Assembly (NCBI GenBank): GCA_029945195.1 | Contig: GCA_029945195.1_4117.1 | Strand: one strand, 5' to 3' | Source of the DNA: a phage | DNA length: 64,000 nucleotides | Shown here: positions 1-64,000 of the stretch, piece after piece | Layout: each line of letters starts with the position of its first letter | Position numbering within the stretch: position 1 is the stretch's first letter | Program-made: the position numbers and the translations under genes | The notes under the pieces: generated by a model | Told to the model about the DNA's origin: nothing | Seen by the model: the letters and a program-made list of their open reading frames with translations, nothing else | Databases searched by the model: none

Positions 1-141
1 AAACCAGTTGAACTAGAATCAGTACACGAATCTGAGTGGGCTTGGATTGGCATAAACAATCCTGATATAATTGTACAGAATAACAGTACTATTGATGATT
101 TACATAAAAAAGCAATGGACATTATTTATTCTAATACATAA
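1..141 (+). CDS. 3' end of an upstream gene running off the window (46 codons visible, stop TAA at 139-141)
   Basis: Frame 1 is open from position 1 to the TAA at 139-141; too short to identify. Confidence 0.3.
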   Translation, partial: KPVELESVHESEWAWIGINNPDIIVQNNSTIDDLHKKAMDIIYSNT

Positions 142-235
142 ATTATAAACAATAAGGACTGGACAATTAAATCCTTCAATAAATAAGACTATACGAATAT
201 ATTTCGAATAACCAATTATTTTTGGAGGATTTAAT

Positions 236-2899
236 ATGGCAGGAGATCTACTCTCACCTGGCGTTTCCATTTCAGTAACTGATGAAAGTATGAGTACCGC
301 TGCTGCTCCTGGCACTGTACCACTATTTGTAATCGCTACTGCTGAAGACAAACTTGTCCCAGGAAGCAGTGCAATAGCTGCGGGAACTACTAAAGCAAAC
401 GCTGGAAAACTACAGCTTCTAACATCACAAAAAAGCTCACTTGATACCTATGGTACACCAATTTTTCAAATGAATAACGGTTCTGTTGTTCAAGGTGATG
501 AACTAAACGAATATGGCCTACATGCAGTATATTCTTATCTAGGCATTACTAACCGTGCATATGTAATTCGTGCTGATATCGATCTAGCACAACTAGCACC
601 AAGTGCTGAAGCACCAACTGGCCCAGTATCCAATGGTACTTTGTGGTTTGATACCGCACAATCACAAGTAGAAGCGTATGTAGCGAAGAAAGATAGTCCA
701 AGCAGTTTTTATGATTGGCAACTTAAGCCAGTAACTATTGTAAGTGCTGAAGAAGTTGAAGATGTAAGTCTAGTAGGTTTAAATGTTGATGATTTAGTTC
801 TACGTTACAAACCAAGCAATGGTCAGATGCTAATGTATAAACGTTCTGCTTCTGGGCTAGTGCAAATGGAAACTTATCTATCACCAATTAACAAAGTTCC
901 AGTTGGCTCAACTGTAGAAAAAGGTAACATTTGGATTCGTGATGGTTACACCCAAAATGGTTCAAACTATTTTGGTACTCGTTTTGTTATTAAACGTTAT
1001 GCATCCCTAACTCAAGTTTGGAATATTGTACCAGCATATACTGGTAATTCATTCCAAGAAATTGAAGCGAAAAGTGGTGTACTAAACAATAGTTATATCG
1101 CATCTCGTTTTGATGAAGATAGTAAGAGTTTCTCTTTCTATATTCAAAGTGCAAAACTAACAACAATTAGTGCTCCTGCTTTGCCACTTGGTGAAACTAT
1201 TATTGAACAAGCAGGTGCTGATAGTTATATGACTTTTGTTTATTTGAATAAATCAGTTAAAGTACTAGCAGTTCCACAAGGCGGTGTTATTAATACCCAA
1301 ACTATCATCAATAATCTAAATGCAAATGCTGAAATTATTAACGATGGTTTTAAATTTAAACGTGAAACTAATGGTGGTTTAGTTGTTTCCAATACAAAAG
1401 GTTACAGTTTCAAAATCACACAAAGTGGTGATGATATTTTTGCTGAATCTGAACTACAAAAACTAACTGTAGATAGTAACAACTACTCTCTAATTAACGT
1501 TAATAACTTCCGTGTTAGTTATTCAGTACCACGTAGTGTAGCAAAAGAAGGAACTCTCTGGTATGATTTCGGGAACTCCGATAATCTAACTGTAACTATG
1601 TATGTTGCTGATGTTGCTAATGATGAATGGGATCTAGTACAAGAAGAAAACAAATATGTACAAGTTGATGAACCAGCGGCTGACCGTTTAATTTGGGTTT
1701 GTCCTTTGTCTCAAGGCATTGATGGTTATGATTTCTATCGTAACGTTGATGGTGAATGGGTTAAACTTGACAGTACTGATCAAAGTACACTAAATGGTAT
1801 GATTTTCCAAGACTTTAATTTCCCAAGCCAAGTTCCTGCTGCGGCATTGTATCAAAATGGTATGCTTGCAGTTGACCTAGGTAACACTGAAGGTGTTGTT
1901 AAGAAAATGGTTAATGGTCAATGGGAAGTTGTTAGTGGTGTAAGTCTTGATGGTGCTGGCCTATTTGGTCGTGCTGCACAACGTCAACTAGTAGTTGAAG
2001 CACTAGCTGCTGTTATTATTGGTAATGATGACATTCGTTCTGAATTTATTGATTTTAACCTAATTTGTGTACCTGGTTACGTTGAAACACTTGATGAATG
2101 TGTAACTTTAAACACTGATCGTAAAGAAACTGCATTTATTGTTACTGACGTTCCAGCACGTTTGAATCCAACCGGAAACGGTAGTGCTGTACAACAATGG
2201 GCTACTAATGCTAACAATGCACCAAGCAACGGTTCAGTTGGTCGTACAACTGCTTATGATTATGCTGCTCAGTATATGGGTTGGTGTCTAAGTACTAACG
2301 TTGATGGTGAAGAAGTTGCAGTTCCTGGTAGTACTATTGCAATGCGTACATATGCATACAGTGATAGTGTTAGTTATGTATGGTATCCACCTGCTGGTAC
2401 AACTCGTGGTGTTGTAACAAACGCTGCAAGTACTGGTTTTATCAACAGCGAAGGTGAATATCAACCAGTAGTATACAACCAAGGTCAACGTGACGTTATG
2501 TATACTAACAACATTAACCCAATTGCAATGCGTCCTAACCGTGGTTTGCTTGTTTATGGAGATAAAACTCTATCTGCTAATCAAACTTCTGCACTAAGTC
2601 GTGTTAACGTTGCTCGTTTAGTTGTTTATATTCGTCGTCAACTAGAAATTATTTCCGAACCATTCCTATTCCGTTTGAATACTCCAAGTACTCGTCAGGA
2701 ATTTAGTGGTGTAGTTAATAGCTTCTTGGCTGAAATTGTTCAACAACAGGGTCTTTATAACTTCGCAGTGGTTTGTGATGAAAGTAACAACACCGCAGAG
2801 CGTATTGACCGTAATGAACTTTGGATGGATATTGCAATTCAACCAACTAAGAGTATTAACTTCATTTACGTACCAATCCGTATCGAGAAAACTCAATAA
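236..2899 (+). CDS. contractile tail sheath protein (T4 gp18-like)
   Basis: 887 aa; C-terminal region (LLVYGDKTLSA...RVNVARLVVYIRRQLE...YNFAVVCDESNNTAERIDRNELWMDIAIQPTKSINFIYVPIRI) matches the conserved C-terminal domain of T4 gp18 as recalled; GGAGG RBS 7 nt upstream of ATG; hairpin terminator follows. Confidence 0.9.
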   Translation: MAGDLLSPGVSISVTDESMSTAAAPGTVPLFVIATAEDKLVPGSSAIAAGTTKANAGKLQLLTSQKSSLDTYGTPIFQMNNGSVVQGDELNEYGLHAVYSYLGITNRAYVIRADIDLAQLAPSAEAPTGPVSNGTLWFDTAQSQVEAYVAKKDSPSSFYDWQLKPVTIVSAEEVEDVSLVGLNVDDLVLRYKPSNGQMLMYKRSASGLVQMETYLSPINKVPVGSTVEKGNIWIRDGYTQNGSNYFGTRFVIKRYASLTQVWNIVPAYTGNSFQEIEAKSGVLNNSYIASRFDEDSKSFSFYIQSAKLTTISAPALPLGETIIEQAGADSYMTFVYLNKSVKVLAVPQGGVINTQTIINNLNANAEIINDGFKFKRETNGGLVVSNTKGYSFKITQSGDDIFAESELQKLTVDSNNYSLINVNNFRVSYSVPRSVAKEGTLWYDFGNSDNLTVTMYVADVANDEWDLVQEENKYVQVDEPAADRLIWVCPLSQGIDGYDFYRNVDGEWVKLDSTDQSTLNGMIFQDFNFPSQVPAAALYQNGMLAVDLGNTEGVVKKMVNGQWEVVSGVSLDGAGLFGRAAQRQLVVEALAAVIIGNDDIRSEFIDFNLICVPGYVETLDECVTLNTDRKETAFIVTDVPARLNPTGNGSAVQQWATNANNAPSNGSVGRTTAYDYAAQYMGWCLSTNVDGEEVAVPGSTIAMRTYAYSDSVSYVWYPPAGTTRGVVTNAASTGFINSEGEYQPVVYNQGQRDVMYTNNINPIAMRPNRGLLVYGDKTLSANQTSALSRVNVARLVVYIRRQLEIISEPFLFRLNTPSTRQEFSGVVNSFLAEIVQQQGLYNFAVVCDESNNTAERIDRNELWMDIAIQPTKSINFIYVPIRIEKTQ

Positions 2900-2905
2900 A
2901 ACACT

Positions 2906-2932
2906 AAGGGAACCTTTTGGTTCCCTTTTTTA
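2906..2932 (+). terminator. rho-independent terminator after tail sheath gene
   Basis: agggaacc-tttt-ggttccct hairpin followed by a T-tract. Confidence 0.7.
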
Positions 2933-3295
2933 TTGATTAAAATTAAATACCTTTATATTGATGTTATAAAGGAACATTATGGATATGGAAGAAATACTAA
3001 AAAAAAACAATACAAGATGTCAGTAAAATAGTTTTAACTCAGTTGGAATCAGTACACATACTAAATATATTTTTAAAAAATTTGGAAGATTGTCGGTATA
3101 ATTGAAAAATACGAAGTATACACAAATGGAAAATGGTCTATATCAGTAAACTATATTGACCACACTAAACGAAAAAGATACTTATATTGTGTTAATATTA
3201 ATTGGTTCCCTGTTGATGACACTTTAGTTAATTAAAAATATACTTCCAGATAGATAAATAATATAAAGATGTCATTCCATAATAGGAGAATATAA

Positions 3296-3982
3296 ATGGC
3301 TACAATGCTTGATCGATATGGCGTACCGCTCGCTGGCGGTGGTCGTATCTCTATGAAACAACCAAAAGCAAAATACAAATTTCGTGTTATTTTCTTTGGT
3401 TTTGGTACTAATGATGATGGTAATATGATTACACTAGACACCAATACAGTTGGGGCAGTATCTGTATCACATGAAAATGTCACTGTTCATAGTTACAACA
3501 GTTCTGCACACTATAAAGGTAAGTACACTTGGGATACAATTGATGTTGCTTTCCGTGACTCAGTAGGTAATGCTTCTGCTAAAGCACTATACAACCAAAT
3601 GCGTAAAGAATTCAACTACTACAGTCAAGAATCTCGCATGACTGATTCACAATTTAAATTCGAAATGTGGATTCAAGAACTTGATGGTTCTAATAGTGAA
3701 AATACAACAAACTTGTTTGAAGGAACATTGAGTACTTGGGTATGTCAAGGTTGCTTTATTGAATCCAGCAACTTTGGTGATTGGGATTATTCCTCAAGTG
3801 AAGCACAAGTTATTTCAATGACTGTTCAACCAGATGGTTGTGCTAAATTGGGTCCAAATGGCGAAGCGTTCGGTGATGAAGTTAGTGGCTTCGGTAATCC
3901 ATCAACTGCTACCTCTATTTCTGGTGCACAAACTAATATTAGTAGTACTACTCTACCAGATAGTAACTTCTACGAAAATTAA
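3296..3982 (+). CDS. tail tube protein (paralog 1)
   Basis: 228 aa directly downstream of sheath; N-terminus M..DRYGVPLAGGGRISMKQPKAKYKFRVIFFGFGT shared with the next ORF; AGGAG RBS. Confidence 0.7.
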   Translation: MATMLDRYGVPLAGGGRISMKQPKAKYKFRVIFFGFGTNDDGNMITLDTNTVGAVSVSHENVTVHSYNSSAHYKGKYTWDTIDVAFRDSVGNASAKALYNQMRKEFNYYSQESRMTDSQFKFEMWIQELDGSNSENTTNLFEGTLSTWVCQGCFIESSNFGDWDYSSSEAQVISMTVQPDGCAKLGPNGEAFGDEVSGFGNPSTATSISGAQTNISSTTLPDSNFYEN

Positions 3983-4003
3983 TTTTATTTAAACTTAATA
4001 TAT

Positions 4004-4031
4004 AGCCTCGAATCTATTCGGGGCTTTTTTT
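4004..4031 (+). terminator. rho-independent terminator
   Basis: gcctcgaa-tcta-ttcggggc hairpin (one mismatch) followed by ttttttt. Confidence 0.6.
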
Positions 4032-4077
4032 ATGCTAAATAAAGTATAATGCCTTATAAAATAAAAAAGAGGTTGCT

Positions 4078-4854
4078 ATGGCAAATAACATGATTAATAA
4101 ATATGGCGTTCCTTTACCATCGGGGCGTAATCGTTCAATGCTACAACCGAAAGCAAAATACAAGTTTCGTGTTATTGTGTATAATTTCGGTACTGATATA
4201 GATGAACGTGATCACATCGCATTAGATGTTGATAAAATTGATAGACCTACTGTAACATTTAGTACTCATAAACTATATCAATTTACTACTAATACTTCCT
4301 ATATAGGTAGTCATGATTGGGAACCAATTACAATATCTATCCGTGATTCAGTTGGTAATGCATCAGCAAAAGCATTATCACGCCAATTACAAAAACAACT
4401 TGACTTTCAACGCAGAATAACTTCAAGAAGTGACCAAGATTATGGTTCTTATAAATTTGGCTTGGTTATACAGATGTTGAGTGGACGTAACTCAGATGAT
4501 ACACTAGGAAATCTAGGAAGAGATACTCTAGTAGATGCTGCAACTGCTGCAACAAATAATTCTGGCTTAGTAAATGCAGTAGATCAATTTATTGGTGGTT
4601 CTTCATATAACAGTGCTGGTGTTATGGAATACTTTGTTTTAACCGGATGTGTTATTCAAAACATATCATACGATTCATTAGATTATAGCTCAAGTTCTCC
4701 AGTTGAAATGGTAGTGACTATCAAACCAGATAATTGTATACAATTTGATAATATTGAAGAAATGTATAGTACCAGAATTAATTCACTTTTACCTGAAAAT
4801 GTCAATCAAGGTTTAGATATCATTGATCGTGTTTTTGGTAGTGTAGGATTTTAA
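4078..4854 (+). CDS. tail tube protein (paralog 2, with internal insertions)
   Basis: 258 aa; N-terminus M..NKYGVPLPSGRNRSMLQPKAKYKFRVIVYNFGT is collinear with ORF 3296..3982, and the IRDSVGNASAKAL motif is shared by both. Confidence 0.7.
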   Translation: MANNMINKYGVPLPSGRNRSMLQPKAKYKFRVIVYNFGTDIDERDHIALDVDKIDRPTVTFSTHKLYQFTTNTSYIGSHDWEPITISIRDSVGNASAKALSRQLQKQLDFQRRITSRSDQDYGSYKFGLVIQMLSGRNSDDTLGNLGRDTLVDAATAATNNSGLVNAVDQFIGGSSYNSAGVMEYFVLTGCVIQNISYDSLDYSSSSPVEMVVTIKPDNCIQFDNIEEMYSTRINSLLPENVNQGLDIIDRVFGSVGF

Positions 4855-4865
4855 GGAGATAATGA

Positions 4866-6973
<2,108 letters not shown>

Positions 6974-7000
6974 CTTAAACGACCTTATGGAGTTATTAAA

Positions 7001-7537
7001 ATGAATAGATTACAACAAATCCTAACTGAAAAGAAACCAGTTTATGAATACCGAGTTAAGTTTGCAGTTGAACCAACACCTGAACAACTTAGTAAAGTAA
7101 CACAGCGACTAATGGATCGCTATGATGCGTTTGAAATTGGAGCACTAAAGAAAACAATTTTTATGGAAAAACCATTAGATTTCTATGAATTAGATTGTGG
7201 TGAAATTTGGATGTTTGACTTTAAATGTCATCGTGGCGTTCAATCAAATGTACTAATGTATGAAATTGGCAATTTACTAAGCATGACAGAAGCATTGATT
7301 CGTGTTCGTAGTAAAGATGAACCTCGTCAAATTGAAATGACTGATTTGGAAGATGATATCGATTTTGATGATGTTGATGAACCAGTTATTGGAGTGGATT
7401 TTGGCAAACCAGAAGACAGTTATGACTTAGCTGGACAACAACGTGCAGACACTGCCGTTGATGATGCAATTGAAGCATCGAAAAAAGACAATAAATACTC
7501 TCAATATATGAGTGCTGGTTTTGGTAAAAAGGATTAA
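7001..7537 (+). CDS. hypothetical protein
   Basis: 178 aa; ATG with GGAG RBS; acidic C-terminus. Confidence 0.5.
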   Translation: MNRLQQILTEKKPVYEYRVKFAVEPTPEQLSKVTQRLMDRYDAFEIGALKKTIFMEKPLDFYELDCGEIWMFDFKCHRGVQSNVLMYEIGNLLSMTEALIRVRSKDEPRQIEMTDLEDDIDFDDVDEPVIGVDFGKPEDSYDLAGQQRADTAVDDAIEASKKDNKYSQYMSAGFGKKD

Positions 7538-7540
7538 CAC

Positions 7541-8083
7541 ATGAGTATACTTAATGAAATGTTAGATTATGAAGACAATGAGTTAAATGAAGCTCGTCCT
7601 TATAGTCGTTCACAAAGTGCAGTTGATAGTGCAAAAGGAAAAGTAAAAGGCTTTTTTGGTAGTGGACAGATTGAACAAGGTGCACAAGAAGTTGGTGCTG
7701 AAGCCAACCGCTTATGGGCAGAGTTTAAACGTTATGTTGGACGTAAATATGGTAAAGCTCAACCATCAGTACCTTACGCTGATGTGGCACAGTTTTTTAA
7801 AGGTAACAATCTTGATATTAAACATTTAGGGAACAATCCTCGTCGTTCTTTTACACCAAAAGATGTAGGTACTGCTCTATTAAATGCTGCTCGTGATATA
7901 ATGAATGACTACCGTGACCAACAAGGTGGCGAAGAAAGTTCAGAATCACAACCATCACAATCGACCTCAACTGAGCAACCAGCACAACAAGAACAACCAA
8001 AAGCACAAGGTTCCAGTATCCCTGATGCTCTACAAAAATTAAGTCCAGAGCAACGCGACCAACTGTTACGTATGCTTTCTTAA
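7541..8083 (+). CDS. hypothetical protein
   Basis: 180 aa; tightly spaced behind the previous ORF; Q/E/S-rich C-terminus. Confidence 0.5.
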   Translation: MSILNEMLDYEDNELNEARPYSRSQSAVDSAKGKVKGFFGSGQIEQGAQEVGAEANRLWAEFKRYVGRKYGKAQPSVPYADVAQFFKGNNLDIKHLGNNPRRSFTPKDVGTALLNAARDIMNDYRDQQGGEESSESQPSQSTSTEQPAQQEQPKAQGSSIPDALQKLSPEQRDQLLRMLS

Positions 8084-8096
8084 GGAGAATCAACAC

Positions 8097-9614
8097 ATGG
8101 ATAATTTTTTCAGTACTGAAACTACCACAGTTCCTAATGGATATGTATATACGTCACATACTGGTGCAAAATATGTATTTCTTGAAGGATTCTGGTTCAA
8201 TGACAATAATATGTTAATGGTAGACCCTAGAAAATACCCATCCATGTACGCAAGTGCTCGACAACAGATTGTCGAGCACAATCTAGCTTCAAATGAATAT
8301 AAGATTGGTAACAAATATATTGTTGAAGGTAAAGAGTGTACATTTATTGGTGAAAACCGTTTCAATTCAAAAGATGGAATTCTATTAACTGAAAGTGAAT
8401 TCATCACTGAATTAATGGCAGATGATCATCGAGTATATAATGTTTCTAAAGAAACACTACAAAAAGAATGGAATGCATTAAAATTTTACATTCTTCCACC
8501 ATATGCTGATGATATATCAATTCCAGCAGGTATGGAAGTAAGTGGTTTTAAATTTGTTCCAAAGAATCACCGTTTTGTTGATATGAAATCAGGCCGAGCA
8601 GTTGATCCAGCAATGACCCGTAAACTATCAGATGAAGGTATGCGTATTGCTCGTCAGTTAGCTTCTAAAAATAAACTAATTCCAATCAAATCAACCTTAG
8701 TACAAGGCAATACACGTTGTGAGTGGAATGGTAAAGAATTTTGTGATAATGATGGTAATGTAGTAATTCCAGAACAAAATGCACATGCAATTATTAATGC
8801 ATATCAGCAATTTGTTAAGAATAACCCAAGTGATTTTCCAACATTAACGGGTGAACAAGAACATAGTGAGCAACGTTTTGGTTCAGGTGAAAAGCCACAA
8901 CAAGCTTCACAACCTGCTAAACAGCCAGTATTTGCAACTAAAGAATCAATTAATGAAGCAGATGAAGAAATTGAAGAATTTGAAAGCATTACTGTTCCTG
9001 ACGGTTATAGAATGACTTCTTCTAAAGGAAAAACATACGCTAAGAAAAATAACTTGTGGTATGATATCGAAAGTAAAAAGCAACTTAACACAAGTGCTTC
9101 TAAAAGTGTTGAACGAGCAGCACAGCGTGATATTTTCCGTCATAACAATTCCGGTGCTATGAAAATCGGTACAAAAGTTAAATCCAAACAAGGCAAAGAA
9201 TATTCGTATGTTGGTGGTGACAGATTCATTAGTGCTGATGGTAAGTTTATACCAAAAGCAACTGCTGCTAAATTACTTGCCAAATATGAACAAGATAAAG
9301 AAGTTAAAAGTGATGAAACACCTGAAGTAGACTCTGGTACTGAGCAAATTCAATCAAAAGAAGAACCTAAGAAAGAACCAGAATCTGAACAAAAACCAGA
9401 CGAAGTTTCTGAACCAGAAACTAAATCTGAAACAATTGCTGGTGATGATGTACAATCATTAGCTTCTAAAATTAAAGAGTCACCTTATGCTAAAAAAATC
9501 ACAGTACTACTAACTCGTGGTGATGAGGTTTCTCTACTTGCTGCTGACATTTTACTTTCAGGTAAAAAGGATGAAACAGTGCAAATTTTAAAATCATTAA
9601 ATAATAATGATTGA
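8097..9614 (+). CDS. hypothetical protein with two internal repeat modules
   Basis: 505 aa; AGGAG RBS; two similar modules (TVPNGYVYTSHTGAKY... and TVPDGYRMTSSKGKTY...), each followed by an acidic linker. Confidence 0.55.
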   Translation: MDNFFSTETTTVPNGYVYTSHTGAKYVFLEGFWFNDNNMLMVDPRKYPSMYASARQQIVEHNLASNEYKIGNKYIVEGKECTFIGENRFNSKDGILLTESEFITELMADDHRVYNVSKETLQKEWNALKFYILPPYADDISIPAGMEVSGFKFVPKNHRFVDMKSGRAVDPAMTRKLSDEGMRIARQLASKNKLIPIKSTLVQGNTRCEWNGKEFCDNDGNVVIPEQNAHAIINAYQQFVKNNPSDFPTLTGEQEHSEQRFGSGEKPQQASQPAKQPVFATKESINEADEEIEEFESITVPDGYRMTSSKGKTYAKKNNLWYDIESKKQLNTSASKSVERAAQRDIFRHNNSGAMKIGTKVKSKQGKEYSYVGGDRFISADGKFIPKATAAKLLAKYEQDKEVKSDETPEVDSGTEQIQSKEEPKKEPESEQKPDEVSEPETKSETIAGDDVQSLASKIKESPYAKKITVLLTRGDEVSLLAADILLSGKKDETVQILKSLNNND

Positions 9615-9636
9615 TAACTAAAAGGATTTATTTAAA

Positions 9637-10617
9637 ATGGCTAAAAAAATTAATGAAGCACAAGTTAAAATCGATATCGCAGGTTTAGAATCTGATGATT
9701 TGGAAACTCTATCACGTATGTTAGCTCTTGCTGGTCAAGCTGAACGTCAAGACCCAGTAGTTGCTGCTCCAGTACCATCTATGGGGTCTATGACTCCATC
9801 TCTTCCACCTATTGCTCCACTAGATCTCGATTCTATTGGTGCTGAAGAAGAAATTGGTGGAATTGAAACTTCAGTTGAAGACCCACTAGCAGCGGCAGTT
9901 GATGATCTTTCCGCTGATGTTGGTGATTTTGGTGCTGACACAGATGAAGTTAGTATGGATGCTGAATTTTCAGAACCAGGTGTAGAAGGTGAAGAAGATT
10001 TTTCTCTTGACCTTAGTGGTCAACCTCAACTAGAATCAGTTGAAGAAGACGATGAGGAAGAAGAAGAAATTATTGAAGAAGAATTCGATTTTAGTCGTAT
10101 GCTATCTCTTGCTGGTATTAACGAAGAAGAAGACGAAGATTTTTCAGTAGAGGGTAATCCTGCTACCGATAAAGAAATGAAAGATACCCAATTTCTACCA
10201 GATCTAAGTATCTCTGAAGATGAAGAACCATCTAACAGTACTGATTATGGTCCATATGAAACAGAAGCTGATGCCGTTCGTGATGGTCAACTAAAGACTA
10301 ATGGTGTTGAAGGTGATCATTTTGTTGTAATTGCAAAAGGCAATCAATTTTATTGGAGACGTGTTGTAGATGAAGATCTTGACAATCGTCCAGAACCTGA
10401 GTATTATGATAATGAAGGGAACGAAAATCGTGTTCATAAATTTGAACCAAAATTCCCAGGCACTGCATTAGGAGATAACCCACTAAATGTTAATGAAAGT
10501 GAAGAAGATGATTCACCTGAAGGTAACATTGACTTGGAAGATGATTCTGATGAAGAAGTAGAAGATATTTTTGAAAGTCTCCAAGAAAAATACAAGAAAT
10601 TTTTAGGAGACAAATAA
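9637..10617 (+). CDS. highly acidic low-complexity protein
   Basis: 326 aa, extremely D/E-rich (e.g. VEEDDEEEEEIIEEEFDF); could be a scaffold or internal protein, or a DNA mimic (inference only). Confidence 0.5.
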   Translation: MAKKINEAQVKIDIAGLESDDLETLSRMLALAGQAERQDPVVAAPVPSMGSMTPSLPPIAPLDLDSIGAEEEIGGIETSVEDPLAAAVDDLSADVGDFGADTDEVSMDAEFSEPGVEGEEDFSLDLSGQPQLESVEEDDEEEEEIIEEEFDFSRMLSLAGINEEEDEDFSVEGNPATDKEMKDTQFLPDLSISEDEEPSNSTDYGPYETEADAVRDGQLKTNGVEGDHFVVIAKGNQFYWRRVVDEDLDNRPEPEYYDNEGNENRVHKFEPKFPGTALGDNPLNVNESEEDDSPEGNIDLEDDSDEEVEDIFESLQEKYKKFLGDK

Positions 10618-10618
10618 T

Positions 10619-11014
10619 ATGCAATATAATTATCGTGAACTAGTTGAAGCGTTAGACGAAATTACCGGAAGAGATGAAGACGAAAGTTTTTCAGTTGAAG
10701 TTGAATCCGATGTTGTAGCAGTTGATGTTCTTAAGGATATTACCAAATGTCTTATTGATATTGTTGATAAGATTAAATCTGGTGAAGACCAAAAAGAAAT
10801 TGTAGATAAACTACAAAAAGCCTGTGACATTTTGTCTGACATTCGATATAATGATGAAAGTACTGAAGTTGCTGATGAAGAAGTGTTGGAAGCCATTGCA
10901 GGTTGTTTTGGAACTGAAGGTATGGGACCATCAATTGACAAAGAAGGCGTACAACACTATAATGAGCCTGGTGCACCATCTTATGCTGCACGTCAAGGTT
11001 TTGTTGGAGACTAA
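10619..11014 (+). CDS. hypothetical acidic protein
   Basis: 131 aa; GGAG RBS; translationally coupled to the upstream ORF. Confidence 0.5.
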   Translation: MQYNYRELVEALDEITGRDEDESFSVEVESDVVAVDVLKDITKCLIDIVDKIKSGEDQKEIVDKLQKACDILSDIRYNDESTEVADEEVLEAIAGCFGTEGMGPSIDKEGVQHYNEPGAPSYAARQGFVGD

Positions 11015-11017
11015 TAT

Positions 11018-11398
11018 ATGTTTCCAGAACCATCACATAACAGTACTGAATATCAAAATAATGTACTTTCCAAAGTTAGGGAAGTACATGAATCAGATTC
11101 AGAAATAACAGACCGTATGCTTCTGATGTCAATTTTTGAAAATTTCAGAACTGGCGGTGGTTTACGTCTTAGCAAGTTTGGGTATGGAATTTGTAAAGAA
11201 AATAATCTTTATGAATTTACCAAAATCCCCTTGCAAAGAGAATTTAAAAGTTCTATAATGTTTACATCACTTGACAGAATATGTACTTCACCTTATTATG
11301 TTGAAGGTCAGTACATATATCTGACAGATGCAATGATAATAACTGAATTAACATTGTGTTGTGATGATTTTAAACAGTTATTTTCTATTCATATGTAA
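11018..11398 (+). CDS. hypothetical protein
   Basis: 126 aa; GGAG RBS; last gene before the promoter-rich spacer. Confidence 0.45.
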   Translation: MFPEPSHNSTEYQNNVLSKVREVHESDSEITDRMLLMSIFENFRTGGGLRLSKFGYGICKENNLYEFTKIPLQREFKSSIMFTSLDRICTSPYYVEGQYIYLTDAMIITELTLCCDDFKQLFSIHM

Positions 11399-11421
11399 GA
11401 AAAATGAATTAAAAAAAAATG

Positions 11422-11449
11422 TTGACAAGATAGAATGATGTGATACAAT
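11422..11449 (+). promoter_or_regulatory. sigma70-type promoter P1 (TTGACA-N16-TACAAT, extended -10)
   Basis: TTGACA at 11422-11427, 16-nt spacer ending in gatgtga, TACAAT at 11444-11449; A-tract upstream. Confidence 0.6.
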
Positions 11450-11515
11450 AAGCATCAGACATAAAGTTTTCAAGCGACACAAGATGTGAGTTTGAAAAAA
11501 AAAGAAAAAAAGTGA

Positions 11516-11543
11516 TTGACAAGTTGAAACGATGTGATATAAT
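11516..11543 (+). promoter_or_regulatory. sigma70-type promoter P2 (TTGACA-N16-TATAAT, extended -10)
   Basis: Perfect -35 and -10 hexamers with 16-nt spacer and TGn extended -10; same gatgtgata.aat architecture as P1; A-rich UP-like tract upstream. Confidence 0.65.
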
Positions 11544-11604
11544 GTTCACATCAAGACAGCAAAGAGATTTACCTTTTAAACACACGGATGATTCATGAAG
11601 TAAC

Positions 11605-11645
11605 AAAGGAACTGATAAGTTAAATTATTTTAACACAGTTCCTTT
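11605..11645 (+). promoter_or_regulatory. leader hairpin in 5' UTR of the AAA+ ATPase gene
   Basis: Perfect 10-bp inverted repeat aaaggaactg / cagttccttt with a 21-nt loop, followed by a U-rich run; a 12-codon mini-ORF (11588-11623) overlaps the left arm. Confidence 0.4.
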
Positions 11646-11712
11646 ACTTTTGCCCACGGATTGGCTATAATAGAAACTTAAACGATTTTATCCAACAAAA
11701 GGAAATATATAC

Positions 11713-13038
11713 ATGACTACTCAAAACGATATCCTGAACGTTAAACTGACTCCAAAGAAAGCTAAAGAAGCAATGGCACTAGCTGACATGATTCAAGATA
11801 GCCTGATGATTTGGGGTAGCCCAGGTATCGGTAAGTCTGCAATCGCTCGTCAATACGCTGATGAAAATTACCCACTGCGTAAAGATAACGTAGCTAAAAT
11901 CGAGTTCATGAAACAACAAATCGAAGCTGACCCTGAAAATGCTGATCAGCTACGCCGTGAACTGGCTGCATTTGAAGCAAAACTAATCGACCAAGATACT
12001 AACTTTATCGATTTCCGTTTGTCTCAAATCGAACCAAGTGACCTTCGCGGTATTCCAGTACCAGAGAAGCTTTTCCGTAAAACTGACGGTTCTCTTCTGA
12101 AAGAATCTGAGCTTGCCGAAGCAAAAGATTATGTAGCTGAAACTGCGGTAGTATGGGCTGCACCTAAAGTTCTGAAATTGTCCGAAGATTGGAAAGGTGT
12201 TATTCTGTTTGACGAAATTAACTCTGCAATGCCTATTGTTCAGGCAGCGTCTTATCAGCTAATCCTCGACCGTTGTGTTGGTGAGATGAAGCTACCTAAG
12301 ACTGCACTGATTCTTGCAGCAGGTAACCGTGAAACTGATGGTGGTGTAACTTTCTCTCTTGCTACACCACTGCGTGACCGTATGACTCACATTGAGATGA
12401 TTCCTTATCATCAAGATTGGATTAACGATTATGCGATTGCAAAACGTTTGAACCCAGCAACTGTTGCGTTCATCAACAACACTGGTTCTAAGTACTTTAA
12501 CACACTTAGTCCACAAGATCCTTCTCACAGTGGTGGTACTTCTCCACGTTCATGGGAAGCAGTAGCACGCTACGAAGATCTCAAGAAAACTAAGACAATT
12601 GATAAAGAAGTGTTCCGTGCAATGATTGCTGGTCGTGTTGGTGAAGGTGTTGCAACTGAATACATTGAGTACGTTGAGAACGTTGCTAAACTACCAGATA
12701 CTATGTCTATTCTGTCTGGTGAAATCAAAGAAATCGACGCAACGCTGGATATTTCTGCGAACTACTTTATCACTCTGAACTTGGTTTATAAAATTATCGA
12801 CCTGTTCAATGAGAAGCAAGAACAACGTCTACCAGTGGAAGAATGGGGTAAACTGTGTAACAACTTCATCACCTTCCTAGACCATAACTTCTCTGCAACT
12901 CAAGCAGAACTGGCAGTACTGGCAATTCGTACCATCACGCTTCATAAGGTTGCGATTTCCATTAAAGATGTACCAGCGTTTAAAGATTTCATCGCTAAGT
13001 ACTCTGATCTTGTACGTAAAGCACGCTCTCTTGGCTAA
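11713..13038 (+). CDS. MoxR-like AAA+ ATPase
   Basis: 441 aa; Walker A GSPGIGKS, Walker B ILFDEIN, MoxR-type core followed by a C-terminal extension; codon usage differs from neighbours (CTG/CGT/GGT-rich). Confidence 0.8.
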   Translation: MTTQNDILNVKLTPKKAKEAMALADMIQDSLMIWGSPGIGKSAIARQYADENYPLRKDNVAKIEFMKQQIEADPENADQLRRELAAFEAKLIDQDTNFIDFRLSQIEPSDLRGIPVPEKLFRKTDGSLLKESELAEAKDYVAETAVVWAAPKVLKLSEDWKGVILFDEINSAMPIVQAASYQLILDRCVGEMKLPKTALILAAGNRETDGGVTFSLATPLRDRMTHIEMIPYHQDWINDYAIAKRLNPATVAFINNTGSKYFNTLSPQDPSHSGGTSPRSWEAVARYEDLKKTKTIDKEVFRAMIAGRVGEGVATEYIEYVENVAKLPDTMSILSGEIKEIDATLDISANYFITLNLVYKIIDLFNEKQEQRLPVEEWGKLCNNFITFLDHNFSATQAELAVLAIRTITLHKVAISIKDVPAFKDFIAKYSDLVRKARSLG

Positions 13039-13059
13039 TTAACAAAGAGTTGTTGACAA

Positions 13060-13090
13060 GAAGGATGCCTAATGGTATCCTTCTTTTATC
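13060..13090 (+). terminator. rho-independent terminator after the AAA+ ATPase gene
   Basis: 10-bp stem gaaggatgcc / ggtatccttc (one G-U), UAAU loop, then ttttatc. Confidence 0.6.
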
Positions 13091-13112
13091 TTAACTAAAC
13101 GAGGAAATATAC

Positions 13113-14537
13113 ATGTCAGATAACAAATCTACTTCAAGATTCAATGAAGTATCTCCGGCACTCCAGAAAGAATGTCAAGAACGTCTGGTTCTGGCTCGTA
13201 CATCTTTGATGTTAACTGCACCATTCTTTGGTGTACTCGCTTCACGTTTACGTCCAGTTCCTAATAATACATGGTGTCGTACTCTAGCAGTGGATGGTAA
13301 ACATCTATTCTACAACGTAGAATTTGTAATGGGCATTCAAGACCCATCTAAAAAGAAAGAATATGAAGAAGCTATTCGTGAAAAGCACCCTGAAGTTACA
13401 GACGAACAATTAAAAGAAATGACTGAAGGTTTGACTGATGAAAACCTTGTTGCTGTAATTTGTCATGAAATTCTACACTGTGCTTACGATCACTTCCTTC
13501 GTCGTGGTATGCGTGATCCACAACGTTATAACCGTGCAGCGGATTATGCCATTAACCAAATCATCGTTCGTGAGAAAATTGGGAAAATCCAAAGTTCATG
13601 GTTGTATGATAAAAAATATGAAGGCATGACCGCAGAAGAGATTTACATTCTTCTTGAAGAAGAAGAACAAAAAGAAGATGGTGAAGGTGAAGGTCAACCA
13701 CAAAGTGGCGGCGGTGAAGGTGAAGGTAAAAATCGCGGTACTTTTGGCGATATTAAAGATGGTAAGGGTAAACCAAAAGGTACTACCATTGACCAGCATG
13801 ACGTTCCACAAGAAGGTCAAGAGGGTGGTTCAAGTGAACAGCAAAAACGTGATTACATGGATGATTTCAAAACAGCAATGATGAATGCTGCTCGTGCAGG
13901 TGGTACACCAGCAGAAATCGCTCGTATGATTAACAACTTTAAAGAACCAAAGATTGACTGGCGTTCAAAACTTCAACGTACACTTCGTAGTTGGTTGAAG
14001 TCTGATGCAACATATCAAAATCCGAATCGTCGTTCTTGGGGTGCAGGTTTTGGTTCTAATGGCTCATTCTATGGTAATCCAATTTACCCAGGGATGAAAC
14101 CAGATGATGATATTGATATTGCGATTGCACTAGATGCTTCTGGGTCTATTTCTGAAGATATGCTTCGTGATTTCATTAGTGAAGTTCTTGGCATCACTAA
14201 ACAATTCAAACAGTTTAAGATTCGTATCATGACTTTTGATACTGAAGTTTATACTGTAAAGGATTACAAAACTGGCGAAGAACGTAAGATTCTGGAATAT
14301 CCAGTAAAAGGTGGTGGTGGTACTGACTTTGAAGCAGTATGGGTTCATATGAAGAACGACAACTATAAGCCTAAACAGCTTGTAATGTTTACTGATGGTG
14401 AACCGTGGCAGTCATGGGGTGATCCAAACTACTGTAAAACACTGTTCGTGATTCACAGTAACCCAAATAAAGTTGCACCATTTGGTGAGACTGTACACTA
14501 CGAATATGAAGCTGATAAAAAGCGTCAACGTAGTTAA
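13113..14537 (+). CDS. VWA-domain protein with N-terminal HExxH metallopeptidase-like domain
   Basis: 474 aa; HEILHCAYDH zincin-like motif, acidic/Gly-rich linker, C-terminal VWA domain with MIDAS-like DASGS and GGGGTD; architecture resembles the partners usually paired with MoxR ATPases. Confidence 0.75.
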   Translation: MSDNKSTSRFNEVSPALQKECQERLVLARTSLMLTAPFFGVLASRLRPVPNNTWCRTLAVDGKHLFYNVEFVMGIQDPSKKKEYEEAIREKHPEVTDEQLKEMTEGLTDENLVAVICHEILHCAYDHFLRRGMRDPQRYNRAADYAINQIIVREKIGKIQSSWLYDKKYEGMTAEEIYILLEEEEQKEDGEGEGQPQSGGGEGEGKNRGTFGDIKDGKGKPKGTTIDQHDVPQEGQEGGSSEQQKRDYMDDFKTAMMNAARAGGTPAEIARMINNFKEPKIDWRSKLQRTLRSWLKSDATYQNPNRRSWGAGFGSNGSFYGNPIYPGMKPDDDIDIAIALDASGSISEDMLRDFISEVLGITKQFKQFKIRIMTFDTEVYTVKDYKTGEERKILEYPVKGGGGTDFEAVWVHMKNDNYKPKQLVMFTDGEPWQSWGDPNYCKTLFVIHSNPNKVAPFGETVHYEYEADKKRQRS

Positions 14538-14549
14538 GTACTAAATAAT

Positions 14550-14580
14550 GAGAACGGAAAATTCCGTTCTCTTCTTTTAT
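14550..14580 (+). terminator. rho-independent terminator
   Basis: gagaacgg-aaaatt-ccgttctc hairpin followed by ttcttttat. Confidence 0.65.
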
Positions 14581-14584
14581 AAGT

Positions 14585-14612
14585 GGGACAACTTATAAAA
14601 ATATGATATAAT
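14585..14612 (+). promoter_or_regulatory. sigma70-type promoter (GGGACA-N16-TATAAT, extended -10)
   Basis: -10 TATAAT at 14607-14612 preceded by TGa; weaker -35 at 14585-14590. Confidence 0.5.
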
Positions 14613-14646
14613 AGTTAATGTACCAATATACATGGAGAGTATTAAA

Positions 14647-14925
14647 ATGGAACAAGAAAATAATCAAATTCAACTAACCCTTCTAGACCTAATCAATGCT
14701 GCAAAAATCATGGAAGCTGCTGTTGCACGAAACACCTTTAAAGTTGAAGAACTTGTTGAGGTTGCTCCAGTTGTATCTAAATTTGTTTCTTTTGCAAATG
14801 TAGCTCTTGAAGATATTAAAGCACAAGAAGATGCAGCTAAAGAAGAAGCTGAATCACAAGAAGATGCAGCTAAAGAAGAAGCTGAATCACAAGATAGTGA
14901 AACTCAAGAAGATAAAGGAGAATAA
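14647..14925 (+). CDS. small acidic protein with 11-aa tandem repeat
   Basis: ORF track starts at 14632, but the ATG at 14647 has a GGAGAG RBS 7 nt upstream; contains duplicated SQEDAAKEEAE. Confidence 0.5.
   Translation: MEQENNQIQLTLLDLINAAKIMEAAVARNTFKVEELVEVAPVVSKFVSFANVALEDIKAQEDAAKEEAESQEDAAKEEAESQDSETQEDKGE
14822..14894 (+). repeat. 33-bp direct tandem repeat (2 copies plus partial) inside the small ORF
   Basis: cacaagaagatgcagctaaagaagaagctgaat repeated exactly twice then a truncated copy; in frame. Confidence 0.85.
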
Positions 14926-14927
14926 TT

Positions 14928-15584
14928 ATGGCAGCTATTCGTCATGTTGGTGTAATGCGTAATACAGGTTCTCGTGTTTTTGTTGTTTGGCGTTCACTAC
15001 CAGATGATCCTGAACACTGCCTTATCGTTTATCGTGATTCACTACCAGAAGCATATGTACACGCAGTAACTGATATTGTTATGGGTCATGGTCAATCTAA
15101 TATTGATTTGTGGGAAGTAATGCATAAAATTGGTTATCTCGATGGACGCAAAATGCTAGATGTTCTACACAACATGCAGCATCTACGTCGCGTTCGTACT
15201 TGTGATATTGATATGCACACTGGTGGTAATAATAAAATTTCTCTTGATGTTCTAAACAAAGCATTAGATGAAAATCAAGCGAAAGTACAAGAAGATGGTA
15301 AAGTAAAAGACTTTAACCCATTCAATCCACAAGAAGCAGACACTAAAGTAGAAGAAGCTACTATTGTAGAACAACTTCTCACTGATGCACAAAAATATGA
15401 AAAACTGGCTAAAGAACATTATGAACGTGCATACAATTTAGAGCCAAGCTTGCGTCCGCAAACACAAGTTGTTGAACAACCGAAAGATAGTAAAACAATT
15501 TATCTAGAAATTCCAGAAGGTATTTCACAGACTAAAGCTATTGAGAAAGTAAAACAACTATTTGCAGAACGTAAAGCAAAATAA
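14928..15584 (+). CDS. hypothetical protein
   Basis: 218 aa; AGGAG RBS; no recognisable motif. Confidence 0.5.
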   Translation: MAAIRHVGVMRNTGSRVFVVWRSLPDDPEHCLIVYRDSLPEAYVHAVTDIVMGHGQSNIDLWEVMHKIGYLDGRKMLDVLHNMQHLRRVRTCDIDMHTGGNNKISLDVLNKALDENQAKVQEDGKVKDFNPFNPQEADTKVEEATIVEQLLTDAQKYEKLAKEHYERAYNLEPSLRPQTQVVEQPKDSKTIYLEIPEGISQTKAIEKVKQLFAERKAK

Positions 15585-15587
15585 AAT

Positions 15588-16181
15588 ATGAAAAAGAATG
15601 AATTAGATGAAGCAATTAAAGGTTTATCTAATGTATGTTTTAGTGGCGGGGCAGCAGGTGCTGACCGCCTTTTTTCTATCTATGCAAAAAATAATGGATT
15701 TGAAGTTATTAATTTTTCATTCAAAGGTCATGAGCATAGTGTAGATGAAAGTACTATATTAGAAATACCATCCAATATTCTATCTGATATTTCTATATTA
15801 AATCAACTAAACATTGCATGTTACTCGTTGCAGCGAAAAGTACCAAAACCTGGTTCTTATGTTTACAACTTACTTGCAAGGAATAGTTATCAGATACTTA
15901 ATACAGAAAGAATATATTGTATTGCAAATATCACATCACCAACTAAGGTAAGTGGTGGTACTGCATGGGCAGTACAGATGTATATGGATTCAGTTGAAAA
16001 TCCTGAAATTTATTGTTATGATATGAATTCACGTTCAGTATTTTATTTCGATACAGTACTGAAAGAGTTCACACAAACATTCGTCGTTCCAGCACCACAT
16101 GGTAACTGGACTGGTATTGGTTCACGCAATGCCACCGAAAAACATATGGAACATTTTATTACATTTTTCAAGGAAGAATAA
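15588..16181 (+). CDS. SLOG-like Rossmann-fold protein (DprA/LOG/YpsA-like)
   Basis: 197 aa; N-terminal FSGGAAGAD motif typical of the SLOG superfamily (inference from motif only); stop overlaps the start of the ThyA-family gene. Confidence 0.4.
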   Translation: MKKNELDEAIKGLSNVCFSGGAAGADRLFSIYAKNNGFEVINFSFKGHEHSVDESTILEIPSNILSDISILNQLNIACYSLQRKVPKPGSYVYNLLARNSYQILNTERIYCIANITSPTKVSGGTAWAVQMYMDSVENPEIYCYDMNSRSVFYFDTVLKEFTQTFVVPAPHGNWTGIGSRNATEKHMEHFITFFKEE

Positions 16182-17110
16182 TGAAACAACTACAAGAACT
16201 ATATCAAAAAATTCTAGATGAAGGCGTAGAAAGCGTTGACCGTACTGGTGTTGGAACAATCAAACTTATCGGTCAACAAATGCGTTTTGACCTTAAAGAT
16301 GGTTTCCCAGCAGTGACGACAAAACGTCTAGCTTGGAAAGCAATGACTTCAGAATTACTATGGTTTATTGAAGGTTCCCATGATGAGCGTCGCCTTTGTG
16401 AAATTTTGCATGGAACTCGTGATACAGAAAAGAAAACTATTTGGACAGATAATTACCTAAATCAAGGCGTTGCTCTTGGTTATACTGATGGTGAGTTAGG
16501 TCCAGTGTATGGTAAGCAATGGCGTGAATGGGAAGATTATAAATTTAGTTCCAGTACTGAAGAAATTCAAGAATTAAAAGATAAAGGATACAAAGTTATC
16601 GATTATACTGGTTCACATGGTGTTGTTATGAAACGTACAACTGACCAATTACAAGAACTAATCAAAGGTATAAAGTCCGATCCATATGGCCGTCGCCACA
16701 TTCTAAGTGCATGGAACGTTGGTGAGCTTGATGATATGACGTTACCACCTTGTCATAGCTTTGTGCAATTTTGTGTAGTGCAAGGAAAACTAAGCTGTAT
16801 TCTGCATCAACGCTCCGCTGATCTATTTTTAGGAGTTCCATTTAATATCAGTAGTTACTCACTACTAACTCATATGATTGCACAAATTACTGGTTTAGAT
16901 GTTGGTGAATTTATTTGGAATGGTGGTGATTGTCACATTTATAAAAACCACGTTGAACAAGTAAAAGAACAACTACAGCGAAAACCTCGTGAATTACCTG
17001 AATTGTGGCTTGATCCTACAATTACTAATATTGAAGATTTCACTATGGATTCTTTTAAATTAGTGAATTACAACCCAATGCCAACAATTAAAGCACCTAT
17101 GGCTGTATAA
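16181..17110 (+). CDS. thyA: thymidylate synthase family protein (ThyA-like; dUMP hydroxymethylase not excluded)
   Basis: 309 aa; ThyA hallmarks DRTGVGT, GPVYGKQWR, SAWNVGELD, catalytic PCH, QRSADLFLGVPFNISSY and C-terminal KAPMAV; ~29-aa insertion after GKQWREW. Confidence 0.85.
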   Translation: MKQLQELYQKILDEGVESVDRTGVGTIKLIGQQMRFDLKDGFPAVTTKRLAWKAMTSELLWFIEGSHDERRLCEILHGTRDTEKKTIWTDNYLNQGVALGYTDGELGPVYGKQWREWEDYKFSSSTEEIQELKDKGYKVIDYTGSHGVVMKRTTDQLQELIKGIKSDPYGRRHILSAWNVGELDDMTLPPCHSFVQFCVVQGKLSCILHQRSADLFLGVPFNISSYSLLTHMIAQITGLDVGEFIWNGGDCHIYKNHVEQVKEQLQRKPRELPELWLDPTITNIEDFTMDSFKLVNYNPMPTIKAPMAV

Positions 17111-17112
17111 AC

Positions 17113-17145
17113 GAAAAGGGAGAACATCAGTTCTCCCTTTTTTAT
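17113..17145. terminator. bidirectional rho-independent terminator between convergent genes
   Basis: aagggagaac-atca-gttctccctt hairpin flanked by an A-tract upstream and a T-tract downstream. Confidence 0.75.
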
Positions 17146-19109
17146 TATCTAATTGTTACCAATGTTCTTCCGTCGAAACGTACATCAGGAGTTGAAGGTA
17201 TACTAAACACTACGTTAGTGCCGTTAAACGTAACGCTATCGACCTCAACACGAGTATAGACACCAGGACTAACCTGTTCCTGTATCTCTGCTGTGACGAT
17301 GTTTGAGGCTGTTACAGTAAGGGTGTAGTAGTTACCACTTAATACCCAAGATGAAATTGTAAAAGCATCGGTTCTCACTGAACCTGAACCAATTGGAACC
17401 CATTGACCTTGAACTTTTTGCATTGAAGTACGCTCGGTATTGGAGTATGCAATCATACCATCAACGCCAACAGAGTTATCAATAGTAGCTAGTACTGGTA
17501 ATTGGATACCATATCTATTAAAACGTGTTCTTATAGTTCCATTATCATAGATACTTACATCAGCATAATTACCCATTGATAGTTTTAAATCAGAACTAAC
17601 TAATTGGATTGTACTTTGATTAGTAGTACTTTCTAATGTAATTATACCATTAGCTAATAGATTTATATTTTTAAATTTATTAGTTGTTCCATTGAAATTA
17701 GTGTTTGCTGTAAACGTACTAACTCCATTAACTGTAATTGTATCAGATGCAGCATCGCCTAATGTAGTATTACCTTGAATGTTCAAATTACCACTAGCAG
17801 TGATATTACTAGCTGATGTATCACCAGTCAATGTACTTGTACCATCAACCACAATATTACCATGAAACGCACTTTCACCATTTTTAAATTCAACTTGTAC
17901 TTTATTCATTGAACTAAATGAAATAATATTACTACTAGCACTTAGTCCAACATTAGTATTGGTTGCATTATCAAATCTTAGTACTGGGGTTGATGCTGGG
18001 GTTGAAGTTGTTTGGTATAATGTTAATGTTGAATTATTAATTCTAATACGTTCAGTTCCAGCAGTACTGAAACCAATTGCATCATCTGCTGGATGAAACA
18101 TACCAGTATTAGCGTCTGACCATTTTGCAGGATCATTACCTGGGTTATTGGTTGGATCAAATGGATTGTTATTAAATGTCAATGCTGGTGCTGCTGCACT
18201 ACCATAGACCACACCAAAACGCCCTGAGCCGCTTGTTCCATCATTATACATGGAATCACCAGTTCTACGTAAACACTCAATCACAACGTTATCTATGGAT
18301 GTTTGAACGGTCCCTGCGTTTGTCCTAAATTGACGATGATTTGCAATCATTACAGTATTGTCATATAATACTGAAGCAGCGGAAATGCTTGTTCTTGACT
18401 GGCGTAGACGTATGTTTTTATCTTCAGTTATAATAATCCAATCACCATCTGATAGTGCGGTTTGGTTCATTGGAACACCTGAAGCAAATGGTTTGGTTAA
18501 GTCAGCATCTGTTGCTAAATTTTTAAGACCATCATGACCAGTACTAGGAATAGATGCAGGAATAATTCTAGCGAAAGCGTATGTTACTAGTTTAGCACCA
18601 GATATATTTGGATTAGAGTCAACATAATATAAAATTTCAATCCAATTACCTTGTCCAGTTGGATTTGTAGGTGTAAATGTAACAGGACTTGTTTGTGGAT
18701 TATTTGCTTCATAATGGGCTTGTGCGGCATCCATAATACCACGAACAACATAATAATCACCATTTAGTGATGCTGCTGGTGCTGGTAGTGGTGTTTGTGC
18801 TAAAGGTGGATCAATATCATCTGGGATAGGATTGTATGTACCAACAAACTGTAAACCACTAGTTACTGAATCTGGTAATTGGGAAGTAAGAAGTTTACCA
18901 TTTGCATCTAAGTTTGCAAAGCGGCGATATGCCATAGTACCATCTTCAAAATCCAGAACACCTTCAAATGATTTCCATTCCTTATTGTATCTAATCATCC
19001 CTGATCTTATTACATCAGCGGTTTCTTTTGATGGTGCTTTCGGTAACTCTAAAAAAGATTTACTATCAATAATTACACCACCATCACCTCTAATTCGATT
19101 TATACTCAT
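17145..19109 (-). CDS. tail fibre protein
   Basis: 654 aa; ATG with GAGGA RBS; S/T/N/G-rich beta-rich sequence typical of phage fibres; first of several fibre-like genes on this strand. Confidence 0.65.
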   Translation of the reverse strand: MSINRIRGDGGVIIDSKSFLELPKAPSKETADVIRSGMIRYNKEWKSFEGVLDFEDGTMAYRRFANLDANGKLLTSQLPDSVTSGLQFVGTYNPIPDDIDPPLAQTPLPAPAASLNGDYYVVRGIMDAAQAHYEANNPQTSPVTFTPTNPTGQGNWIEILYYVDSNPNISGAKLVTYAFARIIPASIPSTGHDGLKNLATDADLTKPFASGVPMNQTALSDGDWIIITEDKNIRLRQSRTSISAASVLYDNTVMIANHRQFRTNAGTVQTSIDNVVIECLRRTGDSMYNDGTSGSGRFGVVYGSAAAPALTFNNNPFDPTNNPGNDPAKWSDANTGMFHPADDAIGFSTAGTERIRINNSTLTLYQTTSTPASTPVLRFDNATNTNVGLSASSNIISFSSMNKVQVEFKNGESAFHGNIVVDGTSTLTGDTSASNITASGNLNIQGNTTLGDAASDTITVNGVSTFTANTNFNGTTNKFKNINLLANGIITLESTTNQSTIQLVSSDLKLSMGNYADVSIYDNGTIRTRFNRYGIQLPVLATIDNSVGVDGMIAYSNTERTSMQKVQGQWVPIGSGSVRTDAFTISSWVLSGNYYTLTVTASNIVTAEIQEQVSPGVYTRVEVDSVTFNGTNVVFSIPSTPDVRFDGRTLVTIR

Positions 19110-19193
19110 TTAAATATTTCCTCAGAATAGATTTATATGATGTATTTATTTTAGTTAAAAGAAAAGGCCAAGCATAGGCTTGACCTTAAAAAA

Positions 19194-19973
19194 TTAACGT
19201 ATACGTTCAGGAATATCAACACCTTCATATACCCAAGTTGCAGCTTGTTGTGCCTTATAAATTGCATCAGGATCTAAATCATCAACTGCATCAATTGCTG
19301 CACACTGATTGTCACATTCTGTAAACAATTGCTCAATCATAGCAAAGGCTCCAGTGTATAGTTGTGTCATTTCAGTAGCAGATAATTTTACAATTGCGTC
19401 ATCAAGAAAAATAGAAACACTTTCAGAACCTGAAGTGACTTGTGTATAGTAATTAAGAAGCATTTGACGACCAGACATATCAGTACTGTAACGATGACCA
19501 TTGAACATATAACCAGAATTCATACGATTTGTACGTTCTGATATAGTTCTTGCTTTTAAATCAACTTTAACATCTGCTATTGGCATATCAATATAATGAT
19601 ATGTTTTAAGAACAGTTAGTGCTTTATATTCTTCGGTAGCGTCTTCTAAAAATTCAACAATAGGTTGATTTTCATCTTTTAATTTAATAAACTCCAACGG
19701 TTGTTCAATAGCATTAACATTTCCAACATTTTTATACACTAACCACCAAAAACCTTCTTCTTTTCTAACAGCATCATTAGGTTCTACTGGGGAACCATCT
19801 TTACTTGAAATACCATAAAGAGTTCTAATATCACTATAAAGATAACGATAGGTTTGTGGATCTTCTGGTGTTGCACCAGGACGTTCTTTAAGTCCTTTTA
19901 CACCAATTGGATTGGAAATAATGTTTCCCAATTCATAATTTTCTTTTGAATTTCCTTTCACATATGTGAACAT
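19194..19973 (-). CDS. hypothetical protein within the tail fibre cluster
   Basis: 259 aa; ATG with GAGGT RBS; a terminator-like hairpin follows its 3' end. Confidence 0.5.
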   Translation of the reverse strand: MFTYVKGNSKENYELGNIISNPIGVKGLKERPGATPEDPQTYRYLYSDIRTLYGISSKDGSPVEPNDAVRKEEGFWWLVYKNVGNVNAIEQPLEFIKLKDENQPIVEFLEDATEEYKALTVLKTYHYIDMPIADVKVDLKARTISERTNRMNSGYMFNGHRYSTDMSGRQMLLNYYTQVTSGSESVSIFLDDAIVKLSATEMTQLYTGAFAMIEQLFTECDNQCAAIDAVDDLDPDAIYKAQQAATWVYEGVDIPERIR

Positions 19974-20037
19974 ATAACTACCTCACTTGTTATGATGGTG
20001 TCACCCAAAATGAGTGACACCTTTATTATTATAATTA

Positions 20038-23000
20038 TTAAGCAGTACGTTGTGCAATAAACATATCTGTTACTGGACTCACACCGTCATAAATGACTTG
20101 GTAGATAGTTACAGAGTTTGCAGTTTTGTTCAGTGTGCCATCAACAACCGCATAAGTACCATCAGTAGTAAAGTTTCTATTACCTGTTGCATCTTGTTTC
20201 ACATAAATGTATACTGAAGATGCTTTACCACCACCGATTAGACCAGTGATTGGTGCTAGAGTGGTATCTTGATCTAGAGTGATAAAGTATACGTTGCTAG
20301 TACCGTCTGGGGTCCAAGTACCAGTTGGTGCGATAACAGAAGAAGTTACTTGATTAGGAATAACATCATATTTTTTAGTAGTTACTGTTGTAGTAGTTAG
20401 GTCAGCATTAGTAGTTGTTAATTGACCAGTTACAGTTACATCTTTATCAAATACTGCATTTTCTTTGAAAGAAGATGTTGCATTGACAGTTAATGTATCA
20501 GCAGCAGCGTCACCTAAAACAACACTACCATTTGCAGTCATTAAACCAGTAACAGTTAAAGTACCACCGATTGTTGCTGCTCCAGTAACAGATGCACTAG
20601 CAAGTGTTGCTGCACCAGAAGTAGTAATGGTAGTTACTGAAGTTGCTGCTAGGGTTGCAGTACCTGTTGCAGAAATATCACCACCAACAGTTAGGTTACC
20701 AGAAGTAATTCCAACGGTTCCAGTAATGTTAGCACCACTTGACATTGTTACTGCACCACCAAATGAACCAGTAGTAGTTACTTCAAGGGTGTTCCCTTTT
20801 AGTAGACCAGTTGCAGTAATACTTGTACCTGCGGTAATACTAGTACCAGCAGCAACACTGTTGGTTGCAGTTAATGATTTAACAGCCACGTCAGAGTTTG
20901 CTTGGTTTAGTGTTGCGTTAAGTAGACCAGTTACTGTAAAGTTACCGTTGTTAACTACGTTACCATTGATTGTTAAGTTGTTGTTTTGTGAACCAACATC
21001 ACCAATAGTTGCTGATTTGGAAATCAACTCTGCACCAGAAGTAATATTACCCGCTGCACTAATAGTGTCCGCCGCAACAACTGCATAAGGTTCAATTGTT
21101 TGACCACTAACGTCAATATCAGCGTTGATACCACCATCTACACGCAAGGAGCCAGCAATGTAAGTATTAGGGAAAATCTGAACTGTCTCTGGTTGATCGC
21201 CAATTTTAGTACCGATAATAACATCAGCACCAGTTTTAACTGCACCAGAGGTTGTTAGAGAACCTAAAGTTGTAGCACCAGTTACACCTAATGTACCACC
21301 AATTGTTGCGTTATTAGTAACTGCTAACGCAGCACCTTCACCATTAAGAGCGATTGATGGAGCAGATACTGCACCAGTTACGCCTAATGTGCCACCAATT
21401 GTTGCGTTGCCATCTGAATGTAGAGTTGTAGCTACAGAAAGACTGTTAGCAACTACATCAGTACTAGCTAAATCCAATGCACCTGGGGTTAATGTACCAG
21501 TAATGTTAACATTATTACCAAAGGTCGCTGCACCAGTCACATCTAGTGTAGTACTAAATGTACCAGATGTTGCAGAGATTGCACCTGAATCTAGTGATCC
21601 AACAGTTGCTTTACCAGTTACACCTAAAGTTCCACCAACAGTTCCATTTGTGGTTACATCCAATGTACCAGTACTTAGTTCTTGTGCGGTTACCTTACCG
21701 GATGCAGTAACAGTTGAAGTGGAAACACCACCAGTTAGAGTACTAGCACCAGTAACACTTAATGTGGTTGCCGCAGTTACGCTATTCACACTAAGATCAG
21801 CACCGGATAAGTCCAAACCACCTTCAGGAACAAATACACCCTTAACAGTTAGTTTTTGTACTGTACTATCACCTGTTACATCCAATGTAGAAGCAGTTAA
21901 ACCACCATTCATACTTGCTGCACCAGTAACACCTAGTGTAGTGGTTACAGTAGCACTATTAAGTGTTGAGCTACCAGAAATATTAGCACTAGAAGCAGTA
22001 ATAGTTCCAGAATCAACTTGTATACCACCAGCAACAACCTGAATTCCACCAGCATTAACTGTTAGTTTACCAGCAGTATTCAATGTATTTGAAACTGTTG
22101 TTGCACCAGTTAAAGTTGTAGTGCCAGTTACACCTAAGTTACCAGAAATAGATGGACTACCTGTAATGTTACCAGTAGTTAGTATCAAATCAGTACCTAC
22201 GGTAGTGGAGCCAGTACTTTCTAGTGTTACACCGACGATGTTTGCAGAACTTAGGTTAATAGTACCATCAACAGTTAAGTTACCTTGAACGGTTGCATCA
22301 CCTAGAGAAGTTAATGTCTTCACAGACACATCAGTTGTGCTAAGATCAATAACACCCGCAGTTAGTGTTCCAGATACTGCTAAATTACCAGTAATCGCGG
22401 TATTTTTAGTAATGGATACATTTTCTGCCGCTGAAGTAATAGAACCAACAGTAAGTACACCACCAACAGTTGCGTTATTAGTTACATTTAGAGCAGTTCC
22501 AACACCAGATAGTGTTGCTGACCCACCAGTAATTGCACCTGAGATTGAAGCTGTTGCTGCTGAAACATCACCAGAAACTACTGCATTTGTTGCATTTAGA
22601 GCAGACACAGTAACTTCAGTACTTTGAACTTTAGGTAGAACGTTGATACCTTCTGCACTACTAACTGTAATAATACCAGTACTTGTTAGAGATTTAACAG
22701 ATACATCAGCACCACTTAAATCAACTGTACCAGAAACAACAAGATCTCCACCAATATTTGCTCCAGCGGTAGTAGTAATGGATTTTGCACTTACATCAGT
22801 TGTGCTCAAATCAATTGCACCTGGTGTTACTGTACCAGAAACTGTTAGGTCACCAGTAATAGATGTATTATTGGAAATAGATACACCATCAACGTTACTA
22901 ATTGTTGGGGTTTCTACAGAAACTGCTTTAACTTTACCTGAAGAAGTTACGTCAGCTACGGTAGATGCACCAGTAACATTCAAATTAGTAATATTTGCAG

Positions 23001-25563
23001 TTGTTGAACCAAGGGTTGCAATAGTTGCATCAGTACTTTGAAGTTTAGGTAGAACACTACTAATTGTGGATTCATTACTAACAATTGCACCAGTACTAGT
23101 TAAAGATTTGACAGTAACATCAGCCGTAGTAAGATCTACTGTACCATTAACAGTTAGGTTACCACCAATAGTTGCACCAGCAGTAGTAGTAATGGATTTA
23201 GCATTAACATCAGTTGTTGCTAGATCGATAGAGCCTGGAATAACTGCACCAGTAACAGTTAGGTCACCAGTTACATTTGTATTATTGGAAATAGTGACAC
23301 CACTTGCATTTGAAATGGTTGGGGTAACCAACGATGCAGTTGTAGTTTCACCAGTTACAGTTAAAGTTGACCCAACTAGAACAGATGAGCTTGAGTAAAT
23401 TGTACCCAAATTAGCAGATCCGGTAACAGTTATATCATCAGCATTAACAGTAGTTGCCGTTATGGTAGTACTATTAAGTACTGGAAGTACGTTAGCATTA
23501 ACAAGATCATTACTTTTAACAATACCAGAAGTAGTTAATGATTTAACATTAAGGTCGGCTGCTGATAAATCAAAAGAGCCTTGAACTACTAAATCACCAC
23601 CAATAGTTGCACCAGCAGTAGTAGTGATTGATTTAGCATTAATATCGGTAGTGCTCAAGTCTAGAGAACCAACAGTTAAGCTACCAGTAATATCAACATT
23701 TTCTGTAAAGTTAGTATTACCACTAATAGTTGGTGCAGTCAGAGTTGTTGCACTAATATTAGTACCGTTAATTGTTTGCCCACTTACAGTTCCACTCGCA
23801 GTGATAGTAGGGGCCGTTACTTCAGTAGATGCACTAATTGTTGGTGCAGATACAGAAGTTGTACCAGTAATAGAACCAGAACTTACTGAACCAGCGGATA
23901 ATGCACCAGAAAGAGTTGCAGTTGTACCAGCAATATCACCAGTAACAGTTAGTTTAGCACCCACGGTAGTGTTACCAGTACTTTCAAGTGTTGCACCTTT
24001 AATATTTGCTGCCGCGACAACAGAATTAGGTGTTAGATCCTGCCCACTAACATCAACAGTTAGTCCAGTTACTGTTCCAGTAAATTCAACATCATTAAGA
24101 ATTGCTTTACCACCAACTTGTAGGAATGGTGTACCTGGAGCTTGTGTTTCGTTACCAGTAATAGTTAGGTAATCTAGTTTGTTTAGACCGTTACCAGTAA
24201 TACCATAAGTGGAAAGAGAAGCGTTACCGAAAGTTGCTGTTTTAAGAACGTTCAATGTAGAAGGAGAAACGACTTCTGATTGAACTTCGTTAGGTAGAAT
24301 AACTGTTGGGCGTTGACCTGGTGCAGTATATCCAAAACCTAGTTTCACTGCCGCATCTTGACTATTTTGACCTAAGCTGATAGCTTTAAAGGATGCAGTA
24401 CTGTTATAACCAGTAATATTAGAACCAAGAGTAACACCACCAACTAATGAAGTTACACCAGTAACGTTCAAAGATACTGCATTAATATCGTCTAGTTGGA
24501 ACGTTCCACCAAGAAGACCAGAAACATTAATGTTATTAAAATTAGCAGTACCAGTACTTTCGATATTTGGAATAGTTGCAGTTCCGGTTACTTCAAAGTC
24601 AGCAACTTTAGTTTTTCCTTTTTGAACTTCTAATAGTGGTGTGTCTGGTGATTGTGTATTGTTACCAGAAACTGTTAGATAATCTAATTTGTTTAGACCA
24701 TTACCAGTAATACCATAAGAAGATAATGACGCATTACCAAAAGAAGCAGAGGTCAATACTGTCAAGTTTGCAGGTGACATTAGCTCGGACTGAATTTCGT
24801 TTTGTAGAATAACAGTTGGGCGTTTACCAGGAGCAGTGTAAGGGAAGCTTAATCTGAAGGTTTGTGATTCAGAGTTAGAACCAATACGAATGTCTTTAAA
24901 AGTAGCAGTACTGTTAATACCAGTTACGTTAGCACCGAAAGTTACTGCACCTTGTTGGTTAGATGCACCAGTAACGTTCAATGTTACTGCATTTAAGTCA
25001 GATAGATTAAACTCACCACCAAGTGTACCACTAATTGTCACATCGTTAAATGTAGCAGTACCAGTACTACTAATATCTGTTGTACTTACATTAGTAATTT
25101 CTGCGGTATTAGCAGTAATTTTATCAAATGCAGCAGTAGTCCCAACATCAGCAGTAATATTACCTTTAAATGCTGTTGTTTCAGCAACTTCTAAGTTTTT
25201 AACTTTAGTTGCTTGTAGAGTGGTTGTACCAGCAGTTTGTGTAAAATCAGAACCAACTGATACAGTACCGTTAAAGGTAGCGTTTGAATTAATTGTTGCT
25301 GTATCAGACCCGACAACTGCACTACCGATTGTAGTATTACCCTCAACACCAAGACCACCAGAAAGTGTTGCTTTGCCACCTACATCTAAAGTAGATGTAA
25401 TGTTGGCAGTTGATGATTCAATGGCAGTAAAAGTTGCATTTGCAAAAGTTACAGTACCATTTACAGTTAGGTTATTGTTGAAAACAGCATTTCCTTTGAC
25501 TAAAAGATCCTTACCAACCGTACCAGCACCAGTAATATCTAAGTCAGTTTTTATTGAGTACAT
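20038..25563 (-). CDS. large repetitive tail fibre protein
   Basis: 1841 aa; extremely T/S/G/N/V-rich with several internal tandem repeat modules; ATG start. Confidence 0.75.
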   Translation of the reverse strand: MYSIKTDLDITGAGTVGKDLLVKGNAVFNNNLTVNGTVTFANATFTAIESSTANITSTLDVGGKATLSGGLGVEGNTTIGSAVVGSDTATINSNATFNGTVSVGSDFTQTAGTTTLQATKVKNLEVAETTAFKGNITADVGTTAAFDKITANTAEITNVSTTDISSTGTATFNDVTISGTLGGEFNLSDLNAVTLNVTGASNQQGAVTFGANVTGINSTATFKDIRIGSNSESQTFRLSFPYTAPGKRPTVILQNEIQSELMSPANLTVLTSASFGNASLSSYGITGNGLNKLDYLTVSGNNTQSPDTPLLEVQKGKTKVADFEVTGTATIPNIESTGTANFNNINVSGLLGGTFQLDDINAVSLNVTGVTSLVGGVTLGSNITGYNSTASFKAISLGQNSQDAAVKLGFGYTAPGQRPTVILPNEVQSEVVSPSTLNVLKTATFGNASLSTYGITGNGLNKLDYLTITGNETQAPGTPFLQVGGKAILNDVEFTGTVTGLTVDVSGQDLTPNSVVAAANIKGATLESTGNTTVGAKLTVTGDIAGTTATLSGALSAGSVSSGSITGTTSVSAPTISASTEVTAPTITASGTVSGQTINGTNISATTLTAPTISGNTNFTENVDITGSLTVGSLDLSTTDINAKSITTTAGATIGGDLVVQGSFDLSAADLNVKSLTTSGIVKSNDLVNANVLPVLNSTTITATTVNADDITVTGSANLGTIYSSSSVLVGSTLTVTGETTTASLVTPTISNASGVTISNNTNVTGDLTVTGAVIPGSIDLATTDVNAKSITTTAGATIGGNLTVNGTVDLTTADVTVKSLTSTGAIVSNESTISSVLPKLQSTDATIATLGSTTANITNLNVTGASTVADVTSSGKVKAVSVETPTISNVDGVSISNNTSITGDLTVSGTVTPGAIDLSTTDVSAKSITTTAGANIGGDLVVSGTVDLSGADVSVKSLTSTGIITVSSAEGINVLPKVQSTEVTVSALNATNAVVSGDVSAATASISGAITGGSATLSGVGTALNVTNNATVGGVLTVGSITSAAENVSITKNTAITGNLAVSGTLTAGVIDLSTTDVSVKTLTSLGDATVQGNLTVDGTINLSSANIVGVTLESTGSTTVGTDLILTTGNITGSPSISGNLGVTGTTTLTGATTVSNTLNTAGKLTVNAGGIQVVAGGIQVDSGTITASSANISGSSTLNSATVTTTLGVTGAASMNGGLTASTLDVTGDSTVQKLTVKGVFVPEGGLDLSGADLSVNSVTAATTLSVTGASTLTGGVSTSTVTASGKVTAQELSTGTLDVTTNGTVGGTLGVTGKATVGSLDSGAISATSGTFSTTLDVTGAATFGNNVNITGTLTPGALDLASTDVVANSLSVATTLHSDGNATIGGTLGVTGAVSAPSIALNGEGAALAVTNNATIGGTLGVTGATTLGSLTTSGAVKTGADVIIGTKIGDQPETVQIFPNTYIAGSLRVDGGINADIDVSGQTIEPYAVVAADTISAAGNITSGAELISKSATIGDVGSQNNNLTINGNVVNNGNFTVTGLLNATLNQANSDVAVKSLTATNSVAAGTSITAGTSITATGLLKGNTLEVTTTGSFGGAVTMSSGANITGTVGITSGNLTVGGDISATGTATLAATSVTTITTSGAATLASASVTGAATIGGTLTVTGLMTANGSVVLGDAAADTLTVNATSSFKENAVFDKDVTVTGQLTTTNADLTTTTVTTKKYDVIPNQVTSSVIAPTGTWTPDGTSNVYFITLDQDTTLAPITGLIGGGKASSVYIYVKQDATGNRNFTTDGTYAVVDGTLNKTANSVTIYQVIYDGVSPVTDMFIAQRTA
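22386..23766 (-). repeat. about four tandem ~390-bp (~130-aa) repeats inside the large fibre gene
   Basis: Repeated protein module (I/L)DLSTTD(V/I)(N/S)AKSITTTAGA.IGG.L.V.G..DL..AD..VKSLT..G with matching nucleotide repeats; coordinates approximate. Confidence 0.6.
24066..25056 (-). repeat. tandem duplication of a ~165-aa (~500-bp) module inside the large fibre gene
   Basis: Two consecutive segments share long identities (e.g. ...FGNASLS.YGITGNGLNKLDYLT..GN.TQ.P.TP.L); nucleotide identity visible around 24140-24300 versus 24640-24800. Confidence 0.7.
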
Positions 25564-25659
25564 TTATACCCTCCATTATAACCTTGTTAATATGTATATA
25601 TTTAGTTTTATTATGCTGTTATCCAACAATTAATATGTTATTTGACAAAAGCAAATATA

Positions 25660-25702
25660 ATAAAAACCAGACTTATTTAGAACAAGTCTGGTTAATTTTT
25701 TT
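25660..25702. terminator. bidirectional hairpin terminator between two fibre genes
   Basis: Perfect 10-bp stem aaccagactt / aagtctggtt with an A-tract on one side and a T-tract on the other. Confidence 0.65.
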
Positions 25703-26597
25703 ACTTACCAGAGATGACAATCTTACCACTGAAAGAAATATCAGAAGTGAAGATTACATCACCAGTACTACTAATTTGTGTATCAGTCACTACCAATTCA
25801 AATGGAGATGACGAAACACTCCCAGGTGTTTTATTTGCATAAATTGAAATATACAAATTATCTGGTGTTTGATTGTGTTCAGATGCAGGAATAGTGATTG
25901 TAAAATCACCATCACTAGAAACCCAATCTGCTTGGTTTACCAATTTACTATAAGGTACTGTCATTGTTGTTGCTCCTATAATGTTTACTTTAACACTTGC
26001 ATAATCTGTGATTTGACCAATCACATCAATTGTTATATCCCCAATACCACTAACTGTTACTGTGGTTTGGAATACTGATTCCAATGCAACATTACCTGGG
26101 TCACCTTGTAGTTGGATCATAATATCAGAACCTCTACCATGAACTGATTCTGGTAGTGTGTAAGTATAATGATCAGTAGTATCTGGCACTAATGTAAATG
26201 CAGAAACAGGAACTATTTCAGTAGTTACATATGAGCTATCAGTCCCAGGTGAGCTACCTTTAAATGGTTTCCAAATACCAAGATCTTTAATATAAATTTG
26301 AAGAACATTAGTACTATCAACCAAAAAGTAAACGTCACCATCTAGACCGATCGAATCGGATGGTGCTGTTGTTCCACGTAAGATACCAGAACTACCACCA
26401 CCACTGTGTGCGTTTAAATATCCCAATGTAACCAAGTGTGTGTTTGCAGTTGGTTCACCTGCTGAAATTGGAAGAAGTTGTGTTCCTGAGTAGTTTTGAA
26501 TTTGCACAACACTACCATTTGTGGTAATCTGTGCACCATTCTTCCCAAGAATGAAGGACTTCTTCATGGTTCCTTCTAAATTAGAAAAAACTGCCAT
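25701..26597 (-). CDS. tail fibre or tailspike protein sharing an N-terminal anchor domain with the next gene
   Basis: 298 aa; N-terminus MAVFSNLEGTMKKSFILGKNGAQ collinear with MAVFSNFEGTMQPKFILGKKGAS of ORF 26614..28755; AAGGAG RBS. Confidence 0.65.
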   Translation of the reverse strand: MAVFSNLEGTMKKSFILGKNGAQITTNGSVVQIQNYSGTQLLPISAGEPTANTHLVTLGYLNAHSGGGSSGILRGTTAPSDSIGLDGDVYFLVDSTNVLQIYIKDLGIWKPFKGSSPGTDSSYVTTEIVPVSAFTLVPDTTDHYTYTLPESVHGRGSDIMIQLQGDPGNVALESVFQTTVTVSGIGDITIDVIGQITDYASVKVNIIGATTMTVPYSKLVNQADWVSSDGDFTITIPASEHNQTPDNLYISIYANKTPGSVSSSPFELVVTDTQISSTGDVIFTSDISFSGKIVISGK

Positions 26598-26613
26598 TTT
26601 AATATAATCTCCT

Positions 26614-28755
26614 TTATGGTAGGGTTATGTAAGTTACGGGTTGGGCAGCTTTTAATGCTGCACCAGCGGCAGTTGCTGTTATGATAGGATCTGCAATATC
26701 AATTCTATATACGTTGTTTACAACATACACTGCACGAGTTATATACGTTCTCAAATCACCACCATTTTCACCAGCACCGGATATAATGATCTCAGTACCA
26801 GCAGCTTTTGCATATTGGTTTTCACCCCATGACACACCCAATGCTTCTATGTATGTTTGTCCTGCTACCGTTTGTCTAATTGTGTCATATTTTCCGAAAA
26901 AAGAACCACCAACAGTTACAATATATTTTCCACCCGATTGTTTATGAATAATCGTGCCTTCAGAGAAATAGCGTCCCCCAGGAAAAGTATCGTATGGAAT
27001 ATAATATTGCTCAACTACAGGTATCAGTACTGGGCCACGGTGTCCTGTACCATCGATTGCAGTTGTAACTTTAAAGTTATTAGATGATTGGTCTATTCTG
27101 TCTACATACATTTTAGAAAAACTATATTTTGAAACATTACAATCATCTTGAACAACACAGTTAGTCCAATTAGTATAAGTATATTTAGAGCGAGTATAGA
27201 TACCACCACCTTCGCCTTCGGTAGAGAGGTGTTGACCAATTACATCTAATTCTTTAGTTCTAATATCACTAAATTTAGATGATGATGGCAAACCACGCCA
27301 AAGGATTTTAGAACAGGTGATATTGCTCAATTCTGTATTATTTAACCAATTATCAGAACCGGAAGTATAAACAAGTATAGAAGACTCTGGAATATAGAGA
27401 TTAGAAATTTTAAAGTTTCTAGGTGGTCCAGCAAAACGACCAGAAGTTACACCCCAGTTTATTGAAACCATTCTATTTGTGATAGAAGGATCATTAAGCA
27501 AATGACCAGTCAACCCATCAATAATGAATTCTTTCGAACCATAAGTTATAACACCAGCAGTGGTTAATCCAGTACCAACAGAAACTAAAGATGATGGATA
27601 AACTTCATTATTAAGTATTTTAAAGTCCATTCCTAATTCAACGTGGATACATTGTCTAACATTATATAGTCTGTTATTTTTAATAACAAAGTTTCTGACA
27701 TATTGTGTATCTGGTGCATCTAAACCATAAGGACCAGAACCAGCAACGCCAATACCAATGCCCCAGTTTGAAAGTGGGATTGGAGCGTTAGAACCATCAA
27801 CGTTTTCAATTACGTTTCCTTCAATCACAAAACCATCAGGATAATGTGAGTTAATTACGTTTAGTTCAATTGCATCACCATATATATCATGTATGTGGTT
27901 ATATGAATATCTACCAACCTTCATTTTCTCACCAGTACCTTGTTGAAGAACACCATACTTACATTGGGTCATTTCATTAAAGCAAAAATCTATTGTTCCT
28001 GGTTGTGTCATACCTTGCATTAAAAATGCAGCAGTACTTGTGATGTTTATAAATTTATTAAAATAAAACTTACCATCGCCACCGAAGAATTTTAAATAAC
28101 ATCCAGTAAGTGTTGCAAATTGTATTTGGGAATTAATAACGGATACCATAGTACCACCATTACCAGTAATAGTTCCCCCAAACCAAGTTACATCTTCCAG
28201 GTATATTGCAGTTTTGATACGGTAATTACCACCAGCCTGAATTTGGATTTTATTTTCTTTAGCATAAGCAGCACATAAATTTACAGCAGCAGTGTCATCA
28301 GTTTCGCCATCACCTTTAGCACCAAATTCTTCTGGTGTTATATAAAACTGGGCCTGTTGAACTGTACCTCCAGTAATAAGTCCGATGAAATCGCCACCAT
28401 TTTTACTGGATATAACTTTTTTATTAATGTATAATGATTTTACCCATGTGCCATTACTTTTTGCAAAAATATCAACAATACCATCTTCATCAATTTGAAA
28501 ATACGTATTATTGTTCTTTCCTACATCATCGGTAGGGGGTACAACACCAAATAATGCATTAGGGTTATCTTCAAGATATTTTACGTTAACTGCTGAATTA
28601 GGGTCAGATGAAGTTCCTACCTTCAGTGGTAGGAACTGTTCTCCTAGATAATCTTTTATAGAAACTGAATCATTGATAAAATTTATTGAAGCACCTTTTT
28701 TCCCCAATATGAATTTGGGCTGCATAGTTCCTTCAAAATTAGAAAATACTGCCAT
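26614..28755 (-). CDS. tailspike with pectate-lyase-like beta-helix (putative polysaccharide depolymerase)
   Basis: 713 aa; shared N-terminal anchor; EEFGAKGDGETDDTAAVNL motif characteristic of pectate-lyase-superfamily phage depolymerases; GGGAGGA RBS. Confidence 0.75.
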   Translation of the reverse strand: MAVFSNFEGTMQPKFILGKKGASINFINDSVSIKDYLGEQFLPLKVGTSSDPNSAVNVKYLEDNPNALFGVVPPTDDVGKNNNTYFQIDEDGIVDIFAKSNGTWVKSLYINKKVISSKNGGDFIGLITGGTVQQAQFYITPEEFGAKGDGETDDTAAVNLCAAYAKENKIQIQAGGNYRIKTAIYLEDVTWFGGTITGNGGTMVSVINSQIQFATLTGCYLKFFGGDGKFYFNKFINITSTAAFLMQGMTQPGTIDFCFNEMTQCKYGVLQQGTGEKMKVGRYSYNHIHDIYGDAIELNVINSHYPDGFVIEGNVIENVDGSNAPIPLSNWGIGIGVAGSGPYGLDAPDTQYVRNFVIKNNRLYNVRQCIHVELGMDFKILNNEVYPSSLVSVGTGLTTAGVITYGSKEFIIDGLTGHLLNDPSITNRMVSINWGVTSGRFAGPPRNFKISNLYIPESSILVYTSGSDNWLNNTELSNITCSKILWRGLPSSSKFSDIRTKELDVIGQHLSTEGEGGGIYTRSKYTYTNWTNCVVQDDCNVSKYSFSKMYVDRIDQSSNNFKVTTAIDGTGHRGPVLIPVVEQYYIPYDTFPGGRYFSEGTIIHKQSGGKYIVTVGGSFFGKYDTIRQTVAGQTYIEALGVSWGENQYAKAAGTEIIISGAGENGGDLRTYITRAVYVVNNVYRIDIADPIITATAAGAALKAAQPVTYITLP

Positions 28756-28769
28756 TATGACATCCTCCC

Positions 28770-29897
28770 TTAAATATTATCTTGAATCGGTTGGATAGGA
28801 GCTTGCCATGAAAGAGTACAAATAATTTCCATTTTTCCATAAGGACTGTTGTTAACAGAATCGTTGAATACACATGAAATAATTTCATCAACATCGGATG
28901 CTGCATGATTAGTTTCATTAACAATAAAACGCATCTGACGATTGATATCAAAGTAGGAAGTTGGTGCAATTACAGTCCCACCAATATCTTCTTGTGCTTC
29001 ACCACCAAAACGTACAAACATATCAGTTACAGGAAGAGAATAAGGTTGTATAACGTTTACATCAATATTAGAAACTACATATCCAGCAGGACACGTACCA
29101 ATAACTAATAGTGCGTTAGTCCATGAGCTATCTATTGTATTTCTAATAGAAATTGTATCTTTACCTGGTGCACCTGGTTCGCCTTGTATACCTTGAATAC
29201 CTTGCTGACCTTCTTTACCACGGAATAGAATACCCTCACTCCACTCTTTTGCAGGAGGGGTAGTTGTAGTTACTTCATCAACATAATATAGTTTTCCATC
29301 AGTGTTGTTATAAAAACAATAATCAACTGGAAGATTTTCAATACTTGGAAATTGATCACCACTGCTATCAATATGGAAACGACCACGCGGACCTTGTTCA
29401 CCACGGAAAGGTATACCATCACTCCAAGTAGCAGTTACACTTTGATAGAAATAAAGTTTACCATCTTGAGTATTATAAAATGTATAGTTATCAAAAAGAC
29501 CAGTTGTTGGGAAAGTAGTTCCAGCACTATCAATGTGGAACGGCTTACCCGCTTCACCCGTATCACCTTTACCAAACTCAACACTAATCCATGTACTTGT
29601 CGGATCTTGTGCATCATTTGATTTAAAGTATAGAGTACTGGTATTGTTAGCCAAGCTTAAGTAGCACCACCCAAGTGGTTCACCAACTTTAAATTGTTCG
29701 GAAGGAATTTCAAAACCAATCTCATTAGGATAAAAGTTTTTACCATTCTCGCCATTCTGTCCTACAACAAGACCTAAATCTTGAATTGTGTTATCTGCAT
29801 AGGTTACAATTAAATGCCCAGCACCATTAATAACTAGACTTTTGATGCCGGAGTTATTACATGAACCACTGGACCCATTGTTAAATGAAATTGTCAT
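28770..29897 (-). CDS. tail fibre protein with short collagen-like Gly-X-Y segments
   Basis: ORF track start at 29933 is a CTG; the ATG at 29897 (MTISFNNG...) has an AAGGGA RBS; contains GKEGQQGIQGIQGEPGAPGKD and shorter G-X-Y runs. Confidence 0.6.
   Translation of the reverse strand: MTISFNNGSSGSCNNSGIKSLVINGAGHLIVTYADNTIQDLGLVVGQNGENGKNFYPNEIGFEIPSEQFKVGEPLGWCYLSLANNTSTLYFKSNDAQDPTSTWISVEFGKGDTGEAGKPFHIDSAGTTFPTTGLFDNYTFYNTQDGKLYFYQSVTATWSDGIPFRGEQGPRGRFHIDSSGDQFPSIENLPVDYCFYNNTDGKLYYVDEVTTTTPPAKEWSEGILFRGKEGQQGIQGIQGEPGAPGKDTISIRNTIDSSWTNALLVIGTCPAGYVVSNIDVNVIQPYSLPVTDMFVRFGGEAQEDIGGTVIAPTSYFDINRQMRFIVNETNHAASDVDEIISCVFNDSVNNSPYGKMEIICTLSWQAPIQPIQDNI
29156..29225 (-). repeat. collagen-like Gly-X-Y tract (7 triplets) within the fibre gene
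   Basis: Encodes GKEGQQGIQGIQGEPGAPG; read directly from the reverse complement of cctggtgcacctggttcgccttgtatacc... Confidence 0.7.
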
Positions 29898-30007
29898 AAT
29901 ATTTCCCTTGTATGAGTTAATGTCATATACCAATATTTATCAGTACAAAATACATTTCGTTATCATTAATAAATAAATGAAAGTTCACTACTAAAAGGGC
30001 TTAAACA

Positions 30008-30505
30008 ATGGCATTAAGATCAAAAGACTTTCTCTTCAGAAGAAAAACAAAAGATGGTTCATGGCAAGATTTTCCTGAATCTGATAGCTGGTATCCAGCT
30101 AACTTGGATTATCACTGGAATGAACAAACGTTACCACTCGCAAGTGGTGGCTACTATGGCTGTACTACAGGTTTACATACTATTTCATTTACACTACGTA
30201 ATTTTATTGGTAGAATTTATGTGTTAGCTACATTAGCTAGTAATCCTACTGATGATGATTGGTTTCCAATTAAATTCACTGAAAGTTGTAATTATTATCT
30301 TGAATTTACTGATATGGTTATTTTAAATCCAAATGGTGGGGATTTAATTAGACAACAAGGAACTACCGGAACATTTGCTGAAACAGTAACTGGTAATTTT
30401 ACTTACCTTAAAGTTGGTATAGACCGTGATTATATTAGTAAGTATCCATCAGATGTCCAAAAAAGTTTAGCTGGGAAGTTAGAACAAATTTTAATTAACT
30501 ACTAA
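30008..30505 (+). CDS. hypothetical protein
   Basis: 165 aa; ATG start; first of three plus-strand genes between the fibre cluster and the Nudix gene. Confidence 0.5.
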   Translation: MALRSKDFLFRRKTKDGSWQDFPESDSWYPANLDYHWNEQTLPLASGGYYGCTTGLHTISFTLRNFIGRIYVLATLASNPTDDDWFPIKFTESCNYYLEFTDMVILNPNGGDLIRQQGTTGTFAETVTGNFTYLKVGIDRDYISKYPSDVQKSLAGKLEQILINY

Positions 30506-30514
30506 GGATTAGAA

Positions 30515-31123
30515 ATGAAATTAGAAACAGAACAACCAAAACTATTTGTTAAAGGTCATGTCCTAATTACTGACGTTACTGATCCATCAAATCAAAAAAT
30601 CGTTTTAGATAAATCTAACGCTATTCACCCTGAAAATATGAGTACTGCCATTGCTAATGCGTTAGCATATAATCAAGACAGTACTGGTATTCCTATTGGT
30701 TCTATTAGCGAGATGCGTTTTGGTAATGGTGGTACAGTAGTTTTAAGTACTGGTCGTGTTACTTATAAAAAACCACGTGTTACATCATTTGGTGGTTTGT
30801 ATTCACAAACATATTTGAAAAAAATCAACCCACGAATTACGGCAGGTATTGATTCACAATACAATAATATTACAACTGTACATATACCAGGACAGTCCTA
30901 TACTGATATTGTATGTATTTGTACTCTAGGGTTAGGTGAACCATCCGACCAAGGTGTAAGCTCAGGGACAAGCATGGATGGAACTTATGTGTTTGATGAA
31001 TTGGGATTATACACGGATGGCGATAGTGGTATTCCTTTAACCCATATCATTTTTCACCCAGTTGAGAAAAGTGCAAACCGTGTCTTACAAATTAAATACA
31101 CAGTTCGTGTACAATTACAATAA
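30515..31123 (+). CDS. hypothetical protein (possibly structural)
   Basis: 202 aa; AGGA RBS; tightly spaced with flanking ORFs. Confidence 0.5.
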   Translation: MKLETEQPKLFVKGHVLITDVTDPSNQKIVLDKSNAIHPENMSTAIANALAYNQDSTGIPIGSISEMRFGNGGTVVLSTGRVTYKKPRVTSFGGLYSQTYLKKINPRITAGIDSQYNNITTVHIPGQSYTDIVCICTLGLGEPSDQGVSSGTSMDGTYVFDELGLYTDGDSGIPLTHIIFHPVEKSANRVLQIKYTVRVQLQ

Positions 31124-31135
31124 TGGGGACATATA

Positions 31136-32236
31136 ATGAGTGTTAATTATACAATTTATAGAAGTAATGGTAGTGTTTATGCTACCATTCCAAATAATGT
31201 TATTTTAGGACCAAACCAGCCCGGAAGTAACCCAGTTCCGTTAAATTTAGTTGGTAGAAATAAAGTAAGTTACGGTCAAGCATGGAATGAAAACTTTTTA
31301 CATTTAGTTGAAAATTTCAGTTCAGCATCTGCACCACGTGGCAACGTCAATGGTCAACTTTGGTATAGAAACACTGGTAGTACTGGTGAGTTATTGATAT
31401 CATTAGTTGATAATGCTAGACAACCTGCTGATATGGTAAGTGAAGCTGAGTGGGCGTCTATCCCTATGATTACTGTTTTTAACACAGTGCCTGATGGTGA
31501 AAATAGTGTTATGGGTCGTATGGTATTAACTAGTAACGGTGATTCTCTTCGTGTGTTAATGAAAAACAAAGAATGGCGTGAAATTCAAACATCTAGACCA
31601 GAAAACAAAGAGTATTCATCATTATTAGATATTAACTATGATAATGGTAAAAAATATATAGAGTTCACACAAAGTAATAGTACTAAACCAATTGCGTATT
31701 TTAACTTAGGTGGTACTTCACAAGTAGATACAAATAACTGGACAACATTAACTAATGGTACTGGTGTCTTTGAATTTGGTAGCAACTATTTCTATGAATT
31801 AAAAATTATGATTAGAGAAGTAAATGATTCTTCTGGTGAGATAGTTTCTCTTCCATACAATTCAAAAACCTTTTTTATAAAAGGGCAATTTTATGTAGAT
31901 AATCAAGGAACTTTTGTTCCTGGTTCGGTGGGGGCAAGTCAAATGCCAGACCCACGTAGGATTACACAATTAGAATCCATAAAAGATGTTATTACCAGTA
32001 GTCGCCCAAACTGGGACGTAAATATTGTTATTAATGGTGTAGATCCATCTATCCCAAATCCTAATGGAACATCTAAAGCTGATTATGAAAATTGGGTTAT
32101 CAATTCTCTAAACTCAAATAAAAATTTAGGTTTTCGAGTTGATGGTAGCATTAGTAATCTAACTGCTGGTGAATCCGTTAAACTACAAGCATCCGTGTTG
32201 TTAAATATTACAGGTATTCCGATTATTGGAGTATAA
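31136..32236 (+). CDS. hypothetical protein (possibly structural)
   Basis: 366 aa; followed by a bidirectional terminator. Confidence 0.5.
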   Translation: MSVNYTIYRSNGSVYATIPNNVILGPNQPGSNPVPLNLVGRNKVSYGQAWNENFLHLVENFSSASAPRGNVNGQLWYRNTGSTGELLISLVDNARQPADMVSEAEWASIPMITVFNTVPDGENSVMGRMVLTSNGDSLRVLMKNKEWREIQTSRPENKEYSSLLDINYDNGKKYIEFTQSNSTKPIAYFNLGGTSQVDTNNWTTLTNGTGVFEFGSNYFYELKIMIREVNDSSGEIVSLPYNSKTFFIKGQFYVDNQGTFVPGSVGASQMPDPRRITQLESIKDVITSSRPNWDVNIVINGVDPSIPNPNGTSKADYENWVINSLNSNKNLGFRVDGSISNLTAGESVKLQASVLLNITGIPIIGV

Positions 32237-32266
32237 AAAAAGGAGCCACACGGCTCCTTTTTGTTT
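32235..32266. terminator. bidirectional rho-independent terminator
   Basis: aggagcc-acac-ggctcct hairpin flanked by an A-tract and a T-tract. Confidence 0.75.
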
Positions 32267-32730
32267 TAATATCTATATGGTAAACTGTTGACAAACTGTG
32301 TACCTTCACGTATACTTTCCCATAGTGAGTAAAAATCTTTCATTAAGTTTGTGTTAAGTAAAGTATTTTTAGCACCAGGGTGTAATGGTTTAGGCCAAGA
32401 ACCAATTCTAACCCAAGCATAACCAGAGCTTTCATGATTTAAAGTTGGTACAAATTCATTCTCAACTACAATAACAAATGAATAATATTTAAATTTACCA
32501 TTTTTTGTACAAAATACATCAAACGGTATAATATCAATAATGTTAGGTATTGAGTTGCCCAACTCTTCTTTAATTTCTCTCATCAGACCTTGTAATGGTG
32601 TTTCGTTATGTTCAAGCTTTCCACCAACAAATGCCCAGTTGTTAGAATAGGTACTTCTTTCAGAACGCAAGTTTAACATCATATGTCCAGTACTTTTTGA
32701 TAAAAATATAGCACCAACCGCTTCATTCAT
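32266..32730 (-). CDS. Nudix hydrolase
   Basis: 154 aa; canonical Nudix box GGKLEHNETPLQGLMREIKEELG; strong AAAGGAGGTG RBS. Confidence 0.85.
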   Translation of the reverse strand: MNEAVGAIFLSKSTGHMMLNLRSERSTYSNNWAFVGGKLEHNETPLQGLMREIKEELGNSIPNIIDIIPFDVFCTKNGKFKYYSFVIVVENEFVPTLNHESSGYAWVRIGSWPKPLHPGAKNTLLNTNLMKDFYSLWESIREGTQFVNSLPYRY

Positions 32731-32743
32731 AACAACACCTCCT

Positions 32744-34087
32744 TTATTTGTCAGTGAAAGTTATTTTCCAATATCCCTGACGATACACAGGCATGATACT
32801 TTTATGCCATTTAAATTTGTCATTATATCTATAATAACCATTGTCTTCTTTATTATAAATGTAATTTCGTACAGTAGATGGTTCAATTAATTGTGCACCA
32901 TCATTTGTAATTTTAAACAAATAATTTGATGGGATTTCGGTTTCTTTATAAATGATGTTATGTATACTGTTATTTACATAATATTGTTCAGGTAATGCAT
33001 TTGAAAGTACTGAATCTTTCTGCACAAACCCATGTATAGTGTAATCAACAGTATAATTTGTATTATCAAGCTGTACTATAATTTTGTTGGCATCTTCATT
33101 TTCACCATACGACGCTATATGACCTTTTAGTGGGTTGTCTTCTTCAATAGATTGTTGAAATTTAATCCCTACTTTTTTATCATCAAAATTTGGTTCTAGA
33201 TATTTAAGATATTTTTCCCATGAATATATTCCACCGTTGGGAGAAACCGCAGATAGCGATTGGCTAACCAAGGTAAGTTGGTATGTATCAGGTAAATTAT
33301 ACTTGGAATTAGTAATTTCTTCAACTTTAATACATAAGTTCTTTGGTGTAAAAACATCTGTTATTATATCTGAATAATTTCCCATTTCAAAATCAAATTC
33401 GTCACGAGCACCTTTAATATTTGTAGTAATCTGTTGAATTAATTTTGGTTTTTCAACAATAGCTGGTAAAGAAAACCATATTGTCGTTTCAAATGTTAAA
33501 ACCATTATATCCAAATCTGGGTCAGTTCCTTGTGGAAAACCACGAGTAGAAAACTGACAATCTATTAGTTCAACATCACTAAGCGATGTCCAATCTAACG
33601 GGTTATCAGATAATTGAAGTTGTATACTAGGTGCAAACAAAGTTGAGATTTGTTCGAATAATTCCATTTTAGTTTGAGTTTGAGTTACCCAAATATTCAA
33701 ATCAAACGTAAAAGTCCAAGGTACTGGGTTATGTCTTACAATTTTGTATTGTGTGTCAAGATCTTTTGTGTACTCATTAATAGCAGGGGACTTGTTAGAC
33801 CCCATTACTATAGTTTCGTTGGCATTAGAACGAATATTTTTACGATCCAACTTTAGTTGATTAACACTTATGGTCATTATAGGTGCTGATGGGAGAACAT
33901 TTTCACTATTCCCATTTATAATTGCTGCTGCCATTCTTGAAATATCGGCATAGCGACATGGAACCTTTTTGTATTTTGGGTTTCCATTAGCATCAACACC
34001 ATTTTGTACTTGAAATTCACCAAAAACTCTGATAAGATGTTTCAGTACTCTGCGAAATTGACCGTCATAATAATAATCTATTTTCAT
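32744..34087 (-). CDS. hypothetical protein
   Basis: 447 aa; ATG start; 4-nt overlap with the upstream gene suggests translational coupling. Confidence 0.55.
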   Translation of the reverse strand: MKIDYYYDGQFRRVLKHLIRVFGEFQVQNGVDANGNPKYKKVPCRYADISRMAAAIINGNSENVLPSAPIMTISVNQLKLDRKNIRSNANETIVMGSNKSPAINEYTKDLDTQYKIVRHNPVPWTFTFDLNIWVTQTQTKMELFEQISTLFAPSIQLQLSDNPLDWTSLSDVELIDCQFSTRGFPQGTDPDLDIMVLTFETTIWFSLPAIVEKPKLIQQITTNIKGARDEFDFEMGNYSDIITDVFTPKNLCIKVEEITNSKYNLPDTYQLTLVSQSLSAVSPNGGIYSWEKYLKYLEPNFDDKKVGIKFQQSIEEDNPLKGHIASYGENEDANKIIVQLDNTNYTVDYTIHGFVQKDSVLSNALPEQYYVNNSIHNIIYKETEIPSNYLFKITNDGAQLIEPSTVRNYIYNKEDNGYYRYNDKFKWHKSIMPVYRQGYWKITFTDK

Positions 34088-35577
34088 TCTGTGTCCTTAT
34101 GTATGCGATAAACAGTATTAGGTTTAACTGCGTCATGTAATGGAACTTTGTTATCACTATTTACAAACTGTGTAAGTGCTAAGTCTGCACCTTCCCACGG
34201 TTTTCTTCCACCATAATCAAAAATAACCCATGAATTCTTAGTTGCATTGAATTCCCATAACGTAACTGGAGTATAATCGGTGCGATAGAAATAGTCACCA
34301 TCTACTGCATCAGTTGGGAACATATTTCCTTCAGGGACTGTACCTCGTGCTGGTGGAATTTTAGGACGATAATCTTGTTGCGAATCAATATTACCATATA
34401 CACAATTGGACGTGAATGGTTCATTGACATAAGTTACCTTTGGTTCCCCCCACTTGTCATCATTATACTGATAAATGTGTGGTTCTTTATAAAAAATACA
34501 AAAATCTTCCACATCTTCTGGTGGAACATCACTGGTAGTATATTCTACATCACAATTTAACCATTTTTTAGCACTTTTATCATATTGATACAACGTATAA
34601 CCTGTCACATCTGCGTCATTTTCTTTAAAGAAGAAGTCACCATCCATTGGTTTTCTGGGAAAGATGGTTCCACGCTTGACTTCCACAGAAATCCATGTAT
34701 CATTAACAAACTCTTTGAGTACTGGGTATGTTTTTTTCAAAAAATACATTCCATCGGCAGGTTCTTCTGGAAAATCATAACCGTTAAGCATATATTTGGA
34801 TAAATCTACTGTATCAGGTCGATCATCATACAAATGTTCATTTGTATAATGAATATAGGGTACTTCATCATCAGCTTGCATGATGATACGGTTCATGATA
34901 TCCATTTCATTGCCATAGTTACTGTTTTCCGACGAACCATCATCGGTATTTCCATTACCATTATTAGGGTCATCTGGATTATCAGGATAATTATTGTTAC
35001 CGAGTAAATCGGAGTACTCAGGTGAGTCGGTTAGCGGTTTAACTCTAAGTTTATAAATGTGATGTTGCCACGTAACCGAGTATCCCTCAGATGTACGAAA
35101 TGCATCTTGGACGACATAGAAGCGGTTTAGACCTGTATCTTTACCCAATACATCAAAATCACGTAAATTTGGTAGTTCTATCACATCCCCTGGCATGATT
35201 TTTCTACCTAAACGCTGCATCATTGTATTATAATGGATTGTGATGTCCATAGTGTTGAAATTAAAGAACAATCCTGGGATTTTCAAGTCTGGAGTTGCTT
35301 CTTGAACTTGATAGACACAACTAAGTGTGATAGCTTCAAGGTTGTAGTTTCTGTTTGGTGTGTCACCAAAAATTAAATCGCCAATACTTGACACAACTGA
35401 TCCTGAAGATGTATAATCACCTCCATAGGATAAGTCAGTGTTGTCAGCAACTTGTTTTGGACCGACATATGCATAAAGCCACATGTCAACTCCACCAATG
35501 TTGTATTGTTCAGCAATGGCAGAATCAATGAACTTGTAATCATTGGTTCTCCCTTTTTTCCACATTCTATATGTCAT
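34084..35577 (-). CDS. hypothetical protein
   Basis: ORF track start at 35589 is a TTG; the ATG at 35577 (MTYRMWKKG...) has a GGAG RBS. Confidence 0.55.
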   Translation of the reverse strand: MTYRMWKKGRTNDYKFIDSAIAEQYNIGGVDMWLYAYVGPKQVADNTDLSYGGDYTSSGSVVSSIGDLIFGDTPNRNYNLEAITLSCVYQVQEATPDLKIPGLFFNFNTMDITIHYNTMMQRLGRKIMPGDVIELPNLRDFDVLGKDTGLNRFYVVQDAFRTSEGYSVTWQHHIYKLRVKPLTDSPEYSDLLGNNNYPDNPDDPNNGNGNTDDGSSENSNYGNEMDIMNRIIMQADDEVPYIHYTNEHLYDDRPDTVDLSKYMLNGYDFPEEPADGMYFLKKTYPVLKEFVNDTWISVEVKRGTIFPRKPMDGDFFFKENDADVTGYTLYQYDKSAKKWLNCDVEYTTSDVPPEDVEDFCIFYKEPHIYQYNDDKWGEPKVTYVNEPFTSNCVYGNIDSQQDYRPKIPPARGTVPEGNMFPTDAVDGDYFYRTDYTPVTLWEFNATKNSWVIFDYGGRKPWEGADLALTQFVNSDNKVPLHDAVKPNTVYRIHKDTE

Positions 35578-35619
35578 GTTTGTCTCCAAAATAAATCGGG
35601 TATATCTTTATTTACCTTG

Positions 35620-35647
35620 TAGACAAACCGTAAGAATGTGATATAAT
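35620..35647 (+). promoter_or_regulatory. sigma70-type promoter (TAGACA-N16-TATAAT, extended -10) upstream of the Clp-like ATPase gene
   Basis: Same gaatgtgatataat -10 context as the promoters at 11422 and 11516. Confidence 0.55.
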
Positions 35648-35687
35648 GTTTATTAATTAGAGTGACGTGAATCACATAGGAGAATAC

Positions 35688-37976
35688 ATGAATCTTACTC
35701 AATTGTTCAAAAAAAGCGACGAACTGGCAACATCTCTAGGTCATACATTCTTGACTATTGACCACGTAAGTGCCACAGTACTGACTATTGATAGCATCAA
35801 GAACGTATTTGAAGATATGAACATTGATGCAGACAAACTGCACAACCGCCTGATGAACTATCTTAAAAATACAACAGTTCCACATGCACCAAAAAGTGTT
35901 AAAGATGAAGACGCGAATCGCACTTCACTTCTAGTGAATCGCGTTGTACATGAGCTTTCTAAAAAATCAGTTATTGAACAACTAAAAAGTGATGATTTTT
36001 CGATTGATGCATATTTTGTTCTATTCGAATGTCTGTCTTTCCCTAACACAGCACTAGAAGCTGCGTTAAAAGAAGAAGGTGTTAGCTGTACTGAAGCTGC
36101 ACGTGCATTACAGAAACACGTTGAGTCACTTGATAAGGGTATCAACTTACAAAGTATTAATGACGAACCGATTGGAGATAAAAAAGTGGCCCAACAGCAG
36201 CAATCATCTAAACAAAAAGGTTTGGAAGACTATACAACGAATCTAACTGCTCTTGCAAAAGAAGGCAAACTAGATCCTATGATTGGTCGCCAGAAAGAAT
36301 TGTCTGCATTGATTGAGACTCTTGCTCGCAAAACCAAAAAGAATGCTATTCTTACTGGTGAAGCTGGTGTAGGTAAAACACAAATCATCGACGGTCTTGC
36401 ACAAGCTATTGCTGACGGCAACGTACCTGAACACCTGAAAGACGTTGAAATTCTTTCACTAAATGTTGGTGCATTGACTGCTGGTACTAAGTATCGTGGT
36501 GAGTTTGAAGAACGCATCGACAATTTGCTAAAAGAACTAAAGAAACGTGAAAATACTATTGTTTTCATTGATGAAATTCATATTATGGTTGGGGCTGGTT
36601 CCGCAAGTAATGGTTCTATGGACATGAGCAATATGCTTAAGCCAGCACTTTCACGTGGTGAGATTCGTGTAATTGGTGCAACAACATATGATGAATATCG
36701 TAAAAATATCGAGAAAGATAGTGCATTAACTCGTCGTTTTATGAAAATTGATGTAGTTGAGCCGTCAATTGATGAAACTCGTGCAATTGTTAATGGTTTG
36801 AAACCAACTTATGAAAAATTCCATAATGTTGAGTTCACAACTGATGCAATGGATGCTGTAATTTCTCTCAGTGATAAATTCCTGAAGAATAAGCACTTCC
36901 CAGATAAAGCAATTGATCTAATGGACGCTGCTGCTGCAAAAGTTCGTTCACGTGACAACAATAGTAAGCTTATTACTGCCAATTTGATTCAAGAAGTTGT
37001 TGCTGGTATTGCCAATTTGGATATCAACGTGGTTGCATGTACTGAAAGTGATCGTATGCGTAATCTACCAGATGCACTACGCTCACGTGTATACGGTCAA
37101 GAGGAAGCTATTCAAAAATTAGTTGATAACGTGATGGTAGCTCGTGCAGGACTGCGTGACAAATCTAGTGTTCAGGGTGCATTTATGTTTGTTGGACCAT
37201 CTGGTACTGGTAAAACAGAAATTACCAAAGCATTAGCAGATGCAACTGGTGCGGAACTGATTCGCTTTGATATGTCAGAATTTTCTCAAGAACATACTGT
37301 TTCTAAACTAATTGGTTCACCTCCAGGTTATGTTGGGCATGATTCTGGTAACGGTTTACTGTTGGATAAAATTGAGCAGTTCCCTAATGCAGTACTGTTA
37401 CTTGATGAAATTGAAAAAGCAGATCGTAAAGTACTACTAACCTTCCTACAGGTTTTGGATGAAGGTCGCCTGACTGGTTCACAAGGTAAAACTGTATATT
37501 TTAATAACGTAACTGTTATTATGACTACAAACCTTGGTGCGGCAGATTCAACGAAGCGTAGCATTGGTATGAGCGGTAGTGATACTGCACAAGACAAGGC
37601 AATTAAAGCATTCTTGCCACCAGAGTTTATTAACCGTATTGATAGTATCGTTACGTTTAAAGACCTAAGCAGTGAAGCTATTGACAGCATCATTGATAAG
37701 TTCATGGGCAGTTTGAATGAACAAGTCAAAGACCGCAATGTTAAAGTTACATTGACAAAAGCTGCACGTGAATGGCTTGCGAAAAATGGGGTAAAAGTTG
37801 GTATGGGTGCACGTCCAATGAAACGTACCATTGAACAAAACATTCGTGTACCACTAGCTAAAGAAATGTTGTGTGGTTCACTTGTGAATGGTGGTAACAT
37901 TACATTTGATGTTATTGATGGTAAAATCGGTATTAAACCGAAACGTTCCAAAGCTGTAGATAAAGCACTGGCATAA
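35688..37976 (+). CDS. ClpA-type double-AAA+ unfoldase (Hsp100 family)
   Basis: ORF track start at 35667 is a GTG; the ATG at 35688 has an AGGAG RBS. D1 Walker A GEAGVGKT and Walker B IVFIDEIH; D2 Walker A GPSGTGKT and Walker [10 protein letters not shown]; sensor GARPMKR; no ClpB-type middle domain; IGM tripeptide at the position of the ClpA ClpP-docking loop. Confidence 0.8.
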
Positions 37977-38005
37977 AAAAAGAAAAGGAGAGCAATATGC
38001 TCTCC
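37975..38005. terminator. bidirectional rho-independent terminator
   Basis: ggagagca-ata-tgctctcc hairpin flanked by an A-tract and a T-tract; separates the convergent Clp-like and giant genes. Confidence 0.75.
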
Positions 38006-38012
38006 TTTTTTA

Positions 38013-41000
38013 TTACTTAACTAATAATATATTTTTAATATCATTACCACTAACTTGTAGACTATCAGTGTATACTGAAAGATCTATAGTGTAACTATTT
38101 TGTGTGTAACGTTTTAACATATCATAATTACCTAAATTAATTCCATTGAATGAATATGTAGTATTAAGTTTAAAATCATGTTCCGCACTATACATTACTC
38201 CACGGAGTAAATTATTTGCATTTCTAACTTCAACTTTTTCATATCCAATCGATATAATATCATTCATGTTCGCGGCAGAACCGGATAAAACATTATTTCT
38301 AATACTATAAGGACTTATTGATTTAGGTTGAGAAACATAGGTTGTATTTTCTTCACTAATGGTTGTGATGTTAGTAACCGTGCCACCAACAACACCGATG
38401 TACATACCGTCAACCATTGGATATCCATAAACCCATATACCTTCATTATTTCTAAACGGTTGAATAACACTTGAATCATATTCAATAACGTTGATTTCTA
38501 AACTATCAGTCATTTTAGTTCTTGCTAATTCACTAAGAACTCCCGCACCAGTAATTGGTAGGTTATAACCGTTGTCGATAGTAATTCCATCAACATCAAA
38601 TATTTCGTTAGAGATTATCCAAACGTCAACGTCATCTGGTGTTATTCCGTCATTGTACTTACCACCATTTAAAGTAGTATCGTAGAAAACATCATAATTA
38701 ATTACATCAATTGTGTAATTTCTATTTTGTTCGTACAATTTGATACCATTCTTCACAAATTCTGGGTCAGCAAATGTTCTAACACGAACAATGTTCAATG
38801 CAAGAGGCTGTACTGGCTCATTTTGTTGTGCAAGAGTGATATTATCATAACGGAGAACTGCACCAGTACTCTCATCAATCAATTCAATCGTTTCTTTACC
38901 TGTATTTCTTACAGTGAATAGGATCGGAGTTGTATTGTTTTTGATGTTAGATACACGCAAGATTGTTTCCCATGTGTGATTTTGATATCTCACGAAATCT
39001 TCACCATCAGGAGTGAAAATCATCACCTTATCACCATCAGATAGGTCATTGTCAACTATTTCTGCTTCAGTTAAGCTATTAATAGATCTCACACGATAGA
39101 AATATTTTTCATCAAACTTCGATGTTGTTTTATTAATATCATTTTCAATCTTAGCATATGAAGGAATACTAACAATTGCTTCTGTATGTTTATATGGATT
39201 GATAATTGCCATACCTTCAGTTTGATATCTGCTGTTATCACGTAATTGTACAAGAGATACATTGTCAAACCCATATCCATCAACTGTAAATCTAATTTGA
39301 CCAACATCACGCCCAGAAGGGTTTATGTCAGATATATCCACAATATAAGGATCAACTTCATCATCTTTAACTTCCCATTTTATTGAAGAAGTTTGAGATT
39401 CTAATGCTAGGTTATCAAATGCATTCATATCATTGAAGTACTTAGCTTCAGTAATACTATCAAGTATATATTGATAATCTGAATACATTGGGTTATTTTG
39501 ATCTAGTGGTAAATCATCTAGATTTATTTCAGCTAGTTCAATCATTTCACCATTTGTGATAAAATAATCTTCCATGAAATCATCAATACTTTGTTCATCA
39601 GGTATACTTTGATATACACCGTTAACATTTAAGTAAACATATTTTCGTGGAATCATTGTAATTGCATAGATATCAATTGGGGTTTTACTAAGAATCTCTT
39701 CAGCTTTTTCGTACTTATCAGTAGCGTCTTTGTCGAATAACCCTCTCATACCTGCTAATACGTGAATAGCATCAGTATAGAAACGGGTATCACCACCGAC
39801 TTCATCATAACGATAAACATATACACCATACTCAACTTCAAGTTTAACTTTTACTTCATAGTCTGATGCGTCAGGATTTTTATCTTTAATTAATGAAATA
39901 TATTTTTGATACAGTTCACTGCTTATTTCAAAATATCCATAGTTATAATCATTACTAGAAGAAAAGCCTAATGGAAGTCTAGTACTAGGATTGTCATTAT
40001 AAGTAAGTCCACTAAATCCACAACCAACTTCATCGTGAATTTTCTCATCACTTATATCTTTATAAAGTTTCAAACGGTTTGCCAATGTGTTATACTGAAC
40101 ATATTGTCTAAGGTCAGTAAACATATCGTTCTGCGTTGATTCTTTATAAACACGCTCCAATGTAGCAGTAAATTCATCAGTTGCTTCTAAATCTTCCGCA
40201 TGGTCTTTATACCACTGGTTAACACCATATGCTGTTCCTAATGTTACATCCAATTCTGGATAGTAGATTTGCATTTGATAAGCAATAAGAAGATCGAAAG
40301 TTTCTTCACTATATTCTGGGAAAGAATATATATAACGTTGTAATTCATAGTTACTAACAGCATCCTTTTCATTGGATTGATATTTGTTATTAACACTTAC
40401 TAATTCATTTATGCTTGCCAAATCTGCATTTGGTTTACATTGAATGTTATCGTAATGCATAATAATATCAATTTCTTGGAATCTTCTATTTGGTGTAATG
40501 AAATCACTTGGTAGTGAACCTACCTGTTCCCATTTTTGGGTAATTTCATTAAATTGAGCGTACTCATAATCCCAAATATCTTTTTCAGTTTTGACCCAAG
40601 AACCGTCAACGAAAATATATCCATTAGGATCTAAATCATTACACAGACCTTTTATTAAATCATCATCAGATGTCTTTTGCTCTATTTGTGAACGAATTTT
40701 AGTTCTATAAGGTTTAACTTCTTCAAAATATTCAACAATTTGATTAATCAAATTATCGTTTGAATAGTTTTGAACTAATGATTGTTCCAAACCAACAATA
40801 TAGATATATGATGTTTTAAATACCCAATCCACAACACTTTGTTCAACATGTACATATTTGACCATATCAAAAACAATTTCGCTTTGATGTAAATCGAAAG
40901 AATTTTTGAGTAAAGCTAGTGCTTTACGAACGTTGATTTCACGATTGCTTAGTGAACCATTATCATTATGAACACTATAATCTGCGTAAAGCATATCATT

Positions 41001-44000
41001 GAGTTCAACTGTACTGTTTTCACGACCAATCGCTTTCCAATAAATTGAATCGCGTGATTGTGATTTAATATACAATGTCCAAATGTTTTCACTATCGGTA
41101 ACTCTGATAATATCGCCAACTTGGTAGTTTTTAGTATTAGCATCTTCTAAGCTTGACTCTTGAGTATAAGTCGTGTTACTATCATACCCAACATCATACC
41201 AATCAGCATATGACCAGTACTGAGTCATGTCCAATGAAGTTCCCAGTGATTCAACATAATCAGATTGTTTAATCATTTTATGTTGACCCTCACCTTTGTT
41301 CTCTAACGTTATAGTAACAACACTACCCGCGTTTGCTGGACTATTCATTAACTGAATATATCCATTTTCGTCGAAGTGAATAAAATAAACAGCACTAGAA
41401 GTTAATGGATTTGGTAGATATCCACTAGTACTTAAAATAACAGCGTCATTTTCTTTAAATTTATCACTTTCAACTGCAATAACTAATTCATTATTGTAAG
41501 ACAATACACGGAAAGAAACTTCATTCGGATTAACTTCAGTGGTTTTAACATTAAACACATCTTCCATAACAACACTATTAGTGGTTATGTTTTGTGACCT
41601 ATAATAATTATTAGCACTTTCTACAAAGTTTCTACGAGCTTCTATAACATTTTGGAACCAAGTTTTGTTTGAACCTAAACCGTTATCAACATCTGGATAT
41701 AATAAATTAATCACAGAACCTGATTCAGTTGTTTCTTGACCAATTAGTGAGTTCCACATTGAATCCCAAATTAGTGGGTTAAAGTTATAGCTGTCACCTT
41801 CTTTACATAGTTGATACTGGTCATGTTTAACAACTTCAGTACTATCCATGTAATAAGAAACAGTTAAAATACTGGTATCATCATTCACTTTAAATTGCAT
41901 ATTACTAAGAATAAACGAGTTTTCATTGATTGGAGCGAACCAAGGAATGTTTAGCTGTGTTGGATCTTTAATAATACGAGCAATGTCAGTACATGATTTT
42001 GTTCTGGTATGTAGTGGTGGTACATAAATTGTATCACGTACCCAGAAATAGTATTTTGTCACATAACTATCAGTTGAACTATCATATTCCAAAAATGTAC
42101 TATAATTATCTTCAAGTGCAGTTCCACTTGGTAGATACATAGTATTATTTTTGTTTTTCTTAGCAACATCTTTACAGTATTTGTCCCAGTTATATGGCTC
42201 AACTGGTGAACAAACCCACTCTAACACATCAATTGTACTATGTGGTAATAAACGACCCCAGTTGTAACGTTTGTATTCATTGGTTGCATCAATGTCAACA
42301 TTACCGTCTGCGTCATAAATTGCACGAGTATAATCCAAATAAAATGCAGTGCTAGTGTTCCACCATACTTGACCAACTTTATCAGCACCCCAAGCCTGGA
42401 TTAACTCTCCATTACTATTATACTGTGCAGGATCAACTGGTGAAGTATATGTTACGTTTTGCATAGCCGCACCTGGAATAACACCATTAATTGGGTCATA
42501 AACGTTTAGATATAGCTCAGTAATGTTAGTACGTTCATCATATGTCGTTGGACGATCAAATAAAGTACTTTGTGGTGCTTTAAAACTATATTTCTTGTCA
42601 ATGTAAGCTTGACGTTCATCAGTACTGGCAAAACGTGATACATAACGATACAAACGTGGACGTGTATCTGGATCAGTAAATTCAATATCAATAGAAGTGT
42701 CAAATGGAACTACCATAACTTTAGGATCAGAACCAGCAGTATAATATTGACTTTCTACTGTTAAAGTATCTGGCATAAAGTTAGTTTCATCAACAAAATA
42801 ATAATAATCACCATCTTCAAGTGGTACATTATCAGTTAAAGTTACTTTACAAAATTGTTCAGCATACACATCGGTATTTTCAATAGGTGTTATAGAAACC
42901 ATTTGCACATTAGTATCAACCAATTCAAAAATGTTCCACAAACCATTACCGTCTTTAAACATCCACACAGATTCAGGATTTTCACCTTTACCATTAGTAT
43001 AAGTTATGCGGTCATTATATGCAGTACTGAAATCTTTTGTAGTGTAAGATACTTCATCCAATGTTACTGGACCAATATCTGGAAGTTGAATGTTTTCACT
43101 TCTTCCACTACGCATCGGGAATGAGAACTTACCATTTGGACGTGTAATCCAACGAGGATCTTTACCTTGTTCGCCGAAGTATACAATATTGTTTCCATTT
43201 CCATTTGAAGTAGCGTTTACATCAAAAGATACCATTTGTGGTTGTTGTTTAAATTGGTCATTGATTAGTTTAAATTGAAGGTTTTTCTTACCATCAATAT
43301 TACCATATGTACCAATTTTAAATGCCCATTCTTGTAATGCTTTATATTCATCAGTGTCATATGATTTAGAAACACGAAGTACACGTTCTAAAACTTGGTT
43401 AGTACCTTTATCGTGAATGAATCCTTTATAGAAATCAACACGACTAACATCACTACTAATCATACGCTGTAGATAATCACGAGATTGATAACCAATCAAA
43501 TGGTTTGACAACTCTTGTAATTGTACATCACTTACTGGAGTTTCACTATCATAATAATGTTGGAAATCCGACACTAATTTTTCAAATGATGGTAGTGTTC
43601 CAGCTTCCAAGATAATAAATCCAGGAGCTTGTAGGCGACCAGTCCATGAACCAGTAATATATCCATACATTTTAATTAGTTCTTGAATAGAACCATATGT
43701 TGGCTGATAAATGTAATCACCAAAAATAGTTTTATCATCAAAAATAACAGCATGTTCATATGAACACAAACTTAAACGAATCAATGCAATGCGTTTATTA
43801 GATTCTAAAGTTCTAACAGTGAAGATATTTCCAATACGAGAAGTTTCAATTTCATATTGGCGAATACCTTGGTTATTATCATCAAGTAATGACCATACAC
43901 CACCATTATTTTGCGTAATAGATTGTACTGAACCAAAGTCTGCCCCAAATTTAGCGTTTGCAGCACTTGGGGTACAAGAAATAAATTCACCAGTTACTAG

Positions 44001-47000
44001 AGAATTCTGACTCCAGATCACGAAATCTTTAGCAATAGTGTTCCAATCTTGTTGAGCACCACTATCATTTACATCTTCAAAAATCCAACCATGTTCTTTA
44101 AGATATTCACCATATCCACAAATAAAAGTATAAACTTCTTGGTAACTATTGAAAACTTTACCATATTCAATTGAAGCTTCAGACTTCCATTCATTATAAT
44201 GAACAACATTACGGTTTTCCAATTTAAGAGTTACTTTTCTACCATTTTTTACGGGAAGTTTATATTTAAATTTAGCACCAACTAGATCATATCCATCAAT
44301 CTGATATGCACTACCATTCCAAGTAATTTTGATCGCACTCATTTGCTCATCACGGATATTATTAGAACGAACAAGACCAATGGTTTGGTTTTCTTGTGAA
44401 ATAAGACCGAAAGATTTAGCATTGAATGTTAGCTGATCTGCTTTAGTAAATCCTCCAATTTTATGACCAACATTTATATAAGAAGAACGAACTACATCCC
44501 CATACTTGGTGGTAATATTTTTATTTTGATACATCAAATGGTCACTTACAAACATTTGATAACCAATGGTTCTTGTGCTATTTTCACCATGAACTACTGT
44601 ATTTTTATCAAAATTAATACGCTTACGTGTATCACCATAAAGGAATTGTGAACCATCAGTGAATACTTCTTTTAAGTTATCATTGCGGGTATCCCAGAAA
44701 TAGTTAGCAAATTGTGCTGGTTTAGCTTTATACAAAAGCATCATTTGGTCATATGCAAACAATGTAGTGTTCATGTATGTAAATTCCATGTCACCCATAT
44801 CACCATATGTCCAAGGTTCTGCTCTATGATTTAAAGATCCAGACACTAAACCTAAAATTTCAGGTGCAATATATTCAACCACACAAATATCAATACCAGA
44901 AGATGTTTTATTTCCAGTTTTTGTAATTTTGAATGGCTGTACACCAAATCTTTTATATTTGTCATATTGACCACGACGATCACCAAATAAAATAGTTCCA
45001 GTACTGCTATCGCCAATAGTTCCGTCAATATCCCAAAGACCACTAGGAACTAAATCACCTTGCTCATTCATAACAAGTGCTTCATATACATATACAACAT
45101 CACTATCACGTTCACCAACTTGAACAGCCGTTGGTTCGTATTCTTGGTTCCACCAAGTTGGACGTTGTGTAAAGCCAAACATTTCCCACGGATGGGTAGC
45201 TGGGCGATATGTACCATATTGGTCAGTGTAAATGGCACGCCATGAACCACGTGCAGGAATTTCAGTACTTTGACCATTAACTACATAATAAGTGCCAGTA
45301 TAGTTCCAAGTTCTCCAATTGTTAGGATCATAATCATGTGTACTATTACTGATACCATTAGTTGCGGTGAAGTTAATGTATCCACGTAGTAATAATGTTT
45401 GTTTCTCTTCAGCACTATATTCAGTTTTAGTGAAATATGGTGTAGGGAAAAGGTCATCACTATTCAATACTGGTACGTAATCAACATCTTTGAATTTATT
45501 ATCAATACTATTAAAAATTCTATTTTCTAATTCATATACAACATCATCCATTTTATCAACACCATTGATAACACGGTATGCTTTGGAAATAATACCAGTA
45601 TGACTGATGTTATAACAGCTTGGTTTACTACCAGCAGTGAGGAATGTCGCTTTTTCTGGTACATATGCTTGAAGAATACCTAAGAACTGTGGTGTTGGTG
45701 GTATAAATGCACGAATGAATCCAGAAGTACTTCCAACATTATCATAATAGAATGGGAATGAACTATCACGTCCCATATTAATAGTAGTTAAAATTGCATC
45801 AACAATGTTTGCAGCACTATTTTGTAAAAAGTCTGATGGATTTTCATCATACATACGAAGCATTTGTGTATTAAATTTATTAATGAATCTAAAATATTCA
45901 GATTGCATAAACATAGTTGCTTCAAATAAATCAATATCTTCATTTGCAGTATGTGCCATCAATGGAAGCATAGATGCTTCATTTTGGATAATTTTAGTAC
46001 CTACGCCATTATTAACCAATCCTTTAGCCAAACGTTCTTCATAGTCATTGAAATCATCAGAAGAACCACGTGTAATGTTCTTTTGAATAATATCCTGAAA
46101 ATGTAAAGTGTAGTCACCTTGGTTAATGTATATAATATTGGAATTGTATGGGTTATTTTGTAAGTTAATTGGAACTTCATATGCACCTAATTCTTTATTA
46201 GGAGTTACAGTACTGCTATAAGTTCTAATTTGAATAACTGAATCTTCATCCAAATCTACAGTGCTATCTAAGGTGATACTTTGAACTTGACCTTTTGATA
46301 CATTTTTGGTATATTTTGATACATCAACACCATCAACAACAACTTCAATTATGTCAGAATCATTATCTAAAACTTTTTGTGCTAATTCGAATGTGTGGTC
46401 ATATTTTACAATCTGAACACCATCACCAGTGATTGGATGCCAGTCTAGATAAGTTTCGCGGTCTGCTTTATAGTACTGATAGGTTCTATCAACTTCAATA
46501 ACATATGCATACATACCATCAACTGGTTCTTTAAAAACTTCCATATCATAAACAGTACTGAATACACGATACATATCAGTACGTTTGACTTGTGGAGTTT
46601 GTTTTACAAATTGTTTAGAGTACTCTTCTGAACGAACCCAATCGGTTTGAAGATTCATTTCATTATTTTCATCAATAATGTTATAATAGTATAAACCATC
46701 AATTTCAACTTCTTTTCCAAGATGGTCATAGGTATAACGTTGGGATTGTAAAAAGTTTTCATAAATGTAATAATTATAATCACCAAGTTCAATGTTATAT
46801 CCATATACACTATCAGTTGCATAGTTGTAATTTATTTTAAAACCAAACAACTCTGAACCTTTAAAGTTACTTGATGGATATGTAGTACTGTTGTCAAGTT
46901 TGATACCATTACGATCATAAAGTTGGAATTTAGGGAATACGTTAACACTAGTTTTTGATTGTGCACGAACCCACAAAGAACCATTCCAGTACATAGAACT

Positions 47001-47984
47001 ATTACCATACTCATTACCTTTAGTGATTAGAACAACATCACCATCTTGAGGTTCACCACTTGGGCGTGATTCGGTTTCTTCTTCTGGATCTAGTGCTAAA
47101 CCATAAACACGAGTACCATCTTGCATTTTTTTCACATATACATTATAAATTCTATTGTTTTCACCATTGTTACCAATACTGGTGAATAGAATACGCATTC
47201 CATCTTGCGGAATAATACCATCAATACGTATACCACTATTAATATCTTTTTGAACGATATCTTCAGGTTTAATAATATCAGAGAACAGATCAACAGTTCC
47301 ACGGAATTTTGTACCGTAGTTAATTAGCTCAATATTTTTATTATATTCAATAATTGGTGCACGTGCACGAATAAAACGTGAATCTTGCATTAATTCTTCA
47401 GTTAATATTGAGCCATCTTCTAATGTTTCACCTAAAGTATACCAAAAGTTTTGTAGTGACCATGTATTACCATTAAGTGCTCCACGTTCCATTACAATGT
47501 AATCAGGTGAAGTAATATTATAAGAGTTTTTAGTATCCCAAAGATATGAGCTAAAATTGTTCATTTTATTTGGGTTAATAGCTGGAGTCCATGCATAAAA
47601 CTTACCGTTGAACAAACGGCTTTCATTATCGGTTAGTGCTCCATAATGATTCATGTATCCAACTAGATCATCATAAAATTGAATTGAACGAATTGTCGAA
47701 TCATCATTTTTTGAGACGTAAGCAGTGGACAACTGATAAAGTTGACGTGCTACAGTACTTTCATGTAAGAAGATATTACCAGCAGCGGCAGGAGAACCCA
47801 TATCACCAATATAGCCGTCAACTAATTCGTTTTCAGCCGGATTAAACCATTGTTGAATAACATCATCACTGACTTTTTGAATATCTTCTAAGCCTTGCAT
47901 CCACTCAGGCAATCTTTTAATAAAAAGCTTCTTCTGTACTGCTTCAGCCATCTGTGTAGGTTGAAACTTAAAATTATTAGTCAT
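38013..47984 (-). CDS. giant virion protein (~3,320 aa), probably baseplate or fibre-associated
   Basis: Uninterrupted frame of ~10 kb; the ATG at 47984 has a GGAG RBS (ORF track ATG at 48014 lacks one); sits directly downstream of the gp6-like and gp25-like genes; no motif recognised by eye. Confidence 0.6.
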   Translation of the reverse strand: MTNNFKFQPTQMAEAVQKKLFIKRLPEWMQGLEDIQKVSDDVIQQWFNPAENELVDGYIGDMGSPAAAGNIFLHESTVARQLYQLSTAYVSKNDDSTIRSIQFYDDLVGYMNHYGALTDNESRLFNGKFYAWTPAINPNKMNNFSSYLWDTKNSYNITSPDYIVMERGALNGNTWSLQNFWYTLGETLEDGSILTEELMQDSRFIRARAPIIEYNKNIELINYGTKFRGTVDLFSDIIKPEDIVQKDINSGIRIDGIIPQDGMRILFTSIGNNGENNRIYNVYVKKMQDGTRVYGLALDPEEETESRPSGEPQDGDVVLITKGNEYGNSSMYWNGSLWVRAQSKTSVNVFPKFQLYDRNGIKLDNSTTYPSSNFKGSELFGFKINYNYATDSVYGYNIELGDYNYYIYENFLQSQRYTYDHLGKEVEIDGLYYYNIIDENNEMNLQTDWVRSEEYSKQFVKQTPQVKRTDMYRVFSTVYDMEVFKEPVDGMYAYVIEVDRTYQYYKADRETYLDWHPITGDGVQIVKYDHTFELAQKVLDNDSDIIEVVVDGVDVSKYTKNVSKGQVQSITLDSTVDLDEDSVIQIRTYSSTVTPNKELGAYEVPINLQNNPYNSNIIYINQGDYTLHFQDIIQKNITRGSSDDFNDYEERLAKGLVNNGVGTKIIQNEASMLPLMAHTANEDIDLFEATMFMQSEYFRFINKFNTQMLRMYDENPSDFLQNSAANIVDAILTTINMGRDSSFPFYYDNVGSTSGFIRAFIPPTPQFLGILQAYVPEKATFLTAGSKPSCYNISHTGIISKAYRVINGVDKMDDVVYELENRIFNSIDNKFKDVDYVPVLNSDDLFPTPYFTKTEYSAEEKQTLLLRGYINFTATNGISNSTHDYDPNNWRTWNYTGTYYVVNGQSTEIPARGSWRAIYTDQYGTYRPATHPWEMFGFTQRPTWWNQEYEPTAVQVGERDSDVVYVYEALVMNEQGDLVPSGLWDIDGTIGDSSTGTILFGDRRGQYDKYKRFGVQPFKITKTGNKTSSGIDICVVEYIAPEILGLVSGSLNHRAEPWTYGDMGDMEFTYMNTTLFAYDQMMLLYKAKPAQFANYFWDTRNDNLKEVFTDGSQFLYGDTRKRINFDKNTVVHGENSTRTIGYQMFVSDHLMYQNKNITTKYGDVVRSSYINVGHKIGGFTKADQLTFNAKSFGLISQENQTIGLVRSNNIRDEQMSAIKITWNGSAYQIDGYDLVGAKFKYKLPVKNGRKVTLKLENRNVVHYNEWKSEASIEYGKVFNSYQEVYTFICGYGEYLKEHGWIFEDVNDSGAQQDWNTIAKDFVIWSQNSLVTGEFISCTPSAANAKFGADFGSVQSITQNNGGVWSLLDDNNQGIRQYEIETSRIGNIFTVRTLESNKRIALIRLSLCSYEHAVIFDDKTIFGDYIYQPTYGSIQELIKMYGYITGSWTGRLQAPGFIILEAGTLPSFEKLVSDFQHYYDSETPVSDVQLQELSNHLIGYQSRDYLQRMISSDVSRVDFYKGFIHDKGTNQVLERVLRVSKSYDTDEYKALQEWAFKIGTYGNIDGKKNLQFKLINDQFKQQPQMVSFDVNATSNGNGNNIVYFGEQGKDPRWITRPNGKFSFPMRSGRSENIQLPDIGPVTLDEVSYTTKDFSTAYNDRITYTNGKGENPESVWMFKDGNGLWNIFELVDTNVQMVSITPIENTDVYAEQFCKVTLTDNVPLEDGDYYYFVDETNFMPDTLTVESQYYTAGSDPKVMVVPFDTSIDIEFTDPDTRPRLYRYVSRFASTDERQAYIDKKYSFKAPQSTLFDRPTTYDERTNITELYLNVYDPINGVIPGAAMQNVTYTSPVDPAQYNSNGELIQAWGADKVGQVWWNTSTAFYLDYTRAIYDADGNVDIDATNEYKRYNWGRLLPHSTIDVLEWVCSPVEPYNWDKYCKDVAKKNKNNTMYLPSGTALEDNYSTFLEYDSSTDSYVTKYYFWVRDTIYVPPLHTRTKSCTDIARIIKDPTQLNIPWFAPINENSFILSNMQFKVNDDTSILTVSYYMDSTEVVKHDQYQLCKEGDSYNFNPLIWDSMWNSLIGQETTESGSVINLLYPDVDNGLGSNKTWFQNVIEARRNFVESANNYYRSQNITTNSVVMEDVFNVKTTEVNPNEVSFRVLSYNNELVIAVESDKFKENDAVILSTSGYLPNPLTSSAVYFIHFDENGYIQLMNSPANAGSVVTITLENKGEGQHKMIKQSDYVESLGTSLDMTQYWSYADWYDVGYDSNTTYTQESSLEDANTKNYQVGDIIRVTDSENIWTLYIKSQSRDSIYWKAIGRENSTVELNDMLYADYSVHNDNGSLSNREINVRKALALLKNSFDLHQSEIVFDMVKYVHVEQSVVDWVFKTSYIYIVGLEQSLVQNYSNDNLINQIVEYFEEVKPYRTKIRSQIEQKTSDDDLIKGLCNDLDPNGYIFVDGSWVKTEKDIWDYEYAQFNEITQKWEQVGSLPSDFITPNRRFQEIDIIMHYDNIQCKPNADLASINELVSVNNKYQSNEKDAVSNYELQRYIYSFPEYSEETFDLLIAYQMQIYYPELDVTLGTAYGVNQWYKDHAEDLEATDEFTATLERVYKESTQNDMFTDLRQYVQYNTLANRLKLYKDISDEKIHDEVGCGFSGLTYNDNPSTRLPLGFSSSNDYNYGYFEISSELYQKYISLIKDKNPDASDYEVKVKLEVEYGVYVYRYDEVGGDTRFYTDAIHVLAGMRGLFDKDATDKYEKAEEILSKTPIDIYAITMIPRKYVYLNVNGVYQSIPDEQSIDDFMEDYFITNGEMIELAEINLDDLPLDQNNPMYSDYQYILDSITEAKYFNDMNAFDNLALESQTSSIKWEVKDDEVDPYIVDISDINPSGRDVGQIRFTVDGYGFDNVSLVQLRDNSRYQTEGMAIINPYKHTEAIVSIPSYAKIENDINKTTSKFDEKYFYRVRSINSLTEAEIVDNDLSDGDKVMIFTPDGEDFVRYQNHTWETILRVSNIKNNTTPILFTVRNTGKETIELIDESTGAVLRYDNITLAQQNEPVQPLALNIVRVRTFADPEFVKNGIKLYEQNRNYTIDVINYDVFYDTTLNGGKYNDGITPDDVDVWIISNEIFDVDGITIDNGYNLPITGAGVLSELARTKMTDSLEINVIEYDSSVIQPFRNNEGIWVYGYPMVDGMYIGVVGGTVTNITTISEENTTYVSQPKSISPYSIRNNVLSGSAANMNDIISIGYEKVEVRNANNLLRGVMYSAEHDFKLNTTYSFNGINLGNYDMLKRYTQNSYTIDLSVYTDSLQVSGNDIKNILLVK

Positions 47985-48030
47985 TTTTGGACTCCATATA
48001 ATTCGTTCATTCATTTGATTTATTTATGAT

Positions 48031-48056
48031 ATAAAAAAGGCGTTCCGAAGAACGCC
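48031..48056 (-). terminator. UUCG-tetraloop hairpin terminator between the gp6-like and giant genes
   Basis: On the minus strand: ggcguuc-UUCG-gaacgcc followed by a U-tract. Confidence 0.6.
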
Positions 48057-48063
48057 CGTTATA

Positions 48064-51000
48064 TTAAGAACCGATATTAATATTACTTTTAGCTAGTGAG
48101 TTAACAATTTGAACATTTTCAACAGATGCAGTACTCAAGAATATTTGGTCTGAACGTGAAGGGATTTCAAATAGAGAACCAAATTTTGAATTTGGATTTT
48201 GTGCAACTATAACAATAGTACTAATATGTCTACCTAACTGTGAGTGTATGTAAGTACACAAATCAGTATAATAGAAACTTTCACCGAAATCCCAGTTATC
48301 AACATTGAAGTATTCATTAGTTAATGCTATGACATTTTGACGAATTTCATCATCACTCATTGTGCTGTTTGGTAATTTCACTACTTTAAAATCAGCTTTG
48401 TAATCTTCAGCAGCACTGTTTCCAAATAAAGGTAAGTACTCAGCACTATGCCAAATGATACTATCACTAATGACTATTTTTTGTTCAACATCTTTGAACA
48501 TATCTTTTAATTCAACCGATGTTGGTGGTTTAGGAATACTACCAACAGCATTATTTTTCAACCAAACGTCAACTTCAGTTTTATATGAATTGGTTAATAC
48601 ATACATATCAATTAAGTTTGTTCTACTAGGATCAATGCGATTGTCGTCAGGTGCATAGTGTTTCCAATGGAAGTCTATACTAGTACGTGCATTAGTTTTA
48701 ACAGTGTACTGTGAAGTAACATCTTTGTATCCATAATAATCTAGCTTCTGATTCTCGTCAGCATTAGTTCCCATGTTATTAATTGCACGATAAAAAGCCA
48801 ATTCAGGACTAACAGTGCCAGTATCATCGGAATAAGTTAAATTACTAATTAGTTGTCCCAAACGATCATTGTTATTGCCAACTGTTTGTTCAATAAAATA
48901 ATATTTACCATCATAGTTAAAACCAACTAAAAATCCAGAACCTTTACTATATAATCCACTCAATGTGGTTGAACGAATTGCGTTATTTCTAACAAATTCA
49001 GTTCTTTTATATGCATTCGGCTCTGCCAAAGCTTGTTCCATTGTATAAGACCACGATGAATCAAGAAGTGTGAAGGTATCATTTGGTAACGACAGTACTG
49101 ATATAGTGAAATCACTATTTTCCTGAAATACCAAAATACCACCATATTTTAATGCATCGGTTCCAGTCCAAGTAGGAACAATTTCTTTAAATTGGTTTGG
49201 TTCCAATGGTATACCATTACTATCTACTTTCCTAGATGTAACAATAACACGAGAACCATCTAGATAGCCATTCTCTTGTTGAATTGTGTCATAAATTTGA
49301 AAATCTATATTACTTGTCAACCCTGAATTACTACTACTAGTAGTGTTAGATGATAAAATTTCAATCTTATCACTTTGAACTGTACCAGTACTTATATCAG
49401 TAATTTTTTTAGATGATACAAAGTAAAATCTTACTTTTTCTCCACCCACAAAAATATATTCAATACCGTTAGCATCAAATTCCCAAGTTTCTGCTGTATA
49501 TTTTACATTTATTATAATTAAAACTTCATTACCATTATACACAATAGTATCGTCATTAGTACTTGCTTCGATTGGAACCCATGAAGTTGTTTCTTTATCA
49601 TGTACAATTACAAAATCGGTTTTTTTATCCAACATAGCAGAAATAGACTGAACTTCAACTGTGTTAAATCGAGTTCTATATGGTAATATGTACTCTATTG
49701 CTTGCATTCCACTAGGAACAGATGTGCTTAGTACATAAAAACCATTATCTAACACACTTACAACACTTGCCCATATCGTAGTACCAGAATTAGAAAATTT
49801 AATAAGAGTACCTACCTGATACGAACCATACACTGTTCCAGACGAACCCAAAATTCTGCCATATGTATTGGTTGTGTAATTTGAATTGTACACTGGAGTC
49901 CATGCTTGTTGTATTTCAATACCAATTGTATTGGATGGATACGCTTGATAACGTTGTATTACTGCATTTTCCCCAATCAATGGTTGAATATTGTCAATAA
50001 CAATACTAGCATTTGTTTTTGTAGTTGGGAGCAATAACGATCTATTAAATTGCGTGTTTTCTTGATATAATGCACCATCATCACTAAAAACGTCGGTATT
50101 CTGATACTTACCAGTAGGATCATTGATATCAATGAACCTTGATTGACCACTATAAATTCTATTAATAGCTTTAGATTTAAGTACTGTATTTCCTAAACTA
50201 AGTGGTGCTATATTATAATCTTCACCATTGACAAAACGGTTTTGGGTATAGTACATTTGTGGTGCACGTGCTTTAATCTGCTCAATAGTTTCAGCACTTT
50301 GTGCACGGTCGGACTCATATTGTAATGAAAAACGTATATCCAATGTACTAGATTCATAACTTGACTGTGTTTTTGTACGATATGTATATTTTACGCTTTT
50401 ATTTTGAATTTCAGAAGTTTTAATGTTATATGTTTTACCATTACTAACACGATACCATACACGGAACGTCCCACGGGGAACAACACCACTTCTTGAGTCT
50501 GGGTACTTAATTGTTATTTGGTCTTTATCACGAGTAGTAACAGCAAAAATTGTTTTTAATTGACGATTAACAGTGTTATATGCAATACTTTCCATTGATG
50601 GAACTTTTGTCCATTTGGTACGAACAATACCATCTTCATTTATTTCTTGAACCCATACATCAGTTTCGTTGATATTATCAACGTTAATATCTTGTATACG
50701 GTTCTCTTCACGGATAGCATATTGATAATCTTGATATGTTAATGTACCTTGTACGAAATATACAAAAAACCCAGTATTTGGTGAGCTAAATCCATTACCA
50801 TCATTTTGATAAACAATATATTTTTGCTCTTGTGGTTCTGGATGTCGTTCTTCAACACCAACAGACGTAATGTCAGGATTCACTACTTCAAATGTCATAG
50901 ATTCACCATTGACAGTTGCAATAAATGGAATACTGGGTGCTGTCATTGGGATGGTGTTCATTCGATATAGTTGACGGGAGACACCATTAACATCAATACG

Positions 51001-51525
51001 CTTGACTGGATTACCAAATTGGTTAGTACTGACAAATGAACTGTTCATTACTAGAATAAAGTTTTCATACCAGTTAGCATCCATCGGGTCATTCCAACGA
51101 ATAATTTTATCTTTTAATGATTCATTAAAACTATTACGAACATCTTGGTTTGTTTTAATTTCGGTTAATTTAGCAACTGCACGACCTGGATATGAGCGGC
51201 GTGGTGAGTAAGAAATCATTTTAGCTAGTTTTAGTACTGATGCACGACGAGTTGCAGTATCTAAAAAGTTTTCACGTGTGTTCAAATCCATACGAAATGC
51301 CAAGTTCTGACCTAGCATAGAAATCGTATCTAAAATAAAAATAAACTGGTCGTTTTCGATCCAGTCATTGAATGAGTCTGGGTAAGTTGCACGTAGATAA
51401 TCAATCATACTCTGACGGATAGTGTCGAAATCATAAGCTGTTAGATTGATTTTATAAAAACTTTCATATACTTGAGTCCAATCCTCACCAGCGTATAAAT
51501 TTGATTGCCTTTTTTGTTGTGACAT
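48064..51525 (-). CDS. baseplate wedge protein (gp6 / Baseplate_J-like)
   Basis: 1153 aa; position immediately after the gp25-like gene, plus size, suggests gp6; AAGGA RBS. Confidence 0.5.
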   Translation of the reverse strand: MSQQKRQSNLYAGEDWTQVYESFYKINLTAYDFDTIRQSMIDYLRATYPDSFNDWIENDQFIFILDTISMLGQNLAFRMDLNTRENFLDTATRRASVLKLAKMISYSPRRSYPGRAVAKLTEIKTNQDVRNSFNESLKDKIIRWNDPMDANWYENFILVMNSSFVSTNQFGNPVKRIDVNGVSRQLYRMNTIPMTAPSIPFIATVNGESMTFEVVNPDITSVGVEERHPEPQEQKYIVYQNDGNGFSSPNTGFFVYFVQGTLTYQDYQYAIREENRIQDINVDNINETDVWVQEINEDGIVRTKWTKVPSMESIAYNTVNRQLKTIFAVTTRDKDQITIKYPDSRSGVVPRGTFRVWYRVSNGKTYNIKTSEIQNKSVKYTYRTKTQSSYESSTLDIRFSLQYESDRAQSAETIEQIKARAPQMYYTQNRFVNGEDYNIAPLSLGNTVLKSKAINRIYSGQSRFIDINDPTGKYQNTDVFSDDGALYQENTQFNRSLLLPTTKTNASIVIDNIQPLIGENAVIQRYQAYPSNTIGIEIQQAWTPVYNSNYTTNTYGRILGSSGTVYGSYQVGTLIKFSNSGTTIWASVVSVLDNGFYVLSTSVPSGMQAIEYILPYRTRFNTVEVQSISAMLDKKTDFVIVHDKETTSWVPIEASTNDDTIVYNGNEVLIIINVKYTAETWEFDANGIEYIFVGGEKVRFYFVSSKKITDISTGTVQSDKIEILSSNTTSSSNSGLTSNIDFQIYDTIQQENGYLDGSRVIVTSRKVDSNGIPLEPNQFKEIVPTWTGTDALKYGGILVFQENSDFTISVLSLPNDTFTLLDSSWSYTMEQALAEPNAYKRTEFVRNNAIRSTTLSGLYSKGSGFLVGFNYDGKYYFIEQTVGNNNDRLGQLISNLTYSDDTGTVSPELAFYRAINNMGTNADENQKLDYYGYKDVTSQYTVKTNARTSIDFHWKHYAPDDNRIDPSRTNLIDMYVLTNSYKTEVDVWLKNNAVGSIPKPPTSVELKDMFKDVEQKIVISDSIIWHSAEYLPLFGNSAAEDYKADFKVVKLPNSTMSDDEIRQNVIALTNEYFNVDNWDFGESFYYTDLCTYIHSQLGRHISTIVIVAQNPNSKFGSLFEIPSRSDQIFLSTASVENVQIVNSLAKSNINIGS

Positions 51526-51591
51526 AATTTATTCCTTTAAATCAGTAAAGTACTAGTTCAGTACTGGGAATTATATATAGAAATATTTATT

Positions 51592-51620
51592 CAAAAAGAA
51601 AAGCACTCCGAAGAGTGCTT
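51592..51620 (-). terminator. UUCG-tetraloop hairpin terminator
   Basis: On the minus strand: aagcacuc-UUCG-gagugcuu followed by uucuuuuug. Confidence 0.55.
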
Positions 51621-51626
51621 TTATAA

Positions 51627-52022
51627 TTATAAAGACGAAACTGAATATGTTGCCATTCGGTTATTACTTCTAGCATCAAATACAATAGTAAGTTCTTCTA
51701 ATGCATCTAATACTACATACTCTAATACGATGTTCATTTGATAACCATATTCTATTCTTGAAATTTGCAATTTCTTGAGATTCAATCTTGGATCTAAGCT
51801 AATTATTCTACGGGCATCTGCTTCTAAAAGGTTGATAGTATTATAACCTTCTAGTTCAAATAACAAATCCCATGCAATAAAACCATAGTCCGCATCAAAT
51901 GCTCTTTCGCCTTTTTTTGTGTTAAAATGATTCATTAAATCTTGACGAACCAGTTCACTATCATACAATGTTTCGGTTCTACCCACAACAGGAGTATGAA
52001 ATCCTTTAAAAACAACTGCCAT
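51627..52022 (-). CDS. baseplate wedge protein (gp25-like)
   Basis: 131 aa; KKGERAFDADYGFIAWDLLFE resembles the conserved gp25/GPW core (T4 gp25 GSRPFDPEFGCDLSDQLFE, from memory). Confidence 0.65.
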   Translation of the reverse strand: MAVVFKGFHTPVVGRTETLYDSELVRQDLMNHFNTKKGERAFDADYGFIAWDLLFELEGYNTINLLEADARRIISLDPRLNLKKLQISRIEYGYQMNIVLEYVVLDALEELTIVFDARSNNRMATYSVSSL

Positions 52023-52036
52023 TGATTATTCCTTTA

Positions 52037-52525
52037 TTATACGGATTCAACGATACGTGCCATCTTTTCCGCTCTTGAAGTGGTTTGTTTATACCAAGTA
52101 CTATCACGCATTTCTTTACCAGCAGTTTTGTAATCACCCTTACCCAAAGCAGTGAGTGCTTTTTTGAATTTCAAAACTTTGGTTTTGCCCATTTGGAATA
52201 CCATTAACCATAATACACGTTGTACTTGGACTGGTGCGGTCATACCAAATTGTTCATAAATTGATTTTGCATCATTGTACGCAGTTTGAGCATCTTTAAG
52301 AAGAAGTTGGTCAGCTTGTGATTCAGTTAGTCCATTTTTGAAGTTTTCACCTGGAAGAACTAGATGACCATAACCAATAGTATCAAGACCTAAGCTGTCT
52401 TTATATACCCAAAACTTATCATTTTTAAAATAACCAAGTTTTTTCTGGTATGCAATTGTACCTTCAAATTCTTTTACTTCTTTGAAAAATTGCTCATCTG
52501 TATTTTTAATTTCCCATTTACTCAT
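52037..52525 (-). CDS. T4-lysozyme-like (GH24) endolysin
   Basis: 162 aa; EFEGT...LDTIGYGH catalytic region; MVFQMGKTKVLKFK and WYKQTTSRAEKMARIV match T4 lysozyme blocks; close paralog of the C-terminal domain of the hub protein. Confidence 0.85.
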   Translation of the reverse strand: MSKWEIKNTDEQFFKEVKEFEGTIAYQKKLGYFKNDKFWVYKDSLGLDTIGYGHLVLPGENFKNGLTESQADQLLLKDAQTAYNDAKSIYEQFGMTAPVQVQRVLWLMVFQMGKTKVLKFKKALTALGKGDYKTAGKEMRDSTWYKQTTSRAEKMARIVESV

Positions 52526-52561
52526 AAAGATATCCTCGTTTTATTTATAGTGCTAAAATAT

Positions 52562-55225
52562 TTATTGACATGCCTCCAAACGACGAGCCATTAACTCCGC
52601 ACGGCGTGTGGTTTGGCGATACCAAGCAGAATTGCGGATTTGTGCCGCTGCTTGTTTATAATTACCTTTTGCCATTTCTGATAACATAGTTTTAAATTTC
52701 AATACACCACCTTTACCCATCTGAAATACCATTTGGCATAGTACTTGTTGAGCAAGATAAGGAGTTTTCATGTTATATGAAGCATAAATTGATTTGGCAT
52801 CATAAATTGCTTTACTACTATCACGAACTAACATATCATTTGCTTGTTGTTCAGTTATTCCATCAGAGAAGTTTTCACCGCTAACAATTAAGTGACCGTA
52901 ACCAATAGTTGGATATCCACGACTATCTAAATAACGCCAGAACTTACCATTACGATAATATCCCTTTGCTTGTTGATATTGTAATGTACCCTCATATTCT
53001 TTTAATTCAGAAATAAACTGAGCATCACCAGGAACAACTTTCCAATCTATGGCTGTTTTATCAACATTACCTATATTATAAGTTGGTTGCTCAACTGGCG
53101 TAGTTGAAACACCACTTCTTTGTGTTCTTCTTCGACGAGGAACATGTCGTGAACCACGTTGTGAATAACCTGTACCAATTGTTTTAATTTTTGTAGTAAC
53201 TACTAATTCATCACTATCAACAGAAGGTTGCACTACTGCTTGAGGTGCAGATTGATTGGTTGCTTTTCCTGCAATTAATGTTTTATTGGCTGCGTCAGAA
53301 CCAGTACCAGTTTGAGATGCATAAAATAGACCCGGATCAACTGAACCGCTAAAACCAAGCACGTTAGCTGATGTAACACGTATTTCAAACTGTATAACAC
53401 CATTTGCTTTACCAACAACTTGTCCTTTTTGAACAACATCTTTGTTTAATAAATCAGATTGAATATTATAAAATACAGATTTATATCCTGACTTATGTTG
53501 TATTAACAGTGCACCATTAGTAATTACTATTACACCACCATCGGGTGCAACTATGTCACCTTTACATTGTATTTCCCATCCAGAACGATCTGACTTCCCA
53601 CCACTTTGTGTTGGAACACCTTTCCCCCAATAACCATATTGGCGAATAGTACCACTACATGGCATGAACATATGTAAACCTTCATATGTAATACTATATC
53701 CAGTCATCCCAGGGTCAGATGTCATTAAATCTTGAGATTGCACTTGTTCAGTTTCTGATGTATAGTTTACAAACTGAACAGCTTCTGTATCTTGTGCAAC
53801 TGGTAGTTCTGGCGATACATCGTTTGCTGGCTGTGGTTGAACTGGTGATTCACTTGAGCCACTCCCCCCACCTTGCCTTGGTGGTTCAACATAACTACCA
53901 TGATTTTCAGCATTAACCCAAGCGGCAATATCATGAATGTGTTCATTAAGACCAGCAGATGGTGTTCTGAAATTTGGTGCAGTAAATTCAGCTGTACCGC
54001 TATTACCACCACTATTAACTGTTAATGTTTGACCTCCACCACTAACAATTGCTGAAGATGAACCAATTAAGTTTGCAGATGTAGAAGCAGAAATAGACGC
54101 ATTTGAACCAGCAGTAATATCAGTACTGCTACCACTTTGCATACGTAATGATGCAGCCGTAACTAAACGAAGGTCAGCACCTGAATTAACCACCACTTGT
54201 CCACCAACTTTTGCATCAAGAGCACCAATTAGATCTAATTTAGTATTTGCACCAACGCGTGCATTGAAATCTTGTCCGGTTTCAATGTTGTATGAACGTC
54301 CAGCCGTAATATTAATATCTTGTCCTGCACGAATATTGATATTCTTGTCACAATGCATGTCAATATCACCTTCACCAGTGAATTTAATACGTGCAGTACC
54401 GTCACGGTTAATTAAAAGAACATCACCAGTTGCTTCTGATAAAAGAAGTTGTGCACCACTACGTGTTTTTATTACAACACCTTCATTTTTACGAGAACCA
54501 ACACGGGTATCGTTTACTGGGTTATTAAATTGCGTATCTTGATATCCATCTGGGTCTTGATCCCATGTGGGTGCAGTTAATTCCTCTTCAGTATATCCAT
54601 CATCAATAATGAAACTATTTCCACGTGGTGATGACATTCCATATACAGTACTTGTGGTTTGTCGAGTACTACTACGATTCGCCAACCCAGCTTCTTCGTC
54701 ATATAAAAGGTTTTGCTTTTTAAGACCTGCGATGATTGGAACGTTAGCATATTTGTCTTGCATATCGGTAGTGATAGTGTTACGATCATAGTCAGTAACA
54801 GGAAGTGGCATATCAGTTCCACCATAATTACTTACTTCAGTTGCCATACCCGGAACCATAGTATTCATACGCTGGTCATATACACAACCAATCCAATATG
54901 CTTGGAATGTACGGGCTTGTGCAAAAATTACAACAACTGTACACCCTACGTCTGGTGGTACTGCCCAAAAACCGTATCCTTTTGGATATTGACCATATGC
55001 ATCAGCACTTGGAATACCTGGTGTTTTACCAGCAAAAGGAGACATGTAAGATGCTTCTATCCATGATTCTTTTGAGTTTTTATCACTTTGAGAACCTTGT
55101 ATCCAAACTTTCAGTTTTCCTGATTTAGTTGGATCTCTGTTATCCATAACAGTTGCTAACTGCGGATAAGATGGGTCAAAACGACCCAACTGCTGTTGTG
55201 CATACTTTTTACTTGTATCTGCCAT
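52562..55225 (-). CDS. baseplate hub/spike protein (gp5-like) with C-terminal GH24 lysozyme domain
   Basis: 887 aa; N-terminal OB-like region, central beta-helix-like repeats (NINIRAGQDINITAGRSYNIETGQD...), a segment resembling a degenerate M23 peptidase fold, and a C-terminal lysozyme domain (EYEGT...PTIGYGH, MVFQMGKGGVLKFK, WYRQTTRRAELMARRL). Confidence 0.75.
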   Translation of the reverse strand: MADTSKKYAQQQLGRFDPSYPQLATVMDNRDPTKSGKLKVWIQGSQSDKNSKESWIEASYMSPFAGKTPGIPSADAYGQYPKGYGFWAVPPDVGCTVVVIFAQARTFQAYWIGCVYDQRMNTMVPGMATEVSNYGGTDMPLPVTDYDRNTITTDMQDKYANVPIIAGLKKQNLLYDEEAGLANRSSTRQTTSTVYGMSSPRGNSFIIDDGYTEEELTAPTWDQDPDGYQDTQFNNPVNDTRVGSRKNEGVVIKTRSGAQLLLSEATGDVLLINRDGTARIKFTGEGDIDMHCDKNINIRAGQDINITAGRSYNIETGQDFNARVGANTKLDLIGALDAKVGGQVVVNSGADLRLVTAASLRMQSGSSTDITAGSNASISASTSANLIGSSSAIVSGGGQTLTVNSGGNSGTAEFTAPNFRTPSAGLNEHIHDIAAWVNAENHGSYVEPPRQGGGSGSSESPVQPQPANDVSPELPVAQDTEAVQFVNYTSETEQVQSQDLMTSDPGMTGYSITYEGLHMFMPCSGTIRQYGYWGKGVPTQSGGKSDRSGWEIQCKGDIVAPDGGVIVITNGALLIQHKSGYKSVFYNIQSDLLNKDVVQKGQVVGKANGVIQFEIRVTSANVLGFSGSVDPGLFYASQTGTGSDAANKTLIAGKATNQSAPQAVVQPSVDSDELVVTTKIKTIGTGYSQRGSRHVPRRRRTQRSGVSTTPVEQPTYNIGNVDKTAIDWKVVPGDAQFISELKEYEGTLQYQQAKGYYRNGKFWRYLDSRGYPTIGYGHLIVSGENFSDGITEQQANDMLVRDSSKAIYDAKSIYASYNMKTPYLAQQVLCQMVFQMGKGGVLKFKTMLSEMAKGNYKQAAAQIRNSAWYRQTTRRAELMARRLEACQ

Positions 55226-55238
55226 AATATTTTATTCC

Positions 55239-57488
55239 TTAATCAACTATACTATCGTGACGTTTGAGTGCACGAATTACAATTGCAGCTTGAATTTGTT
55301 GTGTAAAAGAACCACCTGCACCAAAATCATGAACAATTTTATTAACACGATAAATTGTTTGGTTAAATGTGGTTGGTGTATTAATATCCAAAACACCAGT
55401 GTTATCATTTATTGATATTACTGGTTGTAATTTTAGTAATAGATACGCTTCAGATGTTATATAATTTGCTACATGATAATCATCTGGGTTAATTTCCATA
55501 TCTTCACCATTAATTACTTGTTCTAGATATTGTAAGTAAGAGTAATCACTCCACCCTAACCAGTACGGGTCGCCTACTACACGCATATCGAGTTTACACA
55601 AAAAAGGTCTATTGTAATAGTTGTCACGTATTTTACGTCTATCCATTTCATATGTGCTGCTGTTATCGTTTAACGAAGCGGATAAAGTTGTTTCATTGTT
55701 AGTTGCTTCGGTTGGCATTGTGAACACTTCACCATAACGGTGACCAACACCATCAGTACCGCCATCGTTTTCTTCATAAGTGGTTACATAATCTTCAATA
55801 TATTGAGGTAAAACATTGACTTGATAGTTATTATAACGGTCTTGTTCTTCTGCGTTACCAACCTGCATTTGATTTTTTGCTAAAGTTTCAACTTCAGTTA
55901 ACAATTGTTGTTGGGCTTGTGTTAACATCCCTCCTAAATCACGAGTTACACGTAAATCACTTGTTTTTGCCCATGCGTCTGGTATACTATTGTATTGTAC
56001 ACCTTGAATATTGAGTTCTTGGGATGTATGTGTACCTGCATGGTTCGCTACATCTTGTATCGGACCAGGGTTACGTGTAGTGGCTACGAAAAATTGCTGA
56101 TCAAATTTCAAATCCAAATCAAGTATCTCACTATTAAGCCCACTAAATTGATAATTATAAGTTTTCATGTTTATTTTTGGTTTTTGATCATTAGGATCTA
56201 CGTATTTTTCTGCGTTCTCAAAAAAGTACTCAAATGTGAAATTTTCAGGTTGTAAATCCGATTCATGAACAATATCACCTATTTTAAATCTAACAATATA
56301 AAAAATTACTTTATACACAGAAGTATTACGATAATTATCAAAACCAACGTATTGTTTAACTGGTATAATGTTTACAAATTGACGCACACTAGTACTATCA
56401 TCGGCTTGTACAGTACATGTATCAATAACGTCATCAATAATTCGAGATATAGGAGTACTTGGGTTCCATGAAAAGTTTTTAGAACCTTGTGCACCACTTT
56501 TAGTTGTTCCGGCCTCTGCCATTTGTTTAGAATCATAGTTTATAAACAAATCTTGCAAATCAGGTGCTACTTTAAATTCGAAAAATTTACCTTCGGATAA
56601 TTCACCAAATTTATATCTAAGATAACCATATTGTTGGTCAGCCATCTGATTTAATTTATCTTCTAAATCAAAGCAGAAGTCACCAAAGTTTTCAGCAGTA
56701 CAATTGAATGGTTCTTTTAAGGTCCATTCAATGTTATCAACTAAAGCTGCTCTATTATGAACTAAGTTCATAGTATACATCATAGTACTACCACTTTGTG
56801 AAGCACTTGCAGTAACACTATTAATTTTAACTGACCAGCGTCTTGTTGTTTCTGGGATAATTTCAGGTATTCCATTTTTATTAAAGCCAATAAACTTTAA
56901 TTCCAAGATCAATGGCAAGTCCATAAATTTATGATATCTAAGTTTGTTACTTAACGAAATTAATTCATCATATAGACTCATACTATTATTTTCAGACATA
57001 TTAAGTACTGCTGTATTAAAACAATAGTTTGTTGTCATTCCTGGTGTTGAAGGTCCAGCTTGTGTCATTTGTACACTAGTGATATTATATTTGCCAGTAA
57101 CACCACTTTCTGATATCACATGTCGTTGCACTTCTGCATCTGGGTAAAGCCAAAAGTTTTTAAAATCATCTTTATCTAAGGCAAATAAACAAAAGTGCCA
57201 AGTTGGGTTATCATATTTCAATAATTTATTGTCATACGGTATTACAAACTGACTTAAATCGAGATCTTCATAAACTTGATCAACACTAGCACTTTGTTTT
57301 GGTAATGATACTACATTACTTACATTTGCTTTGTAATTATTTTTTGTAATAGTTTTTACATCATTTTGTAATGTATTTGCTGTAGCTTTCAAACTATCAA
57401 GTGCATTAGATGTGGTGGTTTTAGCCTTACCATTAATACTTGTAATATCATTTTGAAAATTATCAACTGTACTTCGTAAATCTGCCAT
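55239..57488 (-). CDS. hypothetical structural protein (possible baseplate hub component)
   Basis: 749 aa; immediately upstream of the gp5-like gene in the same operon; GGAG RBS. Confidence 0.5.
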   Translation of the reverse strand: MADLRSTVDNFQNDITSINGKAKTTTSNALDSLKATANTLQNDVKTITKNNYKANVSNVVSLPKQSASVDQVYEDLDLSQFVIPYDNKLLKYDNPTWHFCLFALDKDDFKNFWLYPDAEVQRHVISESGVTGKYNITSVQMTQAGPSTPGMTTNYCFNTAVLNMSENNSMSLYDELISLSNKLRYHKFMDLPLILELKFIGFNKNGIPEIIPETTRRWSVKINSVTASASQSGSTMMYTMNLVHNRAALVDNIEWTLKEPFNCTAENFGDFCFDLEDKLNQMADQQYGYLRYKFGELSEGKFFEFKVAPDLQDLFINYDSKQMAEAGTTKSGAQGSKNFSWNPSTPISRIIDDVIDTCTVQADDSTSVRQFVNIIPVKQYVGFDNYRNTSVYKVIFYIVRFKIGDIVHESDLQPENFTFEYFFENAEKYVDPNDQKPKINMKTYNYQFSGLNSEILDLDLKFDQQFFVATTRNPGPIQDVANHAGTHTSQELNIQGVQYNSIPDAWAKTSDLRVTRDLGGMLTQAQQQLLTEVETLAKNQMQVGNAEEQDRYNNYQVNVLPQYIEDYVTTYEENDGGTDGVGHRYGEVFTMPTEATNNETTLSASLNDNSSTYEMDRRKIRDNYYNRPFLCKLDMRVVGDPYWLGWSDYSYLQYLEQVINGEDMEINPDDYHVANYITSEAYLLLKLQPVISINDNTGVLDINTPTTFNQTIYRVNKIVHDFGAGGSFTQQIQAAIVIRALKRHDSIVD

Positions 57489-57499
57489 ACGTTACTCCA

Positions 57500-57814
57500 T
57501 TAGCCTATGTTTCGAGTACCATTAAGATAATTCTGTACTCTTTGATTTGCTGGTATTCTAATTGTTACTCCACTTTTAAAATTATATATAGGATCTTCTC
57601 CTAGTATGTCTGGATTTAACAATGCGAAAATATAATATAAGCGTTCATTACCATACATTTCGTATGCTAAACGCCAAGGTTGATATTCATATTTCAATGG
57701 GATCTCATAAAAATCATCAGTATCAGCCGGAACAATATCACGTGGTAAATTATACCCAAGATACCATGTTTGTTTCACCTTAGCGTAAGGTGAGTATTGA
57801 CTATAGTTGGACAT
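57500..57814 (-). CDS. hypothetical small protein in baseplate operon
   Basis: 104 aa; strong AAAGGAGGA RBS; start overlaps the stop of the upstream gene. Confidence 0.5.
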   Translation of the reverse strand: MSNYSQYSPYAKVKQTWYLGYNLPRDIVPADTDDFYEIPLKYEYQPWRLAYEMYGNERLYYIFALLNPDILGEDPIYNFKSGVTIRIPANQRVQNYLNGTRNIG

Positions 57815-58545
57815 TAAATGAATCCTCCTTTACGTAATAGTTCACCACGTTTGAATGCATTGAGGTTGAACGTTTTAGTCATATAATCCGATGTTGGTTG
57901 TTCTTCAAGTTGTAACATAACTGAGATTTTTTGTGGAACCCAAACTTCATCTTGTGGGTTCATATATCCAGTACTTCTAAGTTGTTCGAAGAATTTTCTA
58001 CTATCCATGTCGGATAAATTAAAAGTACTATCGCTACTATTCAATGGAACTTGAATATAAGAAACATCATTTGGGTAAGTAAAATTATAAGATTTTAAAA
58101 TAACAGGAATATCATTATATGTATAACGACCATATCCACTTAGAAGTAAGATTGGTGGTGGTGCACCCGCAATTGCGAGTTCGGGGTTATTAGCCGAAGC
58201 AGCTTGTCTACCAAAATCCATCAATGAAACAGAACGTATAAAATGAACACATGCCAACGCATACATAGCTTCTGCTGCTGTATTTGCATAAAATTCACCC
58301 TGAATAGTGAAAACTGTATTAGTAGTGTTCTTATAGTTGTTATAGTTACTGTTGGTATGTATAGGAGACTGTGTTTCATACTGAATTGACCTTTGTTCAG
58401 TAATTGTTGGTGTTACAGTCCAAACCAACCCATTAGTTGGACGCAGAAACGAAAGTAGTGTTGGTTCGGAGCTATCCCCGAAATCACCATATACATAGTT
58501 AGCACCTGCGGCTTTAGGTCGTAATCGAATTCTACGATCAATCAT
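57814..58545 (-). CDS. hypothetical baseplate-associated protein
   Basis: ORF track extends to 58635 using a TTG start; the first ATG (58545, MIDRRIRL...) has a GGAG RBS; stop overlaps the next gene's start. Confidence 0.45.
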   Translation of the reverse strand: MIDRRIRLRPKAAGANYVYGDFGDSSEPTLLSFLRPTNGLVWTVTPTITEQRSIQYETQSPIHTNSNYNNYKNTTNTVFTIQGEFYANTAAEAMYALACVHFIRSVSLMDFGRQAASANNPELAIAGAPPPILLLSGYGRYTYNDIPVILKSYNFTYPNDVSYIQVPLNSSDSTFNLSDMDSRKFFEQLRSTGYMNPQDEVWVPQKISVMLQLEEQPTSDYMTKTFNLNAFKRGELLRKGGFI

Positions 58546-58676
58546 CTTTTTGATTCTCCATAATAAGGGAACATTTGATGTATTTATACGTGGGACAAAA
58601 TGCTTTTTGGTGCTATAATAACATTGATGGTACAAGGATTGTACCTATTGGATTTAAACATGGAGAGTAAAATACA

Positions 58677-59516
58677 ATGACAAATAGGCCAAAGCGTAAA
58701 AAGTATCTCAATAATGCTGATTTACTTCGTGAAATACAAAAAAGTAAGATTTCATACTGCTGGTTATTAGACAAATCATATAGTATGTATGATTATATTG
58801 TTTTTCATGAGTCAGAAATTACTGCTGAGTTACTTGAAAAAGCCAAAGCAGCACGAATCAAACGACTAAACAATGAAATGCTTGATAGTATTCGTGAAAA
58901 GGAAAGTATGAGTGCTAAAAAAGCTAAAGAATATGCAGATGAAAATAATTTAGTTATCACTGATGTTCCAATCGATGAAGTTGTTATTCGTGTTATCACT
59001 GATGAACATATTCCACCCGACACTAGAGTTAACTTTGAACCATTCAAGCATTACATTGTAGATAATGAAGGAATTCTCTATGAAGTATGTCGTTCTCATT
59101 GGAAAGGAGATCTTGAAACTGGTGAATTCAGTACTGTTCATGGTAAAATTACAAATGAACTAGGGAAGATGTTCATTAAACTTGCTGAGGAAATCTCTCA
59201 TAAATCTAATTACAGAAACTATACATACTTAGATGAAATGATGGGTGATGCAAGAATACAATTAGTTAAAAACGCACTTCTCTTTAAAGAGAGCATTCTT
59301 TATAAAAAAGATAAACCAGCAGTTCAGCTAAATCCTTTCTCTTACTATACATCATTCGTAAACAATAGTTTTCGTTCTATATTGAATAGTGAGAAAAATG
59401 TTCGAAATATACGTGATGATTTACTTGAAATGCATGGCTTTACGCCATCACATACACGTCAAATTGAAATTGAATTGAACATGATTGAAAGGAAAAATGA
59501 AGATGGCTCTGTTTGA
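58677..59516 (+). CDS. late-transcription sigma factor (T4 gp55-like)
   Basis: 279 aa; N-terminal K.KYLNNADLLREIQKSK and the NPFSYYTSFVNNSFRSILNSEKNV block resemble T4 gp55 (from memory); longer than T4 gp55. Confidence 0.6.
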   Translation: MTNRPKRKKYLNNADLLREIQKSKISYCWLLDKSYSMYDYIVFHESEITAELLEKAKAARIKRLNNEMLDSIREKESMSAKKAKEYADENNLVITDVPIDEVVIRVITDEHIPPDTRVNFEPFKHYIVDNEGILYEVCRSHWKGDLETGEFSTVHGKITNELGKMFIKLAEEISHKSNYRNYTYLDEMMGDARIQLVKNALLFKESILYKKDKPAVQLNPFSYYTSFVNNSFRSILNSEKNVRNIRDDLLEMHGFTPSHTRQIEIELNMIERKNEDGSV

Positions 59517-60534
59517 TAAAGCAATTACATTCACTGATATTCACTTAGGTTTAAAGAATAACAGCAAGCAACACAATGAAGATTGTTTAAACTTCATTAA
59601 ATTCATGATTGATGTAGCTAAAAAAAATAATATCAAAGTTTGTGTTTTTATGGGAGATTATTTTCATAATAGAAGTAATATCAATATTCAAACACTAAAC
59701 TATGGTTTACAAATTCTTCAATTATTAAATGATAATTTTGAAAAAGTATATTTTTTAGTCGGAAACCATGATATGTATCATAAAAACAAACGTGATATAA
59801 CAAGTATCAATATGGCTCAAGTTTATGAAAATATAGAATTCATTAATGAAATTACAACCTTTGATGATTGTACTTTCATTCCATTTATGATTGAAGATGA
59901 ATATAAGTTGTTACCTCAACTAAAAAGTAAGTATGTTTTTGGTCACTTAGAGTTACCAGGTTACTTGCTTAACAAGATGGTAGAAATGCCTGATCATGGA
60001 AAAGAAACAGAAGGTTCTTTTGGTGGATGTGAGTATGTTTTTAGTGGACATTTTCATAAACGACAGTCAAAAACAACTTCAAAAGGAACTCGTGTAGTTT
60101 ATACTGGTAATTGTTTTCCACATAATTTTTCCGATACATGGGATGATGCAAGAGGTGTGATGATTCTTGAACATGGCAAAGAACCTATTTTCAAGTCATG
60201 GGATAATGCACCAAAATATAGAACATTCACACTTTCTGAATTGTTGACTGATCCAAGCTATTATCTACAAGATAACACAATATCAAAAGTTCAAGTTGAT
60301 ATATCAATAACAACTGATGAGATTAGTTTTATTCGTGATACATTTACTAAACTTTATAACATTAGAGAGTTTAATGTTGTGACAAGCAAGCAAAGTATTT
60401 CAGAATTAATCGAAGATGGTGTTAGTTTTGAAAGTACTGAATCAGTTGATGAGATAGTTTTGCAGCAAATTATGGAAATTGATTCACCAATGTTTGATAA
60501 AAATCTTCTAATCCAAATTTACAGATCGTTATAA
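59503..60534 (+). CDS. Mre11/SbcD-like recombination nuclease subunit (T4 gp47-like)
   Basis: ORF track start at 59485 is a TTG; the ATG at 59503 has an AAAGGA RBS. Calcineurin-like phosphoesterase motifs TDIHLG, GDYFH, GNHD, GHLE, SGHFH. Confidence 0.8.
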   Translation: MALFDKAITFTDIHLGLKNNSKQHNEDCLNFIKFMIDVAKKNNIKVCVFMGDYFHNRSNINIQTLNYGLQILQLLNDNFEKVYFLVGNHDMYHKNKRDITSINMAQVYENIEFINEITTFDDCTFIPFMIEDEYKLLPQLKSKYVFGHLELPGYLLNKMVEMPDHGKETEGSFGGCEYVFSGHFHKRQSKTTSKGTRVVYTGNCFPHNFSDTWDDARGVMILEHGKEPIFKSWDNAPKYRTFTLSELLTDPSYYLQDNTISKVQVDISITTDEISFIRDTFTKLYNIREFNVVTSKQSISELIEDGVSFESTESVDEIVLQQIMEIDSPMFDKNLLIQIYRSL

Positions 60535-60542
60535 GGGACTAT

Positions 60543-62690
60543 ATGCTAAACATTACACGTATATCTATGAGGAACTTCTTTTCATTTGGTAATGCACCAC
60601 AATCAATTGACTTGAATGGTTCCGACATTTCATTAGTACTGGGTCAAAATAATGATGCAGTTATTGAAGGTGGTGACAGTACCGGACGTCGAAATGGTGT
60701 AGGGAAAAGTGCTATTATTCAAGGATTAGTTTTTGGATTATTTGGTAAAAGTATTGGTAACGATATTAAAATTCCTAACCTAGTCAATAAAACTAATGGA
60801 AAAAATTGTGAAGTAGTTGTAGAGTTTGAAAAAGATGGTGTACAATATCTGGTTGAACGTGGGAGAAGTCCCACGTATTTCAATTTTGTTACTTTAGGGA
60901 AAGATAATAAAATTGAAGATGAATCAAGGGGAGAAAAGAAAGACACACAAGAAGATTTGAATGAAATTCTTGGTATATCTCAATTATTATTTGAACATAT
61001 TGTAGTACTGAATGCTAACGTTGAACCTTTCTTAGCTTTATCCACACAAAAACAACGTGATATGATAGAAGAACTTCTTGGAATAACACAGTTGACGGAA
61101 AAAGCTGAAATGCTAAAGGAGATGTATAAGGATACTAAACGTTTAGCCGAACAAGAAAAGTTCAAAAATGAAACTGTAGCTGCAAGTAATGAACGTATTC
61201 AAAAAAGTATTGAGGCACTACAAGAACAGGCAAACCAGTTTGAAATTGATAAAAATAATAGAGTATCTAAGTTAAATGAAGAGTTGAATATATATAAAAC
61301 TTTAGACTTTAATGACCTCTATGAAGCTGCGGACATAAAAGAGAAAGCTCTTATTCATAACGCAAAGCGTGGTGAAATCGAACGCCGTGTACAAGAGTTG
61401 GCTTTAAAATTTGATGCATATGACCGTGAACTTGAAAGATCTAAAAGAGCATTAAATCTAAGCATTGATAAGCTAAAAACTATTGATATTAGTGCAGAAT
61501 TGGAAAATCATAATGAGTTGGAGATATGGAAACAGTTAGAGGGTATTCTAAAAGAGAATAATAACCAAAAACGTTTCAAAGAACAAAAACTAAACTCACT
61601 AAAAATAGCTTTAAAAGGATATGAATGTTCAATTAATGCTGAAATTGACAAATTATCAACAGTTGAAAACAGCAAATGTCCACTTTGTATGTCTGAATTG
61701 GAACATAACGAACATACTTCTTCAATTAAAGACAAAATCCAAAGTACTATTAATGATCTTCAAGCTAAAATTGATAGTTCTTCTTCTGAAATTGAAACAT
61801 TACTTCAAGAAATTGATAGTATTGAGATTTTTGATATGCCACCTAAGCCTGTGACATATTATAATACACTTTCAGAAGCACAAATGCATGAACATAAGCT
61901 TCAAGAATTGGTCAGAAAGAGTGAAGAAGAACAAATAAACATCTATGCAAATGAACTTATGTCATCATATGATGAACTTAACTCATATGAACTAATGGAA
62001 GTTCCAGATACATTAAACAAATATGAAGTTAAAGAGTTAGAAATGACTGTAAATTCATTATCACAGCAATTAGATCGTGAATTGAAGACTACTAACACAT
62101 TTATTAGCCAAATTAATACCCTGAAGACTGATTCTTTAGTACCAATTGATTATAGCGACTATAATAATCTTGATAAAATGTCAAATCACCAAGATTTCTT
62201 GGTTAAATTACTTTTAAACAAGGATTCTTATGTCCGTAAACGTATTATTGAGCAAAATATATCATATTTGAATACACGACTTCAGTACTATATCGATATG
62301 TGCGGTTCTGAGCATAATGTTGTGTTTTTGAATGATTTGAGTGTTGAAATTGAGAAGAGTGGACAGTACTTTGACTATAAACAGCTTAGTAGAGGTGAGC
62401 GTACAAGGGTAAACATCGCATTATCTTGTGCTTTCCGTGATACATATGAGTCATTATACCAAAGTATTAATATTCTTATCATTGATGAGATGATTGACCA
62501 AGGTCTTGACTCAAGTGGTGTTCTACGTGTGTGGTCTATCTTCCAAGATATGGCTGCTGTACGTGGTAAGAACGTTTATGCTATTTCCCACAGAGAAGAG
62601 TTACTATCTAAGACTGAAAAAATCCTCAAAGTTGTTAAAGAGGACGGTTTCAGTACTGTTGAATATGCAACCCTTGATGATGTTTTCTAA
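60543..62690 (+). CDS. Rad50/SbcC-like ATPase (T4 gp46-like)
   Basis: 715 aa; N-terminal Walker A GRRNGVGKSA, long coiled coil with CPLC zinc-hook-like motif, C-terminal LSRGERTR signature and Walker B LIIDEM. Confidence 0.8.
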   Translation: MLNITRISMRNFFSFGNAPQSIDLNGSDISLVLGQNNDAVIEGGDSTGRRNGVGKSAIIQGLVFGLFGKSIGNDIKIPNLVNKTNGKNCEVVVEFEKDGVQYLVERGRSPTYFNFVTLGKDNKIEDESRGEKKDTQEDLNEILGISQLLFEHIVVLNANVEPFLALSTQKQRDMIEELLGITQLTEKAEMLKEMYKDTKRLAEQEKFKNETVAASNERIQKSIEALQEQANQFEIDKNNRVSKLNEELNIYKTLDFNDLYEAADIKEKALIHNAKRGEIERRVQELALKFDAYDRELERSKRALNLSIDKLKTIDISAELENHNELEIWKQLEGILKENNNQKRFKEQKLNSLKIALKGYECSINAEIDKLSTVENSKCPLCMSELEHNEHTSSIKDKIQSTINDLQAKIDSSSSEIETLLQEIDSIEIFDMPPKPVTYYNTLSEAQMHEHKLQELVRKSEEEQINIYANELMSSYDELNSYELMEVPDTLNKYEVKELEMTVNSLSQQLDRELKTTNTFISQINTLKTDSLVPIDYSDYNNLDKMSNHQDFLVKLLLNKDSYVRKRIIEQNISYLNTRLQYYIDMCGSEHNVVFLNDLSVEIEKSGQYFDYKQLSRGERTRVNIALSCAFRDTYESLYQSINILIIDEMIDQGLDSSGVLRVWSIFQDMAAVRGKNVYAISHREELLSKTEKILKVVKEDGFSTVEYATLDDVF

Positions 62691-62696
62691 TTAAAG

Positions 62697-62727
62697 ATAA
62701 AGGGAGCCTTAGCTCCCTTTTTTTATA
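62697..62727. terminator. bidirectional rho-independent terminator
   Basis: aagggagc-ctta-gctccctt hairpin flanked by an A-tract and a T-tract, between convergent genes. Confidence 0.75.
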
Positions 62728-63200
62728 TCAACCATATTTAATTTACCGTCCTTAATCAGCTTTCTAGCTTGCTTTACACGAGCAGTAGTGTTACTACCAG
62801 GGACAACTCCTAACCCTTCCAGAATCGCGTTTTGCTGTGTTGCTGGAAGCCTTTTAAACTTATTAACATCCACAGTTAGTGCAGTGTGATGTATAACTTG
62901 TTCATCGTCAGGAATGCTGTTATTACGCTCTAAGTAATCAGCAAGATTTCTGAGTACCTCATATAATGGTTTATCAGTTAAGTGCTTCATATATCGATTG
63001 AAGCTGTTTTGTACCTTTCCTTCCCAAGCATTGACTTCATTTTGAAGAACTTGTCTACAATGTTGGTTACCATAGTGGTAGTGATCCAGTACTGGTTTAG
63101 TTATTGGTTCTTTAATTATAGGATCTATTCCATTTTGTTTCTTTAGTAATTCGTTTCGATAGTTTGCAGCATCCTTACTATCTTTTAATCTTTTTTTCAT
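62709..63200 (-). CDS. endonuclease VII-like Holliday junction resolvase (T4 gp49-like)
   Basis: 163 aa; LDHYHYGNQHCRQVLQNEVNAWEGKVQNSFNRYMKHL resembles the T4 endo VII core (LDHDHE...RGLLCNLCNAAEGQMKHKFNR, from memory); GAGGA RBS. Confidence 0.6.
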   Translation of the reverse strand: MKKRLKDSKDAANYRNELLKKQNGIDPIIKEPITKPVLDHYHYGNQHCRQVLQNEVNAWEGKVQNSFNRYMKHLTDKPLYEVLRNLADYLERNNSIPDDEQVIHHTALTVDVNKFKRLPATQQNAILEGLGVVPGSNTTARVKQARKLIKDGKLNMVDIKKGS

Positions 63201-63292
63201 AATTCCTCACCAAACTATTTGTTATCAAAATATTTATAGATTAGTTATTTGCAATATTTTAAGTACTTAATGAATATTTTTATAAAAATAGT

Positions 63293-63320
63293 GAGACAAC
63301 TTTAAAGTTTGTGCTATAAT
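63293..63320 (+). promoter_or_regulatory. sigma70-type promoter (GAGACA-N16-TATAAT, extended -10) with no downstream ORF
   Basis: -10 TATAAT at 63315-63320 preceded by TGc; AT-rich UP-like tract upstream; nearest downstream ORF of 60 aa or more is absent. Confidence 0.5.
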
Positions 63321-63326
63321 GTTTGT

Positions 63327-63781
63327 TGTAGTAATGACAATCCTGTTGAATGCAGAAATGCATATAAATTAGAACCTGATCCTATCGAAAATGTAGATGG
63401 CAGATGAGCAGTTCAACAGTGCGATGAGCAAAAGAAACCCGTTAGATGTGGGCATAGTTTGAACCCCTCACGGCAATGCGGCTCAATAAAGAACTCCGAT
63501 AAGCATACAGAGAGTTCCTCGATAGACATATAAGGATCGCACCTTACCAGATTTGCTAAGGGAGTTTATTAAGTGATTTTAATAAACAGCCTGAAGTTTG
63601 ATTGTATAGACTTTCAGGTGAGTGTCAGGATGATTAAGACTGACGACCGTTGCACATGACTGCGATAGAGAGAAACAGAGCAACCCGCTTTCGTTCTTAA
63701 TATATTTTTAAGAAATTCGCAATACAATAAATGCTGAAACCATCAGCGTCAAGAAATAGAGACTTCATTGTCTCTTTTTTA
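63327..63781 (+). ncRNA. candidate non-coding RNA of unknown class (~450 nt) bounded by promoter and terminator
   Basis: No ORF of 60 aa or more on either strand; GC content locally higher than the flanks; ends at hairpin agagac-ttcatt-gtctct plus T6 (63758-63780); no tRNA cloverleaf recognised by eye. Confidence 0.3.
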
Positions 63782-64000
63782 TTGTCTTCATTCCCCTGCG
63801 GGGGGATGAAAATGTCCTCAACAAATCCCGTCAAGTATTAAATCTTTTAAAGTTCTTTATAATTAATTTAATTAAATGAATATGAGTTACGTAGTAACGA
63901 ATATTCTTCAGCTAACGAATGAAATGAGTTAGATGAATCCAATAATATTAAAATTAATCCTTTCATAATTCAATTCAAATAATTCTGTAGTTTAAAACCA

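Follow-up and report, generated by a model that had tools for sequence, protein, structure and literature searches.

A ClpA-type unfoldase gene in a Rak2-like jumbo coliphage and the phage-encoded ClpA-ClpP-ClpS protease that it may serve

The window, a stretch of 64,000 nucleotides of phage DNA, carries an intact gene for a ClpA-type unfoldase. Its product may serve a ClpP encoded by the phage itself, with a phage ClpS-domain protein as adaptor, the best supported of the readings considered here and one that on sequence comparison we regard as evenly poised. The observations behind it are the domain architecture of the protein, its intact motifs, the position of its docking loop, the co-occurrence of three clp genes in close relatives and the divergence of the ClpA-ClpP interface on both sides. 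The last of these is the point of value; the gene itself has been annotated before, and one more sighting of it adds little.

The DNA of the window is 99.0% identical to that of Salmonella phage SD-15_S21, which bears out the phage origin assumed in an earlier note made from the letters alone, and 98.6-98.7% identical to PBECO4, 121Q, slurp01 and others. These close relatives are Asteriusvirus genomes of about 350 kb, and by nucleotide identity the window belongs to Asteriusvirus, that is, to a Rak2-like jumbo coliphage. The presence of clpA in Rak2-like phages is already known: dozens of public phage genomes annotate the gene, many of them as clpA or 'ClpA-like protein', and two papers remark on it, the gene being conserved in the Rak2-like group. 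In the literature searched, these phage clp genes are the subject of genome-description remarks only, and no functional study was found. A comparative review by Iyer et al. saw phage ClpA or ClpX as possible translocases or aids to assembly, and noted phage ClpP and ClpS separately (PMC7824862).

The longest open reading frame at the locus on the + strand spans 35667-37976 and opens with GTG, which would lengthen the product by 7 aa. The true start is likely the ATG at 35688, because it is preceded 5 bases upstream by AGGAG (35678..35682, + strand), read from the sequence as a ribosome-binding site, and because the annotated CDS of phage Sharanji begins at the equivalent position. So defined, the coding sequence occupies 35688..37976 on the + strand (762 aa plus stop). 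Antisense open reading frames of 95, 112 and 207 aa within the gene were judged to be mechanical by-products.

The protein has an N-terminal domain of the Clp_N type (aa 1-148; 35688..36131, +), delimited by Pfam, an AlphaFold2 (AF2) model and alignment to ClpA, followed by two AAA+ modules, each with a Walker A, a Walker B, a pore loop and an Arg finger as in ClpA. The D1 core (36357..36581, +) contains Walker A GEAGVGKT at aa 224-231, the pore loop KYRG at 268-271 and Walker B FIDEIH at 293-298. The D2 core (37194..37418, +) contains GPSGTGKT at 503-510, GYVG at 547-550 and LLLDEIEK at 570-577; the Arg finger NRID lies at aa 649-652 and the sensor-2 motif GARPMKR at aa 707-713 (37806..37826, +). 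Pfam matches comprise Clp_N, AAA, AAA_lid_9, AAA_2 and ClpB_D2-small. The Clp_N match is weak (21.7 bits against a cut-off of 20.7) and covers a single repeat; we counted the double-repeat Clp_N domain of ClpA as present, the weakest of the ClpA features found. In the AF2 model the domain consists of eight helices within residues 3-148 (mean pLDDT of 10-residue blocks, 58-90), and its alignment with the ClpA N-domain begins at residue 20.

E. coli ClpA is the top match among solved structures (E=5.6e-181), in one unbroken stretch pairing residues 24-748 of the phage protein, counted on the 769-aa translation from the GTG, with residues 20-734 of ClpA. Alignments to ClpB, ClpC and Hsp104 break into two pieces, and the phage protein therefore lacks a middle domain; as it also has a docking-type loop, it differs on both counts from ClpB/Hsp104 disaggregases, which have a long middle domain and no ClpP-docking loop. 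The description in the earlier note of a two-ring Hsp100 ATPase, with both Walker sets and GARPMKR and without a middle domain, thus agrees with every motif located. The AF2 model (mean pLDDT 78.7, from a 70-sequence alignment) superposes on ClpA protomers of ClpAP complexes, with a TM-score of 0.89, normalised to the length of the target, and 48% identity for 7uiv_E. Among NCBIfam models the ClpA model TIGR02639 scores highest, end to end in a single stretch, at 755.6 bits, below its equivalog cut-off of 993.15; the ClpA equivalog model NF008263 gives 656.2 against a cut-off of 1350. We therefore regard the protein as a diverged member of the ClpA family and not as an equivalog. PHROG 4871, 'ATP-dependent protease', matches across the full length with 1037 bits.

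The phage protein belongs to a well-delimited clade, whose members range from 93% down to 53% identity to it (1545 to 845 bits); the next ClpA-like proteins drop to 652 bits. Among about 114 members the catalytic residues are invariant and the N-domain is conserved, which points to purifying selection on phage clpA. The core motif columns of both D1 and D2 are invariant in the clade, as are G707, A708, R709, P710, M711 and R713 of sensor-2, and K712 is nearly so. The gene thus apparently encodes an active ClpA-type unfoldase, as judged from its motifs and their conservation.

Possible partners of this unfoldase lie elsewhere in the phage genome. A tblastn search of the 64-kb window with E. coli proteins did not find clpP, clpS or clpX; the sole match was the weak, expected AAA+ similarity of ClpX to the D2 region of clpA. 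A search of Asteriusvirus genomes with E. coli ClpP gives a full-length homologue that is about 36% identical to the query. The 231-aa sequence of this phage ClpP is the same (100% identity) in 121Q, PBECO4, SD-15_S21 and over a dozen others; the protein occurs in all Rak2-like genomes sampled and matches Pfam CLP_protease above threshold (141 bits). A ClpP with an intact Ser-His-Asp triad is therefore encoded together with ClpA in relatives 98.6-99% identical to the window. The E. coli ClpS query missed the Asteriusvirus ClpS among phage genomes. A ClpS-domain protein was reached with the GAP32 protein as a stepping stone and has homologues in 74 records, whose counts per genus are nearly the same as those of ClpA and ClpP. 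In 121Q it is gp48, of 181 aa, with an N-terminal extension of roughly 70 aa and a Pfam ClpS match of 24.7 against a cut-off of 23; the relatives thus encode ClpA and a ClpS-domain protein in the same genome. On homology the lineage carries the full ClpA-ClpP-ClpS set, and the phage under study presumably has its own ClpP and ClpS, as do relatives 99% identical to the window.

RefSeq and PHROG-derived labels raise another role for these proteins. RefSeq calls the phage ClpP a 'head maturation protease', and one peptide of ClpP was found in CBB virions, while the PA5oct protein is flagged by ESI-MS/MS; ClpA and ClpP together might then be head-maturation machinery. We give this very little credence. 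A T4 gp21-like prohead protease distinct from ClpP, CBB_255, is encoded in CBB between the portal and major capsid genes; the neighbours of phage clpP are non-structural (genes for DNA ligase, phosphatase and deaminase) and form no head module; the clpP product is 36% identical over its full length to cellular ClpP; and ClpA was not detected in CBB virions. The separate gp21-like protease and the non-structural neighbourhood of clpP led us to rule the role out.

The feature that would connect the unfoldase with a ClpP ring is the docking loop of D2. In the cryo-EM structure of ClpAP, residues I617, G618, L619 and I620 of ClpA enter the ClpP cleft, and R614, H621 and Q622 form polar contacts with ClpP (bioRxiv 10.1101/820209). 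The corresponding segment of the phage protein pairs column for column with ClpA 'RKSIGLIHQD' in the HMMER alignment, and its tripeptide IGM (I626-G627-M628; 37563..37571, +) falls exactly on I617-G618-L619. The placement of IGM in the docking loop by the earlier note was therefore correct, and the hydrophobic-Gly-hydrophobic pattern of the ClpA loop is kept. The loop reads SIGMSGS in the phage protein and SIGLIHQ in E. coli ClpA, so that the flanking contact residues are changed (I620S, H621G, Q622S). In the AF2 model, residues 624-630 have pLDDT < 50 and lie between a strand (608-614) and a helix (634-642); as expected, this low-confidence segment fits a flexible loop.

Within the D2 large domain, which is otherwise strongly conserved, variability peaks in the loop, with a mean column entropy of 1.54 in the clade alignment against 0.63. 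For the tripeptide in 66 clade sequences, counts at the first residue include I (28), L (17), M (13) and V (6), the second residue is Gly in 56, and counts at the third include M (29), F (10), A (8) and V (6). The resulting tripeptides include IGM, LGL, IGV, IGA, IGG, MNM, MSM, LGM, MGM, VGM and VGF. The motif is degenerate in some subclades (MNM, MSM, IGG, IGA), which could equally mean that docking is being lost there. For comparison we used 140 ClpA-like sequences, chosen as representatives at 50% identity: x-G-F is carried by 122 of them and a central Gly by 139.

The other side of the interface was compared by aligning nine phage ClpPs with E. coli ClpP. All nine retain the Ser-His-Asp triad. 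In the 121Q-type ClpP, only 2 of 12 hydrophobic cleft residues are identical to E. coli (Y62 and M92), against 36% identity overall; the changes are L23M, L48V, F49W, A52S, Y60T, F82S, I90V, F112L, L114G and L189I, and R192 is replaced by Pro. In Rak2-like ClpPs, the strand that contributes to the cleft is also followed by a conserved C-terminal extension of some 20 residues. In PA5oct, a canonical IGF loop occurs together with a more canonical ClpP cleft. No clear covariation between loop and cleft residues was seen in the nine paired genomes together with UE-S1 and WPEC5. In the paired phage genomes the cleft positions diverge at about the overall rate of ClpP; for example, the number of cleft positions at which SE_PL ClpP differs from that of 121Q is roughly what the overall identity of the two proteins would lead one to expect. 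In the absence of a convincing covariation signal, our argument rests on the divergence of both sides of the interface.

These data bear directly on the partner of the phage ClpA. The earlier note had proposed that it could pair with host ClpP; the phage-borne unfoldase and its loop stand, and the likelier partner is now the phage ClpP, given the diverged interface. A phage ClpA docked on host ClpP would vie with host ClpA and ClpX for it and turn the protease towards new substrates. This would agree with the abundance of host ClpP and with the I-G-hydrophobic core kept at the right position of the loop; moreover, IGM, IGL, LGL and IGV occur also among the ClpA-like representatives, most of which are probably cellular. 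We nevertheless consider it unlikely. The phage brings its own ClpP, and the loop flanks that would contact E. coli ClpP are altered. The E. coli interface tolerates even conservative changes poorly: ClpP R192K alone abolishes docking of ClpX, and ClpX with I268L or F270L in its IGF loop is severely defective (PMC7112951). The tripeptide, finally, varies widely among the phages of the clade. Most of their hosts belong to the Enterobacterales, in which nearly identical ClpP proteins are to be expected, and host ClpP therefore cannot explain this variation. Because the phage presumably encodes its own ClpP, loop and cleft have both diverged and the E. coli interface is intolerant, phage ClpP is the likelier partner.

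The transcription signals around clpA suggest a unit of its own, as the earlier note had stated in assigning the gene a promoter and a terminator. A sigma-70-like promoter is predicted at 35620..35647 (+), 41 bases upstream of the ATG, with TAGACA and TATAAT separated by 16 nt, a TG extension and the -10 box GTGATATAAT (11/12 consensus match). The consensus score, taken as sole support, would make this a weak call; the window contains 10 matches of at least 11/12, against about 6 expected. Four exact copies of the box GTGATATAAT lie on the + strand of the window, and near-matches to the box are enriched (23 against 11.6 expected; none of 100 shuffles reached 23). It was also found upstream of phage clpP in BF17, and TGTGCTATAAT stands at the equivalent promoter site of the CBB orthologue (62% protein identity). 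The promoter call is supported by this sharing with clpP and this conservation in CBB. We counted the shared -10 box of clpA and clpP in support of a phage protease.

Downstream, a 12-bp hairpin at 37983..38009, just beyond the end of the feature at 37976, is predicted to be a terminator, apparently bidirectional, between clpA and the convergent gene for a 3333-aa structural protein. The terminator scan scored it on the minus strand only; that it also serves the + strand is read from the sequence, in which T runs flank it on either side. At the equivalent place downstream of clpA, CBB carries a hairpin that differs in sequence, and the UE-S1 record annotates a terminator at that place as well. 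The genes flanking clpA are structural, lie on the opposite strand and are presumably late; a gp55-like late sigma factor is encoded in the window. The clpA gene is probably a separately timed transcription unit, independent of these neighbours, as far as the predicted signals tell.

The neighbourhood itself points to a further possibility. In both Rak2-like and PA5oct-like phages, clpA lies inside a tail/baseplate module, in the window and CBB between tail-completion/structural genes and a giant structural gene. The clp genes are dispersed in Asteriusvirus, with clpS at 34 kb, clpP at 214 kb and clpA at 298 kb in 121Q; in PA5oct, clpS, ftsH, clpP, a chaperonin gene, dnaJ and clpA lie within 24 kb. 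We counted this dispersal in Asteriusvirus, together with the tail/baseplate location of clpA, against a phage protease. The protein could instead, as the earlier note also suggested, be a ClpP-independent unfoldase or assembly chaperone, for instance for the 3333-aa virion protein or for tail/baseplate parts, its loop being a relic. A place beside the giant structural gene is kept in the window and CBB and, with a large structural gene, in PA5oct; dnaJ adjoins clpA in PA5oct and Atu_ph07; the docking motif is degenerate in some subclades; and a translocase or assembly role is the one proposed by Iyer et al. (PMC7824862). It seems improbable to us all the same, as clpA runs against its neighbours, has a sigma-70-type promoter and a terminator to itself and does not belong to their units. 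Moreover, the first residue of the tripeptide is hydrophobic in nearly all of the 66 sequences and the second is Gly in the proportion given above, and ClpP and ClpS co-occur with ClpA. The virion data are neutral for such a chaperone: ClpA is not in the mass-spectrometry list of CBB virion proteins, where the products of both its neighbours are present, and it is not flagged as a virion protein in PA5oct. We rejected ClpA as a virion component on these two grounds, which amount to absence of evidence only.

A phage-encoded protease would work as follows, in a scheme in which we infer the physical pairing, the choice of partner, the timing and the substrates. The Rak2-like jumbo phage would make an active hexameric unfoldase of the ClpA family, transcribed as a unit of its own from the sigma-70-type promoter. 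The flexible D2 loop with its IGM tip probably plugs into the clefts of a ClpP ring, most likely that of the phage's own ClpP, so that unfolded proteins could be fed into the protease chamber. The phage ClpS-domain protein may bind the ClpA N-domain and there select substrates, and the resulting ClpA-ClpP-ClpS protease would degrade selected host or phage proteins during infection.

More tentatively, the machine could be orthogonal to that of the host, a possibility we would put well short of even. Phage ClpA and ClpP would then recognise each other and not host ClpP, ClpX or ClpA, through a ClpA tip of IGM-S or a variant of it and a ClpP cleft that has lost Y60, F82, L114 and R192 and gained the C-terminal extension, and would form a private protease programmed by its adaptor. 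If so, the phage would dismantle host or defence proteins with a protease of its own. To show a complete viral ATP-dependent protease, with unfoldase, peptidase and adaptor, insulated from the host would be to show clearly that a phage has taken in a cellular proteolysis system and made it private. Such a pair, if insulated, would also provide a natural orthogonal ClpAP for synthetic biology and a lead to the host or defence proteins that jumbo phages destroy.

Among known systems, the closest in design is the ClpAP(S) unfoldase ClpA of E. coli (PDB 1KSF, 6W1Z, 7UIV). It has the same order of N-domain, D1 and D2 without a middle domain, is about 48% identical to the phage protein over D1-D2 in the structural alignment, and shares with it the KYRG and GYVG pore loops, the Arg fingers, sensor-2 and the place of the docking loop. 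The phage protein differs in that its N-domain is far more diverged than its ATPase rings and that it comes from a lytic jumbo phage together with a diverged ClpP and a long ClpS-domain protein. The clpA genes of other Rak2-like phages (121Q gp581, RaK2_00069, GAP32, CBB_235; PHROG 4871) are the same gene as that of the window and agree with it in synteny, in the promoter box and in where the terminator lies; subclades differ only in the docking tripeptide. The PA5oct-type phages (Wroclawvirus) are also jumbo phages with all three Clp parts, and their clpA likewise adjoins a large structural gene. The PA5oct ClpA is about 41% identical to the protein of the window; it differs in its canonical IGF loop and is accompanied by a ClpP whose cleft is closer to the cellular type and which has no C-terminal extension.

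The phage ClpP gene of phage BF17 (L002:5944-6639, within the locus that carries it) encodes a protein that is identical in 121Q, PBECO4 and SD-15_S21. The protein lacks R192 (E. coli ClpP numbering) and ends in a conserved C-terminal extension of approximately 20 aa, GPRNEEGKYLVKRRGGVEEWV. In RefSeq it is named "head maturation protease". This label is probably wrong, because phage CBB has a separate gp21-like protease, and it was probably derived from a PHROG annotation. Another questionable label concerns the unfoldase itself: in phage CRJP21 ([GenBank:OQ708376.1], 165997-168300), the clpA orthologue is labelled "putative virion protein and lysozyme murein", evidently an error. Phage 121Q also encodes a ClpS-domain protein, gp48 (L013:2489-3034 in its 121Q locus; 181 aa), with an N-terminal extension of approximately 70 aa. 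The gene of a phage IF3 homologue directly precedes gp48, and the gene after it is annotated as "DnaJ-like", where Pfam detects only a KTSC domain.

In the window, GC content is 0.389 over clpA (36001-38000), compared with 0.32-0.36 in the neighbouring 2-kb blocks. This elevation fits either a cellular origin of the gene or strong sequence constraint, both being compatible with it. Upstream of clpA, a promoter-consensus scan of the window detected a 12/12 match to the sigma-70 consensus at 35388-35417 (+), TTGACA-18-TATAAT with TG before the -10 box. The site lies within a 501-aa structural gene of the opposite strand and is directed toward clpA, which starts approximately 270 bp downstream. 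A second clpA promoter, farther upstream, may therefore lie here. Elsewhere in the window, six promoter-like sites, each matching at 11 or 12 of 12 positions, are found inside approximately 1.2 kb of the + strand (10379-11545). The GTGATATAAT box is present in one of the six. This cluster looks like an early-promoter array.

Baseplate wedge and hub/lysozyme genes occupy 48064-55225. The 887-aa gene at 52562-55225 (-) matches a baseplate hub/lysozyme PHROG in full, whereas the adjoining 162-aa ORF at 52037-52525 (-) matches only its C-terminal lysozyme part (profile positions 727-885) and may represent a duplicated lysozyme domain. Further along, a gp55-like late sigma factor gene (58677-59513, +) precedes genes for SbcD-like and SbcC-like nucleases and for endonuclease VII.

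Convergent with clpA is the gene of a 3333-aa virion structural protein (38013-48014, -; PHROG 10938, 5791 bits). Its CBB orthologue, CBB_236, has been found in CBB virions. In PA5oct, clpA is likewise followed by a large structural gene.

Follow-up and report, generated by a model that had tools for sequence, protein, structure and literature searches.

A 382-kDa virion protein encoded directly after the baseplate wedge genes of a 121Q/RaK2-type jumbo phage may be a greatly enlarged third wedge subunit

Directly after a gp25-like and a gp6-like gene, the 64,000-nucleotide stretch of phage DNA analysed here (the window) carries on its minus strand a single reading frame of about 10 kb. Which protein of the virion needs a gene of this size at a position that belongs to the baseplate wedge in T4-like tails is the question raised by this locus. 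Judged by its sequence, the source is a jumbo phage of the 121Q/RaK2 type. Escherichia phage 121Q matches the window at 99% identity, and the giant gene shares 99.0% nucleotide identity over 100% of its length, as well as the same flanking genes, with 121Q gene 582 ("virion structural protein"). The orthologues of its product are 121Q gp582, RaK2 ORF070, CBB_236 and phAPEC6 gp245. The relevant genes are:

51627..52022, minus strand: gp25-like gene, 131 aa (Pfam PF04965, E 1.5e-8)
48064..51525, minus strand: gp6-like baseplate wedge gene, 1,153 aa, immediately upstream of the giant gene (PHROG 219/10646, 'baseplate wedge subunit')
47985..48014, minus strand: ten further codons in frame, reaching to the first ATG (48014); probably untranslated
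38013..47984, minus strand: giant coding sequence from its likeliest start, 3,323 aa plus stop, 381.8 kDa, pI 4.6

The uninterrupted 10-kb frame reported in the preliminary description was confirmed. It runs from nt 48014 to 38013 and comprises 3,333 codons and a stop; from the base composition of the region, the probability of meeting no stop over this distance is about 1e-121, and the other five frames of the same region contain 163–593 stops. The G+C content at codon positions 1, 2 and 3 is 0.45, 0.33 and 0.20. Sequencing errors that disguise several genes as one, which would have undone the earlier interpretation, are excluded, as 35 phage records (those covering at least 80% of the gene) have an intact frame, and each of the 80 metagenomic loci examined has it as a single giant frame. 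Acidic, beta-rich and rich in aromatic residues, the protein is without the long helices typical of ejection and tape-measure proteins, and has no internal repeats detectable by self-BLAST at E=10, in agreement with what had been noticed by eye.

The ends of the gene are marked by four short elements:

48038..48057, minus strand: C(UUCG)G tetraloop hairpin with an 8-bp stem, then a T run; terminator-like, between the gp6-like and giant genes
48021..48028, minus strand: T4-type late-promoter-like element CATAAATA, 37 nt upstream of the giant gene start codon
47992..47995, minus strand: GGAG Shine-Dalgarno sequence, 7 nt 5' of ATG 47984, as read from the sequence
37983..38009, minus strand: terminator-like 12-bp hairpin and T run, 3 nt past the giant gene stop codon

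The start codon is likely to be ATG 47984, the second ATG of the frame (M11 counted from ATG 48014). Homologues and the profile PHROG 10938 begin at M11, the GGAG-ATG arrangement is also present in RaK2 and in L002, and the boundaries first given for the gene (38013–47984) are those of the coding sequence from this codon. The first ATG has no Shine-Dalgarno sequence and lies merely 6 nt past the promoter-like motif, so that the ten codons between the two are probably untranslated.

The UUCG hairpin previously reported between the gp6-like and giant genes is indeed there (nt 48057–48038), with the sequence GGGCGTTC-TTCG-GAACGCCT followed by a T run. RaK2 and L002 also have a hairpin at the equivalent position, with different stem and loop sequences. 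That the giant gene has its own promoter, one of the options raised on account of this hairpin, is favoured by the late-promoter-like CATAAATA between hairpin and start codon, and by the placement of similar motifs elsewhere: 10 of the 13 [ACT]ATAAATA motifs in the window are followed, 17–59 nt further on, by the start of a gene on the same strand (nine according to the ORF table, one according to the start annotated in 121Q). At the equivalent position L002 has TATAAATA and RaK2 has AATAAATA. The window also encodes a T4-like late sigma factor, a protein that in T4 works with the host polymerase. The giant gene therefore probably has a promoter of its own, and would be transcribed late from this NATAAATA-type element just past the hairpin, while the hairpin itself would end or attenuate the gp6-like transcript. 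The combination of hairpin and promoter is not general, the motif being found in the gap in 2 of 77 distant loci, where the two genes mostly abut. At the other end, the 12-bp hairpin provides a terminator-like end to the baseplate operon, facing a convergent ClpA-like gene.

In line with the check on purified virions proposed in the preliminary description, orthologues of the product are found in the particles of close relatives. Mass spectrometry detected 17 peptides of phAPEC6 gp245, a protein of 381.88 kDa (PMC7247149), and 21 peptides of CBB_236 (PMC5259590); the orthologues found in these virions are 58–99% identical to the giant protein. The giant ORF is thus a real gene for a single 382-kDa virion protein. 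Peptide coverage was low, 7.6–7.7%, in both proteomes (PMC7247149, PMC5259590), which may be compatible with a low-copy protein. The existence of the gene and its association with the virion have thus already been published, and what is new here is the assignment and the family-wide anatomy. In the literature, no functional or structural study of the protein was found; it occurs in proteome tables, and its gene serves as a genome anchor ('the largest gene'). The only tail reconstruction of a close relative has a resolution of 25 Å (PMC7247149).

The protein belongs to PHROG 10938, the 'largest ORF' of Rak2-like phages, from which it showed no difference, and which covers it at full length (residues 11–3330 against profile positions 1–3324, 5,791 bits). 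This family has no functional assignment past 'virion structural protein', and is filed by PHROGs under 'head and packaging', a category contradicted by synteny.

The gene order is strongly conserved. In 77 of 80 divergent metagenomic jumbo-phage loci, the gp25-like, gp6-like and giant genes follow one another directly, and of the remaining three loci two are without DNA upstream. The gp6-like and giant genes are almost contiguous in the majority of distant relatives, and 57 of the 80 loci have a gp5-like hub gene upstream. The giant ORF occupies the slot of wedge or peripheral baseplate proteins that had been proposed for it, directly after the gp25-like and gp6-like genes, where T4-like tails have gp7 and the peripheral wedge proteins. 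Two further structural proteins, of 749 and 273 aa, share the operon and are conserved in relatives; a sequence search of the PDB returned nothing useful for the gp6-like or the 749-aa protein.

The relatives of the giant protein form a very large family, of some 984 clusters (at 50% identity) of equally giant phage proteins, mostly of 2,000–7,300 aa. Complete copies measure 2,241–4,762 aa among the loci; those of the protein library reach 7,307 aa, and all have the same collinear blocks. On the gene from the window, the parts of this common plan are:

47739..47924, minus strand: N-terminal segment, aa 31–92 counted from ATG 48014; conserved, with low-confidence predicted helices only
40635..47939, minus strand: conserved core, aa ~26–2460; nine collinear blocks, 24–31% identity with relatives
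42555..42872, minus strand: main insertion hot spot, aa ~1715–1820; in relatives, up to ~1,700 residues are inserted, FG-GAP_2 repeats among them
38016..40517, minus strand: C-terminal ~830 aa (aa ~2500–3333), found only in RaK2-like relatives; collinear, vertically inherited

The core blocks span aa 26–165, 165–475, 555–765, 765–965, 1050–1270, 1270–1470, 1470–1715, 1820–2145 and 2255–2460, and include a motif, [TS]xPWEM[LF]G[FYL], which alone recovered at least 596 IMG/VR loci. Even the smallest complete members (2,241–2,434 aa) retain blocks 1–7 or 1–8, and none of the blocks was seen as a separate small protein among the relatives. This absence of split members, together with the collinearity throughout, indicates that the giant size is ancestral to the family rather than the product of a fusion peculiar to this phage. 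Some 75% of the protein is conserved between phages whose hosts are as far apart as Pseudomonas, Agrobacterium and Vibrio, and CBM5/12 and FG-GAP_2 modules are found at the insertion sites of relatives. The C-terminal ~830 aa evolve about twice as fast as the core (in the same protein pairs the core is 65–90% identical and the C-terminus 38–65%). Its 833 residues match the orthologous gene only, at one place per genome, with 38–99% identity, in phages of at least eight host genera; the hosts include E. coli, Klebsiella, Erwinia, Yersinia, Serratia, Cronobacter and Pectobacterium. At the other end, the N-terminal segment is conserved at or above the mean of the protein, with P26, G57, G60 and R80 invariant, and is modelled poorly (pLDDT 34–62 at model residues 21–90, with helices predicted at 21–47). 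Conservation combined with low confidence is what would be expected of a segment, here the ~90 N-terminal residues, that folds on a partner. It is a candidate partner-dependent interaction region, and possibly, as far as the models go, a core-bundle helix shared with the gp6-like protein.

Known folds or domains were sought by several routes. Scans of Pfam, NCBIfam and PHROGs at lenient thresholds, with the whole protein and nine overlapping tiles, returned only its own PHROG. In particular, the Pfam gp7 families PF21428, PF21456 and PF21427, all three present in 120 of the 120 gp7 homologues listed, had no match in the giant protein (whole, E ≤ 0.01; nine tiles, E ≤ 5). In hhalign comparisons, an alignment of 20 giant proteins gave a probability of 0.09% against an 18-sequence gp7 profile; the probabilities were 0.2–0.6% against the single T4 gp7, and below 1% against T4 gp8 and gp10. 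No match came from searching PDB sequences with the protein alone, with an N-terminal profile (64 sequences) or with a full-length profile (20 sequences). Two structure models, each from 23-row alignments, cover aa 11–2245, the second with long stretches of low confidence. Fold searches with them did not retrieve gp7, which is present in the PDB (5hx2, 5iv5, 9f4a_AY), the queries being whole multidomain models and hence less sensitive to single domains. A marginal match (~75–100 residues, 16–21% identity), below usual significance, concerned the gp10-like (XD) N-terminal domains of CBA120 TSP4 and the N-terminal adaptor domains of podovirus fibres (T7 gp17, P-SCSP1u gp28). Two thirds of the length of the protein are without convincing similarity to any solved structure. 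Fibrous or repetitive architecture, a beta-helix or an enzymatic domain, as expected of a tail fibre or tailspike, were not found. A classical tail fibre was rejected on the lack of a fibrous or repeat signature and of a horizontally exchanged distal module.

With moderate confidence, we consider the giant protein to be the wedge subunit at the gp7 position, greatly enlarged into a peripheral baseplate scaffold. This assignment rests on the gene order and the absence of alternatives, and the lack of likeness to solved structures makes a new kind of outer baseplate-wedge scaffold the most likely form. In Pam3 and phiKZ the wedge consists of two gp6-like subunits and one peripheral subunit, whose N-terminal helices form a core bundle, and the peripheral subunit bears the docking sites for fibres (PMC9942802, PMC13250141). 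The T4 homologues reported for CBB are gp4, 6, 13, 15, 17, 18, 20, 21, 23, 25 and 53, and include none of gp7, gp8 and gp10 (PMC5259590).

Each wedge would then have the giant protein as its third subunit, alongside a pair of gp6-like proteins, in the slot of T4 gp7, P2 gpI and phiKZ gp128, and about six copies per virion would be expected. The conserved, helical N-terminal segment of the giant protein would join the N-terminal helices of the two gp6-like subunits (a confident prediction would be obtained only by assuming a partner), and gp25 would cap this bundle. The conserved core of ~2,400 aa, probably a chain of small, mostly beta-rich domains with a few helical ones, would form a rigid outer wedge and link neighbouring wedges, so that this multidomain scaffold of ~380 kDa could build most of the baseplate periphery alone. 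Defined loops of the core would accept lineage-specific insertions, such as the carbohydrate-binding modules and FG-GAP repeats of relatives, and the faster-evolving C-terminal part would lie distally and outward, at the site of tail-fibre docking or at the cell surface. The gradient of conservation and the sites of insertion agree with a core that is buried and decorations that are exposed.

The alternative that survives best, which we nonetheless judge unlikely, is that the giant protein is a peripheral baseplate or fibre-network protein attached to the wedge outside its three core subunits, where it forms an outer ring or arm like the outer periphery of phiKZ or the baseplate arms of phage 812, and that the 749-aa or 273-aa protein takes the part of gp7. 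It would account for the failure to detect a gp7-like fold or sequence in the giant protein, the outer baseplate of phiKZ is built from separate large proteins (PMC13250141), and the two smaller operon proteins are conserved and have no assigned role; either could instead be the true third wedge subunit. However, neither of them was matched by the gp7 family profile, and no other gp7 candidate is visible, which makes the gp7 role plausible for the giant protein. Moreover, a homologue of the 749-aa protein was detectable in only 20 of the 80 loci, and of the 273-aa protein in 21, compared to 77 for the trio, and the constant adjacency of the giant gene to the gp6-like gene points to a stoichiometric partner.

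It is rather improbable that the protein serves mainly in host recognition, sitting at the lower face or rim of the baseplate as an oversized adhesin or a secondary receptor-binding protein and using its size to bind surface polysaccharides. The CBM5/12 modules and FG-GAP repeats of relatives, one PA5oct-like record annotated as chitin-binding and the faster evolution of the C-terminus would suit such a role, but the giant protein itself has no carbohydrate-binding or enzymatic Pfam domain and no repeats or fibrous signature, and most of it is conserved across very distant hosts. The C-terminal 833 aa are vertically inherited, occur once per genome and have not been swapped with other proteins, as receptor-binding modules typically are, and the adsorption proteins of RaK2 have been mapped to gp098 and gp526–534, not to ORF070.

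The suggestion, also made in the preliminary description, that several baseplate or tail functions have been fused finds no evidence. In its explicit form (T4-like gp7, gp8, gp10 and perhaps others in one chain) we regard it as very improbable. The operon position, the marginal match to the gp10-like domains of TSP4 and the mass are in its favour, 382 kDa being roughly the summed mass of several peripheral wedge proteins of T4, but hhalign with gp7, gp8 and gp10 and the tile-wise Pfam scan, which are close to the checks proposed in that description, gave no match, the fold searches with the models of aa 11–2245 did not retrieve gp7, and no relative has the blocks as separate genes. An internal or ejected virion protein (a giant enzyme, an ejection protein or an N4-type virion RNA polymerase) that lies beside the baseplate genes by coincidence is scarcely credible, for although its size is comparable to that of N4 gp50, the virion RNA polymerase, and the virion association of the orthologues does not specify a location, no polymerase or other catalytic fold or Pfam domain was found in aa 11–2245 (an RNA_pol_Rpb2_1 hint, E 0.062, reached 13 bits against a 28-bit cut-off), the composition is not that of ejection proteins, the synteny with gp25 and gp6 is strict and the phage encodes the T4-like late sigma factor; a tape-measure protein and a virion polymerase were rejected on the same grounds of beta-rich character, lack of a catalytic fold and synteny.

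Viewed as a gp7-position subunit, the giant protein can be compared with several known systems. T4 gp7, the wedge initiator (PDB 5hx2, 5iv5), is likewise a large multidomain virion protein encoded directly after a gp6 homologue, in an operon with gp53-, gp5- and gp25-like genes, and is a low-copy backbone of the wedge periphery such as would be expected here, but the giant protein is 3.2 times longer and has no detectable similarity to it in sequence, profile or fold. P2 gpI, Pam3 gp23, phiKZ gp128 and the T6SS protein TssG hold the same place in gene order (gp25-like, gp6-like, then the subunit in question), and are a few hundred residues each, whereas the giant protein has 3,323, of which ~2,400 are conserved, and no Pfam match to their families. 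These minimal gp7-like subunits are peripheral and carry fibre docking sites (PMC13250141, PMC9942802), and the predicted N-terminal helices of the giant protein could enter a core bundle in the same way. Outside the short stretch of marginal similarity, the giant protein is unrelated to CBA120 TSP4 and to the podovirus fibres T7 gp17 and P-SCSP1u gp28, and it shows no sign of a trimeric spike. The T4 periphery needs gp8, gp9, gp10, gp11 and gp12 as separate proteins, while homologues of gp7, gp8 and gp10 are unreported in this phage group (PMC5259590). Very large, fibre-bearing baseplate peripheries are also found in the jumbo phages phiKZ (gp27, gp139, gp130 and others) and Goslar; that of phiKZ consists of many separate proteins of up to ~900 aa in multiple copies, compared to one 3,323-aa chain conserved as a unit.

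The giant protein, one of the largest known from phages, has roughly a thousand divergent metagenomic relatives and is a well-defined target for cryo-EM and genetics. Its gene is a useful marker of the RaK2/121Q/PA5oct/Atu_ph07 clade of jumbo myoviruses, which are without recognisable gp7, gp8 and gp10, and it probably explains how their baseplates are constructed and triggered; the tolerated insertion sites are a candidate place for host-range determinants. More tentatively, a single conserved chain of ~2,400 residues per wedge, mostly of new folds, might represent a third, previously undescribed architecture for the periphery of contractile-tail baseplates, replacing the gp7/gp8/gp9/gp10/gp11 set of T4 or the multi-protein star of phiKZ. 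If so, this chain would dock directly on the gp6-like dimer and take up carbohydrate-binding or propeller modules at fixed loops, and it would be a hallmark structural gene of a very large environmental jumbo-phage clade (~1,000 clusters at 50% identity).

The giant gene is a minus-strand frame open without interruption from nt 48014 to nt 38013 (3,333 codons plus stop). From the base composition of the region, the chance of a stop-free run of this length is about 1e-121; the remaining five frames carry 163 to 593 stops over the same stretch, and G+C content drops from 0.45 to 0.20 over the codon positions. The preliminary description had given a single ~10 kb frame at 38013–47984 with no obvious internal repeats. 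These points hold: self-comparison of the protein found no repeats, and nt 47984 is the second in-frame ATG. As GGAG lies 5' of ATG 47984 with a 7 nt spacer, no ribosome-binding site precedes ATG 48014 in the sequence, and homologues and the PHROG profile begin at the residue of ATG 47984, the product is likely a protein of 3,323 aa (381.8 kDa, pI 4.6). Residues are numbered here from ATG 48014, ATG 47984 being M11.

In Escherichia phage 121Q (Asteriusvirus) the corresponding gene, gene 582, is 99.0% identical at the nucleotide level, and the counterparts in PBECO4, phAPEC6, SP27 and further phages are 98.8–98.9% identical; in RaK2 the orthologous gene is ORF070. GenBank and RefSeq label the gene 'hypothetical' or 'virion structural protein'. 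In phAPEC6, the orthologue gp245 (listed mass 381.88 kDa) gave 17 unique peptides from purified virions (PMC7247149), and CBB_236 of Pectobacterium phage CBB, 58% identical to the protein of the window, gave 21 (PMC5259590). Absence from virions, or an artefact concealing several genes, had been named as grounds for rejecting the frame; with these peptides, and with the orthologues being one gene rather than several, both are answered for the orthologues. The giant protein is real and single and, on orthologue data, virion-associated. Databases and the two proteome papers had already recorded both the ORF and the occurrence of its product in virions. No functional or structural study of the protein was found in the searchable literature, where its sole use is as 'the largest ORF' by which genomes are oriented.

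A few records depart from this picture. In two from the set K64-1 (NC_027399), CMSTMSU (MH494197), EJP2 (OQ411014) and PAC2 (PP408249) the orthologous region is annotated as 12 and as 5 hypothetical proteins, in EJP2 the orthologue is labelled 'D-alanyl-D-alanine carboxypeptidase', and that of a PA5oct-like phage is labelled 'chitin-binding type-3 domain protein'; annotation or sequencing problems are the probable cause in these records.

The giant gene is the last of a baseplate operon. The same strand carries, upstream of it and in this order, genes for a 273-aa structural protein, a gp53-like protein, a 749-aa structural protein, a gp5-like hub/lysozyme, a second lysozyme, a gp25-like protein (PF04965) and a gp6-like protein (1,153 aa), so that the position first proposed, after the gp25-like and gp6-like genes, is borne out.

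Features of the operon and its surroundings
35667–37976, plus: ClpA-like AAA ATPase gene, converging on the end of the giant gene
37983–38009, minus: strong hairpin at the operon end, facing the convergent ClpA-like gene
48021–48028, minus: CATAAATA, between the UUCG hairpin and the giant start codon
51599–51622, minus: second C(UUCG)G hairpin (10-bp stem) between the gp25-like and gp6-like genes, followed by AATAAATA
55239–57488, minus: gene for the 749-aa structural protein
57814–58635, minus: 273-aa ORF, mechanically called from a TTG start
58677–59516, plus: late sigma factor gene
[ACT]ATAAATA, minus: 48021–48028, 51584–51591, 52542–52549, 52559–52566, 58581–58588, 63231–63238, 19143–19150
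[ACT]ATAAATA, plus: 178–185, 6965–6972, 7490–7497, 29968–29975

The true start of the 273-aa ORF is probably later, as TATAAATA lies inside it at 58581–58588 and 121Q annotates a 243-aa protein. Neither this protein (~243–273 aa) nor the 749-aa one matched Pfam, the PDB or a gp7 profile; distant jumbo-phage loci have homologues of both at matching positions. The ClpA-like gene, unusual for a tail/baseplate module, is retained in RaK2 (ORF069) and in the metagenomic locus L002. PHROGs files the families of the giant protein and its operon neighbours (10938, 11190, 12050, 11591) under 'head and packaging'; their position among gp53-, gp5-, gp25-, gp6- and gp15-like genes argues for tail/baseplate instead.

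A UUCG hairpin ahead of the giant gene had been taken to suggest attenuated read-through or a separate promoter. The hairpin, GGGCGTTC-UUCG-GAACGCCU with a T run, is present 6 nt past the gp6-like stop codon; C(UUCG)G tetraloop hairpins are known in T4 intercistronic regions. The motif [ACT]ATAAATA occurs 13 times in the window, and for nine copies the ORF table places a gene start 17–59 nt downstream on the same strand, those of the gp6-like and giant genes included; a tenth joins them if the 121Q start of the 273-aa gene is applied. The exact TATAAATA is under-represented (3 found, ~10 expected). The motif looks like a T4-type late promoter. RaK2 and L002 keep the hairpin with other stem and loop sequences, and downstream of it AATAAATA or TATAAATA precedes GGAG-ATG. 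Given the hairpin, the motif placement, the sigma factor gene and this shared arrangement, a putative late promoter of its own with an upstream terminator/attenuator is the better-supported reading for the giant gene in this clade. The arrangement is not family-wide, and distant relatives have next to no gap between the gp6-like and giant genes. The gp25-like/gp6-like gap of 121Q is occupied by gene 584, which encodes an HNH homing endonuclease, is annotated 'associated with group I intron' and is missing from the window.

The giant protein belongs to a huge family of giants with a conserved multidomain core of ~2,400 aa. A search of 5.8 billion proteins gave 195 relatives, all 120 of those listed being giant (2,780–5,638 aa), and an exhaustive HMMER scan of 1.84 billion cluster representatives with aa 11–1045 gave 984 clusters at E ≤ 1e-3 and 557 at E ≤ 1e-30. 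Nearly all cluster members listed have 2,000–7,307 aa; the handful of short members may represent pieces cut off at contig ends. The motif [TS]xPWEM[LF]G[FYL] occurs in at least 596 IMG/VR loci, and all 80 loci fetched have one giant frame (complete copies 2,241–4,762 aa). Cultured carriers include enterobacterial RaK2-like phages, Vibrio phage 2.275.O, the Pseudomonas PA5oct group, Agrobacterium phage Atu_ph07 and Xanthomonas phages. Nine collinear blocks over aa ~26–2460 are common to relatives at 24–31% identity, with insertion hot spots near aa 165, 765 and 1715–1820, occupied in relatives by FG-GAP_2 repeats and CBM5/12 modules. The C-terminal ~830 residues are present only in the RaK2-like group and evolve at about twice the rate of the core (~65% against ~85% identity to P0003, a relative's protein; ~38% against ~65% to the CBB protein). 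This tail is collinear and occurs once per genome in 73 phage records (hosts of at least 8 genera), where it matched nothing other than the orthologous gene. With giant relatives, collinear blocks and such a tail, the giant size is ancestral and not a recent fusion.

The shortest complete members, both metagenomic, are L057 (9962–17263, 2,434 aa; IMG/VR contig of 516,805 bp) and L074 (5652–12374, 2,241 aa). The former stops directly past block 8, overlaps a 740-aa ORF that comes after it and has no detectable gp25 or gp6 genes upstream; the latter ends where the near-identical L075 continues. Both may be split genes or frameshifts.

Coupling to the gp25- and gp6-like genes is strict: 77 of 80 divergent loci have gp25-like, gp6-like and giant genes adjacent in that order, and of the remaining three, two have no upstream sequence at all. 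Of the other operon genes, the gp5-like one is found upstream in 57/80 loci, with the gp53-like and 273-aa genes still farther upstream in 26/80 and 21/80.

Two AlphaFold2 models, each from a 23-row alignment, together cover aa 11–2245: aa 11–1045 (mean pLDDT 82.4, pTM 0.65) and aa 1046–2245 (69.5, 0.47), the second well predicted at tile residues 170–390 and 530–1010. Both are strings of small beta-rich domains with a few helical segments. Foldseek gave no match at E ≤ 0.001 (best TSP4, E 0.077; whole multidomain models lower the per-domain sensitivity), and no catalytic fold was seen; the protein is without detectable similarity to known enzymes or, over the modelled residues, known folds. 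The first ~90 residues are low-confidence helices (pLDDT 30–62), yet are conserved at or above the protein average, with P26, G57, G60 and R80 invariant, a pattern expected of a segment that may fold on a partner.

The giant gene sits in the slot after gp25 and gp6, which in contractile tails belongs to the peripheral subunit that completes the wedge as its third member (T4 gp7, P2 gpI, T6SS TssG). In Pam3 and phiKZ, one peripheral and two gp6-like subunits form the wedge, with N-terminal helices as the core bundle (PMC9942802; PMC13250141), and in Pam3 fibres dock on the peripheral subunit (PMC9942802). We lean slightly towards the giant protein being the peripheral subunit in the gp7 slot, at about six copies per virion. 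We infer that its N-terminus would pair with the gp6-like dimer and its core would form the outer baseplate, while the insertion loops and C-terminal third would be exposed for fibre attachment or surface contact. By our calculation six giant copies (~2.3 MDa) and twelve gp6-like copies (~1.6 MDa) are plausible for a baseplate of 35–36 nm, the size published for RaK2 and CBB.

It is rather unlikely that the protein is peripheral without being the third core wedge subunit; the synteny speaks for the core slot, and the lack of detectable similarity to gp7 leaves this reading some room. All 120 T4 gp7 homologues listed carry PF21428, PF21456 and PF21427, whereas the giant ORF has none of these, nor any other Pfam family, even per tile at E ≤ 5. 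A primarily host-binding role, which the CBM5/12 insertions of relatives would suit and the vertically inherited tail, present once per genome, would not, is improbable. The suggested fusion of several baseplate functions fares worse: the position in the operon suits it, but besides the ancestral size and the missing gp7 families, aligning the family profile by hhalign with T4 gp7, gp8, gp10 and an 18-sequence gp7 profile gave probabilities of 0.09–0.6%. Neither the 749-aa nor the 273-aa neighbour matched the gp7 profile. The T4 homologues of the CBB paper are gp4, 6, 13, 15, 17, 18, 20, 21, 23, 25 and 53, with gp7, gp8 and gp10 never mentioned (PMC5259590). A fusion of T4 modules is thus very improbable, and an internal or ejected protein, compatible with virion peptides and at odds with the baseplate setting, hardly credible.

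New here are the size and anatomy of the family as a whole, the strict gp25–gp6–giant synteny, the negative gp7/gp8/gp10 comparisons, the apparent fold novelty and the putative promoter and hairpin arrangement. We class the giant protein as a probable baseplate wedge/periphery protein.

What the first reader, a model, noticed from the sequence alone, without database searches (positions are those of the whole stretch)
52037..55225. gp5-like hub with unusual domain order plus a free paralogous lysozyme
The 887-aa protein appears to contain an N-terminal OB-like domain, a beta-helix-like repeat region, a segment matching the M23 peptidase fold pattern but lacking the HxH metal ligands (VIQFEIR where HLHFE is expected), and a C-terminal GH24 lysozyme. 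In T4 gp5 the lysozyme lies in the middle of the protein, before the beta-helix. The next gene is a 162-aa standalone lysozyme closely related to the hub's C-terminal domain. This suggests a spike carrying two wall-directed modules and a duplicated lysin used as endolysin.
Basis: partly seen in the sequence, partly recalled or inferred. Interest (0 to 1): 0.45.

Follow-up and report, generated by a model that had tools for sequence, protein, structure and literature searches.

The report
Jumbo-phage tail spike with tethered lysozyme
This is the cell-puncturing tail spike of a known RaK2/121Q-type jumbo coliphage, with an inactive M23-like domain and an active-looking lysozyme hanging off its tip, followed by an old free copy of that lysozyme; the layout is real, but most of it was published in 2017.

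Summary
On the minus strand, 52562-55225 encodes an 887-aa protein and 52037-52525 a 162-aa lysozyme that is 53% identical to the C-terminus of the larger protein (E 2e-58).

The window is an Asteriusvirus, 96.8% identical to Escherichia phage 121Q genes 587/586.

Domain order of the 887-aa protein:
- OB fold
- VgrG-like beta-helix
- an invariant HxH apex motif (H429/H431, 51/51 homologues)
- linker
- linker
- GH24 lysozyme with E745/D767/T773 intact

None of 51 homologues (37-93% identity) has the M23 metal ligands. Yet the domain is as conserved as the lysozyme, so it is a degenerate, non-catalytic LytM domain.

The free lysozyme comes from one old duplication. It sits behind its own T4-type late promoter motif and is co-transcribed with the gp25-like gene. 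An orthologue (LysUE1) is muralytic in vitro.

Its role as the endolysin is unproven. The literature predicts a different gene (the 121Q gp532 type: membrane anchor, LysM, lysozyme).

Buttimer et al. 2017 already described the architecture, the possible M23 domain and the neighbouring lysozyme. What is new here is incremental: the universally dead M23 site, the internal apex, the age of the duplication and the promoter.

The parts
52562..55225 (-). 887-aa baseplate central spike ('hub subunit and tail lysozyme'), orthologue of 121Q gp587
   Evidence: ORF. 96.8% nucleotide identity to 121Q. phrog_13211 matched full length. The phAPEC6 orthologue gp241 and CBB_240 were detected in virions by mass spectrometry.
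54878..55159 (-). N-terminal OB-fold domain (residues 23-116)
   Evidence: Pfam Phage_base_V, 29.8 bits against a 23.8 cutoff. phmmer hit to the T6SS VgrG OB region, 9jg8, E 8.6e-6.
54491..54871 (-). Highly conserved region between the OB fold and the helix (residues 119-245); function unknown, probably contacts the hub or tube
   Evidence: Mean pairwise identity 0.64, the highest of any region. AF2 confidence is low to moderate.
53972..54490 (-). Triple-stranded beta-helix region (residues ~246-418)
   Evidence: Pfam DUF2345, 34.9 bits against a 30.7 cutoff. phmmer alignments to VgrG beta-helices 9jg8 and 4uhv. AF2 pLDDT 80-94.
53933..53941 (-). HxH motif (H429-I-H431) of an apex domain directly after the beta-helix
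   Evidence: Both His residues are invariant in 51/51 homologues, although the surrounding region is only 0.46 identical. The HxH histidine cage is the diagnostic feature of P2 gpV-type spike apex domains (bioRxiv 10.1101/2023.02.25.529910).
53693..53881 (-). Linker 1 (residues 449-511): Gly/Ser/Pro/Gln-rich, variable in length, ending in a short strand-helix element
   Evidence: Low conservation (0.34-0.41) and large indels in the family alignment. Low pLDDT at residues 451-457 and 501-511.
53291..53692 (-). Degenerate (non-catalytic) LytM/M23-fold domain (residues 512-645)
53054..53290 (-). Linker 2 (residues 646-724), containing a conserved 'GSGYSQRGS..VPRR(RR)' segment
   Evidence: Residues 664-699 are moderately conserved (0.47) with predicted strands. 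Residues 700-724 are the least conserved (0.25) and have low pLDDT.
52565..53053 (-). C-terminal GH24 (T4-type) lysozyme domain (residues 725-887); catalytic E745, D767, T773
52542..52549 (-). TATAAATA, a T4-type late-promoter motif just upstream of the free lysozyme gene (a second ATAAATA at 52559 overlaps the spike stop codon)
   Evidence: It is one of only 3 copies in 64 kb (10 expected by chance), all on the minus strand upstream of gene starts. ATAAATA is also present upstream of the orthologue in 121Q, K64-1, CBB and SE_PL. The motif was predicted as the late promoter of CBB and GAP32 (PMC5259590).
52037..52525 (-). 162-aa free GH24 lysozyme, paralogue of the spike's C-terminal domain; catalytic E21, D43, T49; no signal peptide or membrane segment
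   Evidence: BLASTP 53% identity, E 2e-58. Pfam Phage_lysozyme, 39.2 bits. 96.9% identical to 121Q gp586. The orthologue LysUE1 was purified and is muralytic with EDTA (PMC12805682).
51627..52022 (-). gp25-like baseplate wedge protein (131 aa), co-transcribed with the free lysozyme
   Evidence: Pfam GPW_gp25, 34.8 bits. Only 14 nt after the lysozyme stop codon.
51599..51622 (-). Intrinsic-terminator-like hairpin (10-bp stem plus T-run) that closes the lysozyme-gp25 unit
   Evidence: An ATAAATA motif at 51584 follows it, ahead of the gp6-like gene.
58581..58588 (-). TATAAATA late-promoter motif ahead of the first gene of the baseplate operon that includes the spike
   Evidence: It lies about 36 nt upstream of the RBS and ATG (MIDRR...) that matches the 121Q gp590 start.

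Best explanation
The 887-aa protein is the baseplate's central spike, presumably a trimer like other spikes of this class. It is not built like T4 gp5. It resembles a P2 gpV/VgrG-type spike (OB fold, beta-helix, HxH apex) extended past the tip by two domains tethered on flexible linkers. The first is a catalytically dead LytM (M23-fold) domain. The second is a GH24 muramidase with an intact Glu-Asp-Thr triad.

On sheath contraction the spike is driven through the outer membrane. The cargo, presumably three copies, reaches the periplasm first. The lysozyme then cuts glycan strands locally so the tube can pass. My preferred reading is that the dead LytM domain binds peptidoglycan stem peptides and so targets or holds the lysozyme on the wall.

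The 162-aa gene is an old paralogue of the spike's lysozyme domain. It is transcribed late from its own TATAAATA promoter together with the gp25-like gene. It is a soluble, non-virion muramidase that acts in lysis, either as the holin-dependent endolysin or alongside the gp532-type membrane-anchored LysM-lysozyme. This parallels T4, where gene e and the gp5 lysozyme domain are paralogues.

Shown: domain identities and order, loss of the M23 ligands, retention of the GH24 triad, conservation, age of the duplication, synteny, and the promoter and terminator motifs. Taken from the literature: presence of the spike in virions and in-vitro activity of the small lysozyme. Inferred: the trimer, where the cargo sits, peptidoglycan binding by the LytM domain, and the lysis role.

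The confidence of 0.6 is a blend: about 0.85 for the domain architecture and spike identity, and about 0.4 for the specific roles proposed for the LytM domain and the free lysozyme.
For: - Domain calls above Pfam thresholds.
- VgrG alignments over both the OB fold and the helix.
- H429/H431 invariant in 51/51 homologues, together with the published HxH apex rule.
- No HxH or HxxxD in any of 51 homologues spanning 37-93% identity. Even so, the domain is as conserved as the lysozyme (0.52 against 0.52) and more so than the linkers (0.25-0.41).
- The domain subfamily occurs only in this architecture among 1.84 billion representative proteins.
- More distant spikes also place GH24 or GH19 after the helix.
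- Spike orthologues were found in virions by mass spectrometry, and the small lysozyme was not.
- The free lysozymes form their own clade (bootstrap 53-99) and are never sister to the spike domain of the same genome.
- Synteny is conserved in K64-1, CBB, XaC1 and SE_PL.
- Late-promoter motif and terminator.
- LysUE1 is muralytic.
Against: - There is no direct evidence for peptidoglycan binding by the LytM domain.
- Three globular cargo pairs beyond an apex would blunt the tip, and the P2 work suggests tip cross-section matters. The cargo may therefore fold back, be cleaved off or be housed elsewhere.
- The AF2 monomer model is poor at the apex (pLDDT <50 at residues 422-430), so the apex call rests on the motif alone.
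- The literature predicts another gene as the endolysin.
- Related phages L008 and L009 lack the free lysozyme at this position, so it is dispensable in part of the family.
- Non-detection by mass spectrometry is weak negative evidence for a small, low-copy protein.
- LysUE1 was assayed at a very high concentration, 2.65 mg/ml.
Confidence: 0.6

Rival explanations
1. The dead LytM domain is a protein-protein module, not a wall binder. It could keep the adjacent lysozyme latent until ejection, much as T4 gp5's lysozyme is held inactive in the assembled spike. Or it could dock the cargo into the baseplate or onto the beta-helix during assembly, as the degenerate LytM of SpoIIQ docks SpoIIIAH.
For: - The best structural and sequence neighbours include degenerate LytM domains whose known job is protein binding: EnvC, DipM and SpoIIQ.
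- The domain occurs only in this one architecture, as expected for a part co-evolving with fixed partners.
- A strongly conserved family-specific N-terminal extension (MPCTGTIR..GYWGK, residues 521-538) and a conserved segment at 664-699 flank it.
- A folded-back, docked cargo would solve the blunt-tip problem.
Against: No partner has been identified. No inter-domain contacts could be assessed, because only monomer models exist and their coordinates could not be inspected. The two long flexible linkers argue for mobility rather than fixed docking.
Confidence: 0.3
2. The dead LytM domain mimics EnvC/NlpD. Delivered into the periplasm on the spike, it activates host amidases (AmiA/B/C) at the entry site, so host enzymes help open the wall next to the phage lysozyme.
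Confidence: 0.08
3. The M23-like domain is still an endopeptidase using a non-canonical active site, so the spike carries two active wall hydrolases, like phi29 gp13.
Against: All canonical Zn ligands and catalytic His residues are missing in 51/51 homologues. The domains contain 0-3 His in total and none has HxH. The Pfam score is below the gathering cutoff.
Confidence: 0.03
4. The 162-aa lysozyme is a minor structural or assembly component of the baseplate, made with gp25 because it works there, and not a lysis enzyme. The gp532-type protein is the only endolysin.
For: - Its position between the spike and gp25 genes is conserved across four genera.
- It shares a promoter-to-terminator unit with gp25.
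- The literature names CBB_187 / 121Q gp532 as the endolysin and reports it is toxic when expressed.
- In the more distant PA5oct, a free lysozyme-like protein (gp173) was detected in virions.
Against: It is not listed among the virion proteins of phAPEC6 or CBB, and is stated as unconfirmed in RaK2-like phages. It is absent from relatives L008 and L009, whose baseplate modules are otherwise identical. Having its own strong late promoter suggests more product than a low-copy part would need.
Confidence: 0.2

Closest known systems
[quoted passage not shown]
   Same: The same genes: 96.8% nucleotide identity to 121Q and a full-length PHROG match. Buttimer et al. 2017 (PMC5259590) already noted the N-terminal gp5 OB domain, the C-terminal lysozyme, the difference from T4 gp5, a possible central M23 domain (E 6.5e-4) and the adjacent T4-type lysozyme.
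   Different: Nothing in the genes themselves. That paper called the central domain a possible M23 peptidase. It did not note that the catalytic residues are absent, and it did not mention the HxH apex or the age of the duplication.
Phage T4 gp5 (tail lysozyme / cell-puncturing device) and T4 gene e lysozyme
   Same: OB fold, GH24 lysozyme and a trimeric beta-helix in one spike protein. A free GH24 paralogue is encoded elsewhere and serves as the endolysin (established knowledge; Kanamaru et al. 2002, cited).
   Different: In T4 the lysozyme lies between the OB fold and the helix, and the tip is a separate PAAR protein (gp5.4). Here the lysozyme is the last domain, after the helix and after an HxH apex. 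A LytM-fold domain is added, and the free paralogue is the adjacent gene.
P2 gpV / phi92 gp138 / R-pyocin central spikes with an Fe-binding HxH apex
   Same: OB fold, intertwined beta-helix, then an HxH motif directly after the helix. The motif is invariant in the family.
   Different: Those spikes end about 12 residues after HxH, at a sharp tip. This one continues for about 455 residues with two globular domains.
'Evolved' T6SS VgrG proteins with C-terminal effector domains (for example V. cholerae VgrG-3 with a peptidoglycan-degrading domain)
   Same: The OB fold and beta-helix are homologous to VgrG, and an enzymatic cargo is fused C-terminal to the helix to be carried across the envelope.
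   Different: VgrGs include a gp27-like N-terminal module and usually take a PAAR tip. This is a phage virion protein with an HxH apex. The VgrG-3 comparison is from memory and was not tested here.
Degenerate LytM factors (EnvC, NlpD, DipM, SpoIIQ)
   Different: Those are cellular regulators or docking proteins. This one is a domain inside a phage spike, forms its own subfamily found only there, and has an unknown partner or ligand.
phi29 gp13 tail-tip protein (lysozyme-like plus M23 endopeptidase)
   Different: The gp13 M23 domain is catalytically active, the domain order is reversed, and gp13 is not fused to a beta-helical spike.

Membership tests
gp5/gpV/VgrG-class baseplate central spike | N-terminal OB-fold (Phage_base_V) domain | tested here: met
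   Pfam PF04717, 29.8 bits against a 23.8 cutoff, residues 23-116. VgrG OB alignment.
gp5/gpV/VgrG-class baseplate central spike | Triple-stranded beta-helix following the OB fold | tested here: met
   Pfam DUF2345, 34.9 bits against a 30.7 cutoff. phmmer alignments to VgrG helices over residues 280-431. Trimerisation itself was not modelled.
gp5/gpV/VgrG-class baseplate central spike | Present in the virion as a baseplate component | not testable with these tools
   From the literature only: the orthologues phAPEC6 gp241 (7 peptides) and CBB_240 (3 peptides) were detected by mass spectrometry. The gene sits between gp53-like and gp25/gp6-like baseplate genes.
P2 gpV-type spike with apex domain | Conserved HxH histidine-cage motif after the beta-helix | tested here: met
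   H429 and H431 are invariant in 51/51 homologues. Rule. Metal binding was not tested.
P2 gpV-type spike with apex domain | HxH near the C-terminus, so that the apex forms the free tip | tested here: not met
   455 residues follow the motif.
T4 gp5 architecture | Lysozyme domain inserted between the OB fold and the beta-helix | tested here: not met
   The lysozyme is at residues 725-887, after the helix (246-418).
GH24 / T4-type lysozyme (both the spike C-terminal domain and the 162-aa protein) | Sequence and fold match to Phage_lysozyme | tested here: met
GH24 / T4-type lysozyme (both the spike C-terminal domain and the 162-aa protein) | Catalytic Glu, Asp and Thr equivalent to T4L E11/D20/T26 | tested here: met
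E and D are conserved in 50/51 homologues.
GH24 / T4-type lysozyme (both the spike C-terminal domain and the 162-aa protein) | Muramidase activity | not testable with these tools
   From the literature: the 162-aa orthologue LysUE1 lyses EDTA-treated cells. The spike domain has not been assayed.
Peptidase M23 (active metallo-endopeptidase) | M23/LytM fold | tested here: met
Peptidase M23 (active metallo-endopeptidase) | HxxxD and HxH zinc-binding and catalytic motifs | tested here: not met
   0/51 homologues have HxH. The three HxxxD strings found are at a non-homologous position. The window domain has only H518 and H577.
Peptidase M23 (active metallo-endopeptidase) | Pfam PF01551 gathering score | tested here: not met
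   20.1 bits against a 28.7 cutoff. PF01551 is among the precomputed Pfam hits listed for 13 of the 118 proteins returned.
Degenerate LytM regulators (EnvC/NlpD type) | LytM fold lacking the metal ligands | tested here: met
Degenerate LytM regulators (EnvC/NlpD type) | Activation of cell-wall amidases, or a defined protein partner | not testable with these tools
   Needs biochemistry.
Phage endolysin (lysis-cassette enzyme), for the 162-aa protein | Required for host lysis; acts with a holin or has an export signal | not testable with these tools
   It has no signal or membrane segment (sequence) and no adjacent holin or spanin genes. The spanin-like gene (121Q gp511) and the LysM-lysozyme (gp532) lie elsewhere in the 121Q genome, outside the window.

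The most novel reading that the evidence does not exclude
The conserved dead LytM domain on the spike tip mimics EnvC/NlpD. Once delivered into the periplasm, it switches on the host's own amidases at the entry point. The phage would then breach the wall with one enzyme of its own plus hijacked host autolysins.
Probability: 0.08. Interest if true: 0.8.

Novelty: already known. Interest (0 to 1): 0.3.

Why it matters
Spikes are usually discussed as two types: T4 gp5 (enzyme in the middle, PAAR tip) and P2 gpV (bare sharp apex). This family shows a third design, a complete apex-bearing spike with an enzyme and a dead-enzyme domain tethered beyond the tip. More distant spikes with C-terminal GH24 or GH19 domains suggest the design is common in uncultured phages.

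It raises a concrete structural question: how does a spike stay sharp with three cargo pairs on its tip?

It also offers a clean case of a pseudo-enzyme domain kept under selection in a virion protein.

On the practical side, the 162-aa lysozyme is already being explored as an antibacterial (LysUE1). It helps to know that each genome carries three GH24 paralogues with different roles.

None of this changes the basic annotation, which is already in GenBank and the literature.

Tried and rejected
- A word-indexed homologue search with the 160-aa LytM fragment found nothing. The full-length query worked.
- A full-length family profile against the PDB was swamped by T4 lysozyme mutants and gave nothing on the N-terminal part.
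- NCBIfam gave only a far sub-threshold hit to a gene-transfer-agent endolysin.
- A first bootstrap tree timed out and was redone with a faster script. Deep nodes of that tree are unresolved (bootstrap <50), so the exact point of duplication relative to L008, L009 and L010 cannot be fixed.
- I considered and rejected a recent duplication or gene conversion between the two lysozymes, because each free copy groups with the other free copies and not with its own spike domain.
- I considered and rejected the M23 resemblance being a chance pattern match.
- I looked for literature on degenerate LytM domains in phage tails and found none in the searchable library.
- No high-resolution baseplate structure exists for this phage group. 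The only one is a 25 A phAPEC6 tail map.
Full report
**What is there**

On the minus strand, 52562-55225 encodes an 887-aa protein. After a 36-nt gap, 52037-52525 encodes a 162-aa protein. The stretch is 96.8% identical in DNA to genes 587 and 586 of Escherichia phage 121Q (genus Asteriusvirus, RaK2-like jumbo myophages). It is 92-94% identical to many other sequenced coliphages of that group.

[quoted passage not shown] The neighbours are baseplate genes:
- upstream: a gp53-like wedge protein and a 749-aa virion protein
- downstream: a gp25-like protein, a gp6-like wedge protein of 1153 aa and a 3333-aa structural protein

**Domains of the 887-aa protein**

Pfam gives three hits above threshold: an OB fold (Phage_base_V, residues 23-116), a VgrG-type beta-helix (DUF2345, residues 278-329) and Phage_lysozyme (residues 765-882). 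The N-terminal 450 residues align to T6SS VgrG spikes over both the OB fold and the helix (9jg8, E 8.6e-6; 4uhv, E 5e-4).

I aligned 51 full-length homologues covering 37-93% identity. Directly after the helix there is an HxH motif, H429-I-H431. It is invariant in all 51 sequences, although the surrounding segment is only 46% identical on average. According to the P2 gpV work, an HxH histidine cage is the one universally conserved feature of spike apex domains and can be used to identify them (bioRxiv 10.1101/2023.02.25.529910).

Residues 1 to about 448 therefore look like a complete gpV-type spike. In gpV the chain ends about 12 residues after HxH. Here 455 more residues follow.

**The M23-like segment**

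Four lines of evidence agree:
- Scanned alone, residues 489-717 give Peptidase_M23 at E 7e-4, 20.1 bits. This is below Pfam's 28.7-bit cutoff.
- PF01551 is among the precomputed Pfam hits listed for 13 of the 118 proteins returned.
- A profile of the domain from 24 homologues hits LasA (8e-7), SpoIIQ (9e-7), zoocin A, DipM and EnvC among 177,635 PDB sequences.

The catalytic machinery is gone. The HxxxD motif is replaced by G-W-E-I-Q. The mid-domain His is replaced by N/G/D. HxH is replaced by I-Q-F in 'VIQFEIR'. None of the 51 homologues has an HxH in the domain, and the domains hold only 0-3 histidines.

Even so, the domain is as conserved as the lysozyme (mean pairwise identity 0.52 for each) and clearly more than the linkers (0.25-0.41). 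It is a degenerate LytM domain kept under purifying selection.

A search of 1.84 billion representative proteins with the domain alone found only eight sequences. Seven are 870-985-aa hubs with the domain at the same place, and one is a fragment. This subfamily therefore exists only in this architecture.

**The lysozymes**

The 162-aa protein aligns to residues 728-886 at 53% identity (E 2e-58) and has E21, D43 and T49. It has no signal peptide or membrane segment.

A third paralogue lies outside the window: 121Q gp532, with an N-terminal membrane segment, LysM and Phage_lysozyme. All three share an insertion of about 13 residues between the catalytic Glu and Asp that T4 lysozyme lacks.

**History of the duplication**

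The order spike, lysozyme, gp25, gp6, giant protein is kept in K64-1, CBB, XaC1 and SE_PL. In K64-1 four small genes are inserted between the spike and the lysozyme.

In a neighbour-joining tree the free lysozymes of these phages form one clade (bootstrap 53 for all six; 72, 97 and 99 for inner nodes). None groups with the spike domain of its own genome. So there was one old duplication before this group radiated, not a recent copy or ongoing gene conversion.

Two more distant metagenomic relatives (spike 40-45% identical) go straight from spike to gp25 with no free lysozyme. A third has one. Deep nodes of the tree are unresolved, so the exact timing is open.

**Transcription signals**

TATAAATA, the T4 late-promoter consensus, occurs only three times in the 64-kb window against about 10 expected by chance. 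All three are on the minus strand just upstream of gene starts.

One is at 52542-52549, between the spike stop codon and the start of the 162-aa gene. Another is at 58581-58588, ahead of the first gene of the baseplate operon. The window encodes a gp55-like late sigma factor (121Q gp591 equivalent). The CBB paper predicted ATAAATA as the late promoter of this phage group.

The motif also precedes the free lysozyme in 121Q, K64-1, CBB and SE_PL, but not the operon-internal spike, gp53-like or gp25-like genes. A terminator-like hairpin follows the gp25-like gene at 51622-51599.

The free lysozyme and gp25 thus appear to form their own late transcription unit. This is inferred from motifs only.

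**How it most likely works**

The protein is the central spike. Its orthologues were found in purified virions of phAPEC6 and CBB by mass spectrometry.

It resembles a gpV/VgrG-type spike that carries cargo beyond the apex, in the manner of 'evolved' VgrGs, rather than T4 gp5, where the lysozyme sits before the helix. More distant spikes that share only the N-terminal 40% also place a GH24 or GH19 hydrolase after the helix, so this order is a recurrent design.

On contraction the cargo would enter the periplasm first, and the lysozyme would open the glycan strands locally.

For the dead LytM domain I favour stem-peptide binding that targets or holds the lysozyme on the wall (about 0.4). A protein-protein role comes next: latency control or docking in the baseplate, as with SpoIIQ or EnvC (about 0.3). 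An EnvC-like activator of host amidases is a long shot (about 0.08). Residual catalysis is very unlikely (about 0.03). None of these could be tested here.

An open problem is geometry. The P2 work indicates that tip cross-section affects infectivity, and three cargo pairs on the tip would blunt it.

**The free lysozyme**

It does not appear in the published virion protein lists of phAPEC6 or CBB, and is stated as unconfirmed in RaK2-like phages. Its orthologue LysUE1, from the Asteriusvirus UE-S1 and reported as 96.3% similar to 121Q gp586, was purified and lyses EDTA-permeabilised cells, although at a high dose.

This fits a soluble late muramidase used in lysis, paralleling T4 gene e and the gp5 lysozyme domain. 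However, the literature predicts the gp532-type protein as the endolysin and reports that it is toxic when expressed. The free copy is also missing from some relatives. The endolysin assignment remains a hypothesis.

**Novelty and verdict**

Buttimer et al. 2017 already reported the following for CBB and its homologues, including 121Q:
- CBB_240 has an N-terminal gp5 OB domain and a C-terminal lysozyme.
- Its architecture differs from T4 gp5.
- It may contain a central M23 domain (E 6.5e-4).
- CBB_239 next to it is a T4-type lysozyme.
- Only the spike and the gp25-like protein are confirmed virion proteins.

The finding is therefore confirmed but already known. What this analysis adds is incremental:
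- the M23 site is dead in every member, yet the domain is conserved
- an invariant HxH apex lies in the middle of the chain
- there was a single old duplication, and each genome carries three GH24 paralogues sharing one insertion
- a dedicated late-promoter motif precedes the free lysozyme

I score interest at 0.3.

Noticed in passing
window 51525-51627 vs L002:14101-14865 (121Q gene 584): 121Q carries an HNH homing-endonuclease gene (annotated as 'protein associated with group I intron') between the gp6-like and gp25-like genes. The window has only about 100 nt there, holding a terminator hairpin and an ATAAATA motif. This is a presence/absence polymorphism of a mobile gene between close relatives.
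   Followed up: partly
window 52542, 58581, 63231 (minus strand): TATAAATA is strongly depleted in the window (3 copies against about 10 expected by chance). Every copy lies just upstream of a minus-strand gene start, as expected if the motif is reserved for late promoters read by the phage's gp55-like sigma factor (gene at 58677-59516).
   Followed up: partly
window 57814-58635 (minus strand): The mechanical ORF (273 aa, TTG start) is probably too long. A TATAAATA motif and a GGAG ribosome-binding site precede an internal ATG (MIDRR...), which matches the 243-aa 121Q gp590.
   Followed up: partly
window 53135-53242 (spike residues 664-699): A conserved segment, 'ELVV...IGSGYSQRGS..VPRR(RR)', with predicted beta-strands sits in the otherwise variable linker between the LytM and lysozyme domains. 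It could be a processing site or a docking element. It remains unexplained.
   Followed up: no
window 54491-54871 (spike residues 119-245): The most conserved part of the spike (mean pairwise identity 0.64) has no Pfam match and only low-to-moderate AF2 confidence. T4 gp5 has its lysozyme at this position, and gpV has nothing.
   Followed up: no
spike residues 746-766, lys162 residues 22-42, and L003:18192-19118 (121Q gp532): All three GH24 paralogues of this phage group share an insertion of about 13 residues or more between the catalytic Glu and Asp, relative to T4 lysozyme. This marks them as one lineage-specific GH24 subfamily.
   Followed up: partly
L004:2891-4384 (Klebsiella phage K64-1): K64-1 has four small hypothetical genes, two on the opposite strand, inserted between the spike and the free lysozyme. 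The free lysozyme there has its own ATATAAATA motif upstream.
   Followed up: no
proteins P0090, P0092, P0099, P0107, P0110 (metagenomic spikes): More distant spikes lack the HxH motif. Instead they share 'P-x-H-E-P-W-x-x-H-E-N' after the helix, and several carry a C-terminal GH19 (chitinase-class) domain instead of GH24. This is a different apex or junction motif, with swapped cargo.
   Followed up: no
window 38013-48014 (minus strand): A single 3333-aa ORF (382 kDa in phAPEC6, detected in virions) lies directly downstream of the gp6-like wedge gene. It has no Pfam match (PF27647/DUF8360, seen in related loci, belongs to the neighbouring gp6-like protein). It is presumably a giant baseplate or fibre-network protein.
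   Followed up: no

Follow-up and report, generated by a model that had tools for sequence, protein, structure and literature searches.

Genomic setting of the non-coding gap

The window analysed here is a stretch of 64,000 nucleotides of phage DNA. Close to its end lies a gap of 836 bp, including positions 63201-64000, without a conserved open reading frame, tRNA or Rfam match. The gap sequence was identical to that of Escherichia phage 121Q (the window being 121Q-like DNA), and in the 121Q record nothing is annotated across it. The gap reaches to approximately 64037, past the end of the window. An earlier note, made from the letters of this DNA alone, had described the region as free of ORFs of 60 aa or more and as more GC-rich in its interior than in its AT-rich flanks. 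In our analysis the longest ORF in 63201-64000 was of 45 aa, the GC content was 0.39-0.49 inside the unit as compared to 0.19-0.25 in the flanks, and every sequence feature that had been named was recovered within two bases of its given place.

Upstream, the gap is bordered by a gene for endonuclease VII, divergent from the RNA unit (Table 1). The AT-rich spacer between the two must house the promoter of this gene, and the consensus scan returned a weak promoter-like site there on the minus strand (63228-63199). The spacer is not kept as a part of the RNA family. The next gene 3ʹ of the RNA copy in the window is convergent.

Table 1. Features of the 63201-64000 region and its upstream neighbour (two strands of a helix are separated by a slash).
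Feature	Position	Strand	Basis and remarks
Endonuclease VII gene	62709-63200	-	divergent from the RNA
AT-rich spacer	63201-63291	.	GC ~0.19-0.25; between endonuclease VII gene start and RNA promoter
Putative promoter, TGAGACA-N13-TGTGCTATAAT	63292-63320	+	consensus scan and conservation
-35-like element, TGAGACA	63292-63298	+	followed by 13-nt spacer, then extended -10
Extended -10, TGTGCTATAAT	TGn 63312-63314, TATAAT 63315-63320	+	
5ʹ domain	63343-63419	+	RNAalifold, pair counts
P1	63343-63350 / 63413-63419	+	encloses P1a and P2; helix 1, compensatory at 7/8 pairs
P1a hairpin	63351-63355 / 63359-63363	+	helix 2, compensatory at 5/5
P2	63376-63386 / 63396-63403	+	conserved loop CGAAAATGTA; helix 3, compensatory at 7/8
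Central domain	63425-63565	+	compensatory: helix 5 at 4/5, helix 7 at 6/6
P3	63425-63429 / 63481-63485 plus 63439-63442 / 63470-63473	+	central domain
P4 hairpin	63491-63496 / 63512-63517	+	central domain
Long-range helix, GATAG / CCATC	63521-63525 / 63740-63744	+	
Hairpin	63531-63534 / 63544-63547	+	central domain
Unpaired AAGGGAG	63558-63564	+	AAGGGA invariant in 28 sequences
3ʹ domain	63589-63753	+	most conserved part of the RNA
12-bp hairpin	63589-63600 / 63607-63618	+	3ʹ domain
Hairpin	63622-63626 / 63642-63647	+	3ʹ domain, which also holds invariant GACCGT
P10	63661-63665 / 63717-63721	+	3ʹ domain; encloses two hairpins
Hairpin GAGAG...CTTTC	63668-63672 / 63688-63692	+	inside P10; invariant loop AAACAGAGCAACCCG
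Hairpin	63694-63698 / 63710-63714	+	inside P10
CGTCAAG		+	3ʹ domain; conserved, at core end
Putative intrinsic terminator	63758-63781	+	stem AGAGAC/GTCTCT (hairpin 63758-63775), 6-nt loop, T6; terminator scan
C4/G6 clamp hairpin, TTCATTCCCC-TGC-GGGGGGATGAA	63787-63810	+	near-invariant
Conserved box CCTCAACAAATCCCGTCAAG (CAAATCYCGTCA box)	63816-63835	+	AT-rich TATTAAA stretch follows
Second module	63878-64000	+	runs off the window; then AT-rich tail
Hairpin A, GAATAT..GTTAC-GTA-GTAAC..ATATTC	63878-63906	+	
Hairpin B, loop GAATGAAATGA	63907-63937	+	

Promoter and terminator

The putative promoter joins a -35-like motif to an extended -10 element, and the transcription start is predicted at approximately 63325-63328. 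In the 28 homologues TATAAT was invariant, the TG nearly so and the -35-like motif conserved; the TGnTATAAT sequence, the -35-like element and the conserved position assign the site to the sigma-70-type extended -10 promoters. The extended -10 promoter of the earlier note was therefore present, but it did not turn out to be a one-off near-consensus site, since the class is used genome-wide. Its 29-nt form occurred eight times in 121Q under a strict definition, the 121Q tRNA genes carry promoters of the same class, and TGnTATAAT was found 85 times on the plus strand versus 16 times on the minus strand of that genome. The class matches 'Promoter 1' of phage CBB, TGAAACG...TGnTATAAT (PMC5259590 Table S6).

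At the other end, the hairpin followed by T6 that had been noticed earlier was confirmed at 63758-63781. Its stem (helix 18) showed compensatory changes at 5/6 pairs and the T-run was conserved, which is what would be expected of an intrinsic terminator. In the 62600-64000 segment there were five terminator-like sites versus 0.7 expected; they stem from three hairpins, two of which were counted once per strand. The terminator was missing from about a quarter of the family members and from a divergent metagenomic subgroup (subgroup 2). In such terminator-less copies the RNA unit fuses to the downstream sequence. Counted from the predicted start at ~63327 to the end of the T-run, the unit is ~455 nt long, close to the ~450 nt estimated in the earlier note.

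Secondary structure of the RNA

The 455-nt stretch folded at -111.7 kcal/mol, with z = -2.8 in comparison to shuffled sequences. To obtain a consensus fold, we ran RNAalifold on an alignment of 28 non-redundant copies. The fold comprised 102 pairs, of which 62 displayed compensatory (two-sided) changes, with 40 expected from shuffles. Across the 28 copies, 93.2% of the paired cells could pair, compared to 78.1% in shuffled and 38-47% in slid alignments, and the covariation score was 0.411 as opposed to 0.146 (shuffled) and ~0.08 (slid). The observed fold values were reached by none of the 500 shuffles. The covariation analysis of related genomes that the earlier note had proposed thus supported the fold over both kinds of control, and with compensatory changes exceeding shuffled and slid alignments alike the unit belongs among conserved structured RNAs in the generic sense. 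In a separate alignment of 11 sequences, compensatory change was seen at 44/75 pairs.

Several G-U pairs were fixed, for example those of columns 482-489 and of columns 555-575, which were GU in 28/28 sequences. Because fixed G-U pairs would become C-A on the opposite strand, the folded strand is the plus-strand RNA. The predicted 5ʹ, central and 3ʹ domains are listed in Table 1. The 3ʹ domain was retained even in subgroup 2, and a covariance model built from it together with the downstream hairpin and box (R1) matched the window at 63643-63835 with 187 bits and E = 3e-41, this being the sole copy there.

The conserved tail downstream of the terminator

In the earlier note the unit ended at the terminator, with a GC-clamped stem-loop lying just beyond. 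Both elements are there, the stem-loop being CCCCTGCGGGGGG within the hairpin at 63787-63810, but the conserved unit runs on past the terminator into the GC hairpin, the box and a second module. The conserved tail of the RNA extends to at least 63835, and the second hairpin module continues past 64000; its end in 121Q is marked by a bidirectional terminator, which lies at approximately 64012-64037 in window numbering. The C4/G6 hairpin is the most invariant part of the whole cassette: the G-run and its flanking bases were invariant in 28 sequences, and the hairpin was retained in the island copies described below and in subgroup 2. Its stem varied almost only by G-U wobble, with two-sided change at 1/10 pairs. 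The box repeats the CGTCAAG motif of the core end, and in subgroup 2 CGTCAG is replaced by CGAAG at both places.

In most relatives the second module takes the form TGAATTGAG-stem-AGTAC-RAACGAAGTGA-GTAC-stem-ACGAAAATTCTTTGACATTCGAAGAATGGCAAATC and abuts either the ribosome-binding site of the downstream gene or a terminator. The TATTAAA stretch after the box might conceivably be a late promoter: the late genes of 121Q show ATAAATA, which the window sequence does not match and relatives match only in part.

Comparison with known RNA classes and protein genes

No protein, tRNA or curated RNA family explains the sequence. ARAGORN found no tRNA or tmRNA genes in the whole window, in keeping with the failure of the earlier note to fold a convincing tRNA. 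The scan proposed there against Rfam was run with Rfam 15 (4,227 models, which should include GOLLD, ROOL, OLE, HEARO, group I/II introns, RNase P, 6S and riboswitches) and the window gave no match at the gathering thresholds. At E <= 10, scattered matches of 5.5-29 bits appeared, below gathering scores of 36-160, and none recurred among the window and six homologous loci; the lone tmRNA match scored 5.5 bits (E = 8.1). No description of the RNA turned up in the literature, which we searched for phage names, topics and exact strings of conserved sequence.

We also weighed the trivial explanation that the region is ordinary, being either a spacer in which promoter and terminator matches arose by chance or a stretch of tRNAs or short protein genes. 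Related records do carry annotations of two to four 'hypothetical proteins' over the region, placed by some annotators, and promoter-like matches in the consensus scan occurred at the chance rate (6 seen versus 6.1 expected). Short genes below the 60-aa cutoff had been named in the earlier note as one outcome that would overturn its reading; of eleven small ORFs of 21-45 aa, each was intact in only 0-4 of 27 homologues. Together with the lack of tRNAs, the nucleotide identity of 67-77% across distant genera in a non-coding gap and the massive covariation, this refutes the ordinary explanation, to which we assign a practically negligible chance. The suggestion of an unclassified structured phage RNA has held up, on the compensated pairs, the shuffling test and the empty tRNA and Rfam searches.

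Paralogues in jumbo phages

BLAST and nhmmer located exactly four copies of the element in 121Q, all on the plus strand, all in annotation gaps and ~70% identical to each other. They lie near 90.7, 193.3, 248.0 and 327.1 kb of that genome. Every RaK2-like jumbo phage that we examined has homologues at four to five places in its genome, and homologues are also present in metagenomic relatives. The RNA is a member of a family with four paralogues in 121Q, not a singleton, and the family reaches host chromosomal islands. The clades of paralogues predate the phage genera, which means that the copies have long been maintained. In the window, BLAST, nhmmer and the covariance model found no second copy; a match at 11505-11546 was discarded as such, since it covers only the promoter segment of the query (63284-63323).

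The distribution of the copies bears on the possibility that the cassette is a selfish mobile element, or the relic of one, which moves between islands and the genomes of jumbo phages and does little for whatever carries it. Copies are many and occupy varied intergenic positions, some of the sites are not syntenic between genera, HNH endonuclease genes are found close to two of the 121Q copies, and the cassette is carried by islands with different integrases. On the other hand, purifying selection on the fold is strong in all copies, we saw neither terminal repeats nor a transposase, and the within-genome identity of ~70%, with clades older than genera, indicates no recent transposition. We therefore find such a cassette very improbable.

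The surroundings of the copies also raise the question of a cis-regulatory leader, that is, a very large attenuator, riboswitch or processive-antitermination element timing the downstream operons, in which the fold would decide between a stop at the terminator and read-through via the second module. The order of promoter, structured RNA and terminator would suit such a device, as would the location of three of the four 121Q copies at the head of long plus-strand gene blocks, the second module ending at the ribosome-binding site of a gene in many relatives, and one paralogue class that instead has a terminator-like hairpin plus T-run right after the promoter. The CGTCAR motifs flank the terminator and in subgroup 2 have changed together, as might be expected of alternative pairing. 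We tried the pairing of the two motifs in turn with one upstream strand: some copies allow it, but in the window copy the upstream strand pairs only weakly with the distal box, and we did not adopt it. The copies in the window, in Serratia and in a metagenome-assembled genome (MAG) face convergent genes, so these copies have nothing downstream to regulate and are not leaders of the next gene, as a riboswitch or attenuator would be. Moreover, the downstream genes are mutually unrelated and, to our knowledge, the known leaders (put, riboswitches, T-boxes) are several-fold smaller than this ~430-nt RNA. A leader is in our opinion improbable. In some paralogues and relatives a co-oriented downstream gene does occur.

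Copies in host chromosomal islands

Among 5,426 E. coli genomes, two had a full-length copy on a chromosomal island, and full-length copies were also present on islands of Serratia and of an Enterobacteriaceae MAG; plasmids gave no match to the element. Of the consensus pairs, 86-90% are kept in the island copies, which differ from the copy in the window by 11-22 double changes. Three islands carry integrase or recombinase genes, and two of these also carry defence genes (Hachiman, AbiGi or PDC-M45). On four unrelated islands the cassette was the only phage-derived piece found, and among the island genes examined there was no recognisable replication or transfer gene. Neither on the islands nor elsewhere does the RNA have a constant protein-coding neighbour, and hence no partner can be named. 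A 323-aa neighbour in Serratia was rejected as a conserved island partner: it shows no relation to the neighbours in E. coli, and the RNA is absent next to its homologue in Pectobacterium. PADLOC gave no match for the immediate Serratia and MAG neighbours.

Islands that combine an integrase with defence genes and lack transfer genes have been reported to be packaged specifically by a jumbo phage (PMC12595487). The islands of E. coli and Serratia sp. 2723 resemble these I55/JPTI55 islands of Pseudomonas in being small, in having an integrase and defence cargo and in lacking transfer genes; they differ in host and phage, and no shared RNA or cis element is reported in that work (PMC12595487).

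Such a precedent is compatible with the cassette being a cis-acting, RNA-primed replication origin or packaging handle, comparable to ColE1 RNA II and the T4 R-loop RNAs. In that case the hybrid would form, or the DNA would unwind, at the C4/G6 hairpin, box and AT-rich stretch; the phage would have multiple origins, one at each of its four to five copies; and the islands would be satellites whose single copy lets them be replicated or packaged by an infecting jumbo phage. ColE1 RNA II is a structured primer of ~550 nt that needs a G-run, and the T4 origins are middle promoters forming R-loops, of which oriF adjoins the baseplate genes 25/26. The RNA copy of the window adjoins a baseplate-hub gene, which may parallel the position of oriF in T4. 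Like ColE1 RNA II and T4 oriF and oriG, the cassette would give a promoter-driven structured transcript of ~500 nt that ends shortly after a G-run; like the T4 origins, it is present in several copies per genome. Further arguments for an origin are the dispersal of the copies on one and the same strand, the sequence conservation without covariation 3ʹ of the terminator that is followed by AT-rich DNA, the islands on which the cassette is the sole phage-derived piece, and the promoter class, which in CBB is concentrated 5ʹ of DNA-synthesis genes (PMC5259590). Against it, the terminator precedes the G-run and in most copies splits, with apparent efficiency, the structured RNA from the hybrid site; known primer RNAs manage with a far simpler structure than these ~100 covarying pairs and numerous invariant loops; and no plasmid carries the element. 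GC skew showed nothing at 90, 193, 247 or 326 kb in 121Q, and since it tracks gene orientation it is uninformative on origins. Altogether, we regard an origin or handle as unlikely, but as the foremost competitor of the explanation preferred below.

Interpretation and comparison with other systems

As the best explanation we propose that 63292-63781 is a stand-alone gene for a trans-acting structured non-coding RNA of ~455 nt that founds a new family; we place our confidence in this proposal slightly above even. Host RNA polymerase, or a polymerase with a phage sigma-70-like factor, would start at the extended -10 element, and the RNA would fold to three domains closed by long-range helices, as the sequence predicts. 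Most transcripts would stop at the intrinsic terminator and some would read through to the GC hairpin and box. The folded RNA could work in trans, with AAGGGAG, GACCGT, AAACAGAGCAACCCG and CGTCAR binding a conserved protein or complex, and its role might be that of a scaffold, a decoy or a catalytic RNA. Its action may be timed to the early-to-middle phase of infection. In a conflict between jumbo phage and island, the island copies may either provide this activity or vie for it.

Some observations count against this proposal. Conservation 3ʹ of the terminator comes without covariation, which a role at the DNA level or in protein binding explains equally well as, or better than, a role as RNA. 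The terminator-less copies run into downstream sequence, in many relatives the second module lies at a ribosome-binding site, which is leader-like, and the RNA has no constant neighbour that would point to a partner.

Among the closest parallels are GOLLD and ROOL, large structured RNAs of phages and prophages that are included in Rfam and for which the formation of multimeric cages has been reported. Like these, the RNA is several hundred nucleotides long, has many covarying helices and invariant junctions, occurs in phages and bacterial chromosomes and is an independent RNA gene, not a leader. It differs from them in giving no covariance-model match even at E <= 10, in its four to five old paralogues per virulent jumbo-phage genome and in the downstream hairpin, box and second module tied to it. 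A likeness to ToxI, a type III toxin-antitoxin RNA, and to pseudo-ToxI, its copy in phages, lies in an RNA common to host defence loci and infecting phages; unlike ToxI, with its 36-nt repeats, this RNA is one large fold, without tandem repeats or a conserved neighbouring toxin gene.

RNA-seq of the jumbo phage PA5oct, a distant relative of the 121Q/RaK2 group, revealed four ORF-less transcripts, ncRNA001-004, of 236-619 nt (PMC7318152). Towards its 3ʹ end, ncRNA004 shows by eye a C-run/G-run hairpin, a tail with CCCG and a hairpin similar to that of the second module, ATATGAGTT...ACGAATAT. Homology to ncRNA001-004 was not supported, as neither HMM nor covariance model matched significantly: in PA5oct the best nhmmer hit had E = 1.4, and R1 was silent at the ncRNA004 locus and gave E >= 0.76 elsewhere.

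Large complex conserved RNA folds are rare, and the classes that are understood are almost all ribozymes, riboswitches or ribonucleoprotein cores. With ~100 pairs, invariant loops, four to five copies kept through the history of a group of 350-kb phages and a presence on defence islands, the RNA presumably has a central role in infection. A more specific reading, possible though rather unlikely, is that the cassette is either a shared handle (an RNA-primed origin or packaging signal) or a new class of ribonucleoprotein or catalytic RNA needed by the phages and mimicked by the islands as a decoy. If the former were true, this would be the first cis determinant of jumbo-phage satellites, with islands copying the signal to be replicated and carried; in either case, the function of this large RNA fold would be one so far unseen in phage biology. 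Jumbo-phage satellites have just been demonstrated, and with the cassette the connection of chromosomal islands to virulent jumbo phages can be put to the test at once. In dozens of deposited genomes, the region is at present unannotated or covered by spurious 'hypothetical proteins'.

Results and Discussion

We found that the transcription-unit-like cassette in 63201-64000 encodes a large RNA whose fold is conserved; the earlier note had thought a structured RNA possible. In the first alignment, of 11 sequences, compensatory changes were seen at 44 of the 75 predicted pairs. Alignment A3 comprised 28 non-redundant copies with an RNAalifold consensus of 102 pairs, and its covariation exceeded that of shuffled and slid controls. 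The cells were paired in 93.2% of cases (78.1% after shuffling, 38-47% after sliding by 1-3 columns), two-sided changes occurred at 62 of the 102 pairs (40 and 20-29, respectively), and the covariation score was 0.411 (0.146 and 0.06-0.09). The observed values were not attained by any of 500 shuffles. The relatedness of the sequences is kept by the slid controls and not by shuffling; together, the two are decisive for the conserved fold. Several pairs were G-U in 28 of 28 sequences, and since these fixed pairs would be C-A mismatches on the opposite strand, it is the + strand RNA that folds. The 455-nt unit folded slightly better than its shuffled versions (z = -2.8), and none of the 11 small ORFs in the region was conserved, the number of homologues with a given ORF intact being 0-4 of 27.

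Across 63201-64000 the window shows 100% identity with Escherichia phage 121Q. This RaK2-like jumbo phage (Asteriusvirus) has a genome of 348.5 kb; subtracting 263,308 from a 121Q coordinate gives the window position. The gap holding the cassette is unannotated in most deposited relatives, and 2-4 'hypothetical proteins' are called in a few. The features read from the sequence in the earlier note were recovered: no ORF reached 60 aa (the longest was of 45 aa), the extended -10 promoter, the terminator and the GC-clamped stem-loop are in place, and the interior is richer in GC than the flanks (0.39-0.49 vs 0.19-0.25). In a motif scan of the gap region, promoter-like matches were at chance level (6 found, 6.1 expected) and terminator-like matches above it (5 found, 0.7 expected). 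ARAGORN detected no tRNA, and the Rfam 15 scan gave no match at gathering thresholds, with scattered noise only at E <= 10; the RNA has no relative among curated RNA families. At the other end of the window, positions 1-200 had no exact match in KM507819, while the last 200 bases did match exactly; the window probably derives from a near-identical relative or carries a substitution there.

Features of the cassette, its surroundings and the 121Q copies (window positions unless stated)
Feature	Coordinates	Strand	Remarks
Endonuclease VII gene	62709-63200	-	start borders the 836-bp gap
Small ORF	stop ~64037	-	end is the other border, just past the window; then baseplate-hub gene
Promoter	63292-63320	+	TGAGACA-N13-TGTGCTATAAT
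P1	63343-63350 / 63413-63419	+	encloses two hairpins
P3	63425-63429 / 63481-63485	+	central domain
P4	63491-63496 / 63512-63517	+	central domain
Long-range helix	63521-63525 / 63740-63744	+	GATAG / CCATC
AAGGGAG	63558-63564	+	unpaired, invariant
12-bp hairpin	63589-63618	+	
3' domain	63643-63721	+	best conserved; GACCGT through GAGAG-AAACAGAGCAACCCG-CTTTC
CGTCAR, first site	63747-63753	+	core end
Terminator hairpin	63758-63775	+	followed by T6
GC hairpin	63787-63810	+	TTCATTCCCCTGCGGGGGGATGAA; contains the GC-clamped stem-loop
CGTCAR, second site	63829-63835	+	in the box
121Q copies	90,279-90,727; 192,836-193,316; 247,457-248,063 (121Q)	+	BLAST; the fourth is the window copy

The RNA is kept as several ancient paralogues throughout a jumbo-phage group. 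BLAST against the assembled 121Q genome revealed four + strand copies, each in an annotation gap and with pairwise identities of ~70%; with nhmmer the count for 121Q was again exactly four, and the window had one. In the 'phages' collection 72 records matched, from jumbo phages of Escherichia, Klebsiella, Salmonella, Erwinia, Yersinia, Cronobacter, Pectobacterium, Serratia and Xanthomonas, with 67-77% identity across genera and 4-5 places per genome. A wider search with a 24-base gapped pattern from the invariant core yielded 45 loci in metagenomes, three in bacterial genomes and 32 in IMG/VR, the last almost all on 350-370 kb contigs or fragments thereof. A neighbour-joining tree places the origin of the phage paralogue clades before that of the phage genera. 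The age of the copies, together with selection on every one of them, contradicts a purely selfish element, which we consider very improbable. A ~2 kb stretch of 121Q outside the window (135,194-137,161; 35,195-37,160 of the sequence stretch L005) lacks annotated genes in an otherwise densely annotated genome; it holds no copy of the family.

The earlier note had ended the unit at the terminator. A predicted terminator is indeed there, with a covarying stem (5 of 6 pairs) and a conserved T-run, but conservation goes on downstream, and the terminator is missing in about a quarter of copies. In the GC hairpin 3' of it the G-run is invariant and the stem varies almost wholly by wobble changes. This hairpin is followed by a conserved box, CCTCAACAAATCYCGTCAR, and, past an AT-rich spacer, by a second module, whose hairpins covary and have conserved loops, RAACGAAGTGA (GAATGAAATGA in the window); in most relatives ACGAAAATTCTTTGACATTCGAAGAATGGCAAATC comes next. 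The second module ends at the ribosome-binding site of a downstream gene or at a terminator; the window copy leaves the window at 64000. A divergent metagenomic subgroup has another 5' domain and keeps the 3' domain, GC hairpin and box, with no terminator in between. In this subgroup (L062, L066, L070, L081 and L084 vs the rest of alignment A7) CGAAG replaces CGTCAG at both CGTCAR sites, a concerted, non-complementary change that suggests recognition of both sites by a single factor, or else alternative pairing. Both the second module and the junction 3' of P1 also contain ACGAAG-like motifs.

The RNA is common to phages and host islands. Four bacterial chromosomal settings contain full-length copies behind a promoter of the same type, and none was found in the plasmids searched. 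The Serratia fonticola GTA-SR07 copy lies by a duplicated rof gene and adjoins genes for a large serine recombinase and two ParB/RepB-like proteins. The Serratia sp. 2723 copy follows a large serine recombinase and precedes, in this order, a 323-aa protein, Hachiman HamA and HamB, AbiGi and a small resolvase; in an Enterobacteriaceae MAG the copy is flanked by thiM and a CI/LexA-like repressor. Among 5,426 complete E. coli genomes, two carry the RNA. The island of strain LR-29-1 (~11 kb, ffs/ybaA interval) has the cassette in a gap of 1.4 kb. Its genes include those of a tyrosine integrase, disrupted by IS3, of a small resolvase and of PDC-M45, a candidate defence system (DuOB, DUF488, DUF4326/mSLOG). 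Three islands have integrase or recombinase genes, two of those also defence genes, and no protein gene was consistently next to the RNA. Of the consensus pairs, 86-90% are retained in the island copies, which differ from the window copy by 11-22 double changes. In the tree, the copies from Serratia and the MAG branch off deeply as a group of their own (~60% identity to any phage copy), and the E. coli copy falls inside the phage copies (75% to the nearest).

On the S. fonticola chromosome (L051:4775-5490), the two rof (Rho-inhibitor) copies are tandem and near-identical, at the island edge beside tilS, and the duplication may be a product of integration. In LR-29-1 (L100:20,960-21,030), ~400 nt 3' of the cassette, three ATCGATCGTT-like repeats, set close together, resemble iterons or operators, in a 700-nt non-coding stretch before the next island gene.

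The promoter is one of a class spread over the phage genome: 121Q has eight sites of the strict form, TG(R)(R)AC-N13-T(R)TGnTATAAT, all of them on the + strand, and for TGnTATAAT there are 85 + strand and 16 - strand matches, some of which precede tRNA genes. The motif is 'Promoter 1' of phage CBB, of the 'divergent RpoD-like' class, concentrated upstream of DNA-synthesis genes (PMC5259590). Another strict member (TGGGACAACTTATAAAAATATGATATAAT, 14584-14612) precedes a protein-coding gene of the window.

A cis-acting cassette, serving as an RNA-primed origin or a hitch-hiking handle, would account for this promoter class in common with replication genes, for the copy number, for the sequence-only conservation past the terminator, and for just this piece being carried by unrelated islands, in which the genes examined included none recognisable as a replication or transfer gene. 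Islands of such kind can be specifically packaged by a jumbo phage, as a recent study showed, with no shared RNA reported (PMC12595487). We regard this main rival as unlikely, and lean towards an RNA that would act in trans, because the window, Serratia and MAG copies are stand-alone units with convergent neighbour genes, most copies have their own terminator, and so much covarying structure, with so many invariant single-stranded motifs, is typical of RNAs that bind a macromolecular partner or are catalytic. A leader or attenuator, compatible with some paralogues, does not suit the stand-alone copies and seems quite improbable.

In one paralogue class a terminator-like hairpin and T-run lie immediately 3' of the promoter (A3 columns ~60-100), and no terminator follows the core (121Q 192k copy, L006:~42,775-42,810; GAP32_b, L024; U42923_a, L022; U31417_b, L033), which suggests paralogues under different regulation. 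A short modular hairpin of conserved sequence (~TTT-TACAATATAGATCCGTCCAAAATT) occupies two different peripheral insertion sites among family members, island copies included (A3 columns ~415-455 and ~590-620; e.g. ~830-880 of locus L016). The 121Q 247k copy has it (L007:~47,690-47,730 and ~47,880-47,915) and the window copy lacks it; it looks like a plug-in module for protein binding or tertiary contact.

GOLLD and ROOL are the closest analogues by kind, but by their Rfam models the RNA belongs to neither. Literature searches by phage names, topic and exact conserved strings, of incomplete coverage, found no description of the RNA, so that an earlier one is possible; from these comparisons, we rate the cassette as a putative new RNA class. 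In the distant relative PA5oct, RNA-seq revealed four ORF-less transcripts (PMC7318152). The 3' end of its ncRNA004 resembles the window cassette by eye only, homology having no support from HMM or covariance model. This end and the downstream sequence (L101:3130-3420) contain a C-run/G-run hairpin, TTTCCTTCCC-AAAC-GGGGAGGAAA, then a CCGCCCGAATATCA tail, and a hairpin ATATGAGTT...ACGAAAACGAATAT with a likeness to window 63878-63906.
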